From assembly GCF_000016745.1 (NCBI RefSeq), contig NC_009483.1, forward strand, positions 1,950,001-1,982,000: DNA of 32,000 nt. Reading direction: 5' to 3'. Below the pieces are notes generated by a model, which made no database searches, was not told the origin of the DNA, and saw only the letters and a program-made list of their open reading frames with translations. The position numbers and the translations under genes were made by a program. Within the stretch, counting starts at the first letter, position 1. Each line of letters opens with the position of its first letter. The DNA is from Geotalea uraniireducens Rf4 (GTDB taxonomy: Bacteria > Desulfobacterota > Desulfuromonadia > Geobacterales > Geobacteraceae). Shown piece by piece: positions 1 through 32,000 of this stretch.

Positions 1-147
1 TTTGTATCAGAAACAGGAATAATAATATATGTACCTGAAATTACATATAGAGGCGATATCGTATTTTTTATACATGATGGGAACCACAGAGCAGCTATTG
101 CTAAGGCTCATGGCTTAGAGCGTATTGCGGTCTTGTTTATTGCATGA
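1..147 (+). CDS. 3' end of a CDS running in from the left edge; ParB/sulfiredoxin-like fold suspected
   Basis: Frame 1 is open from base 1 to TGA at 145-147. It translates FVSETGIIIYVPEITYRGDIVFFIHDGNHRAAIAKAHGLERIAVLFIA. The DGNHRAAIAKAHGLERIAV stretch resembles the ParB N-terminal DGxHR...A...G motif. Confidence 0.4.
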   Translation, partial: FVSETGIIIYVPEITYRGDIVFFIHDGNHRAAIAKAHGLERIAVLFIA

Positions 148-364
148 ACAATTTCATGTTAATGTCGCTAGTGCTCGAGGTTATTGTTCGTCTCTCCGGA
201 TACAATTCTCCGCAGCTCGCTACGACGATAAAAATTAGTAATACTGAGAGATACTCCGCTGCTTACGGCTGGGTGACTCATATTTTAACTTAGCTATGAT
301 ACCGTAATAAATAAAGGAAGTTAGAAGACACCTGATTCTTGCTCAACGGGACACTAGTACATAA

Positions 365-1756
365 ATGCAAATTCTATCAATTTTAATAGTTATTTGTGCA
401 TTTTACTTTGCACTAAAATATCCGCCATATACCTTATGTCTGTATATGATATTTTCTTCCCCTGAATCATATGCAATCGGTTTTTACTTTTTGAATCAAT
501 ATGCTTCGACATTAATTTCAGGAGCCGCTTTAGTTGCTAGCGTTACAAGTTTTTATCGTTTATCGAAACAAATGAATACGGATCATTTCATAAAACGGAT
601 ATTTTATCTAGCGTCACTTTGCATGTTTATTTCTGCTTGGGTTTGGATCTCGACTATATTTAATTTTAGAAATTATTGGCAATCTATTCTTGACATCACG
701 GAAGCAGGCGCTTTTGGCAGTGTAATTGCGTTTTCTTATTATCGTGAAAAACGTGCTCAGTTAGCATTTATTGCAACTGTTTTATTTCACATCACCTTCA
801 GCTTTTTAATTTACTGGATTAAAAATCCTTATTTGATTAACTTTATTACAATAGTTCATCAAGAATCATCAGATATCTCCAAGCTATTATCATATGGTGT
901 AACAAATGAGGCAACTGTCAGAATTAGCGCCCATTTTGAAAATTCAATTCAACTAGGTTTTTATGGAGCCGTAGGATTAATTATTGGTTTTTATCTTGTA
1001 ACTGTGCCGAAATGGTGGGCGCGCCTACTAAGTTTTATTTTTATAGGTGTTTCGCTTTGGGTAAGCTACGCAACAGTCGTTCGTTCATTATGGATATTTT
1101 TATTTTTGGGATTTCTTTTCCTTATGATTCAAAATTCCAAACAACAGTTACTATCGCAAACGTCGGGATTCATAAATAGAAGATATTTATTGATCAGTAG
1201 TATAATACTAACATTTGCTTTGGTTACTGTGTGCATTGCATATATGTCAGATGGACAATCAGATAATAAAAGCATTTATGCTTTATATAACTTTTTTACT
1301 GACCTCGCGGGTTCATCCTATGAGGGTAATGAATATAGACGTTCCCATCTAATATCTAGTGCCAATATTATTTTCGAACATCCTTTATTTGGTCTGGGTT
1401 CCGTTGAAGCTATCGTACAATCTACAGGAGGAATGGCACATCAAGTTATGATTGCATATGGAGCTATGTTTGGGGTTCCTGTTTTTGTTGCCATAACCAT
1501 TTTGTGTATTGTATTAGCAAAATCCCTATACATTTACTTGACTAAGCCGTTAAGCATGCCATTGCCACCAACTTGTTTCCATGTCAGATATGGTTCACCG
1601 TTGTTTATGTTTGGATGTATTGTACTTGCTGTTGGGTTATCAAACCACTCAGCCGGTAGAATGCTTCAATGGATCTGCTGGTCACTTGCGTGTCTCCCTT
1701 GGGTTTATTCAAAAAATACCCATGATAGTGCTATCCAAAACCGGATAGGCAGGTAG
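365..1756 (+). CDS. O-antigen polymerase / O-antigen-ligase-like (Wzy_C domain) polytopic membrane protein
   Basis: 463-aa ORF, almost entirely hydrophobic with at least 10 predicted helices. It has a large loop followed by HPLFGLGS...GGMAHQVMIAYGAMFGVP, which resembles the Wzy_C/WaaL H-x-x-x-L...G..G motif. Very AT-rich, and located inside a glycan cluster. Confidence 0.7.
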   Translation: MQILSILIVICAFYFALKYPPYTLCLYMIFSSPESYAIGFYFLNQYASTLISGAALVASVTSFYRLSKQMNTDHFIKRIFYLASLCMFISAWVWISTIFNFRNYWQSILDITEAGAFGSVIAFSYYREKRAQLAFIATVLFHITFSFLIYWIKNPYLINFITIVHQESSDISKLLSYGVTNEATVRISAHFENSIQLGFYGAVGLIIGFYLVTVPKWWARLLSFIFIGVSLWVSYATVVRSLWIFLFLGFLFLMIQNSKQQLLSQTSGFINRRYLLISSIILTFALVTVCIAYMSDGQSDNKSIYALYNFFTDLAGSSYEGNEYRRSHLISSANIIFEHPLFGLGSVEAIVQSTGGMAHQVMIAYGAMFGVPVFVAITILCIVLAKSLYIYLTKPLSMPLPPTCFHVRYGSPLFMFGCIVLAVGLSNHSAGRMLQWICWSLACLPWVYSKNTHDSAIQNRIGR

Positions 1757-1820
1757 CAATCTTCTGTAAACTAAAGGCTTTGCGGAAACAATAATATTAT
1801 CATTAAGTAGGTTGGTGTAC

Positions 1821-2918
1821 ATGACCATTATTAACCGTAAATCCCCTAGTGTAAGTATTATCTTGCCAGTATTTAATGGGGAGAAGTATCTTCAATCAGC
1901 GATTGAGAGCTTACTCAGCCAATCCTATGCTGATTTTGAGTTAATAATAATAAATGATGGGTCAACAGACCAGTCTTTAGCGATAATGACGAAATATTCT
2001 ATTTGTGATAAACGCATACGGATATTGAATCAAGAGAACAAAGGCCTTATTTATGCACTAAATAAAGGAATCGATTTATCGAGAGGCGAATACATCGCAA
2101 GAATGGATAGTGATGATATTTCACATCCTGACAGACTAAAACATCAAGTTGCTTTTTTGGAGAGAAATAGAGATGTTGGAATAGTCGGAACTTACATTGA
2201 TCTCTTTGACGAATTCAATCACACAGGGATTAAATTTGCGACAAAACCTGAAGAGATTAGAGCAAAACTATTATTCGGGTGTGAATTGGCGCATCCAACC
2301 GTCATGATAAGAAAAGTATTTATAACAAAGTATGATTTGAGATATGACATAAATGATCTACATGCCGAGGATTTCGGGTTATGGGTTAGATGCTGTACTT
2401 ATTTTAATATAGCAAATGTCCCCAAAATATTGGTAAGGTTAAGACAGCATAACTCCCAAGTGACTAAGGTTTATGGCTCAAAAACAATTCAAACATCCAT
2501 GGAAATTATACTGAAGCAACTACTTCAATTAGGAATTACAGTAACGCCTGCTGAGTTGTCAATACACACAGAATTATGTTATGGGTTTATGCCCGGAACA
2601 TCTAACGATTTAATAAGTGTTGAAAAATGGCTGCTAAAGCTTTTTGATGCTAATAAAATCACCCAAAAGTATAACAGTGATATGCTATCAAAAATAATAT
2701 TACATAGATGGTACATAGCGTGTATTCAGTATAGTGGTAGAAACTTGAGGACTTGGAGATATTTTTACGCATCTATTATATTTAAACAATTATGTAATGG
2801 TTTTATTTTTCCCGGTTACCATGTTTTATCAGATTTGACAGCCCGCATTATAAATTGGTCAATTTGCCATGTTAATTTCTCCAAGCCAGGAAGATGCCAT
2901 GTTGAACTCAAACAATAG
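1821..2918 (+). CDS. Family 2 glycosyltransferase (GT-A fold)
   Basis: SVSIILPVFNGEKYLQSAIESLLSQSYADFELIIINDGSTDQS and ARMDSDDIS (DxD) are classic GT2 N-terminal signatures. The ORF track starts at TTG 1812; ATG 1821 is more likely. Confidence 0.85.
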   Translation: MTIINRKSPSVSIILPVFNGEKYLQSAIESLLSQSYADFELIIINDGSTDQSLAIMTKYSICDKRIRILNQENKGLIYALNKGIDLSRGEYIARMDSDDISHPDRLKHQVAFLERNRDVGIVGTYIDLFDEFNHTGIKFATKPEEIRAKLLFGCELAHPTVMIRKVFITKYDLRYDINDLHAEDFGLWVRCCTYFNIANVPKILVRLRQHNSQVTKVYGSKTIQTSMEIILKQLLQLGITVTPAELSIHTELCYGFMPGTSNDLISVEKWLLKLFDANKITQKYNSDMLSKIILHRWYIACIQYSGRNLRTWRYFYASIIFKQLCNGFIFPGYHVLSDLTARIINWSICHVNFSKPGRCHVELKQ

Positions 2919-4056
2919 CAATCTAACTTTATTTGTTTACGGAGGAAACGGTGGCAGTGGCGGTTTAGTAAGTTACTGCAAAGGGTTATTCGGTTCGAGA
3001 TCTGTTCCTTTAGATATTGATGTATTTTTTATATGCTCACCGGAATTCTGCAATGAATTAGGGCCCCTAGATTCGAATGTTCGAATTATACAGCATTCGT
3101 GGATTTCAAATAGTAACCGATTAAAACGTCTTATTTGGCATTTGTGGATTTATCCGCGATTGATACTAAAAGAACATGTCGATGTTGAGTTGTATGTGTC
3201 TGGATCCTTGCCTTTATATCGGCGCATTTTTCATGGGGGCGCCATAATCGCAACTACGTGCCATAACCTTTTGCCTTTTGATCTAAAGGAGATTGAAAGA
3301 CATCCTTTAAATCCGGATTATAGAGCGTTCCTGAGGATCAGGAAAGAACTTAAACGTTCTCTCCAACAACTCGCAGGCATAATTTTTATTTCCGAGCATT
3401 CAAAGAATGTTGTTTTGGAACAACTTATAACCAATCCTGAATACGCTGTAATACCACATGGACTAGAGGAGAAATTTCGGTTGGAAAGGCCACGGTCATA
3501 TGTAATTGGTGAACCAGTGACCTTGCTGTACGTCTCTCCAGTATTTCCATATAAACACCATGATAGCGTTGTACGCTCTGTTAAATGGGTACGGGATATG
3601 ACTGGGCGTGATATACAACTCCGTTTGGTTGGCGGAGGTGGCCACTCTGCAGTGCGAGAACTTGAGGCACTGATTAAAAGTGAACATGCAGAATCTTATG
3701 TGACGCTGGTCGGAAATTTAGGAAGAAAAGAATTGAGTCATGAATTAACCAGTACTGACATCTTTGTTTTCGCCAGTTCCTGTGAAGCATTTCCTATAAC
3801 ATTATTGGAGGCGATGGGCTTCAGATTGCCAATTGCTTGTTCGAATCGCGTAGGGATGGACACTATGTTGCGTGATGCTGGAGTCTATTTTGATCCTGAA
3901 GATGTATCGTCTCTATCTCAAGCAATTATTAAGCTATTGTCGAGCGAAGAAATGCGCCGTGATTGTGGTGAAAAGGCTTTTACATATGCTCAGGAATACA
4001 CATGGGTGAATTGTGCAATTGAGACCTTCCGTTTTTTATCGACATTAAGCAGATAA
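2899..4056 (+). CDS. Family 4 glycosyltransferase (GT-B, Glycos_transf_1 domain)
   Basis: C-terminal FVFASSCEAFPITLLEAMGFRLPIACSN...VYFDPEDV is the GT4 E-x7-E region. AGGAAG lies 6 nt before ATG 2899; alternative start at 2869. Clear paralogue of 10450-11595. Confidence 0.8.
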   Translation: MLNSNNSNLTLFVYGGNGGSGGLVSYCKGLFGSRSVPLDIDVFFICSPEFCNELGPLDSNVRIIQHSWISNSNRLKRLIWHLWIYPRLILKEHVDVELYVSGSLPLYRRIFHGGAIIATTCHNLLPFDLKEIERHPLNPDYRAFLRIRKELKRSLQQLAGIIFISEHSKNVVLEQLITNPEYAVIPHGLEEKFRLERPRSYVIGEPVTLLYVSPVFPYKHHDSVVRSVKWVRDMTGRDIQLRLVGGGGHSAVRELEALIKSEHAESYVTLVGNLGRKELSHELTSTDIFVFASSCEAFPITLLEAMGFRLPIACSNRVGMDTMLRDAGVYFDPEDVSSLSQAIIKLLSSEEMRRDCGEKAFTYAQEYTWVNCAIETFRFLSTLSR

Positions 4057-4127
4057 TCAGAACTGACTGTAATCATTCGACAATATAACATGATGAGATC
4101 TATCTAGGCTACGTAAAGGTAATTGTT

Positions 4128-5357
4128 TTGAGAATTTTAATGGCTGGCACATTTTCTTTTCCGGAAGGGGGCGACGGAGCCTCACGCGCACTACATATGC
4201 AAGCCAAGGGACTGGCCCAGGCAGGCCATGAGGTGCTCGTGGCCGTATGCTGTGGAACACTTGAGGGTAGAAAATCCGACCTGGATGGTTTTAAGGTAAA
4301 GAGTTTCGTATCTTCGAGCAAAGATCGTAAAGGAATGGTTGCACCTTTTTTCTGGATTTATGGTCAATTGGGAATGCTGCTCTATTTGTTATATGTGACC
4401 CTTGCACGCAGATTCGATACTATTATTTATTATGGAGCTGCCCCAGTTTTCGCGATAGCTGCTGTTGCGGGTAAGTTTTTAAAACGTCATACTTGCGTTG
4501 TTGAAGGTGATTTGATGGCTGTTCGTTGGCAAAAGTTACTTTTCAACTCCGAAGAAATCTTAGCAAGAAACGTATCACTGATAATAGTTGGCGGATCATC
4601 AGTTCTTGAACAGCATTTTACAAAGATAGCTCCAAATACAAAATGCTTGAGATTGTGGCCACCCACTGACACGGACTATTTTGGTTCTGGGAGTTCTATA
4701 CGTGCAAGGAAAAAACTGAATCTGTCCGATGCACCGCTAATAGTATATGCTGGAGCTATCAGTAAGTTGGAAGGGGTAGATGTTTTAATCGAATCAATGA
4801 AGTATGTCATCGAAAAGTGCCCTGAAGCCAAACTCATAATTGCCGGTCCTATCGTGGAGCATGACGCAATTATTGGGAAGCCACTCGATTACAAGGGACT
4901 CGTTGAAGAGCTAGGGTTAGCAGGTGTAGTGTTTTTTACTGGCAAACTACTGATGCCTGAGGTGGCTGACCTTTTAGCGGCAGCAAATGTTTTAGTCAAT
5001 CCCAAAGTCGAACATCCTGCAAATTGGGTGGCCGCCCCCATCAAGATTGGTGAGTATCTCGCATCTGGAAGCCCAATTGTAACTACAAGCGTTTGCGAGC
5101 TTGAGGTATGGCTATCTGACAGGCGTGATGTTTTATTCTGTAAGGCTGGTGACTCAGTGGAACTGGCAAAAGGTATATGCGATATACTAACCGACACCGT
5201 TCTGTCAGATCAATTATCTCGTCAAGGTGTCATAGCATCTCGTCGTGTGTGTGATTTTCGTGTTTGGGGTATAAAAGTTATCGAGGCAATCGAAATGGAT
5301 AAGGGGGGGCAAATGAGGACATTACCAAAAAAGATGCCCCTTGGGAGGAACTGGTAA
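4128..5357 (+). CDS. Family 4 glycosyltransferase
   Basis: MRILMAGTFSFPEGGDGASRALHMQAKGLAQAGHEV is a typical GT4 N-terminus. The C-terminal half has LVNPKVEHPANWVAAPIKIGEYLASGSPIV. TTG start with AAAGG upstream; ATG at 4140 is an alternative. Confidence 0.75.
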   Translation: MRILMAGTFSFPEGGDGASRALHMQAKGLAQAGHEVLVAVCCGTLEGRKSDLDGFKVKSFVSSSKDRKGMVAPFFWIYGQLGMLLYLLYVTLARRFDTIIYYGAAPVFAIAAVAGKFLKRHTCVVEGDLMAVRWQKLLFNSEEILARNVSLIIVGGSSVLEQHFTKIAPNTKCLRLWPPTDTDYFGSGSSIRARKKLNLSDAPLIVYAGAISKLEGVDVLIESMKYVIEKCPEAKLIIAGPIVEHDAIIGKPLDYKGLVEELGLAGVVFFTGKLLMPEVADLLAAANVLVNPKVEHPANWVAAPIKIGEYLASGSPIVTTSVCELEVWLSDRRDVLFCKAGDSVELAKGICDILTDTVLSDQLSRQGVIASRRVCDFRVWGIKVIEAIEMDKGGQMRTLPKKMPLGRNW

Positions 5358-5361
5358 TGCA

Positions 5362-5556
5362 TGATTGTGGGTGTTGCTTATATTTCGGCTGATGCACTTG
5401 ATGTAGCATTGAAGGATGCCTTTCCGAAGACATTGAAAGAACTGAAAACCATGGGGATACCCTTAGGCTTGCAGCACAGATGAATTGATTAACACGAGTG
5501 GCTTTTTGGACGCACCGAGATGCCGTTGTTTATAGTGAATGATTAATCGAAATACT
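5362..5556 (+). pseudogene. Degraded 3' remnant of a GT4 glycosyltransferase gene, homologous to the 3' end of 9045-10247
   Basis: atttcggctgatgcacttgatgtagcattgaaggatgcc...gaactgaaaaccatggg...cagcacagatga...gagtggcttt...gattaatcgaaata aligns by eye with 10047-10256 of the intact gene. It carries a ~30-nt internal deletion and a premature stop. Translation ISADALDVALKDAFPKTLKELKTMG compares with ISADALAVALKAAFSKTSKELKTMG. Confidence 0.65.
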
Positions 5557-5573
5557 ATAAGCTTGGAGTAGTT

Positions 5574-6503
5574 ATGAGAACTTTAGTAACTGGAGGAGCC
5601 GGGTTTATCGGTTCCAACCTTGTAAAGCAACTGCTTAAAGACGGACATGAGGTGACAGTGCTGGACAATCTTCTTTCCGGCTACCGTTCCAATATCGCCA
5701 CCTTCCCAGAGGTGTGCCTTATTGAAGGAGATATCCGCGACGATGTTGTTGTTGCTGAGGCAATGAAGGGTGTGGAAGTGGTTTTCCACTTGGCAGCTTC
5801 GGTAGGAAATAAGCGCTCCATTGACCATCCGATCCTAGATGCAGAGATCAATGTTATTGGCACACTGAAAATTCTTGAAGCAGCGCGTAAGTTCGGCATA
5901 CGAAAGATCGTCGCTTCTTCTTCGGCTGGGATCTTCGGTGAACTGAAAACGCTCCCCATTAAAGAGGACCACCCAGTAGAGCCCGATTCACCATACGGGA
6001 GCACGAAACTTTGTATGGAAAAGGAGTGCCTCTCCTATGCAAAACTGTATGATCTGGAGGCGGTCTGCCTTCGCTATTTCAACGTATACGGCCTAAACCA
6101 GCGCTTCGATGCCTACGGGAATGTGATTCCGATTTTCGCTTATAAGATGCTTCGGGGGGAACCGTTGACTATTTTTGGGGATGGGGAGCAGACCCGTGAT
6201 TTTCTTGACGTGCGAGACGTGGTACAGGCCAACATAAAGGCTGCTATGACATTGGGGGTTTCGGGTGCTTTCAACATAGCCAGCGGAAGCAGGATTACGA
6301 TCAACCGTTTGGTTGAACTTCTTAGTGCGGCTTCCGCCATAAACCCGCTGGTCCAGCATGGCCCGCCGCGTCCGGGGGATGTGATGCATAGTCTCGCAGA
6401 CATCCGCGCGGCTCATGAAGCATTTGACTTTACACCTGAGATTAATTTAGAGGATGGGCTCAGGGAATACATGGTTTGGGTAAAAGAAGAAGCAGAGATT
6501 TGA
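5574..6503 (+). CDS. NAD-dependent nucleotide-sugar epimerase/dehydratase (extended SDR, GalE/WbpP-like 4-epimerase type)
   Basis: TGGAGFIGSNL Rossmann motif and the YGSTK catalytic YxxxK. Length of 309 aa, with GGAG RBS upstream. Confidence 0.85.
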   Translation: MRTLVTGGAGFIGSNLVKQLLKDGHEVTVLDNLLSGYRSNIATFPEVCLIEGDIRDDVVVAEAMKGVEVVFHLAASVGNKRSIDHPILDAEINVIGTLKILEAARKFGIRKIVASSSAGIFGELKTLPIKEDHPVEPDSPYGSTKLCMEKECLSYAKLYDLEAVCLRYFNVYGLNQRFDAYGNVIPIFAYKMLRGEPLTIFGDGEQTRDFLDVRDVVQANIKAAMTLGVSGAFNIASGSRITINRLVELLSAASAINPLVQHGPPRPGDVMHSLADIRAAHEAFDFTPEINLEDGLREYMVWVKEEAEI

Positions 6504-6667
6504 ATTAGTGTCTGCCTTTAGTCTCTACCCCTAGAAGGCAAATAAATGGCTTTTTCGGATGTTTGAGAAGACCCCTGCAGCAGAGTCCGCAGGGCGTCAA
6601 AGTCAGAATAAAAGCAGACAGTGTGCAATAATTATGAATGTGCCAAAATAAAGGACCGTTACGTACG

Positions 6668-7717
6668 ATGAAAATTTTATATCTCTATTCTGAAGTAATG
6701 CCTTATAATATTCCTGTTTTTGAGAAATATGTCCAAAAGTACAATGCAGAGGTACATGTAGTTCATTGGGACCACAAAAAACTTACACCATATAAATTAC
6801 CCAAATTAGATAATGTTATTTATTACAACAGATCTGATTACACAAAACATCAGCTAAAGCAATTGGCAAATAAAGTAAAACCTGACATCGTTTACATTAG
6901 TGGATGGATGGACAAAGATTATTTGGCTGTAGTTAAGAACATTAAAGATCAAGGTGTCCCGGTAGTGACAGGTTTTGACGATCAATGGAAAGGTGATTTT
7001 AGACAGCGATTGGGATCATTTGTATTTCCCTTTCTATTGAAAAAGTATTTTAGCCATAGTTGGGTTGCTGGTCCTAGTCAATTTGAATTTGCTAAACGAC
7101 TAGGCTTTAAAGATAGTGAAATTATATCTAATCTTTATTCATGTAATACGCTTTTGTTTAATAAGGCGATGGAGTATCTTGAAATAAAAACAAAAAATTA
7201 TCCTAAATATTTTCTTTATGTCGGCAGATTTGTATCGGTAAAAGGAATTGATTTACTTGTCGATGCTTATAAGAGTTATCAGTCAAAGTATAACGGCAAT
7301 TGGAAATTAATTTGTATTGGTAACGGAGATTTAAAGTATTTATTTGAAAACAACCCAGGGATTGAAGTTTTTGATTTTTTAAACCAAGCTGAAATATTGG
7401 CAATAATTAAAAGGGCTGGTGTTTTTATATTGCCTAGTAGATTTGAACCATGGGGCGTTGTTGTTCATGAATTCGTCTCTGCTGGTATGCCTTTAATTTT
7501 ATCAGAAAATGTGGGCGCTAGGTCAACCTTTTTAATTGACAACTTTAACGGGCTTAGTTTTACGAATAATTCAGCCGAAAATTTAGCGAAAGCGATGTCC
7601 ACTATTTCAAGTAAAACTGATTCTGAATTAATTGAAATGAGCAAAAATAGTTTTTTTCTATCTAATAAAATCAATCCTGAAATAGTTGCTGCAAGCTTTA
7701 TGTCAATATTAATTTAA
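6668..7717 (+). CDS. Family 4 glycosyltransferase
   Basis: MKILYLYSEV start, then GKGIDLL, LPSRFEPWGVVVHEFVSAGMPLILSENVG (E-x7-E region). Very AT-rich. The ORF track start at 6638 adds 10 unlikely residues. Confidence 0.75.
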   Translation: MKILYLYSEVMPYNIPVFEKYVQKYNAEVHVVHWDHKKLTPYKLPKLDNVIYYNRSDYTKHQLKQLANKVKPDIVYISGWMDKDYLAVVKNIKDQGVPVVTGFDDQWKGDFRQRLGSFVFPFLLKKYFSHSWVAGPSQFEFAKRLGFKDSEIISNLYSCNTLLFNKAMEYLEIKTKNYPKYFLYVGRFVSVKGIDLLVDAYKSYQSKYNGNWKLICIGNGDLKYLFENNPGIEVFDFLNQAEILAIIKRAGVFILPSRFEPWGVVVHEFVSAGMPLILSENVGARSTFLIDNFNGLSFTNNSAENLAKAMSTISSKTDSELIEMSKNSFFLSNKINPEIVAASFMSILI

Positions 7718-7846
7718 TGAAACCCCTAATCAACACATCCAAACATAATAAAATATAATATCACGACAATAACGCTTTAAAGTTTATTATAAAAATCATT
7801 TAACGTTGGAAGGCAAAGCTAGGAGCGACCAAAGGAGAGCCAAAGA

Positions 7847-8737
7847 ATGTCACTTTTCGGTACTCTGAAACTTATAGTCAATCACCCACTCAACAAAGAG
7901 CGCAAAATTCGCTCGGTTATCAAGTGGGTGAAGTGGCAAGTTGGAAGTCGGTTGGTCCCTGGTGAAGTTGTTTATAACTGGATCAATGGGGCAAGGGTTA
8001 TTGTTCGGCCCGGTGAAACTGGCTTTACAGGGAATATCTACTGCACGCTGGATGAATTCTCTGACATGGCGTATGTACTACATGTTATGACCCCAGAAGA
8101 TTTCTTTGTAGATATTGGAGCTAATGTGGGCTCATACACAATTCTTGCTTGTGCGGCAAAGGGCGCAAGAGGATATTGTTTTGAGCCAATACCCTCAACC
8201 TTTCAACGTTTGGCGGCCAACATTCGACTGAATGACTTATCTTGTCGCGTCGAGGCATTCAATTTAGGTCTATCTAATAAGGAAGGAGAACTTGTCTTCA
8301 CTTCTAGTGAAAATTGCACAAATCATGTTGTCACAGATGGTGAGAAAGCAATGAGTGTAATAAAAGTAAAAGTTGTATCATTAGATACAATTCTTAGTGG
8401 CCTATCACCATCTATGCTCAAACTAGATGTTGAAGGCTTTGAAACTCTTGTACTCCAAGGCGCACATGAGACTTTGAGTAATCACTCGCTGCATTCAGTA
8501 GTTATGGAATTAAACGGAAGTGGATCCAGATATGGTTTTAGCGAGGCGCAAATCCTCAACAAAATGAAGGATTATGGTTTTTCTACTTATGTCTATAATC
8601 CTTTTATCAGAGAGCTTATGACCTTGGACGGAAAGCAAAACCATTCAGGAAACACTCTATTTATACGCAATGAGAGAGATGTCAGCGATAAACTTCATAA
8701 ATCGCCACGAATACAAATAGGAAATTTACAATTGTGA
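7847..8737 (+). CDS. FkbM-family SAM-dependent methyltransferase
   Basis: VDIGANVGSYTILACAAKGARGYCFEPIPSTFQRLAANIRLN and LKLDVEGFE are the FkbM-domain hallmarks. Strong AAGGAG RBS. Confidence 0.8.
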   Translation: MSLFGTLKLIVNHPLNKERKIRSVIKWVKWQVGSRLVPGEVVYNWINGARVIVRPGETGFTGNIYCTLDEFSDMAYVLHVMTPEDFFVDIGANVGSYTILACAAKGARGYCFEPIPSTFQRLAANIRLNDLSCRVEAFNLGLSNKEGELVFTSSENCTNHVVTDGEKAMSVIKVKVVSLDTILSGLSPSMLKLDVEGFETLVLQGAHETLSNHSLHSVVMELNGSGSRYGFSEAQILNKMKDYGFSTYVYNPFIRELMTLDGKQNHSGNTLFIRNERDVSDKLHKSPRIQIGNLQL

Positions 8738-9044
8738 TCACTATCCAATTGAGTAAACACCTGGCGCATTATCTGGCGTCACTTCACAGAAATGGGGACC
8801 TTGCTTGAACATCTGCCATGTTGTTAGCTCAATATCGCGCTTAGACCTGGCGTTTCGACCTTTGTAATGTTGATTCTGTATTGAAGGTGGCAGGATGTGC
8901 GTTTACTGCAACCCCCGGATCAACTTGTTGCCGAGATGGGGCGCAAGTCCGTTGAGCGGACGAGAATCTAATGGGATACCGCGAAGTCGATATGCACTTT
9001 TCTTGAGACGGTCCTTAATTGATGGGTGGCGGATCATTATCCAA

Positions 9045-10247
9045 ATGAAGAGTAATATTTTACATATTCTCCCCTCCTTCGGCCCGAAATCTTTTGGGAT
9101 TGGTCCGGTTGCTCTGAATTTGCTTCGGGAGCAACGCGAACTCGGTTTTGACGCCAGAATATGGTGTCTGGATCTGGATAACGAAGCGGATCTCCGATGG
9201 GACGTTTTCTCGCGTGAATTACCAGACACTTCTATTCAAATATTCCCACGCTCTTGGCCTACTCTTTTTCGCTATAGCCTTGCCATGGAAAGGGCGGTAT
9301 CCAGTGATACCGGCCGAAATATATCAATAGTTCATCAGCATGGTATCTGGTCCGGCATTTCCCGAACTACCAATATTATGCGGCAACGCTATGGGACCCC
9401 TACTATAGTCGCCCCACACGGCTCTATTGAGGGATGGGCGCTTAATAAGTCATGGTGGAAAAAGCGACTTGCTCTTGCTTTTTATGAACGAAAAAATCTT
9501 CAGTCTGCGTCCTGTCTCCATGCCTGTTCGCATCAGGAGGTTGCCGGTTTTCGAGAGTTCGGTCTTTCAAACCCCGTAGCAGTTATCCCCAATGGTATAA
9601 GCATGTCATGGTTGAAAAGCGAAGGTAACGGCATAGCATTCCGACGACAGTTCGGTATTCCTGAATCAAAACGGATTCTTCTCTATTTATCTCGGATTAC
9701 CCCAGTCAAGGGGCTTCCGATGCTTATACAGGCTATTGGTTCTATGAAACAGCAGATGACGGACTGGGTATTGGTGCTTGCCGGGGCAGACGAGTTCGGG
9801 CATTTGAAAGAAATACAACAGGCTGTGTTAAATGCCGACTTGCAACATTCTGTGATGTTTACAGGAATGCTCATGGGACAGATAAAAAGAGATGCATTTT
9901 CTGCTGCTGATCTGCTTGTCCTTCCTACGTTTCGAGAGAATTTTGGTATAGTTGTGGCGGAGGCTCTGGGTGCAGGTGTGCCTGTCATAACCACGAATGG
10001 TGCTCCATGGGAAGACTTGGTCACCCACGGCTGTGGCTGGTGGACGGAAATTTCGGCTGATGCACTTGCAGTAGCATTGAAGGCTGCCTTTTCCAAGACA
10101 TCGAAGGAACTGAAAACCATGGGTGAACGTGGTCGAGAACTGGTTTCAACTAGATACACTTGGACTATATCAGCACAGATGACTATTGAACTGTACGAGT
10201 GGCTTCTTGGGCACAAAGAGAAGCCAATGTTTCTGGTTACTGATTAA
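9045..10247 (+). CDS. Family 4 glycosyltransferase
   Basis: MKSNILHILPSFGPKSFGIGPVALNL start, then RITPVKGL, LPTFRENFGIVVAEALGAGVPVITTNGAPW (E-x7-E). The ORF track start at 8895 adds 50 residues with no GT-like character. Confidence 0.8.
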   Translation: MKSNILHILPSFGPKSFGIGPVALNLLREQRELGFDARIWCLDLDNEADLRWDVFSRELPDTSIQIFPRSWPTLFRYSLAMERAVSSDTGRNISIVHQHGIWSGISRTTNIMRQRYGTPTIVAPHGSIEGWALNKSWWKKRLALAFYERKNLQSASCLHACSHQEVAGFREFGLSNPVAVIPNGISMSWLKSEGNGIAFRRQFGIPESKRILLYLSRITPVKGLPMLIQAIGSMKQQMTDWVLVLAGADEFGHLKEIQQAVLNADLQHSVMFTGMLMGQIKRDAFSAADLLVLPTFRENFGIVVAEALGAGVPVITTNGAPWEDLVTHGCGWWTEISADALAVALKAAFSKTSKELKTMGERGRELVSTRYTWTISAQMTIELYEWLLGHKEKPMFLVTD

Positions 10248-10449
10248 TCGTAATATTGTTTACTACGGGGAGTTATCATAAATTCAGTAATTTAAGGCAC
10301 CAGGTTTATTGTTTCAAAGCCTGATAAACAACTGTGCGTTGACTCATAATAAAAGGTAACCGAAAGGTGGGTATCGTTGCCTCAAGATTGCGGTAACCGA
10401 AGCGTTGTATGATATTCCAAGTTGTAATATACGCACATAAGGTGCAGTC

Positions 10450-11595
10450 ATGTCCGGCATAGTTATCGGCATTGACGCCTCTCGCAATCGATCTGGTGGC
10501 GCGATAGATCATATTATCGGTATTCTATGCGAGGGGGATCCGCTTGCGTACGGTGTTCGTAAGATACACATCTGGTCGTACAAGCACCTTCTTGATAAGC
10601 TGCCTGATGTGGCATGGCTTGTTAAGCATAACCCATCTGAGTTGGAGCTATCGTTATTTAGGCAAGTTTGGTGGCAGTATTTCCATTTACCGGGAGAACT
10701 GCGCAAACATGAATGCGATATCCTATTCGCTTCTGATGCTGGCACAGTTTGTTTATATCGTCCAATGGTAGTCTTCAGTCAAGATGCTTTGTCTTACGAG
10801 CCAGGGGTTATGAAGCATTTCGGTTTCACGTTGGCACGATTACGGTTGGTATTGTTATATTTTGTTCAAAATAGGTCAATGAGGTCTGCAAATGGAGTGA
10901 TTTATCTCACGAAATATGCGGCAGATCTGATTCAGCGTTCCACTGGTAAGTTAAAGCGGATTGCCATAATAGCGCACGGCATAGACAAAACATTCAGTCA
11001 ACTAAACCCACAAAGACCATGGCCGGAAAGTAGTGATCAACCTATTCGCTGTATATATGTTTCTAATGCGGAGATGTACAAGAATCAGTGGGTGGTTGTG
11101 AGAGCGGTGAAGAAACTTCGCGACCGTGGATTTAATATTGAACTACTGTTAGTCGGTGGAGGTGCGGGCCCTGCACAGCGATTGCTTGATGATGAAATCA
11201 CCTTTTCAGACCCTGGTGGTTCATTTGTTAAATCAGTCGGATTTGTGCGTCATGAAGAGTTGCCATATCTTATTGCTTCGTCGAATGTTTTCATTTTTGC
11301 CTCAAGTTGTGAAACTATATCAATTACTCTCATGGAAGGCATGTCTGTGGGGCTGCCTATTGCCTGCTCCGATAAGGGACCCATGCCCGAGGTGCTTGGA
11401 GACGGTGGGGTTTATTTTGATCCCAAAGACGCAGATTCTATTGCTGCGGCCCTAGAAGATATCATTGTTAACCCAGACCTGCGTGTATCCATCGCCAAAC
11501 GAGCTAAAGAGTTATCGAAGCAGTACACCTGGGAAAGGTGTTCCGCTGAAACATGGAGATTTCTCAGTGACTGTGCTGTAAACAAGGTGACTTGA
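10450..11595 (+). CDS. Family 4 glycosyltransferase (paralogue of 2899-4056)
   Basis: FIFASSCETISITLMEGMSVGLPIACSDKGPMPEVLGDGGVYFDPKD and YTWERCSAETWRFLS parallel the same blocks in 2899-4056. AAGGTG RBS. Confidence 0.8.
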   Translation: MSGIVIGIDASRNRSGGAIDHIIGILCEGDPLAYGVRKIHIWSYKHLLDKLPDVAWLVKHNPSELELSLFRQVWWQYFHLPGELRKHECDILFASDAGTVCLYRPMVVFSQDALSYEPGVMKHFGFTLARLRLVLLYFVQNRSMRSANGVIYLTKYAADLIQRSTGKLKRIAIIAHGIDKTFSQLNPQRPWPESSDQPIRCIYVSNAEMYKNQWVVVRAVKKLRDRGFNIELLLVGGGAGPAQRLLDDEITFSDPGGSFVKSVGFVRHEELPYLIASSNVFIFASSCETISITLMEGMSVGLPIACSDKGPMPEVLGDGGVYFDPKDADSIAAALEDIIVNPDLRVSIAKRAKELSKQYTWERCSAETWRFLSDCAVNKVT

Positions 11596-11614
11596 GAGCT
11601 ATTGGAGGGGAAAT

Positions 11615-12757
11615 ATGAGCACTCGACAATATAAAATCTGCACTAATTGTATTATGGATACAAGCGATCCTCGCATAACGTTTGATGAGCGTGGCTGGTG
11701 TGACTATTGTAATAATTTCCACAACAATATCCTTCCTAACTGGCATCCTGATGTCCAGGGAGAAGCAGAACTGATGAAGGTCGCGGCCCAGATACGCAAA
11801 GATGGCGAGGGGAGAGATTTTGACTGTATCATTGGCTTAAGTGGCGGTCTTGATAGTTCCTACTGTACCTACATAGCAAAAGAGAAAATGGGGCTACGCC
11901 CCTTATTGTTTCATGTCGATGCTGGCTGGAATACAGATCAAGCTGTTGGTAACATTGAAAAGCTGGTTGATGGTTTAGGTCTGGACCTGTACACAGAGGT
12001 TATTTATTGGGAAGAGATGAAGGATCTTCAAGTTGCTTTGCTTAAGTCTCAGATAGCGGATCAGGATATCCCACAAGACACGGCTTTCTTTTCCATGCTC
12101 TACAAATTTGCCAGGCAGCATAAAATTAAATATGTGCTTACTGGTGGAAACTACTCAACTGAATGTTGTCGTGAACCCGAAGAGTGGGGGGCTTATCCAG
12201 GTATCGACAAGACCTTAATTAACGATATTCACTCCATGTTTGGAAAGTTGCCGTTAACAACATTCCCTATCGTTGATATTTTCGCCTACAAGATTTACTA
12301 CAAATATGTTTTTGGAATGGAAGTTTTCAGACCACTCAACTATGTGCCGTACGTAAAGCGAGATGCGGAGAAAAAACTTGGTGAACTTTTTGGGTGGGAG
12401 CCGTTTCTACATAAACACCATGAATCGCGTTTTACCCGTTTTTATGAAGATTACTGGATGCCACGTAAATTTGGCTATGAAAAACGCCGTGCCCATCTTT
12501 CCAGCTTGATTATGACCGGGCAAATGACAAGGCAAGAAGCACTTGAGAGAATTGCCAAGCCTGAGCTTGATGAACATTTCCTGCAGCGCGAGTTTGAGTA
12601 TGTTGCGCATAAACTGGATTTGTCCGTTGATGAACTGCAACAGATTTTCGATGGCGAAAACAAGACCTATCATGAATATAAAAATAAAAGATTTTTAATA
12701 GGACTCGGATCAAAGGCAATGACCATGCTGGGACTCGAGAAAAGGTTGTTCAGATGA
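11615..12757 (+). CDS. wbuX: N-acetyl sugar amidotransferase (PP-loop ATPase; WbuX/WbpG/LfnA/PseA type)
   Basis: N-terminal CTNCIMDTSDPRITFDERGWCDYCNNF zinc-ribbon followed by the GLSGGLDSSY PP-loop. It is immediately followed by HisH- and HisF-like genes, the canonical trio. GGAGG RBS. Confidence 0.85.
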   Translation: MSTRQYKICTNCIMDTSDPRITFDERGWCDYCNNFHNNILPNWHPDVQGEAELMKVAAQIRKDGEGRDFDCIIGLSGGLDSSYCTYIAKEKMGLRPLLFHVDAGWNTDQAVGNIEKLVDGLGLDLYTEVIYWEEMKDLQVALLKSQIADQDIPQDTAFFSMLYKFARQHKIKYVLTGGNYSTECCREPEEWGAYPGIDKTLINDIHSMFGKLPLTTFPIVDIFAYKIYYKYVFGMEVFRPLNYVPYVKRDAEKKLGELFGWEPFLHKHHESRFTRFYEDYWMPRKFGYEKRRAHLSSLIMTGQMTRQEALERIAKPELDEHFLQREFEYVAHKLDLSVDELQQIFDGENKTYHEYKNKRFLIGLGSKAMTMLGLEKRLFR

Positions 12758-13368
12758 TTGCAATTATTGATTACGGTTTGGGTAATATCCAGGCATTTGT
12801 GAATGTTTACAACCGTCTTGGTATTCCTACCGCCGTCGCAAAGACTACATATGAACTGGAAACTGCGAATAAATTGATTTTGCCTGGAGTGGGGGCCTTT
12901 GACCATGCCATGGTGTTACTTGATGCCTCCGGCATGAGGCAGGCACTGGACCATTTGGTTCTCAGCAAGAAGGTGCCAATACTTGGCATTTGTGTAGGTA
13001 TGCAGATTTTTGCCAAATCAAGTGAGGAAGGAAAGTTGGATGGATTGGGTTGGATTCCTGGCCGTGTAAGAGCATTCAAATCTGTGCCTGGCGCTACTGA
13101 TTTACCTTTGCCGCATATGGGTTGGAATGATGTCCACGTAACTGGTGAACATAAGTTGTTTAAAGGACTTGAAGAAGAGACTCGCTTTTACTTTTTACAT
13201 TCATATTTCTTTGAGAGTTTGCATCAGGACTCTGTCATTGCAGCCGCTTCTTACGGCATTGATTTTTGCTGCGCTGTACAGTCTGGCAATGTGTATGGGG
13301 TGCAATTCCACCCTGAAAAAAGCCACCACTTTGGTACTGATCTGCTAAAGAATTTCGCGGAGTTATGA
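12754..13368 (+). CDS. hisH: HisH-like glutamine amidotransferase subunit (WbuY-type paralogue, not histidine biosynthesis)
   Basis: IAIIDYGLGNIQAF, the GICVGMQ nucleophile elbow, and FHPEKS. ATGA start/stop overlap with wbuX. Confidence 0.9.
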   Translation: MIAIIDYGLGNIQAFVNVYNRLGIPTAVAKTTYELETANKLILPGVGAFDHAMVLLDASGMRQALDHLVLSKKVPILGICVGMQIFAKSSEEGKLDGLGWIPGRVRAFKSVPGATDLPLPHMGWNDVHVTGEHKLFKGLEEETRFYFLHSYFFESLHQDSVIAAASYGIDFCCAVQSGNVYGVQFHPEKSHHFGTDLLKNFAEL

Positions 13369-13371
13369 GAG

Positions 13372-14151
13372 ATGTTAAGACCCAGAATCATACCATGCCT
13401 GTTGATTCACAAAAACGGGCTTGTGAAGACGGTTAATTTCAAATCACCTAAATATGTGGGTGACCCAATCAACGCGGTCAAAATTTTCAATGAGAAGGAG
13501 TCGGATGAGCTGATTGTTTTGGACATTGACGCCACAGTCAATAACGTTGAGCCAAACTATAAAATGATTGCAAATTTGGCAGCTGAGTGCCGGATGCCTC
13601 TTTGTTACGGCGGCGGTATACGCACTGCCGTGCAAGCAAAAAGGATCATAGGCCTTGGAGTTGAAAAAGTAGCCATAAGTACAGCAGCCGTAGAGACCCC
13701 GCATCTGGTTACTCAAATTTCAGAAGAAATTGGCCGCCAAAGTGTTGTGGTTGTTCTGGATGCCAAAAAACGTCTGCTAAGCAAGGACTATGATGTTTAC
13801 ACACATAACGGTATAAAAAAATCAAAGCATAGCGTATTTGAGATAGTGTCTCAGATCGAAGCGTTGGGCGCTGGTGAAATTGTCATCAATTCAATTGATA
13901 ACGACGGGCAAATGAAGGGTTATGATCTTGAATTGGCTAGACAAATTAAGAAAATGGCACATATTCCCGTTACTATTTTAGGTGGGGCCGGGTCGCTGAA
14001 AGACATCGGCGACTTGATCCGTAATTGTGGCACAATTGGTGCCGCTGCAGGTAGCTTGTTCGTGTTTAAGGGCGTGTATAGGGCTGTGTTGATAAATTAT
14101 CCCAAGCAAGCTGAAAAGGATGATCTTATCCGCGCCAACTATCCGTTTTAA
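13372..14151 (+). CDS. hisF: HisF-like cyclase subunit (WbuZ/AglZ/HisF2-type acetamidino modification protein)
   Basis: RIIPCLLIHKNGLVKTVNF...DELIVLDIDA...GGGIRT...GADKV-like (GVEKVAI)...NSIDNDGQMKGYD...GGAGS. TIM-barrel HisF pattern; third member of the trio. Confidence 0.9.
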   Translation: MLRPRIIPCLLIHKNGLVKTVNFKSPKYVGDPINAVKIFNEKESDELIVLDIDATVNNVEPNYKMIANLAAECRMPLCYGGGIRTAVQAKRIIGLGVEKVAISTAAVETPHLVTQISEEIGRQSVVVVLDAKKRLLSKDYDVYTHNGIKKSKHSVFEIVSQIEALGAGEIVINSIDNDGQMKGYDLELARQIKKMAHIPVTILGGAGSLKDIGDLIRNCGTIGAAAGSLFVFKGVYRAVLINYPKQAEKDDLIRANYPF

Positions 14152-14173
14152 TAACATTGTACTTAGAGGTATT

Positions 14174-15364
14174 ATGAAGACAGTTCTGATTACCGGTTCT
14201 AATGGCTTTGTCGGCAGAAACCTGACCGTCTCTCTTACGCAGCGTAAGAATGTAAAGGTTACCGGCTTCGATGTCGATGACGATCAGACTGTATTGTCAT
14301 CCTTGGTGGCGGGGGCAGACTTTATCTTTCACCTTGCGGGGGTCAATCGTCCGCAGAACGTCGAAGAGTTCACCACAGGGAATACCGGACTGACGCAGAC
14401 GATTGTTTCACTCCTGCAAAAACAGGGTAAAAAGACACCGCTGGTGATCTCCTCTTCTTCCCAGGCGGCACAGGACAACCCTTACGGCATCAGCAAGCGG
14501 GATGCCGAAGATGCCGTCTTCGCCTACGGCCGTCAGACTGGGGCACCGGTATATGTCTACCGCCTGCCGAATGTCTTCGGCAAGTGGTGCCGCCCCAATT
14601 ACAACAGCGCCGTCGCCACGTTCTGCAACAACATCGCCAACGATCTGCCGATCCAGATTAATGATCCGAACATGGTGATGAACCTGGTGTTTATCGACGA
14701 CGTGGTGAATTCGTTCATTGCTGCCCTGGACGGCAGCGTGGCGGTGCAGGATGACTTCTGCCAGGTGCAGCCGGTTCATACAGCCAGGCTCGGTGAGATT
14801 GCCGCGCTGATCCACTCGTTCAGGGAGAGCCGCGAAGATAGAAGCATCCCCGACATCTCTGACCCGTTCACCAAAAAGCTCTACAGCACCTACCTCAGTT
14901 ATCTTCCTGTTGGTCAGTTCAGCTATCCGCTGAAGATGAACGTGGACGAGCGGGGGTCGTTCACCGAGTTCATCAAGACACCCGACCGGGGGCAGGTTTC
15001 GGTGAACATCTCAAAGCCGAGTATCGCCAAGGGGAATCACTGGCACCACACCAAGAATGAAAAGTTTTTGGTGGTGAGCGGGGAGGGCGTAATTCGCTTC
15101 CGGAAAGTCGGCAGCGAAGAGATTATCGAGTATAATGTTTCCGGCGAAAAGCTGGAGGTAGTCGACATTCCGACCGGCTATACTCACAGTATCACCAATA
15201 CCGGCGAAACCGATATGGTCACGGTCATGTGGTGTAACGAGATGTACGACCCGGAAAAACCGGATACGTTTTTCGAACCGGTAAACCTGTATTTAACAGG
15301 GATGAAGGGGATACAAGGGATAACGGCAAAAAACAAGACAAAGACTCTTGGTTTAAATTCATAA
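14174..15364 (+). CDS. fnlB: FnlB/CapF-like bifunctional SDR + cupin enzyme (UDP-L-FucNAc pathway reductase/epimerase)
   Basis: N-terminal MKTVLITGSNGFVGRNL SDR domain plus C-terminal cupin (GNHWHHTKNEKFLVVSGEGVIRF...GYTHSITNTG), the CapF/FnlB architecture. The last ~26 codons ([26 protein letters not shown]) are read from repeat element copy 1. The ORF track start at 14120 overlaps wbuZ; ATG 14174 has an AGAGG RBS. Confidence 0.8.
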   Translation: MKTVLITGSNGFVGRNLTVSLTQRKNVKVTGFDVDDDQTVLSSLVAGADFIFHLAGVNRPQNVEEFTTGNTGLTQTIVSLLQKQGKKTPLVISSSSQAAQDNPYGISKRDAEDAVFAYGRQTGAPVYVYRLPNVFGKWCRPNYNSAVATFCNNIANDLPIQINDPNMVMNLVFIDDVVNSFIAALDGSVAVQDDFCQVQPVHTARLGEIAALIHSFRESREDRSIPDISDPFTKKLYSTYLSYLPVGQFSYPLKMNVDERGSFTEFIKTPDRGQVSVNISKPSIAKGNHWHHTKNEKFLVVSGEGVIRFRKVGSEEIIEYNVSGEKLEVVDIPTGYTHSITNTGETDMVTVMWCNEMYDPEKPDTFFEPVNLYLTGMKGIQGITAKNKTKTLGLNS

Positions 15365-15412
15365 AATGATAAGTCTTTATGCTTTATGGGGTTATATCCC
15401 CTTAATCCCTGT
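15296..15412. repeat. MITE/REP-like hairpin element, copy 1 (GGGAT-nonamer arms)
   Basis: Left arm ACAGGGATGAAGGGGATACAAGGGATAAC, right arm GTTATATCCCCTTAATCCCTGT, with a ~65-nt centre. Complementarity extends outward (CCTGTATTTA / TAAATAAAGG, 15286-15421). Confidence 0.85.
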
Positions 15413-15429
15413 AAATAAAGGGTTCGCTT

Positions 15430-15798
15430 ATGATTCATGAAGAACTCACCGAGAAAATTCTTAAAGCCTGTTTCGAAGTCAGCAATGAACTTGGTTGCGG
15501 ATTTCTTGAGTCAGTCTATCTAAAAGCCCTGTTGATCGCTCTCGCGCAAACAGGTCTGAGAGCTCAGGCACAGACACCACTGACAGTTATGTTTCGCGGT
15601 CAACCGGTCGGAGATTTCTTTCCGGATATTATTGTTGAAGACACAATATTGCTAGAGTTGAAAGCGGTAAAAGCGCTTGCGCCGGAACATCTTGCCCAGG
15701 TTATGAATTACCTGAAAGCAACTGGAATTGAGGTTGGATTTTTAATCAACTTCGGGACACCCAAACTTGAATACCGCCGCTTCGGCAATCGGTTTTAG
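15430..15798 (+). CDS. GxxExxY protein (PD-(D/E)XK nuclease-fold family)
   Basis: 122 aa. GFLESVY matches GxxExxY at residues 24-30. DIIVEDTILLELK gives a D...E-x-K core. Size is typical of the family. Confidence 0.85.
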   Translation: MIHEELTEKILKACFEVSNELGCGFLESVYLKALLIALAQTGLRAQAQTPLTVMFRGQPVGDFFPDIIVEDTILLELKAVKALAPEHLAQVMNYLKATGIEVGFLINFGTPKLEYRRFGNRF

Positions 15799-15825
15799 CA
15801 ACAGCACAAAAGTAAAGGCAACTTA

Positions 15826-15947
15826 ACAGGGATGAAGGGGATGCAGGGGATAACGGCAAAAACAATAGATGCAAGCTTTTGGGGTTAAACCAAAAAGAAG
15901 TTTCTGTGGTTTTAAGATTTCATCCCCTTTATCCCTTTCATCCCTGT
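15826..15947. repeat. MITE/REP-like hairpin element, copy 2
   Basis: ACAGGGATGAAGGGGATGCAGGGGATAAC ... ATCCCCTTTATCCCTTTCATCCCTGT. The centre differs from copies 1 and 3. Confidence 0.85.
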
Positions 15948-16007
15948 GAGATAAAGGTTTTTGCAGTAGTTTTCATGCGTGAATATTAGTGGCTGATAGA
16001 GGTGATT

Positions 16008-16145
16008 ATGAAAAAACTGAAAGTAGTAACAGTAGTCGGTACCCGGCCGGAGATTATCCGCCTCTCCCGTGTGCTTCCCAAGCTGGATCAGTACATGGAG
16101 CACATCCTTGTCCATACCGGCCAGAACTACGACACCCAAACTTGA
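16008..16145 (+). pseudogene. Truncated 5' fragment of a UDP-GlcNAc 2-epimerase (fnlC) gene, joined to the duplicated GxxExxY 3' end
   Basis: Encodes [42 protein letters not shown], then TQT-stop after the junction at 16133/16134. The first 42 codons match the start of the intact gene at 16399 with 10 nt differences. Confidence 0.75.
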
Positions 16146-16203
16146 ATACCGCCGCTTCGGCAATCGGTTTTAGCAACAGCAGCATAAAAGCAAAGGCAAT
16201 TTA

Positions 16204-16329
16204 ACAGGGATGAAGGGGATACAAGGGATACAGGCAAAAACCAAAGACTGTATACTTTTGGGTTAACCAGAGAAGTTCATATTGTTTCTGCTTTTCGAGT
16301 TTTATCCCCTTAATCCCCTTCATCCCTGT
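16204..16329. repeat. MITE/REP-like hairpin element, copy 3
   Basis: ACAGGGATGAAGGGGATACAAGGGATACAGGC ... TTATCCCCTTAATCCCCTTCATCCCTGT. Confidence 0.85.
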
Positions 16330-16398
16330 GAGATAAAGGTTTTTGCAGTAGTTTTAATTCGTGAATATTCATGCCATTCGTGGCTGATTGAGGTGTAT

Positions 16399-17529
16399 AT
16401 GAAAAAACTGAAAGTCATGACTGTAGTGGGAACGAGGCCGGAGATTATCCGCCTCTCCTGTGTGCTTCCCAAGCTGGATCAGTACATGGAGCACATACTT
16501 GTCCATACCGGCCAGAACTACGACTACGAGTTGAACGAGATTTTCTTCACCGATCTGGGTATTCGCCAACCGGACCATTTCCTGGGTGCTGCCGGGGCAA
16601 CCGCAGCGGAGACCATCGGCCAGATTATCATCAAGATCGATCCGCTGCTAGCTGAGGTCAAGCCTGAAGCGTTGCTGGTACTGGGTGACACCAACAGCTG
16701 TCTTGCCGTCATTCCTGCCAAGCGGCGCAAGATTCCCATATTCCACATGGAGGCGGGGAACCGCTGCTTCGACCAGCGGGTGCCGGAAGAGACCAACCGC
16801 AAGATTGTGGATCATACGAGCGACATCAACCTGACCTACAGCGACATCGCCCGCGAATACCTGTTGCGGGAGGGACTCTCCCCAGACCGGGTGATCAAGA
16901 CCGGCTCCCCCATGTTTGAAGTGCTGACCCACTACCGGGAGAAGATCGACAGTTCCGACGTGCTGCAAAAACTTGTACTGGAGGAACAAGGATATTTCGT
17001 GGTCAGTGCCCACCGGGAGGAAAACGTCGATTCCGAGGTTAATTTCAGGAAGATGGTGACCATTTTGAACAGCATCGCGGAAACATACGGCAAGCGGATA
17101 ATCGTCTCCACCCATCCCCGTACTCGCAAGCGGGTGGAAAGCCTTGGGGTGATCTTTCATGAAAAGGTCGAGCTTCTGAAGCCCCTTGGTTTCAGTGATT
17201 ACGTCCACCTCCAGCAGCATTCTTTCGCGGTTCTCTCCGATAGCGGCACGATTACCGAGGAGTCATCGATACTGAATTTCCCGGCGCTGAACATCCGCGA
17301 GGCCCATGAGCGACCGGAGGGAATGGAGGAGGCGAGCGTCATGATGACTGGCCTGGAGTTGGACCGCATCCATCAAGGGCTGGCGGTGCTTGCTGAACAG
17401 AGTAGGGGAGAGAACCGGTTACTGCGGCAGGTTACCGACTACTCCATGCCGAACGTTTCGGACAAGGTCGTGCGGATTATCATCAGCTACACGGATTATG
17501 TGAACCGGACGGTGTGGAAGAAATCCTGA
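16399..17529 (+). CDS. wecB: UDP-N-acetylglucosamine 2-epimerase, non-hydrolysing (WecB family; FnlC/Cap5G type by context)
   Basis: [20 protein letters not shown]...[15 protein letters not shown]...GDTNS...HMEAGNR...HRE EN...DSGT. 376 aa, the length expected for FnlC. The ORF track start at 16282 reads through repeat copy 3. Confidence 0.9.
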
Positions 17530-17531
17530 CG

Positions 17532-18758
17532 ATGCGCATACTGATGCTGACACAATGGTTCGACCCCGAACCTACCTTCAAAGGACTTCCCTTTGCGAAG
17601 GAACTTGCCAAGCGTGGGCACCAGGTCGAGGTGCTTACCGGATTTCCGAACTATCCCGGGGGCGAAGTCTATGACGGATACCGGATACGACCCATGCAGC
17701 GGGAGACTATGGATGGGATATCAGTCTTGCGAGTTCCCCTTTATCCAAGTCATGACACGTCAGCACTCGGGAGAATTGCAAACTATGGAAGCTTCGCGCT
17801 TTCTTCTGCAATTCTGGGAGTATTACTCGCAAAACCTGTCGACCTCATTTATGTTTACCATCCTCCTGCCACTGTTGGCCTGTCGGCAATTGCATTGAGT
17901 TTTTTTCGGAGAGTACCCTTTGTTTACGACATTCAGGACCTCTGGCCGGATACACTGGCCGCTACTGGGATGTTAAACAACGGCGTAGCACTGAGAATGA
18001 TAGCGAAGCTTTGCAGCCATACTTACCGGCTTTCCACCAAGATAGTGGTCCTGTCTCCAGGATTCCGAAAACAACTTATTGCAAGGGGAGTTCCTGCAGA
18101 AAAAATTGAGGTGATTTACAATTGGTGCGATGAGGGGCAAATTCGGGACTCTGCCGGAGATAAGGGCGTGGCCCAGGAACTCGCTTTGTCCGAGAGGTTT
18201 AGCATAGTCTTTGCGGGGACCATGGGGAAGGCTCAGGGCTTGGACGCAGTGCTGGATGCTGCCGCACTTATTGCCGGCAGATATTCAGAGATTCAGTTCG
18301 TTTTTGTCGGGGGGGGGATTGAGGTTGATCGTCTCAAGAAAAGGGCGAAAGACGAAAGTCTCATAAATGTCAAGTTTTTACCGAGACGGCCGGTATCGGA
18401 AATTGGCCCGGTATTGAAGACGGCCGATGTCTTGCTTGTCCACCTGAAAGACGCCCCGCTCTTCAACATCACCATCCCGTCAAAGATCCAGGCTTATATG
18501 GCTGCCGGTCGTCCGATCCTTGTTGCAGTCCGGGGGGATGCAGCCGATCTCGTTGAGAAAGCCAATGCTGGGATGTCCTGCATCCCTGAAGATTCGGAGA
18601 GCATTGCAGCAGCTGTGGAGAAGCTTTACGCCATGCCACGCAATCAGCGGGAGGAACTTGGCGAAAATGGCAGGAAATTTTACGAGAGGGAGCTCTCCTT
18701 GAGAGCGGGCGTCGGCAAATTTGAGGATATATTTCTCTCTGTTGTACGGAAACAATGA
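17532..18758 (+). CDS. wbuB: Family 4 glycosyltransferase, WbuB/WbjE-like (L-FucNAc transferase type)
   Basis: [44 protein letters not shown] is the characteristic WbuB/WcaI-like N-terminus. It sits directly after fnlC, as in known L-FucNAc clusters. Contains a G9 tract at 18309-18317. Confidence 0.85.
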
Positions 18759-19369
18759 AAAAGATGAATTCATTAATCAAACGGATTTTTGATTTCTGTT
18801 CAACACTGGTTGGTCTTGTATTGATCAGCCCGCTGCTTATACCGGTGGCCCTCTTAGTCCGTATGATACATGGTTCGCCGGTCTTGTTCCGTCAGGAGCG
18901 TCCTGGCCTCCATGGCAAGCCGTTCCTCATGCATAAGTTTCGCACCATGACTAATGAGCGGGACGCGAATGGAATTTTGCTGGCCGACGAAGCGCGCTTG
19001 ACCGGCCTCGGCAAATTCCTCCGCAGCACCAGCCTGGACGAGTTGCCGGAACTCTTCAATGTCCTCAAGGGTGACATGAGCCTCGTCGGCCCCCGCCCGC
19101 TTCTTATGGAATACATGCCGCTCTATACCCCGGAGCAAGCCCGCCGCCACGAAGTGAAACCGGGAATAACCGGCTGGGCTCAAGTAAACGGCCGTAACGC
19201 CATCAGTTGGGAAGAAAAATTCAAACTTGACGTCTGGTACGTGGACAATAGCTCTTTCTGGCTGGATTTGAAGATCCTCTGGATGACCTTTTTTCAGGTG
19301 TTTAAACGGGAAGGAATCAGTCAGGAGGGGCAGGCGACAATGGCAAAATTTACAGGGAACAAATTTTGA
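18755..19369 (+). CDS. Small (PglC-type) polyprenyl-phosphate sugar-phosphate transferase, initiating enzyme
   Basis: 204 aa with a single N-terminal re-entrant helix. [38 protein letters not shown] are bacterial sugar transferase motifs. ATGA overlap with wbuB. Confidence 0.9.
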
Positions 19370-19377
19370 AAGCAATG

Positions 19378-19408
19378 TTGGATTTTGAATTGTGGATCGA
19401 ATTTTGGG
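19378..19408. repeat. AT-rich inverted-repeat arm (left) flanking the four-helix-bundle gene
   Basis: ttggattttgaattgtggatcgaattttggg. Blocks attttgaatt and ttttgg are complementary to the right arm at 19771-19807. Confidence 0.7.
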
Positions 19409-19414
19409 TGAGAC

Positions 19415-19768
19415 ATGAAAGAAGACAATATTATTCAGAAGAAAAGCTATGAGTTTGCTCTTCAGGTAATTTCACTTTATCGGAAGCTTTATAAAGCCAA
19501 CGAGTTTGTCTTGTCAAGACAGATCCTCCGGTCAGGGACCAGCATCGGGGCGAATGTTGAGGAAGCCCAGGCTGCACAGAGTAGAGCCGATTTCGTATCG
19601 AAGATGTCAATAGCCTCAAAGGAGGCAAGAGAAACCTGCTACTGGCTACGTCTGCTGCGAGACAGCAACACCATTTCAAAATGTGAGGCCGACGCTCTTT
19701 TGTCAGAAGCGGAATCAATAGTGAATATATTGACATCTATTGTGAAAACAAGCAGCAAATCAAAGTAA
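19415..19768 (+). CDS. Four-helix-bundle protein (23S rRNA intervening-sequence protein / Avd-like family)
   Basis: 117 aa. SYEFALQVISLYRKL...LSRQILRSGTSIGANVEEAQAAQSRADFVSKMSIASKEARETCYWLRLL is the typical family signature (RSxTSIGANIxEA ... KExxET.YWL). Confidence 0.85.
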   Translation: MKEDNIIQKKSYEFALQVISLYRKLYKANEFVLSRQILRSGTSIGANVEEAQAAQSRADFVSKMSIASKEARETCYWLRLLRDSNTISKCEADALLSEAESIVNILTSIVKTSSKSK

Positions 19769-19770
19769 TT

Positions 19771-19807
19771 CAGCATCCAAAATTCAGAATTCAAAATTGG
19801 ATTTTTT
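19771..19807. repeat. AT-rich inverted-repeat arm (right), built of RAATTCA-like heptamers
   Basis: cagcatccaaaattcagaattcaaaattggatttttt. Its reverse complement matches the left arm and the third arm at 20445-20476. Confidence 0.7.
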
Positions 19808-20443
19808 ATGAAAGAAAAAATCTTCGTGTACGGTGCCAGTGGCCATGCCAAGGTTGTGATAGACATCATCGAACGCCAGGGGGTGTACGATATTGCCTTC
19901 CTCGTGGACGATGACCCTGTCCTGAAGGAAACAGATGTTTACGGCTATAGGGTAATTGGTGGCAAGGCAGAACTTCTGGCGCAACGGGAAGAGGTTGCAG
20001 GTGGCATAGTGGCTATCGGGAGCAATAAGGTGCGCGTAAAGGTCGTGGGATGGCTTGCGGAGAATGGCATGTGCCTCGTGTCCGCCGTTCACCCATCTGC
20101 CCAGGTTGCACGCGGCGTTATCCTCGGTGATGGTAACGTGGTCATGGCCGGTGCGGTCATCAACTCGGATACCATTGTCGGGAATAATGTCATTGTCAAC
20201 ACTAGGGCAAGCATTGACCACGACTGCATGATTGGCGACGGTGTGCACATAGCTCCAGGTGCCACTCTGTGTGGAACCGTCACTGTTGGTGAAGGGACAT
20301 TCGTTTGCGCAGGGGCAACAATAATTCCTAATCTGACCGTTGGCGCGCGAGCGATTGTCGGAGCAGGGTCAACTGTCATTGCCAATGTGCCCGACGGTGC
20401 AACGGTTGTGGGAAGTCCGGCTAAGGTGGTGAAACGGTTTTGA
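19808..20443 (+). CDS. NeuD/PglD-family sugar N-acetyltransferase (left-handed beta-helix)
   Basis: IFVYGASGHAKVVIDIIERQG N-terminal domain followed by hexapeptide repeats (GDGNVVMAGAVINSDTIVGNNVIVNTRASIDHDCMIGDGVHIAPGATL...). Confidence 0.85.
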   Translation: MKEKIFVYGASGHAKVVIDIIERQGVYDIAFLVDDDPVLKETDVYGYRVIGGKAELLAQREEVAGGIVAIGSNKVRVKVVGWLAENGMCLVSAVHPSAQVARGVILGDGNVVMAGAVINSDTIVGNNVIVNTRASIDHDCMIGDGVHIAPGATLCGTVTVGEGTFVCAGATIIPNLTVGARAIVGAGSTVIANVPDGATVVGSPAKVVKRF

Positions 20444-20444
20444 G

Positions 20445-20476
20445 TGCTGAATTTAAATTCTTGATTTTGGATTAAC
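20445..20476. repeat. Third copy of the AT-rich arm (left-arm orientation), downstream of the acetyltransferase gene
   Basis: gtgctgaatttaaattcttgattttggattaac. Its reverse complement matches atccaaaattcagaattcaaaattgg at roughly 20 of 26 positions by eye. Confidence 0.6.
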
Positions 20477-20493
20477 TTGGAAGAGGATTTGAT

Positions 20494-21747
20494 GTGAATT
20501 TTAATAAACTAGCCATTGACGGCGGAGAATCAGTCCGTACAACTCCTTTTTCATTATGGCCCTTTTTCGACCGGGACGAAATCGATTCGGTAACCGCTGT
20601 GCTCGCTTCCGGTAAGGTCAACTACTGGACCGGTCAGGAGGGGCGCGAATTTGAAAAGGAGTTCGCTGCCTTCACCGGCTGCAGCCACGCCATCGCCCTG
20701 GCCAACGGCACGGTTGCATTGGAGCTTGCCCTACACGCCCTTGGTATCGGCCACGGCGACGAGGTGATTGTCACCAGCCGCACTTTCATCGCTTCGGCAA
20801 GCTGCATCGTCATTCGCGGTGCAATCCCGGTATTGGCTGAGGTGGACCCGGTTTCCCAGAACGTAACCGCGGAGACGATCCGGACAGCCCTCACTCCCCG
20901 GACGCGGGCGATCATCTGTGTTCACTTGGCCGGCTGGCCTTGCGACATGGACCCGATTCTGGCGCTGGCACGGGAGCACGACTTGAAGGTGATAGAGGAC
21001 TGCGCCCAGTGCCATGGCGCCACCTACAAGGGACGGTCCCTCGGGTCGCTGGGGGATGTGGCTGCCTTCTCATTCTGCCAGGACAAGATAATGACAACCG
21101 GTGGTGAGGGTGGGATGCTGACTACAAATGATGAGACAATCTGGCGAAAAGCATGGGAATACAAGGACCACGGCAAGAGCTTCGACGCGGTGTACAACCG
21201 ACAACATCCCCCCGGTTTTCGCTGGCTGCACGAGTCATTCGGCACCAACTGGCGGCTCACCGAGATGCAGTCGGCTATCGGCCGGGTGCAGCTCCGTAAG
21301 CTCCCCGAGTGGACCCGCATCCGCAATCGTCATGCCGCCATCCTGACCGAAGGTTTCTCAGAAATCCCCGCCCTGAGGGTCACCATTCCCCCGCCGGAGA
21401 TCGGCCACGGGTACTACAAATACTACGTCTTCGTCCGTCCGGAAATGATAAAGCCTGCTTTTATGAGTAACTTAGAACTCAGAACTCGGAACTTAGAACT
21501 GATTTCTCCCCGCGACCGGATCATGGCGGCCATCAATGCCGAGGGGATCCCCTGTTTCAGCGGCAGCTGCAGCGAAATTTACCTGGAAAAGGTTTTCGAC
21601 GGTCTGCGGCCGGTAGAGCGTCTACCAGTGGCGCGTGAACTGGGTGAGACAAGCCTCATGTTCCTGGTGCACCCTACCCTGACGGAGCAGGACATGTTCG
21701 ACACCTGCCGGGCGGTTAAAAAAGTAATGCGAGCCGCTGGCCGCTAG
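20494..21747 (+). CDS. DegT/DnrJ/EryC1/StrS-family PLP-dependent sugar aminotransferase (PglE/WbpE-like)
   Basis: Contains GREFEKEFAAFTG, ALANGTVALELAL, EDCAQCHGA, and FSFCQDKIMTTGGEGGML with the PLP lysine. GTG start after GGAAGAGGA. About 20-30 aa longer than usual because of an in-frame repeat insertion at 21464-21500. Confidence 0.9.
   Translation: MNFNKLAIDGGESVRTTPFSLWPFFDRDEIDSVTAVLASGKVNYWTGQEGREFEKEFAAFTGCSHAIALANGTVALELALHALGIGHGDEVIVTSRTFIASASCIVIRGAIPVLAEVDPVSQNVTAETIRTALTPRTRAIICVHLAGWPCDMDPILALAREHDLKVIEDCAQCHGATYKGRSLGSLGDVAAFSFCQDKIMTTGGEGGMLTTNDETIWRKAWEYKDHGKSFDAVYNRQHPPGFRWLHESFGTNWRLTEMQSAIGRVQLRKLPEWTRIRNRHAAILTEGFSEIPALRVTIPPPEIGHGYYKYYVFVRPEMIKPAFMSNLELRTRNLELISPRDRIMAAINAEGIPCFSGSCSEIYLEKVFDGLRPVERLPVARELGETSLMFLVHPTLTEQDMFDTCRAVKKVMRAAGR
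21464..21500. repeat. Tandem heptamer repeat (TNRGAAC x4-5) lying in frame inside the aminotransferase CDS
   Basis: gagtaac ttagaac tcagaac tcggaac ttagaac, translated SNLELRTRNLEL. Confidence 0.8.
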
Positions 21748-22077
21748 TGTTTAATTGCATAAGTTATTGATGGATTTCTTGATTGCGAACCTTTAAACGT
21801 TGTCTTATTCCATGCAAATCTCTTTTGCCCACCTTCAATACGTCATCATCTCTTCGCATAATCTCCCATCTTTAGAAATCTGTCGGACTCAGGAACGAAT
21901 CCTGCGAGACTAAAAAGTGAGTCCATATTTCCGTAAATTATCGACAAATAGGTCCGCTATTCGCTCTCAAATTTCCGATAATCTGTCCTCGATTTATTTT
22001 CTCGTTACGATTCCCTAAGTCCGACAGGCTCCTGAGAAAACAAGCGATAATTTTTTAGATTAATTTTAAAATTTTAA

Positions 22078-22105
22078 TTGAATTAATTTAACTGACGGGT
22101 ATAAT
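22078..22105 (+). promoter_or_regulatory. Candidate sigma70-type promoter for the pglF-like gene
   Basis: TTGAAT (22078-22083), 16-nt spacer, TATAAT (22100-22105), ~150 nt upstream of the CDS. The region is AT-rich, so a chance match is quite possible. Confidence 0.3.
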
Positions 22106-22253
22106 TTCCCTGTCATGCATATTTGACAAGGTGTTGCTTCTCTGATCGATTATTGCCGGTTTCAGGCGCTTTTCCAATCACATTGTTTGTCTTCCCGTCT
22201 GCTAGTTGGTCGGATTAGTTTTACTATAGATCCTGGTCGCTTTTTAACTGTAT

Positions 22254-24317
22254 GTGTATGATTCCGGTGGTCACTTGAAATCAACTTCCCCTTATACCGG
22301 CAACGCCCTGATCGGCAAGCTGCTTTCCCCGTCTGCGCTGAAGCGTTTTCTCTTCTTTTTCAGCGCTGACCTGCTCATCATTGCGGCTTCTCTTTATCTT
22401 GCCTTATACTTCCGCTTCGATTTTAGGGTGGATGCTCGCTACTTCTCCCTCATCACCGCCGCACTCCCACTGTTTATCGTGATCAAGCTCGCCCTGTTCG
22501 TCGTCTTCCAGGTTTACCATATCACCTGGCGCTTTGTCGGTCTGGATGAGCTTTACAACATAGGGATTGCCATACTGATCGCGGAAGCTGTTCTGATGGC
22601 GCTTCTGCTCACCACATCGACCGGATGGCTTCATCTGTCCCATTACGCGGTTTCCTTTCCGCGCAGCATCTTTATCAATGACGGCCTGATCACCTTCCTG
22701 CTCGCCTGCGGTCTGCGTATCTCGCGCCGTGTCTACCGGGAGGTCATTTTTAAAAAGACCAGTAGCGCGAAGGGTAAGCGGGCGCTGGTCATCGGCGCTG
22801 GTATGACCGGGGAGCTGGTGCTCAGGGACATGGCGCGGCGCGACTTCGCCGACTTTTACCCGGTCGGCATCCTGGACGACGACAGCAGCATGAAGGTCGG
22901 TACCTACATCCACGGCGTGCGGGTTCTGAGCACCACGGACCGTCTGCGCGAGATCGTAAGGCAGCATAGTGTCGAGGTGGTCATCATTGCCATACCTTCC
23001 ACCCACTACAAGGCGTTGCGCAAGATATACCACCTGGCAAAAGAAGCGGGGATTGAGCGGATCAATATCGTGCCCCAGATGTACAAGAACCACGAGCGCT
23101 TCGAAGTGAGCATGAAGGGGATTCACGAGATCAGCATCGAGGAGCTGATTGGCAGGCAGTCTGTGGAGGTGGATTACGACTCCATCGAGCAAATGCTCGC
23201 CGGCAAATCCATCCTCGTATCGGGTGCCTGCGGCTCCATCGGATCGGAGATCGTTCGCCAGGTTTGCAGCTTCAACCCGGCCCGGCTGGTGCTGTTCGAA
23301 ATCGACGAAACCGAGCTGCACAACATGCAGTTGCGGCTGGCTAGGGAGTTTCCCTCACTGTTGGGAAGGATTTACTACGTCGTGGGCGATGTCAGGGACA
23401 GAAGCCGGGTGAGAGGGGTGATGGCGGCCCATGCACCGGAGCTTGTCTTTCACGCCGCAGCCTACAAGCATGTGCCTATGATGGAGCATAATCCCTCGGA
23501 GGCGGTGAAGGTAAATGTCTTCGGCACCTTCAATCTGGCCCAGGCGGCCGTCGACCACGGCGTGGAAAAGTTCGTCATGATCTCGACCGACAAGGCGGTG
23601 CGTCCGACCAGCATCATGGGGGCGACGAAAAGGGTGGCTGAGTATGTCTGCTCTGCCTTCAGCCGCGCCAATGTTACGGAATTCACCTCGGTACGATTCG
23701 GCAATGTGTTAGGGAGCCGCGGCAGCGTCCTGCCGCTGTTCATGGAGCAGTTGAAAAACGGTGGGCCTCTGACTGTTACGGACCGGGAGATGCAGCGCTA
23801 TTTCATGACCATTCCGGAGGCGGTTTCGCTCGTACTGCAGGCGGCCGTCATCGGCAATAACGGCGATGTGATGGTGCTCGATATGGGGGAACCGGTGAAG
23901 GTCGTGGAGCTTGCCGAGGAACTGATCCGGTTGCACGGCCTGAAGCCGTACGACGACATAGCCATCGAATTTGTCGGACTGAGGCCTGGTGAAAAGCTTT
24001 TCGAGGAGATTCTCACTGCCGAGGAGGGGACCGATGCCACCAGGCACGAGAAGATATTCGTCGCGCGCAACGGCAGCTGTCACACCATGGAGCAGCTTGA
24101 TGAGCTATTGCGGGAATTCTCCAGGGTGCCCGAGGTTGCGCCCGGTCTGAATGACCAGCAGTTTGTAAAAGAGCTGCTGATGAAGCATGTGCAGCACTTT
24201 CACGTTCAGCAAAAAATAACTATTTGCCAAGCAACACCGCCTTCAGATTCCGGATCCGCTTTTTTTGCAGATGGACGAGTACCACGTCTAAGAGGGTGCT
24301 TAAGAGGAATGTCGTGA
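22254..24317 (+). CDS. Membrane-anchored UDP-GlcNAc 4,6-dehydratase (PglF/WbpM/CapD family, Polysacc_synt_2)
   Basis: Four or five N-terminal TM helices, a first Rossmann-like domain (ALVIGAGMTGELV), then SGACGSIGSEI, YKHVPMME, STDKAV, MGATKR and FGNVLGSRGSV. The start is uncertain: GTG 22254, or TTG 22275 with GGTGG upstream. Confidence 0.9.
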   Translation: MYDSGGHLKSTSPYTGNALIGKLLSPSALKRFLFFFSADLLIIAASLYLALYFRFDFRVDARYFSLITAALPLFIVIKLALFVVFQVYHITWRFVGLDELYNIGIAILIAEAVLMALLLTTSTGWLHLSHYAVSFPRSIFINDGLITFLLACGLRISRRVYREVIFKKTSSAKGKRALVIGAGMTGELVLRDMARRDFADFYPVGILDDDSSMKVGTYIHGVRVLSTTDRLREIVRQHSVEVVIIAIPSTHYKALRKIYHLAKEAGIERINIVPQMYKNHERFEVSMKGIHEISIEELIGRQSVEVDYDSIEQMLAGKSILVSGACGSIGSEIVRQVCSFNPARLVLFEIDETELHNMQLRLAREFPSLLGRIYYVVGDVRDRSRVRGVMAAHAPELVFHAAAYKHVPMMEHNPSEAVKVNVFGTFNLAQAAVDHGVEKFVMISTDKAVRPTSIMGATKRVAEYVCSAFSRANVTEFTSVRFGNVLGSRGSVLPLFMEQLKNGGPLTVTDREMQRYFMTIPEAVSLVLQAAVIGNNGDVMVLDMGEPVKVVELAEELIRLHGLKPYDDIAIEFVGLRPGEKLFEEILTAEEGTDATRHEKIFVARNGSCHTMEQLDELLREFSRVPEVAPGLNDQQFVKELLMKHVQHFHVQQKITICQATPPSDSGSAFFADGRVPRLRGCLRGMS

Positions 24318-24459
24318 TCGAGGCGGCAAAGATACGCAAGGCTGGCGCTGCAGCGAACAGTGTAAATCCGAGGATGCAGGTTAGTGCAGTACAGCCAAGA
24401 ATCTCGCGGAAATGTAGAGAGCGAATCATGCTATCGGTACAGTTGCTTGCATAAGCCAT
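24220..24459 (-). CDS. Possible small two-helix membrane protein (hypothetical)
   Basis: 79-aa ORF with GAGAGG 9 nt upstream of its ATG. It has two hydrophobic stretches (ILGCTALTCILGFTLFAAAPA, IFAASITTFLLSTLLDVVLV). It overlaps the 3' tail of the convergent pglF-like gene by ~98 nt, which lowers confidence. Confidence 0.3.
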   Translation of the reverse strand: MAYASNCTDSMIRSLHFREILGCTALTCILGFTLFAAAPALRIFAASITTFLLSTLLDVVLVHLQKKRIRNLKAVLLGK

Positions 24460-24573
24460 TCTTTGATGCCTCTCGACTTTTTACTACTTTTCGGCGATAT
24501 GGTCGATATACTTGAGTGTGTCTGGTTAGAAAATTGCACTGGCTCTCCAAGCCATAAAACCCAGCACATTGCA

Positions 24574-24672
24574 CCCTCCCCCAACCCCTCCTTTAGGCCC
24601 TTTGGGTCCATCAAGGGAGGGGAGCTTTAAAGTCCCCTCGCCCCTTGTGGGAGAGGGCTAGGGTGAGGGGGG
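24574..24672. repeat. G/C-rich REP-like element with two hairpins
   Basis: ccctcccccaacccctcc...gggaggggag and cccctcgccccttgtgggagagggctagggtgagggg. C-run/G-run arms pair: CCCCTCC 24585-24591 with GGAGGGG 24616-24622, and CCCCTC 24634-24639 with GAGGGG 24665-24670. Confidence 0.55.
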
Positions 24673-24757
24673 AAGTGCGGTTGTAAAAACCTAATCGGAC
24701 AGTGCTGGATACACTTCAGTTTTATTATCCATGGCCTGAGAAGTCAAGCAGGTCAAT

Positions 24758-24785
24758 AAAAACGGGCGGGAGTCTTCCCGCCCGT
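24758..24785 (-). terminator. Rho-independent terminator of the glgP-rarA-pfkA transcription unit
   Basis: On the - strand: ACGGGCGGGA-AGAC-TCCCGCCCGT followed by TTTTT, starting 34 nt after the pfkA stop. Confidence 0.75.
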
Positions 24786-24819
24786 TGCCGTTTCCATGCC
24801 GGTTTTCCCCAAATGTAAC

Positions 24820-25779
24820 TTAAATCCCCAATACCTCCGCTAGTCGCAGCATCTCGTCTTGTGGGCGCTTTTCGCCTTTGATTACGTCTTCGAGGGGGGT
24901 TGCAATGATGGCGTTGCACGAGAGGCCGACCATCAGCCCTTGCTGCCCCGATATGAGGAGCTCGACCGCTTTTTTGCCGAGGCGGCTTGCCAGGAGCCGG
25001 TCAAAGACAGTCGGTGCGCCGCCGCGCTGGTAATGGCCGAGCACCGTAACCCTCGTCTCGAAGCCGATGGCATCCTTGATGCTGTCGGCAATATGCTGGG
25101 CGTTGCCCGCCCCTTCGGCGAGGATGATTATGGCGTTGTCCCGCCCCTCTTCGTAGCGGGCTCTGAGCTGCTGGCAGATCTCGGAGAGGTCGAACTCCCG
25201 TTCCGGCACCAGGGCGAATTCGGCGCCGGTGGCGATGGCGCTGACGCTTGCCAGGTAGCCGGAGTTGCGCCCCATCACCTCGATTACGAAGGCGCGGGCA
25301 TGTGAGCTTGCGGTGTCTTTGATGCAGTCCACAGCATAGATGATGTTGTTGAGTGCAGTATCGACCCCCAGCGCCATGTCCGTGAAGGGGATGTCGTTGT
25401 CGATGCTGGCGGGAATGCCTATGACCGGGAAACCGAGGCGGTGGAGGGCGAGCGCCCCGGTCAGCGATCCGTCGCCGCCGAGGATGACGAGCCCCTCGAC
25501 ACCGAGGTTTCGCAGGTTGTCGAGGGCCTTTTGCTGTCCTTCCGGGGTGCGGAATTCCTGTGAGCGGGCCGACTGGAGGAAGGTGCCCCCCCGGTGGAGG
25601 ATGCCGGAAACCGACTTGGAGTCGAGGGTGATGCCGTCACCTTTCATGAGCCCCAGGTAGCCCTTGCGAAAACCGACCATTTCAATGTTCATCCGGAGTC
25701 CCGTGCGTACCGCGCTGCGAATGGTGGCGTTCATGCCGGAGCAGTCGCCGCCGCTGGTCAATATGCCGATCTTTTTCAT
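24820..25779 (-). CDS. pfkA: ATP-dependent 6-phosphofructokinase
   Basis: MKKIGILTSGGDCSGMNATIRS, GGDGS, IPASIDNDI, MGRNSGYLA, GHYQRGG. Canonical PfkA motifs; 319 aa. Confidence 0.95.
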   Translation of the reverse strand: MKKIGILTSGGDCSGMNATIRSAVRTGLRMNIEMVGFRKGYLGLMKGDGITLDSKSVSGILHRGGTFLQSARSQEFRTPEGQQKALDNLRNLGVEGLVILGGDGSLTGALALHRLGFPVIGIPASIDNDIPFTDMALGVDTALNNIIYAVDCIKDTASSHARAFVIEVMGRNSGYLASVSAIATGAEFALVPEREFDLSEICQQLRARYEEGRDNAIIILAEGAGNAQHIADSIKDAIGFETRVTVLGHYQRGGAPTVFDRLLASRLGKKAVELLISGQQGLMVGLSCNAIIATPLEDVIKGEKRPQDEMLRLAEVLGI

Positions 25780-25834
25780 GCTGCCTCCACTTGATTCGCT
25801 TATAAATTGTTTATCACAGCAACGGGACGCAGAC

Positions 25835-27142
25835 TTACTTTTTCCCTTTCAGCCACTCCATCCGTTCCTTTATGCTCTTTTCGTAACCATGTCCTGTCGG
25901 GTCATAGTATTTCCGCCCTTTGATCTGGTCCGGCAGGTAGTCCTGCGCCACATACCCTTCGGCGTAATCGTGGGCGTAACGGTAACCTGTGCCGTATCCA
26001 AGATCTTTCATGAGTCTGGTCGGCGCGTTACGGATGTGGAGCGGGACCGGAAGGGCGCCGCTTTTCCGCACCTCGGCGAGCGCTGCGTCGATCCCGACGT
26101 AAGAGGCGTTGGACTTGGGGGCGGTGGCCAGGTAGGTGACCGCCTGGCCGATGATAATCCGCCCCTCCGGCATCCCAACCAGCTGGAACCCCTGCAGCGC
26201 CGTCACTGCCACCTGGAGCGCCCGGGGGTCTGCGTTGCCGATATCCTCCGAGGCGAGGATCACCATGCGCCGCAGGATGAAAATCGGGTCTTCGCCCGCC
26301 TCGATCATCCGCGCCAGCCAGTAGAGCGCCCCATCCGGGTCGCTGCCGCGCATGGACTTGATGAAGGCGGAGATGACGTTATAGTGCTCCTCCCCACCCT
26401 TGTCGTAGAGAAGCGGCTTTTTCTGCACCGCCTCGCGGGCTGTATCAAGGGAGACGACGCCGTTGCTCGTCAGTCTGGACGCGGTTTCCAGGGTATTGAG
26501 GGCTACCCGCGCATCGCCTCCCGCCTGTTCGGCCATGAAGGTGAGAGCGTCGTCTTCGATGGCAAGGTCCAGGGCGCCGAGCCCCCGCTCTTTGTCGGCA
26601 AGGGCCTGGCGCAGGATCCCCGTGATTTCTTCTTCCGTCAACGGATTGAGAACGAGCACCTTGCAGCGGGAGAGAAGGGGGGCGATCACCTCGAAGGAGG
26701 GGTTTTCGGTGGTGGCGCCGATGATGGTGAAGACCCCCCTTTCCACATAGGGGAGAAAGGCATCCTGCTGGCTCTTGTTGAAGCGGTGGATCTCGTCGAC
26801 GAAGAGAATGGTTCTTTTGCCGTGGAATTTGCGGATATCATCCGCTTCCTTGACGATTTCGCGGATCTCCTTGATGCCGGAGAGGATGGCGGAGAAGAAG
26901 ATGAAGTGCGACTTGGTGGCGCCGGCGATGATGCGGGCAAGGGTCGTCTTGCCCGAACCCGGTGGGCCCCAGAAGATGAGGGAGGTGAGCTGGTCGGTCT
27001 CGATCAGTTGACGGAGAAGCTTCCCCGGGCCTAAGAGGTGCTCCTGGCCGACGTATTCGGCCAGGGTTCGGGGACGCATCCGTTCGGCGAGAGGGGCTTC
27101 CTTCAGGGTGTCGGCTGCGGCTTTACGGTCGAAGAGGTCCAT
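25835..27142 (-). CDS. rarA: Replication-associated recombination protein A (AAA+ ATPase RarA/MgsA)
   Basis: [21 protein letters not shown], Walker [33 protein letters not shown], and the MgsA C-terminal domain ([27 protein letters not shown]). Confidence 0.95.
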
Positions 27143-27144
27143 GG

Positions 27145-29649
27145 TCAGAAGGTTTCGCCCGGTTGCCGGGACCCTGCGCCGGGAGTGATATTCATTGGAC
27201 TGATGCCCCAGATTTCCCGGGCGTATTCGGCGATGGTCCGGTCACTGGAAAATTTACCCATGCCGGCAGTGTTGAGAATGGCCCGCCGTGCCCATTCGTC
27301 CTGGTCCAGGTAGACTTTGCTCACTTCTTCCTGGCAGGCGACGTATGAGGCATAATCGGCCAGGAGCATGTAGTAGTCTCCCTGGTTGAGGAGAATGTCG
27401 ACGATCGGTCTGAAAAGGTCGGGAGCGTTGGGGGTGAAGAAGCCACCGGCGATCATGTCGAGAGTTTTTTTCAGTTCCGGCTGGCGGTTGTAGTAATCAC
27501 GGGGATTATACCCCTTCTTTCTGAGATTGTTGACCTCTGCGGCGGTCAGGCCGAAGATGAAGATATTTTCCTTGCCGACTTCTTCCATGATCTCGATATT
27601 TGCGCCGTCCAGGGTGCCGATGGTGAGCGCCCCGTTGAGGGCGAACTTCATGTTGCCTGTGCCGGAGGCCTCTGTGCCCGCGGTTGAAATCTGTTCTGAC
27701 AAATCTGATGCCGGGAAGATATCCTCTGCCAGCGAGACGCTGTAGTTGGCGAGAAAGACAACCTTCATCCGGTCTCCCACGTCGGGATCGTTGTTGACGA
27801 CGCTGCCGACGGCATTTATCAGTCTGATGATGAGTTTGGCGGTGAAATAGGCGGGAGCCGCCTTGCCGCCGAAGATAAAGGTGCGCGGCACGAACTCGCC
27901 GGCGGGATTCTCCTTGATCCGGTTGTACATGGTGATGACATGGAGCACGTTCAATAGCTGTCGTTTGTATTCGTGGATCCGTTTGACCTGGCAGTCGAAC
28001 ATGGAGTCCACGTTCACTTCGATGCAGTTGTGTTTGAGGATGTATGCGGCCAGTCTTTCCTTGTTTGCGCGTTTCACCGCCTGCCAGCGGGGAACGAATT
28101 CCGGGTCTTTGGTGGCTGCCCGCAATTTTTCCAGCTCGTACAGGTCGGTGGTCCAGCCGGTGCCGATATATTCGCTGATCAGGTCGGCAAGGGGAGGGTT
28201 GGCCATCTTCAGCCAGCGCCGCTGGGTGATGCCGTTGGTCTTGTTGTTGAAGCGTTCCGGATACATTTCGTAAAAATCGCGAAACAGCTGGTTCTTGATG
28301 ATTTCCGTATGCAGGGCGGCGACGCCGTTGACGGAATGACTGCCGACAATGGCCAGGTGCGCCATGCGGATTTTTCTTTCCCAGTGTTCCTCGACGATGG
28401 ACATCCGTGACAGCCGATCGCTGTCCCCGGGAAATCTTTCTTTTACCTCTTCCATGAAGCGGGTGTTGATGTCGAAGACGATTTGCAGATGCCGGGGCAG
28501 GATCTGCTCAAAGAACCAGACCGGCCATTGCTCCAGGGCTTCGGGGAGGATGGTGTGATTGGTGTAGGCAAAGGTTTTTTTGGTGACCTTCCAGGCGTCG
28601 TCCCATTCCATGTTCTCCAGGTCGAGCAGTACCCGCATCAGCTCGGGAATGGCGAGGGCCGGATGGGTATCGTTCAACTGGATGGCGACCTTTTCCGGCA
28701 GTAGTTTCAGATCTGTATGCTTTTTCTTGAAACGGTAGAGGACATCGTGGATGGTGGCCGAGGCGAGGAAATATTCCTGTTTGAAGCGGAGCTCCTTGCC
28801 TTCGATAACGTTGTCCGCTGGATAGAGCACCTTGGAGATGGTTTCTGTCTGCATCTTCTTTTCAACGGCGCGGATATAGTTCCCTTCGTTGAAAAACTTA
28901 AGGTCGAAATCACGGCTTGACTTGGCGCTCCAGAGGCGCATGGTGTTGACTGTGTTGTTCTGATAGCCGGGAATCGGCGTGTCATAGGCCATGGCCATGA
29001 CGTCTTCCGTATCCACCCATTCCTTGACTACGTTACCCTGTTTGTTGACGGTAGTGATCACCCTGCCGTAGAATTTTACCGGGTGGAGATGCTCCTGGCG
29101 GTCCAGTTCCCACGGGTTGCGGTAGCGCAGCCAGTTGTCCGGCAGCTCCATCTGTGCGCCGTCAACTATCTTCTGTCGGAAGATGCCGTATTCGTAGCGG
29201 ATGCCGTAACCATAGGCGGGTATGGACATGGTTGCCATGGAGTCGAGGAAGCATGCGGCCAGCCGCCCCAGTCCGCCATTGCCGAGTCCGGCGTCCTGTT
29301 CTTCTTCGAAGAGCTCTTCAAAGTCATAGCCGAGGGAGGTCATTGCTTCCCTGAAGTCGTCCAGGATGCCCAGATTGATCAGGCTGTTGCCCAGGGCGCG
29401 CCCCATGAGAAATTCCATGGAAAGGTAGTAAATCCGCTTGTTGTCGCTGTTGTAGTAGGCCTGCTGGGTGTCCAGCCAGCGCTCCACCAGCTTGTCGCGC
29501 ACTGCATAGGCCAGAGCGTTGAAAGCGTCGTATTTGGTTGCGGTGTATTTGTCCTTTCCCAGGGTATATTCCATGTGTTCCAGGAAAGACTTGATGATGA
29601 GCATCAGGTTGTCGAGTTCAGTCGCTTCGGTGGCGATGTTTTCGTTCAT
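27145..29649 (-). CDS. glgP: Glycogen/maltodextrin phosphorylase (GT35)
   Basis: 834 aa. [28 protein letters not shown] is the PLP-lysine signature. Also [16 protein letters not shown] and [14 protein letters not shown]. Confidence 0.95.
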
Positions 29650-29789
29650 GGGGAGACCTTTGTGGTGGATTTATCTTTCACGTTGCAGATTCGTTTAAGT
29701 ATAATACAATTTTGCAGAGTTTCCATTGGACATGGATGAACAGATATGCTAGTAAAGCCTTATATATACCACATATAAAGGCCTGTACC

Positions 29790-30644
29790 ATGAAAAAAAT
29801 CGCAATCTTCGCGAAGGTTCACGACCCCCGTTGCCTGGGGGTGGCCGAAGAACTGATCGCCTGGCTCGATGCGAAAGGGTTTTGCCCACTGGTGGAGGCC
29901 CATCTTGCCAGGCATCTTAAATGCAAATATTCCGTCCGAAGCCATGACATTCCCGATCAGGCCGACCTGGTGGTGGTTCTTGGCGGAGACGGCACCCTGA
30001 TATCGGTGGCGCGTCTGGTCGGTGACCGGCAGGTGCCGATCCTTGGGGTAAATCTTGGCAGTCTCGGATTCCTGACCGAGATAACGCTTGGGGAGATGTA
30101 CCCCGCGCTGGAGTGCTGCCTGCTGGGCGATTATGAGGTTTCCGAACGAATGATGCTGCGCGCTTCGATACTCCGCGACGATAAGGAGATCGAGGTGCAC
30201 CAGGTATTGAACGACGTGGTGATAAACAAGGGGGCGATGGCGAGAATCGTCGATATGGAGACGGTGGTAGATGACCGCTATCTGACCACCTTCAAGGCCG
30301 ACGGCCTGATAATTTCAACCCCTACCGGATCGACCGGCTACTCGCTTTCCGCAAACGGCCCCATTATCCACCCGGAACTGGATTGCCTGGTAATAACCCC
30401 AATCTGTCCGCACACCCTCACCAACCGGCCGATCGTCGTTGCCAGCGATGCCCGGATCAGCATAACCATGCAGTCCCAGAACGAGGACATCTTTCTCACT
30501 CTGGACGGACAGGTCGGCGTTAAATTGAAATACGGCGATACGATCCGCATCCGGCGGGCGGAGCACCGGACAAAGCTGGTCCGTTCCCGGAGCAAGGATT
30601 ATTTCGAGGTGCTGCGGACCAAACTCAAGTGGGGAGAGCGGTAA
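29790..30644 (+). CDS. nadK: NAD(+) kinase
   Basis: VVVLGGDGTLISVAR, NDVVINKG, DGLIISTPTGSTGYSLSANGPI. The ORF track start at 29712 adds 26 unlikely residues; MKKIAIFAK at 29790 is the usual N-terminus. Confidence 0.9.
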   Translation: MKKIAIFAKVHDPRCLGVAEELIAWLDAKGFCPLVEAHLARHLKCKYSVRSHDIPDQADLVVVLGGDGTLISVARLVGDRQVPILGVNLGSLGFLTEITLGEMYPALECCLLGDYEVSERMMLRASILRDDKEIEVHQVLNDVVINKGAMARIVDMETVVDDRYLTTFKADGLIISTPTGSTGYSLSANGPIIHPELDCLVITPICPHTLTNRPIVVASDARISITMQSQNEDIFLTLDGQVGVKLKYGDTIRIRRAEHRTKLVRSRSKDYFEVLRTKLKWGER

Positions 30645-30650
30645 AACCCA

Positions 30651-30721
30651 GTTCTACGTTCTACGTTCTACGTTCTATGTTGAAACGTAGAACGTAGAAC
30701 GTAGAACGTAGAACGTAGAAC
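30651..30721. repeat. Near-perfect palindrome made of tandem heptamers: (GTTCTAC)3-GTTCTAT-gttgaaac-(GTAGAAC)5
   Basis: Read directly from the sequence: 30651-30678 left arm, 30687-30721 right arm. It sits 6 nt after the nadK stop and 9 nt before the recN ATG. Confidence 0.95.
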
Positions 30722-30730
30722 GGATTTCAA

Positions 30731-32000
30731 ATGCTGACCGACCTTTCCATAAAAAATATCGCCATCATCGATACCCTTCATGTCTCCTTCCAGCCGGGGC
30801 TCAACATCCTCACCGGCGAAACGGGGGCGGGAAAATCGATTATTATCGACGCGGTCAACCTGATTCTCGGCGGGCGGGCTTCCGCTGACCTGATCCGCAC
30901 CGGCGCCGACGAAGGGGTGGTGGAGGCGATCTTCGATCTTTCCGCCCAGCCCGCGATCCTGACCGTGCTTGACGAGATGGGTGTCGAATGCGACGGCGAG
31001 CTCCTGGTAAAGCGGGTTGTCTCCCGCTCCGGCAAAAACCGCGTCTTCATCGGCGGAGGAATCTCCACCATCGCCATCCTGGCTGATCTCTCCCGGCGAT
31101 TGATCAATATCTACGGTCAGCATGAGGCCCAGACCCTGCTTCGAACCGAAAACCACCTGTTGCTTCTCGATGGCTACGGCGGCCTGTTGCAACTGCGCGA
31201 CGAGTATTCGGCCATCTTTGACGAATACCGGCGGGTCGCCGCTGAAATCAGGGGGCTGGAGGAAGGTGAGCGCGAAGCGGACCGCCGCCTGGATCTCCTC
31301 TCGTTTCAGTCCCATGAGATCGGCGCTGCGGCATTGGCAGCCGGCGAAGAGGAGGCGCTTCTGCAGGAGCGGCAACTTCTGAGCCATGCGGAAAAGCTCC
31401 TGCAGCACAGTCAGGAGGCTTTCACCGAACTTTACGGCGCGGACCATGCCGTCCTCGACCGGCTGGCCGAGGTGAAAAGACGGGTTGCTGAAGTGACCGC
31501 CGTTGACCCGTCAACAGGGAACCTTCTTGCTTCCATCGAAGCCGCCTCCATCCAACTGGAGGATGCAGCCCTTTCGCTCAGGGATTATGCGGCCAGGATA
31601 GAGGCCGATCCCCGACGCCTGCAGGTGGTGGAGGATCGACTGGAAATCATTCAGCGGCTGAAGAAAAAATATGCGCCGGCCGTTGAGGAGATCATCGCCT
31701 ACAAGGATGAGATCGACCGGGAAATAGAAGCGTTTCGCCGCCGAGAGGAGAGCCGGGACGGACTGGAAAAGCGACTCGCGGAACTGGAAGAGGCGCTGCG
31801 GGCCAAAGGGGAAGAGCTTTCCGGCAAAAGAAGCGAAGCGGCGCAGTTGCTCAAGGCGGCCATGGAGAAGGAGCTGTCCGAGCTGGCCATGAGGCATGCC
31901 TTGTTCGAGGTGACCTTTGAACGGCTTGTTGAGCCGAAAGCCTCCGGCCTGGAGCGCGTCGAGTTCCTCTTTTCTCCCAATCCGGGGGAGACGCCCAAGT
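30731..32000 (+). CDS. recN: DNA repair protein RecN (5' part; continues past the window edge)
   Basis: MLTDLSIKNIAIIDTLHVSFQPGLNILTGETGAGKSIIIDAVNLILGGRAS (Walker A), followed by a long coiled-coil region. The frame stays open to base 32000. Absent from the ORF track only because it has no stop in the window. Confidence 0.9.
   Translation, partial: MLTDLSIKNIAIIDTLHVSFQPGLNILTGETGAGKSIIIDAVNLILGGRASADLIRTGADEGVVEAIFDLSAQPAILTVLDEMGVECDGELLVKRVVSRSGKNRVFIGGGISTIAILADLSRRLINIYGQHEAQTLLRTENHLLLLDGYGGLLQLRDEYSAIFDEYRRVAAEIRGLEEGEREADRRLDLLSFQSHEIGAAALAAGEEEALLQERQLLSHAEKLLQHSQEAFTELYGADHAVLDRLAEVKRRVAEVTAVDPSTGNLLASIEAASIQLEDAALSLRDYAARIEADPRRLQVVEDRLEIIQRLKKKYAPAVEEIIAYKDEIDREIEAFRRREESRDGLEKRLAELEEALRAKGEELSGKRSEAAQLLKAAMEKELSELAMRHALFEVTFERLVEPKASGLERVEFLFSPNPGETPK

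Follow-up and report, generated by a model that had tools for sequence, protein, structure and literature searches.

A hairpin-bounded cassette carrying a predicted GxxExxY nuclease gene at an fnlB–fnlC junction of Geotalea uraniireducens

The window analysed here is a 32,000-nt stretch of the Geotalea uraniireducens Rf4 genome (NC_009483.1, positions 1,950,001 to 1,982,000). It contains an insertion of ~1 kb between an fnlB-like and an fnlC-like gene, in which a small GxxExxY gene is accompanied by hairpin elements designated E1, E2 and E3 (Table 1). The insertion is closed by an outermost inverted repeat of 41 nt (85% complementary), and its GC content is 42–45%, compared to 52–58% in fnlB and fnlC. 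The identities of the flanking genes, proposed in an earlier note based on the letters of the window, are supported by profile matches: the fnlB-like reductase scored 462 bits against NF047837, under the curated cut-off of 500, and the fnlC-like protein, recognized by TIGR00236, is 100% identical to a Geotalea uraniireducens protein.

Table 1. Features of the fnlB–fnlC junction and of a second cassette in the same operon (window coordinates).
Feature	Position	Strand	Evidence or remark
fnlB-like UDP-sugar reductase gene	14174..15364	+	NF047837, E 1e-138, residues 3-370
Whole insertion	15283..16342	+	Bounded by outermost inverted pair 15283-15323 / 16302-16342
Hairpin element E1	15296..15412	+	Extended palindrome 15284-15424
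GxxExxY gene, 122 aa, minimal RecB/Cas4-like PD-(D/E)XK nuclease domain (predicted)	15430..15798	+	TIGR04256, PF13366, AF2 model
Hairpin element E2	15826..15947	+	Extended to about 15812-15962, GAGATAAAGGTTT included
Truncated pseudo-copy: fnlC upstream spacer and first 42 codons of fnlC (ATG at 16008)	15963..16133	+	TIGR00236 positions 1-41, E 1.9e-7
Exact 51-nt copy of GxxExxY 3' end (source 15756-15806)	16131..16181	+	Direct repeat, 100%
Hairpin element E3	16204..16329	+	Extended to about 16190-16342
Intact fnlC-like non-hydrolysing UDP-GlcNAc 2-epimerase gene (wecB/fnlC-type)	16399..17529	+	TIGR00236, 238.6 bits, over cut-off
Second armed cassette, four-helix-bundle protein	19382-19797		3.5 kb downstream, same operon

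The three hairpin elements had been recognized in the earlier note, and all are borne out by arm matches and folding, with palindromes that reach ~12 nt past the ends given there. The 17-nt arm ACAGGGATGAAGGGGAT has 9 matches in the window at up to 3 mismatches (0.10 expected), every one of them within E1, E2 or E3, and each element forms a long hairpin whichever strand is folded (z = -5.4 to -8.0). The arms are indeed built of 9-nt units (ACAGGGATG AAGGGGATA CAAGGGATA); the iteron of this arm type is (A/G)AAGGGGAT, present two to four times per arm, and the right arm of E1 is short of one unit. The centres, which were said to differ between copies, have diverged but are alignable homologues rather than unrelated sequence, with a mean column identity of 81% over the whole elements. 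An Rfam E-value scan of positions 14800-16800 returned only spurious matches to plant miRNA precursors (best 37 bits, gathering score 95).

Comparison with relatives whose fnlC is 88–90% identical revealed empty sites (L201–L205), in which a 90–156-nt spacer separates the fnlB stop codon from fnlC and both the hairpins and the GxxExxY gene are missing. The fnlB proteins of these relatives are 370–374 aa long and stop 0–4 codons past a conserved FFEPV. The fnlB-like ORF of the window overruns the end of its family-model match by 26 codons and continues into E1, where it stops at 15362-15364. The native stop codon is thus gone by comparison with the relatives: the native part of fnlB ends near 15283-15295, and the last 22–26 codons together with the stop codon derive from the insertion. 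On the other side, the native fnlC spacer is kept from about 16343 and is homologous to the spacer of L204. The insertion also contains a partial duplication, in which the segment 15756-16133 recurs at 16131-16524 and carries E3. Positions 15985-16133 are 91% identical to 16376-16524 and include a 42-codon fnlC fragment (16008-16133), to which the copied GxxExxY 3' end is fused in frame just upstream of E3; the duplication junction lies at GAC.

Homology of the window to four unrelated contigs (L046, L104, L028 and L117) is confined to the hairpin–gene–hairpin segment (15291-15962 against L046, 15293-15960 against L104), and fnlB or fnlC occurs in 0 of 120 hairpin-bearing loci among the matches listed. 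The cassette is a unit bounded at the outer hairpin ends and found in unrelated contexts. Together with the empty sites and the dip in GC content, this upholds the earlier reading of a hairpin-bounded cassette inserted at an operon junction. Transcription may run on through the insertion, as the earlier note supposed: no terminator-like site is predicted at the hairpins, although fnlB has lost its stop codon. The cassette would have landed at the extreme 3' end of fnlB, replacing the stop codon, and a later duplication or recombination of ~380 bp would have given rise to a second hairpin and the fnlC 5' fragment.

The 122-aa ORF between E1 and E2 carries the GxxExxY motif (GFLESVY) and a PD-(D/E)XK core (PD66, E76-L-K78), as had been noticed. 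It matches TIGR04256 (E 1.6e-40, 138.1 bits against a cut-off of 35, residues 5-118 aligned) and PF13366, PDDEXK_3 (E 2.5e-40, 137.9 bits against a cut-off of 22). In an alignment of 34 sequences E27, D66, K78, Q90 and Y94 do not vary and conservation of E76 is 90% or higher, so that the catalytic residues are retained. An AF2 model (pLDDT 91.6) resembles Cas4 and lambda exonuclease, the best PDB folds in Foldseek being Cas4 SSO0001 (E 2.5e-4), 3ijm and lambda exonuclease; a PDB sequence search gave no significant match. These profile and model comparisons place the protein in the RecB/Cas4-like branch of the PD-(D/E)XK superfamily, as a predicted nuclease. The gene is under strong purifying selection (dN/dS 0.03–0.09, with dS 0.5–1.4 or saturated). 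An exact look-up of the window protein returned no record, and the PADLOC (defence systems) and PHROGs (phage) family libraries contained no match. The family is large, with 15,320 clusters at 50% identity (E up to 0.001). To our knowledge, GxxExxY/PDDEXK_3 has no known function; the accessible literature text uses the name as a domain label only.

The relation between gene and hairpin was surveyed at 80 GxxExxY loci, sampled regardless of their flanks. Among genes with 66% identity or more to the window protein, 18/20 directly adjoin the same hairpin or a single arm, while the window-type hairpin profile was found at 0/59 loci that are at most 59% identical; one locus at 62% identity (L138) gives a partial match to it. 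The arm is thus enriched next to these genes, and within this protein clade the gene–hairpin link is near-obligate. The hairpins are co-oriented with the gene and lie on both sides wherever the contig permits, often as tandem arrays, the largest with 8 + 3 copies. A simple form with window-type arms (arm, gene, inverted arm) occurs in L130, L131 and L138, spanning 534 and 467 bp. No direct repeat that would mark a target-site duplication was found to flank any of 18 distinct units with the gene, and the unit terminus is AAC/GTT in 11 of the 18.

Gene-less copies of the hairpin are widespread. A pattern scan detected at least 165 copies in 121 sequences, as elements of 95–135 nt with arms of ~26 nt, and ~90% of the hairpins among the matches listed stand alone. 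The hosts include isolates of Geomonas and Citrifermentans and metagenome-assembled genomes of Desulfuromonadales, Acidobacteriota and Verrucomicrobiota, complete chromosomes among them. Core positions of the arms are ~87–100% conserved across these phyla, mostly 97–100%. The centres are near random, with 57% identity compared to 52% for shuffled sequence and little structure of their own (mean z = -0.88). Plasmids gave no arm match. Viral contigs gave 24, roughly the chance level estimated for a 16-base pattern, with a complete hairpin in only ~3 cases and a GxxExxY gene in none. Among Geobacter genome papers, the supplements of that on G. bemidjiensis lack the arm, and the main text of that on G. 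metallireducens describes no such element. Genes other than GxxExxY can be bracketed by the hairpins as well; as judged from ORF translations, L123 has a gmd-like gene in this position and L129 an MNT-HEPN-like pair.

The ends of the hairpins invite comparison with integrons. ATTTAAC (RYYYAAC) is frequent at one end and GTTAAAT (GTTRRRY) at the other, the length of 100–130 nt is typical of attC, and a small co-oriented ORF lies alongside, so that the hairpins could be attC sites and the GxxExxY ORF a promoterless cassette moved by an integron integrase. This candidate was rejected on structure. An attC site has a bubble and extrahelical bases, whereas the stems here pair almost throughout and have neither an unpaired central spacer nor obvious extrahelical bases. 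The G|TT conserved at the R' box of attC is not kept, as GT at the right end is followed by a variable base (T 42%, A 39%, G 16%), hairpins form arrays of up to 8 without intervening ORFs, the ORF of distant clades is framed by an arm per side instead of being followed by a hairpin, and no integrase is present among the annotated window ORFs before position 24820. We regard an integron origin as extremely improbable.

Host-domesticated repeats are another reading, in which the hairpins would have REP/ERIC-like roles in mRNA stability, termination or nucleoid structure and GxxExxY would be a housekeeping nuclease nearby by chance. The intergenic location, the A- and T-rich flanks of the hairpins and their long persistence with diverged centres are consistent with it. 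However, neither terminator-like sites nor promoters were predicted at the hairpins, the site is empty in close relatives, the same arms recur across phyla, and the numerous paralogues in the family are each accompanied by arms of their own. This makes domestication very unlikely.

Arms of a comparable build are present in other clades of the family. Inverted repeats of at least 30 bits between the 150-nt flanks were found at 27/47 genes of other clades, compared to 0/135 shifted control positions (maximum 24.3 bits); the remaining 20/47 distant genes have no arm of at least 30 bits, and direct repeats between the flanks were seen at only 2/47. The layout in distant clades is one inverted arm per side of the gene, with 2–4 iterons of 8–10 nt per arm. 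Across the family the iteron cores vary by clade (GGGGAT, CAGGAT, CGCAGAT, CACAGAT, CACGAAT, CGCGAAT or CRCGGAT). Iteron type follows protein similarity, the nearest protein neighbour having the same type in 21/27 cases (permutation test 0/2000), and two GxxExxY paralogues 870 nt apart on one contig have different iterons. GxxExxY genes thus usually sit between inverted arms with a clade-specific iteron core, and the nuclease–hairpin link suggested in the earlier note is real and stronger than proposed there. Physical linkage alone could be a sufficient cause of the iteron–protein co-variation.

These arms bear on the possibility that the hairpins are conventional MITEs moved by the transposase of an IS, with GxxExxY captured once as cargo. 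The term MITE-like, used previously, is a loose fit: terminal inverted repeats, small size, lack of coding capacity and multiple copies agree with it, but a target-site duplication and a conventional transposase were not found. That most listed hairpins stand alone, are dispersed in many genomes and in places bracket other genes would be expected of MITEs with a passenger. Against this, the 18 distinct units lack target-site duplications, the selection on the gene indicates that it is maintained, and no transposase is framed by these arms at 120 hairpin loci among the matches listed or at the 80 GxxExxY loci. Partial arm hits in the 120 listed loci number only 11, most of them adjoining a GxxExxY gene or a full hairpin. 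A single capture cannot suffice, because other GxxExxY clades each carry their own arms, in the simple one-per-side form. We consider this explanation improbable. Like IS elements and MITEs such as Chunjie and Nezha, the present elements have terminal inverted repeats, a short non-coding hairpin derivative, an insertion at an operon junction, and an autonomous-looking form beside gene-less copies. They differ in that no DDE, HUH, serine or tyrosine transposase was found at the loci analysed, the sole ORF being the 122-aa nuclease domain. Chunjie itself, a MITE of the Geotalea uraniireducens genome with 178–235 bp, 21-bp terminal inverted repeats and 9-bp direct repeats according to the accessible parts of its published descriptions (PMC3184786, PMC6042816), is probably a different element, as compared by those descriptions.

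A further possibility is that the element acts at the RNA level only, as an insert similar to intervening sequences in which the arms serve to form a stem for RNase III, the protein having its role elsewhere and spread occurring by ordinary recombination or horizontal transfer. GxxExxY units are packed tightly between cistrons, polysaccharide and ABC-transporter operons among them, and tend to be co-oriented with their neighbours (39/60 upstream, 37/56 downstream). Hairpin folding favours the sense strand of the gene (-49.0 vs -46.6 kcal/mol, p = 0.004, with more G-U pairs), which lends weak support to pairing at the RNA level. Several units occupy orthologous sites in genomes that are only ~70% identical at the nucleotide level, and such long persistence also suits this reading; because of these shared sites, mobility is at best rare. 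The layout moreover resembles the Coxiella 23S intervening sequence, in which a 28-bp terminal stem is cut by RNase III and tandem GACAGAT heptamers lie beside a small ORF (PMC4990558). However, a stem requires complementarity, not a periodic core that is present 2–4 times in each arm and preserved across phyla. The orientation of lone hairpins towards neighbouring genes is mixed, with a mild bias (25 vs 12), and some lie between convergent genes. Rfam scans of 40 GxxExxY loci at gathering level returned one riboswitch, one tRNA and no rRNA, and the gene is under strong purifying selection with its catalytic residues intact. An RNA-only element is, in our judgement, rather unlikely.

The resemblance to 23S rRNA intervening sequences extends further (S23p/four-helix-bundle ORF; Leptospira, Coxiella; PMC4990558). 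Both are units of 430–600 nt with an inverted-repeat stem of ~28 bp, one small ORF and tandem short repeats in the arm region, and intervening sequences are seen as selfish DNA tolerated within a transcript. A four-helix-bundle cassette of the same build is present in the window itself. The differences are that intervening sequences are inserted in helix 25 or 45 of 23S rRNA, whereas the cassette lies between cistrons of an mRNA operon; that their ORF encodes a four-helix-bundle protein and not a predicted nuclease; that excision by RNase III is established for them and conjectural here; and that they are not known to spawn families of gene-less hairpins.

The best explanation, to which we assign a rough probability of 0.55 including its mechanism, is a selfish cassette that resembles REPIN/RAYT systems and 23S intervening sequences, with the nuclease acting on its own arms. 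The anatomy, the insertion and the gene–arm association, taken by themselves, are held with high confidence. REPIN/RAYT systems consist of REP doublets and REP-associated tyrosine transposases (Bertels and Rainey 2011, PMC3116915, PMC3337134; criteria from PMC3337134). Shared with them are a small enzyme gene that has its own palindromic repeat beside it several times over, a repeat built of two conserved inverted arms with ~40–110 nt of non-conserved sequence between them, many dispersed gene-less copies, a repeat type specific to the enzyme lineage, A/T runs flanking the repeat and long persistence. In contrast, the RAYT enzyme is an HUH/Y1 (IS200-like) transposase and not a PD-(D/E)XK (RecB/Cas4-like) nuclease; its repeat is a single REP palindrome with a GTAG/CGTC tag, where tandem 9-nt iterons without a GTAG tag are found here; its inheritance is mostly vertical, while the present arms are the same across phyla; and in the basic form here the gene is framed by a single arm per side.

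In our reading, the family-wide basic form is an arm, an ORF and an inverted arm spanning 430–600 bp. In the clade of the window protein, two arms joined without the gene would have given the ~120-nt hairpins that flank the gene and are scattered singly in several phyla, and these would relate to the cassette as MITEs do to IS elements or REPINs to RAYT. That the nuclease acts on or mobilizes its own arms is inferred from sequence: it would bind the iterons, probably as a dimer, and cut at or near the termini, possibly on synapsed duplex arms or on an extruded hairpin. Host repair or replication could then generate the copies, leaving no target-site duplication. Once transcribed with the operon, the arms may fold as stems of 25–35 bp; RNase III cleaves stems of this kind in 23S intervening sequences, and this would allow the operon to tolerate the insertion. 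As a counter-point, a 122-aa hydrolytic nuclease without a separate DNA-binding domain cannot carry out strand transfer alone. The arms may also be read by something else, because a protein other than a nuclease, the four-helix-bundle protein, is encoded in a cassette with similar arms in the same operon as well as in 23S intervening sequences. Movement through hairpins in single-stranded DNA, as in IS200/IS605, offers a plausible analogy for the mechanism. Hairpin ends, small size and the lack of a target-site duplication are common to the cassette and to IS200/IS605 and palindrome-associated transposable elements; the latter differ in that their hairpins are subterminal and imperfect, compared to the long inverted iteron arms here, and in that the TnpA HUH enzyme is absent here.

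More tentatively, GxxExxY proteins may be the dedicated nucleases of an unrecognized, widespread class of minimal mobile elements of ~0.5 kb, each with a single nuclease domain enclosed by inverted arms. Clade-specific 8–10-bp iterons would be read by each element's own nuclease, the elements and their gene-less hairpins would propagate without target-site duplication, DDE or HUH enzymes, and 23S intervening sequences and four-helix-bundle cassettes would be their relatives; we hold this as a possibility rather than an expectation. Mobile elements run by a PD-(D/E)XK enzyme would, if this is true, constitute a new class, the long-open origin of 23S rRNA intervening sequences would gain a lead, and small nucleases whose target repeats are modular and readable would become available as a natural set. 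For a large family without known function, a concrete hypothesis is gained in any case, namely that the nuclease recognizes its own arms, and one GxxExxY clade appears to have seeded a hairpin repeat common to several phyla.

The elements also matter for annotation, since they alter host genes: at this junction the fnlB stop was lost, about 22–26 residues were gained and a pseudo-fnlC fragment was created. The dinucleotides flanking the hairpins are unequal, with TA on the left and AA, TA or GA on the right. The elements may break metagenome assemblies, and many of the closest homologues of the window protein are located on contigs under 3 kb.

The window region is a polysaccharide/O-antigen operon in which a GxxExxY gene and three ~120-nt hairpin elements (E1–E3) separate an fnlB-like from an fnlC-like gene (see table). 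In relatives with 88–90% identical fnlC, the fnlB stop codon is followed by a 90–156-nt spacer and then fnlC, and neither a hairpin (nhmmer, E up to 1) nor the GxxExxY gene was found at this junction. The insertion has a GC content of 42–45%, compared to 52–58% in fnlB and fnlC. Neither of these genes occurs in any of the at least 120 loci listed that carry the hairpin termini. Four of the listed loci contain a GxxExxY gene (protein 82–92% identical) between the same hairpins, and their nucleotide homology to the window is limited to the hairpin–gene–hairpin unit (for example 15291–15962 for L046 and 15293–15960 for L104). The confined homology, the empty junction and the GC dip support the interpretation in the earlier note, namely a hairpin-bounded gene cassette wedged between fnlB and fnlC; its underlying observation is confirmed and extended below.

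Genes and repeat elements of the operon (positions in nt of the window)
Feature	Position	Strand	Remark
Glycosyltransferases; WbuX amidotransferase, HisH, HisF2/WbuZ		+	gene order before fnlB-like gene
fnlB-like reductase	14174–15364	+	operon gene before insertion
E1	15296–15412		hairpin element
GxxExxY gene	15430–15798	+	122 aa
E2	15826–15947		hairpin element
E3	16204–16329		hairpin element
fnlC-like 2-epimerase	16399–17529	+	operon gene after insertion
WcaI-family glycosyltransferase, sugar phosphotransferase, NeuD-family acetyltransferase, aminotransferase		+	gene order after fnlC-like gene
Four-helix-bundle gene, TIGR02436 ("23S rRNA intervening sequence protein" family)	19415–19768	+	E = 1.9e-30
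Inverted arms of four-helix-bundle cassette (19382–19797)	19382–19410 / 19774–19797		repeated AATTTTG(A/G)-like units

The fnlB ORF lacks its native stop codon: it continues 26 codons beyond the family-model match, into E1, while FnlB of the relatives stops 0–4 codons past the conserved FFEPV. At 15283–15364 the insertion has replaced the stop, giving an FnlB with ~22–26 additional residues encoded by E1. Likewise, in the metagenomic locus L172 the C-terminus of an ABC ATPase is encoded by the left arm of a GxxExxY unit. In the relatives L201 and L205, fnlA separates the hisF2/wbuZ-like gene from fnlB. In the window (13372–15364) fnlB comes directly after wbuZ, and an FnlA/PseB-like domain was seen only as the C-terminal half of a 687-aa ORF at 22254–24317.

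The 17-nt arm sequence matches nine times (≤3 mismatches; 0.10 expected), all inside E1–E3, in agreement with the three elements described earlier. Every element forms a long hairpin whichever strand is folded (z = –5.4 to –8.0), and the arms are built from 9-nt units as had been proposed. The elements had been correctly placed, but their palindromes run ~12 nt further out than stated, and the outermost inverted pair (15283–15323 / 16302–16342) encloses the entire insertion. The centres of E1–E3, previously taken to differ between copies, are diverged homologues and not unrelated sequences. The segment 15756–16133 is present again at 16131–16524: the upstream duplicate comprises the leader and 42 initial codons of fnlC, at 91% identity to the intact gene. 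A GAC microhomology marks its fusion to a perfect repeat of 51 nt from the 3' end of the GxxExxY gene, and E3 comes next. E3 therefore either is part of a partial duplication or came in by recombination with a diverged allele in which the cassette already lay upstream of fnlC.

The ORF at 15430–15798 encodes a GxxExxY protein (TIGR04256, E = 1.6e-40; PF13366, E = 2.5e-40), and its PD-(D/E)XK residues are conserved on alignment: no substitution occurs at E27, D66, K78, Q90 or Y94, and E76 is kept in ≥90%. An AlphaFold model from 34 homologues (pLDDT 91.6) most resembles the solved structures of the Cas4 protein SSO0001, the restriction-endonuclease-like protein 3ijm and lambda exonuclease, and the active site is a complete minimal one of the RecB/Cas4 type. 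Within the window clade dN/dS is 0.03–0.09, so the protein is functional, and dS is 0.5–1.4 or saturated; these lineages are old, while the arm cores are nearly invariant and the hairpin centres randomise. Tandem two-domain homologues of 250–280 aa (P0241, P0243, P0244, P0251 and others) suggest that the functional unit is a dimer. The Pfam entry gives the function of PF13366 as unknown, and one paper that names GxxExxY uses it as a domain label only.

For a flank-blind sample, 80 GxxExxY loci (relatives 45–95% identical) were collected from metagenome contigs by peptide patterns only. The suspected link between nuclease and hairpins holds for close relatives: 18/20 genes ≥66% identical have a hairpin or single window-type arm directly adjoining, in the orientation of the gene and, where the contig is long enough, on either side of it. 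The hairpins are often arrayed, with eight upstream and three downstream of the gene in L132, and five and four in L129. Arrays repeat a 134-nt unit, spacer included, at high identity, which points to local tandem duplication. At ≤59% identity the window hairpin profile had no match in any of the 59 loci, and L138 (62%) matched it only partially. A simpler form is present in L130, L131 (77%) and L138 (62%), consisting of an arm, ~15–60 nt, the ORF, ~45 nt and the inverted arm (spans of 534 and 467 bp).

Among genes <66% identical, the 150-nt flanks of 27/47 share an inverted repeat of ≥30 bits, compared to 0/135 control positions shifted within those loci (maximum 24.3 bits); direct repeats between flanks were found at only 2/47. 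The arms of this simpler form are 19–80 nt long, 88–100% matched from side to side and 0–93 nt from the matched coding region, and contain 2–4 repeated units (iterons) with a period mostly of 9–10 nt (8–10 overall). The iteron core varies by clade (GGGGAT, CAGGAT, CGCAGAT, CACAGAT, CACGAAT, CGCGAAT, CRCGGAT, CACCGAT) and tracks protein similarity, the type being shared with the nearest protein neighbour in 21/27 cases (permutation test, 0/2000). In L152 the GxxExxY paralogues at 750–1100 and 1972–2331 are separated by 870 nt and have different arms, CAGGAT and C(A/G)CGGAT respectively. The armed architecture is thus general for this very large family, and apparently undescribed.

Among 18 distinct units none shows a visible target-site duplication, and 11 have AAC immediately outside the first iteron. 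The units are often packed between cistrons, with a bias to co-orientation with the neighbouring genes. In L172 (4439–4442) a gap of 2 nt separates the right arm from the following start codon, and in L144 (4445–4446) it directly abuts the next ATG; with L147 and L176, four units place the right arm 0–2 nt from the next operon start codon. The ribosome-binding region of the next gene therefore lies inside the arm, and its translation could be coupled to whether the stem melts or is cut. The same junctions within ABC-transporter operons are occupied in L144/L147/L180 and in L172/L176/L163, from genomes only ~70% identical in nucleotide sequence, so some units are long-term residents and not recent arrivals.

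When the two-termini pattern was scanned against a species-representative genome collection, at least 120 loci were found. A profile of E1–E3 copies marked 165 elements in 121 sequences (the 120 listed loci plus the window), with a clear preferred orientation in most. Hosts among the matches listed are Geomonas and Citrifermentans isolates and MAGs of Desulfuromonadales, Acidobacteriota and Verrucomicrobiota, with single matches in a Pedobacter and a betaproteobacterial MAG; they include complete chromosomes, and several contigs per MAG. About 90% of the listed hairpins stand alone, a GxxExxY gene being within ~200 nt at only 9/120 listed loci. Arm core positions are ~87–100% conserved (mostly 97–100%), and the palindrome extends into A-rich/T-rich flanks, TTTA|ACAGGGAT...ATCCCTGT|(T/A/G)AAA. 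Between loci the arms are 85% identical and the centres are essentially unrelated (57% identity vs 52% shuffled); within individual genomes, centres are 54–80% identical. Orientation relative to neighbouring genes shows a mild bias only. As read from ORF translations, window-type hairpins also bracket two small ORFs resembling an MNT-HEPN (nucleotidyltransferase/HEPN) toxin–antitoxin pair (L129, 2646–3327) and a GDP-mannose 4,6-dehydratase-like (gmd-like) gene beside a GxxExxY cassette (L123, 4759–5751).

Rfam, PADLOC and PHROGs gave no family match. A classic MITE fits poorly, as no target-site duplication was visible at the 18 units and no known transposase was found with these arms among the 120 listed and 80 sampled loci, and an attC reading was rejected on structure. 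The cassette can be placed with nucleases or transposases that have palindromic repeats of their own, and two known systems are closest. In REPIN/RAYT, several REPINs typically surround the enzyme gene, every RAYT has a REPIN family of its own, and REPINs consist of two inverted repeats around a non-conserved spacer with flanking A and T runs (PMC3337134). The GxxExxY cassette follows the same logic, with a PD-(D/E)XK nuclease as its enzyme and iterons as its arms. The Coxiella 23S rRNA intervening sequence is a selfish element of 428–444 nt whose terminal stem of 28 bp is cleaved by RNase III and in which tandem GACAGAT heptamers adjoin a small four-helix-bundle ORF (PMC4990558). It is built like the GxxExxY cassette, although site and ORF differ. 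The window operon also has a four-helix-bundle cassette, flanked by the genes for the sugar phosphotransferase and the NeuD-type acetyltransferase.

The iteron core is periodic, repeated in each arm, matched between arms and swapped as a set between clades, as a sequence-specific binding partner would maintain it. A stem alone needs complementarity only, and no gene other than GxxExxY is linked to the arms throughout; however, physical linkage alone would also give arm–protein co-variation. We infer an enzymatic role in which the nuclease would bind its own iterons, act as a dimer, as the tandem homologues suggest, and cut near the termini, on synapsed arms or an extruded hairpin. Copying would be left to host repair or replication, from which the absence of target-site duplication would follow. 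The nuclease may thereby mobilise its own cassette, but GxxExxY is a single-domain hydrolytic enzyme, four-helix-bundle cassettes have the same architecture without a nuclease, some units are kept at orthologous sites, and the hairpins also bracket the gmd-like gene and the MNT-HEPN-like pair.

In transcripts, the 25–35-bp stems may, by analogy, be RNase III substrates. Consistent with such a step, RNA folding is slightly better on the GxxExxY-sense strand in 43/69 oriented hairpins (L001–L120 plus the window; –49.0 vs –46.6 kcal/mol, p = 0.004), G-U pairs make up 10.0% on that strand vs 8.2% on the other, and units tend to be co-oriented with neighbouring genes. Many of the closest GxxExxY homologues are on contigs <3 kb, which would fit flanking repeats breaking metagenome assemblies. 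A c-di-GMP-I riboswitch (L127, 665–741) lies ~320 nt upstream of the hairpin array preceding a GxxExxY gene.

Follow-up and report, generated by a model that had tools for sequence, protein, structure and literature searches.

Why does a small four-helix-bundle gene, enclosed by inverted repeats, lie between two genes of a bacillosamine-type glycan module in Geotalea uraniireducens Rf4? The window we analysed is a stretch of 32,000 nt from this genome. At the position and with the sequences given in an earlier note on this DNA, it contains a 117-aa ORF (19415..19768, forward strand) that sits inside a pglC-pglD-degT-pglF module and is co-oriented with it. Upstream is the gene for a PglC-like phosphoglycosyl transferase (18755..19369, forward strand; Pfam PF02397, Bac_transf, E = 1e-68), and downstream are the gene for a PglD-like acetyltransferase (19808..20443, forward strand; PF17836, PglD_N, and PF00132 hexapeptide repeats) and a DegT-family gene assigned by Pfam (20494-21747). 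A scan of positions 18700-20700 found no sigma-70-like promoter and no intrinsic terminator, nor any short G+C-rich hairpin with a T run that would form an intrinsic terminator or attenuator. Rfam returned no family matches across the whole window, rRNA included.

The encoded protein belongs to the S23p, or 23S rRNA IVS protein, family, as had been proposed from the sequence. Its matches to PF05635 (23S_rRNA_IVP; E = 1e-27, 96.9 bits, curated cut-off 33.8) and to TIGR02436 (four helix bundle protein; E = 2e-30, 105.3 bits, curated cut-off 24) both exceed the curated thresholds. It is 100% identical to one Geotalea uraniireducens protein and matches PDB 2rld by sequence (E = 2.8e-39), an entry with five chains. 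Measured against homologues, dN/dS of the gene is 0.07-0.12 at a dS of 1.2-1.9, and the protein is kept by strong purifying selection. The fold and superfamily are shared with Avd, the accessory protein of DGRs, as previously suggested (cd16375; PF05635 "resembles Avd"; PMC10053308), and in this family four-helix bundles assemble into pentameric rings. The window gene differs from Avd in standing alone between housekeeping cistrons: the adjacent reverse transcriptase of a DGR is absent among the ORFs of 14120-24317, which reach ~5 kb from the gene and all have other Pfam assignments, and a general repeat scan of the window, not specific for TR/VR, gave no obvious TR/VR-like pair. Neither small protein, the 117-aa protein included, has a match in PADLOC or PHROGs, which leaves a reading of the small protein as part of a defence system without support.

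The pglC|pglD junction takes several forms in related operons. In the orthologous operon L085 the junction is empty, with a spacer of 17 nt; in L005 it holds the same gene; and in L084 it holds a gene of the GxxExxY nuclease family, which carries hairpin repeats of its own (a scan for GxxExxY relatives in viral contigs gave no confirmed matches). The C-terminus of pglC and its stop context are the same in L085 as in the window, where the stop codon falls within AAATTTTGA, itself a heptamer-like unit. Because the junction is empty, filled with the same gene or filled with another gene in these relatives, we conclude that a cassette was inserted here and that it does not supply a glycan enzyme; the comparison with relatives lacking the insert, which the earlier note had called for, thus bears out its reading. 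Homologues of 57-84% identity are found in efflux, pyrimidine-catabolism, beta-oxidation and other operons, and others lie inside cas operons (PMC3936711) and rRNA genes (PMC11270868). The co-oriented position of the gene within the module could be taken to mark a dedicated accessory factor of the glycan pathway, but with the orthologous operon lacking the gene, a different gene in the same spot and homologues in these unrelated settings, we regard such a role as extremely improbable.

The insert is bracketed by a 9-nt direct repeat of TTGGATTTT (family D2), with a left copy at 19378..19386 and a right copy at 19797..19805, immediately 5' of the pglD ATG, both on the forward strand. The empty site of L085 has a single related copy, CTGGATTAT, and the right junction in L005 is the same as in the window (caaaattggattttttATG). 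This bracket could have arisen by duplication of the target site or mark a joint left by recombination; its copies overlap the heptamer arrays described below, so that a duplication looks the same as array homology. When cassettes from different contexts are compared, their homology takes in the arms and ends at ...CAAAATTG. Homology between the right arm and its counterpart in L005-L007 extends as far as ...CAAAATTG, and the last ~20 nt of the left arm share homology with the sequence 5' of homologous genes that lie in other contexts. In an alignment judged by eye, the right arm is ~85% identical between cassettes despite the dS of 1.2-1.9 in the gene. The arms belong to the conserved cassette unit.

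Both arms are built of heptamers. The left arm (19373..19410, forward strand; inverted repeats I1 and I14) is a G-type array with the units AATGTTG GATTTTG AATTGTG GATCGAA TTTTGGG, and it stops 4 nt 5' of the ATG. The right arm (19768..19800, forward strand; inverted repeats I1 and I2) is a C-type array with the units TTCAGCA TCCAAAA TTCAGAA TTCAAAA TTG, a type that is reverse-complementary to that of the left arm. A 7-nt period stands out clearly in the right arm (lag-7 16/21) but is degenerate in the left (lag-7 13/21) and in a third arm between pglD and degT. Within the operon, the GGATTTTGA-type motif is confined to the three spacers that carry these arms.

The claim that the flanking arms are complementary holds at the level of both sequence and energy. 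Positions 19373-19397 and 19775-19799 are 84% complementary over 25 nt, and the terminal repeat can be written with a 4-nt gap as TTTTGAATTgTG(gatc)GAATTTTGGgTG against the right-arm reverse complement TTTTGAATTcTG----AATTTTGGaTG. Compared with 1000 dinucleotide shuffles of both spacers, the arms show a local alignment score of 17 (8.2±1.6 in shuffles, P ~0.001) and a duplex energy of -27.0 kcal/mol (-15.5±3.0 in shuffles, with 0/1000 as good); other pairs of spacers in the window score 4-9. Folding of the arm region, a check that had been proposed, gave a thermodynamically meaningful stem: in 8 of 11 transcript contexts, 450 to 1850 nt in length, a closing stem of ~24 expected bp is predicted with a probability of nearly 100%, and other pairings displace it in the remaining three. 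The isolated 450-nt fold is modestly better than its shuffles (z = -1.8). Could the complementarity have arisen by chance in A+T-rich, low-complexity spacers? The spacers are indeed A+T-rich, the 14-nt motif TTGGATTTTGAATT is not enriched across the window when up to 3 mismatches are allowed (9 matches, 6.6 expected; what stands out is clustering and complementarity rather than number), and the energy of pairing with the third arm is not significant. Chance is nevertheless contradicted by the shuffle tests and by the pairing and periodicity seen in our survey of the family, in which the same architecture occurs in 54 independent contexts, and we consider it a most improbable explanation.

The third arm (20445..20476, forward strand; inverted repeat I2) is a weak solo G-type array (lag-7 11/21), and here the earlier claims stood only in part. 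Positions 19775-19795 and 20452-20472 are 86% complementary over 21 nt, with an alignment score that exceeds the shuffles (P = 0.009), so a third arm is present at the sequence level; its duplex with the right arm (-18.4 kcal/mol), however, is no better than in shuffles (P = 0.18). The proposal that the right arm can pair either way, enclosing the small gene or the acetyltransferase gene, is poorly supported, as pairing with the third arm amounts to only 8 bp and appears in only 3 of the 11 folding contexts. There is no complementarity between the third arm and a heptamer array within degT. G-type arrays occur at the same pglD|degT spacer in L085 (ttttgagttttgaatgttgaa) and L084 (gttttggattttatattttgaattg), so that the solo array is present even in a relative without any cassette, and no arrays were found in the remaining spacers of the L085, L084 and L005 operons. 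Solo arrays with no partner arm suggest that the arrays have a function or an origin that needs no pairing.

To ask whether the layout is a property of the family, we surveyed 80 loci across genomes; the summary of flanks and layout covers 77 homologous loci, which represent 54 distinct genomic contexts in more than 10 phyla. Homologues have TTTTGAA-type heptamer arrays 5' of the gene and their reverse complement (TTCAAAA type) 3' of it, and about two thirds of the 77 loci show this layout with a strict 7-nt period and fixed polarity. Arrays are typically ~4-6 units long, and the unit differs by subfamily (TTTTGAA here, TAAGTAT and GGTCGTT in distant paralogues). Of the left flanks, 49 are G-type and 4 C-type; of the right flanks, 38 are C-type and 12 G-type. 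At lag 7, at least 17/21 matches are reached by 47% of flanks (for lags 4-6 and 8-12 the share never exceeds 0.6%), and at least 16/21 by 71% of gene-adjacent spacers versus 19% of the other spacers in the same loci. Flanking inverted repeats had been expected around related genes, and across genomes they are found: arm pairing lies above the 95th percentile of shuffled flanks in 62% of loci, and the median number of end-closing pairs predicted is 24.4, as against 5.8 when the controls are shifted (p = 1e-12). Arms pair better with the partner from their own locus than with one from a mismatched locus (p = 2.6e-6), indicating that the heptamer variant co-varies between both arms. About one third of the homologous loci have no convincing inverted pair, and L004, L011 and L071 have same-orientation arrays on both sides. 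The arms in the window are a degenerate copy of this family-wide design.

The surroundings of these genes point in the same direction. In 62 of 73 loci the gene points the same way as both of its neighbours, with spacers of ~50 nt, and the neighbours belong to unrelated operons (preT|preA, HlyD|AcrB, thiolase|acyl-CoA dehydrogenase, polysaccharide genes). That the segment is an inserted cassette of a kind typical for the family is, in our assessment, very probable. Arrays and hairpin elements also occur without the gene, in copy numbers that vary between samples, and one heptamer array lies in frame inside degT. Among arm mismatches, G·U is not in excess of A·C (48 versus 59, p = 0.33), and selection on an RNA helix in the sense strand is thus not demonstrable from the mismatches.

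The layout of an ORF in the loop of a stem matches the ORF-bearing 23S rRNA IVS of Leptospira and Coxiella burnetii, as the earlier note had recognized. The IVS of Coxiella consists of an S23p ORF, a 28-bp terminal stem and 2-3 tandem heptamers (GACAGAT) 5' of the ATG, and its cleavage by RNase III was established by in vitro assay and RACE (PMC4990558). The window cassette shares with such elements the PF05635 cargo, the ~20-30-bp stem of terminal repeats around the ORF, tandem heptamers directly 5' of the ATG (degenerate in the window, clear in homologues), the sense orientation within the host transcript and a sporadic distribution that suggests horizontal spread (PMC4990558). It differs in its host transcript, a protein-coding operon and not an rRNA gene, in its TTTTGAA-type unit, and in its protein, which is under strong purifying selection whereas the S23p of Coxiella is in decay and seems to go untranslated. 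RNase III cleavage has been demonstrated for the Coxiella element; for the window cassette we infer it from the stem. Family members are known from more than one host setting, with IVP ORFs at several 16S and 23S rRNA insertion sites in CPR bacteria (PMC11270868) and 18 PF05635-type genes inside cas operons, for instance in the cmr3/cmr2 interval (PMC3936711).

The arms are terminal inverted repeats, as in transposons and MITEs, and they might act only as DNA, as the ends of a mobile cassette that is moved in trans like a MITE or by recombination between arrays, with no role in RNA. In REP/REPIN elements with their RAYTs, and in MITEs, a gene is flanked by a short inverted repeat that is also dispersed as gene-less hairpin doublets, and RAYTs are single-copy HUH transposases. 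The window cargo, in contrast, is a multi-copy four-helix bundle without known catalytic activity, and its arms are tandem heptamer arrays and not a single palindrome. Several observations fit a purely DNA-level role: a junction known filled, empty and alternatively filled, the TTGGATTTT bracket, the lack of a G·U bias, and the gene-less arrays and hairpins of variable copy number, one array even being in frame inside degT. Arrays of the same heptamer class (TTCTGAATTCTGAA...) were described in 2009 from G. metallireducens, in the same genus group, as paired opposite-strand arrays in intercistronic spacers such as moaA|mosC and proB|proA (PMC2700814). Those pairs are ~100 nt apart and gene-less, whereas the window arrays enclose a gene, and they were read as IHF/HU sites without a link to four-helix-bundle genes (PMC2700814). 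On the other side, no transposase or recombinase is encoded in the cassette or adjacent to it in the part of the window scanned with Pfam, the gene is strongly biased to the orientation of host transcription, the polarity of the arms is fixed relative to the gene, and the Coxiella IVS, the sole relative studied by experiment, is processed as RNA at such a stem. Roles in DNA and RNA can also coexist. We therefore consider an exclusive DNA-level role unlikely.

The 7-nt register may instead be what matters, with the arrays serving as putative protein binding sites and the complementarity of the arms being secondary. Candidate binders are the four-helix-bundle protein of the cassette, as a pentamer, IHF/HU (suggested for the arrays by Aklujkar), or a translational factor such as S1 or CsrA, as proposed for the TAACTGA repeats. 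A strict period of 7 goes together with a unit that varies (TTTTGAA, TAAGTAT, GGTCGTT, and GACAGAT in Coxiella), arrays of ~4-6 units stop just 5' of start codons, the "class 3" sites of G. metallireducens have five units in 15 of 16 cases (PMC2700814), the homologue from X. campestris assembles as a homopentamer (as cited in PMC4990558), and the solo array keeps its position at pglD|degT. TAACTGA heptamer direct repeats, known from intergenic regions of Beggiatoaceae, Cyanobacteria and Bacteroidetes (MacGregor 2015, PMC4679880), resemble the solo third arm in being forward, stop-triplet heptamers a few nt 5' of start codons with a patchy distribution across phyla, but they form direct arrays only (with one inverted case), have another unit and are unassociated with PF05635 genes. 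Independent binding sites would need neither the co-variation of heptamer variants between arms nor the long predicted stems. Moreover, every reading frame of the G-type units holds TGA or TAA, and this would account more simply for their upstream polarity. We judge the binding-site explanation quite unlikely.

The reading that we favour is that positions ~19373-19800 form a promoter-less, IVS-type cassette whose arms pair into a stem open to RNase III-type processing, and taken as a whole we hold it to be moderately probable. An S23p/PF05635 gene between a 5' TTTTGAA-type and a 3' TTCAAAA-type array has been inserted co-directionally into the 17-nt pglC|pglD spacer and would be expressed through transcription of the host operon. 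In the operon transcript the arms would form the ~24-bp duplex and loop out the small gene, and this duplex may be an RNase III substrate as in the rRNA IVS, or at least provide structural insulation of the insert; either would explain why hosts tolerate such inserts both between cistrons and within the helices of rRNA. That RNase III-type processing actually takes place at this particular stem is plausible by analogy with Coxiella, though we would put it somewhat below even. At the DNA level, the cassette is probably gained and lost through the same inverted arrays, by recombination at heptamer-like sequences of the TTGGATTTT type. We further advance, as a tentative and rather doubtful extension, that PF05635 genes with inverted heptamer arrays are pan-bacterial, promoter-less selfish cassettes of intercistronic spacers, with the rRNA IVS as a special case. 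Their pentameric protein would recognize its own arrays by their 7-nt register, in RNA or single-stranded DNA, for processing or movement of the cassette, and GxxExxY nuclease-family genes, whose hairpin arrays have a period of 8-9 nt, would make up a parallel class that competes with them for sites.

The nature and origin of the intervening sequences in rRNA have been an open question since about 1990, and we know of no function for PF05635, with its thousands of members, outside DGRs. The small gene between pglC and pglD is best read as a widespread selfish insert, of the sort originally discovered in rRNA genes, and not as part of the pathway. If the bracketed cassette is general, the IVS would be just one of the places where a far larger family of mobile elements lands, and the "association" of PF05635 with cas operons or glycan loci would reflect insertion and not a functional link, with consequences for annotation based on guilt by association. 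It would also provide testable hypotheses, namely that RNase III cuts heptamer stems in mRNA and that the protein binds 7-nt repeats. By splitting polycistronic mRNAs, such inserts could alter the stoichiometry of the products of the operons in which they reside.

The 117-aa product of the small gene (19415-19768, +) scores 96.9 bits against PF05635 (23S_rRNA_IVP) and 105.3 bits against TIGR02436 ('four helix bundle protein'). A Geotalea (Geobacter) uraniireducens database protein is 100% identical to it, and a profile built from its homologues matches the solved structure 2rld (E = 2.8e-39). The gene lies within a bacillosamine-type module, listed from a GT4 glycosyltransferase and a PglC-like transferase (18755-19369) before it to a PglD-like acetyltransferase (19808-20443), a DegT aminotransferase (20494-21747, +) and a PglF-like dehydratase (22254-24317) after it. 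The dN/dS against homologues is 0.07-0.12 (dS = 1.2-1.9), from which we conclude that the protein is functional. Pfam assignments of the surrounding ORFs revealed no reverse transcriptase near the gene, a scan of 18700-20700 found no promoter-like or terminator-like site, and Rfam gave zero matches in the window.

The earlier note had described partly complementary arms on either side of this gene, and its description agrees with the sequence on re-examination. A repeat finder pairs the left and right arms over 25 nt (19373-19397 and 19775-19799, 84% complementary), and the right arm with a third arm beyond pglD over 21 nt (19775-19795 and 20452-20472, 86%). We compared both pairings with 1000 dinucleotide shuffles of the same spacers. 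The left-right alignment scores 17, against 8.2±1.6 in shuffles (P about 0.001), and its duplex energy is -27.0 against -15.5±3.0 kcal/mol, with 0/1000 shuffles as good; a chance origin of the complementarity is effectively excluded. Other spacer pairs in the window score only 4-9. Within the operon, motifs of the GGATTTTGA type are limited to the three spacers that adjoin the small gene and pglD.

The small gene and its arms, hereafter the cassette, form an insert in the pglC|pglD junction. In L085, a metagenome operon (GT4-pglC-pglD-degT-pglF, ~70% identical), this junction is empty (TGA-acaattctggattattt-ATG), in L005, a Geobacter MAG, it holds the same gene (80% identity) with an identical right joint (...caaaattggattttttATG), and in L084, a related locus (pglD 76% identical), it is filled instead by a GxxExxY (PF13366) gene among three copies of a 170-nt hairpin repeat. 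Across the family, 62 of 73 loci have the gene in the same orientation as the genes on both sides, the spacers having a median of ~50 nt, and the neighbours form unrelated operons, encoding the two subunits of dihydropyrimidine dehydrogenase, an HlyD-type adaptor and AcrB-type pump, a thiolase and acyl-CoA dehydrogenase, or polysaccharide functions. Given the empty or alternative junctions and the unrelated operons elsewhere, the earlier claim that this is not a glycan enzyme holds, and a pathway function is effectively excluded. The window insert is bracketed by TTGGATTTT (19378-19386 and 19797-19805) and the empty site of L085 has only one CTGGATTAT. Either a target-site duplication or recombination within a heptamer-like target could account for this, and the two are inseparable here. 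When the cassette is aligned with homologues from other contexts (L004, L006 and L007), homology begins ~20 nt before the ATG, takes in the entire right arm and ends at ...CAAAATTG. The arms are ~85% identical as judged by eye, and at a dS of 1.2-1.9 this conservation is far above what neutral change would leave.

A profile of close homologues identified 80 loci in one-genome-per-species contigs, with proteins 57-84% identical in amino acids to the window protein, from Desulfuromonadota, Desulfobacterota, Bacteroidota, Chloroflexota, Chlorobiota, Acidobacteriota, Verrucomicrobiota, Planctomycetota, Elusimicrobiota and others; we examined 70 nt on either side of each gene, the gene starts being heuristic assignments. 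Upstream of most genes lie tandem heptamers (TTTTGAA, TTTTGAG, ATGTTGA, TTTTAAA or TTTTGGA; G-type), and downstream of most lies the reverse complement (TTCAAAA, CTCAAAA, TTCAACA or TCCAAAA; C-type). Both arms of one locus use the same variant, as in L043 (GAG/CTC), L031 (GGA/TCC), L074 (TTATGAG/CTCATAA) and L076 (AAAAATT/AATTTTT), and pairing with the arm of the same locus exceeds pairing with that of another locus (p = 2.6e-6). The earlier note had looked to paralogues in the genome for flanking inverted repeats; at homologues across genomes such repeats exceed the 95th percentile of shuffled flanks in 62% of 77 loci. G-type heptamers predominate upstream (49 loci, against 4 with C-type) and C-type heptamers downstream (38 loci, against 12 with G-type), and no surveyed locus combines C-type upstream with G-type downstream. 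Distant paralogues within the surveyed loci use other heptamers (TAAGTAT/TACTTAA in L063, GGTCGTT in L032).

The period is exactly 7: self-matches of at least 17/21 occur at lag 7 in 47% of flanks and at lags 4-6 and 8-12 in at most 0.6%. Lag-7 scores of at least 16/21 are found in 71% of gene-adjacent spacers against 19% of other spacers in the same loci, and at a threshold of 18/21 the Fisher odds ratio is 5.1 (p = 3e-7). The window arms are a degenerate instance of this family-wide design, the left arm (19373-19410) reading AATGTTG GATTTTG AATTGTG GATCGAA TTTTGGG (lag-7 score 13/21) and the right arm (19768-19800) TTCAGCA TCCAAAA TTCAGAA TTCAAAA (16/21). A TAA at 19766-19768 stops the window protein directly before the right arm. 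Many homologues (127-134 aa) have no stop there and translate the C-type heptamers as a low-complexity tail, as in L005 (3330-3387) and at equivalent positions in L006 and L007. The exact register is also what candidate protein-binding sites spaced at 7 nt would give, an explanation compatible with much of the evidence.

In the predicted fold of 19361-19810, the arm stem encloses the small gene in both the minimum-energy and centroid structures (z = -1.8), as the earlier note had anticipated. Long-range predictions vary with the context chosen, and the left-right stem has ~24 expected pairs in 8 of 11 transcript contexts (450-1850 nt). Family-wide, the two 80-nt flanks share a median of 24.4 expected pairs against 5.8 in shifted control segments (p = 1e-12). 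The loci were picked for the similarity of their proteins and are in part related by descent; after collapsing them to 54 distinct neighbour-family contexts as a correction, 69% of these are predicted to close with 15 or more base pairs. The arm alignments contain no excess of G:T over A:C mismatches (48 and 59, p = 0.33), and other types are about equally frequent, a pattern that counts against an RNA-selected helix. The arms may also be purely DNA-level terminal repeats of a mobile cassette, which is compatible with much of the evidence. The proposal that the right arm pairs either way finds little support: the third arm (20445-20476) is real by score (P = 0.009), but its pairing energy is no better than in shuffles (P = 0.18), and the alternative, found in the three contexts ending near the third arm, is marginal, joining 8 nt at the start of the right arm to GUGCUGAA at 20444-20451. 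The pglD|degT spacer carries a G-type array in the window, L085 (ttttgagttttgaatgttgaa) and L084 (gttttggattttatattttgaattg), with or without the cassette at pglC|pglD, and because of this independence we regard the third arm as a position-conserved solo array rather than a dedicated second partner for the right arm.

Several known systems resemble this arrangement. The Coxiella IVS, 428 nt long, sits in helix 45 of 23S rRNA and has an S23p ORF, a 28-bp terminal stem and 2-3 tandem GACAGAT heptamers just 5' of the ATG. In vitro assays showed that RNase III cleaves it, and RACE mapped the cleavage; in X. campestris the homologue assembles four-helix bundles into a homopentamer (PMC4990558). In CPR bacteria, insertions at several 16S and 23S rRNA sites carry IVP ORFs (Tsurumaki et al., PMC11270868). 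Zhang et al. (PMC3936711) read 18 23S_rRNA_IVP genes located within cas operons, one of them separating cmr3 from cmr2, as possibly CRISPR-associated. The DGR protein Avd resembles PF05635 (PMC10053308); no reverse transcriptase lies near the small gene. TAACTGA heptamer arrays occur immediately 5' of start codons in several phyla (MacGregor, PMC4679880). In Geobacter metallireducens, Aklujkar et al. catalogued opposite-strand paired arrays (octamers GTTGCTYN x4 and TCTCCGTS[Y] x3, heptamers MTYCTGA x5) as proposed IHF/HU sites; their class 3 (TTCTGAATTCTGAA...) shares its heptamer class with the window arms, but no gene link was drawn (PMC2700814). In the literature covered, which is incomplete so that a prior description is possible, we found no paper tying non-rRNA PF05635 members to inverted heptamer arrays or describing intercistronic insertion as their general pattern.

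The window holds a second small inserted gene (15430-15798, +; region 15283-16342) between a capD-like gene and wecB. Its product is a GxxExxY (PF13366) PD-(D/E)XK-family protein, the family that also occupies the L084 junction. Around the gene, a hairpin element built of ~9-nt units (ACAGGGATGAAGGGGATACAAGGGATAA ... TTATCCCCTTAATCCCCTTCATCCCTGT) is present three times (~15296-15413, 15826-15947 and 16199-16334). A tandem duplication of ~375 bp (15756-16130 and 16131-16524) spans the last 51 nt of this gene (100% identical), one hairpin element (78-88%) and ~125 nt from the start of wecB (91%). As a result, an incomplete 5' copy of wecB is joined to the 3' end of the GxxExxY gene, with the joint at the microhomology GAC. 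In metagenome contigs L094-L103, a GxxExxY gene 93% identical to that of the window lies in a gmd-[GxxExxY]-fcl-manC operon, flanked by the same hairpin element; tandem copy number varies by sample, 1 or 2 after the gene and 2 or 1 in the next spacer, which has no small gene, and indicates recent gain or loss of the unit. Four-helix-bundle and GxxExxY cassettes co-occur in one operon in the window and in two Bacteroidota loci (Chitinophagaceae-type), L048 (GxxExxY gene at 1170-1577, with inverted ACGGAT/ACAGAT-type flanks) and L025 (GxxExxY gene at 1012-1446), where GxxExxY lies one spacer upstream of the four-helix-bundle junction.

Further repeats are present. At 21463-21507, degT carries a 45-nt in-frame insertion of five AACTYAG heptamers (+15 aa, MSNLELRTRNLELIS; reverse complement TTCTGAG/TTCTAAG type), which is missing from the 71%-identical L085 orthologue and has no complementarity to the left, right or third arm. 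Two convergent ORFs (29712-30644, + and 30668-31447, -) have between them a near-perfect palindrome at 30651-30722, in which GTTCTAC x4 faces GTAGAAC x5 across a 2-nt gap; this too is an inverted heptamer pair that encloses no gene, and its unit differs from that of the small-gene arms. Repeats ~4.7 kb apart (5382-5455 and 10050-10123, 74 nt, 91%; 5494-5633 and 10195-10334, 140 nt, 71%) are associated with ORF ends, both copies overlapping or lying downstream of the 3' ends of 4128-5357 and 8895-10247. G+C is 32-47% over most of 1-14000 against 50-65% in 14400-32000, a contrast that would fit horizontal acquisition of a variable portion of the polysaccharide locus.

The DNA-level and protein-binding explanations are the main rivals, and neither is exclusive of an RNA role for the arms. 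The best-supported reading is that the cassette is of the IVS type and promoter-less, and that it would be expressed by riding on the transcription of its host operon.
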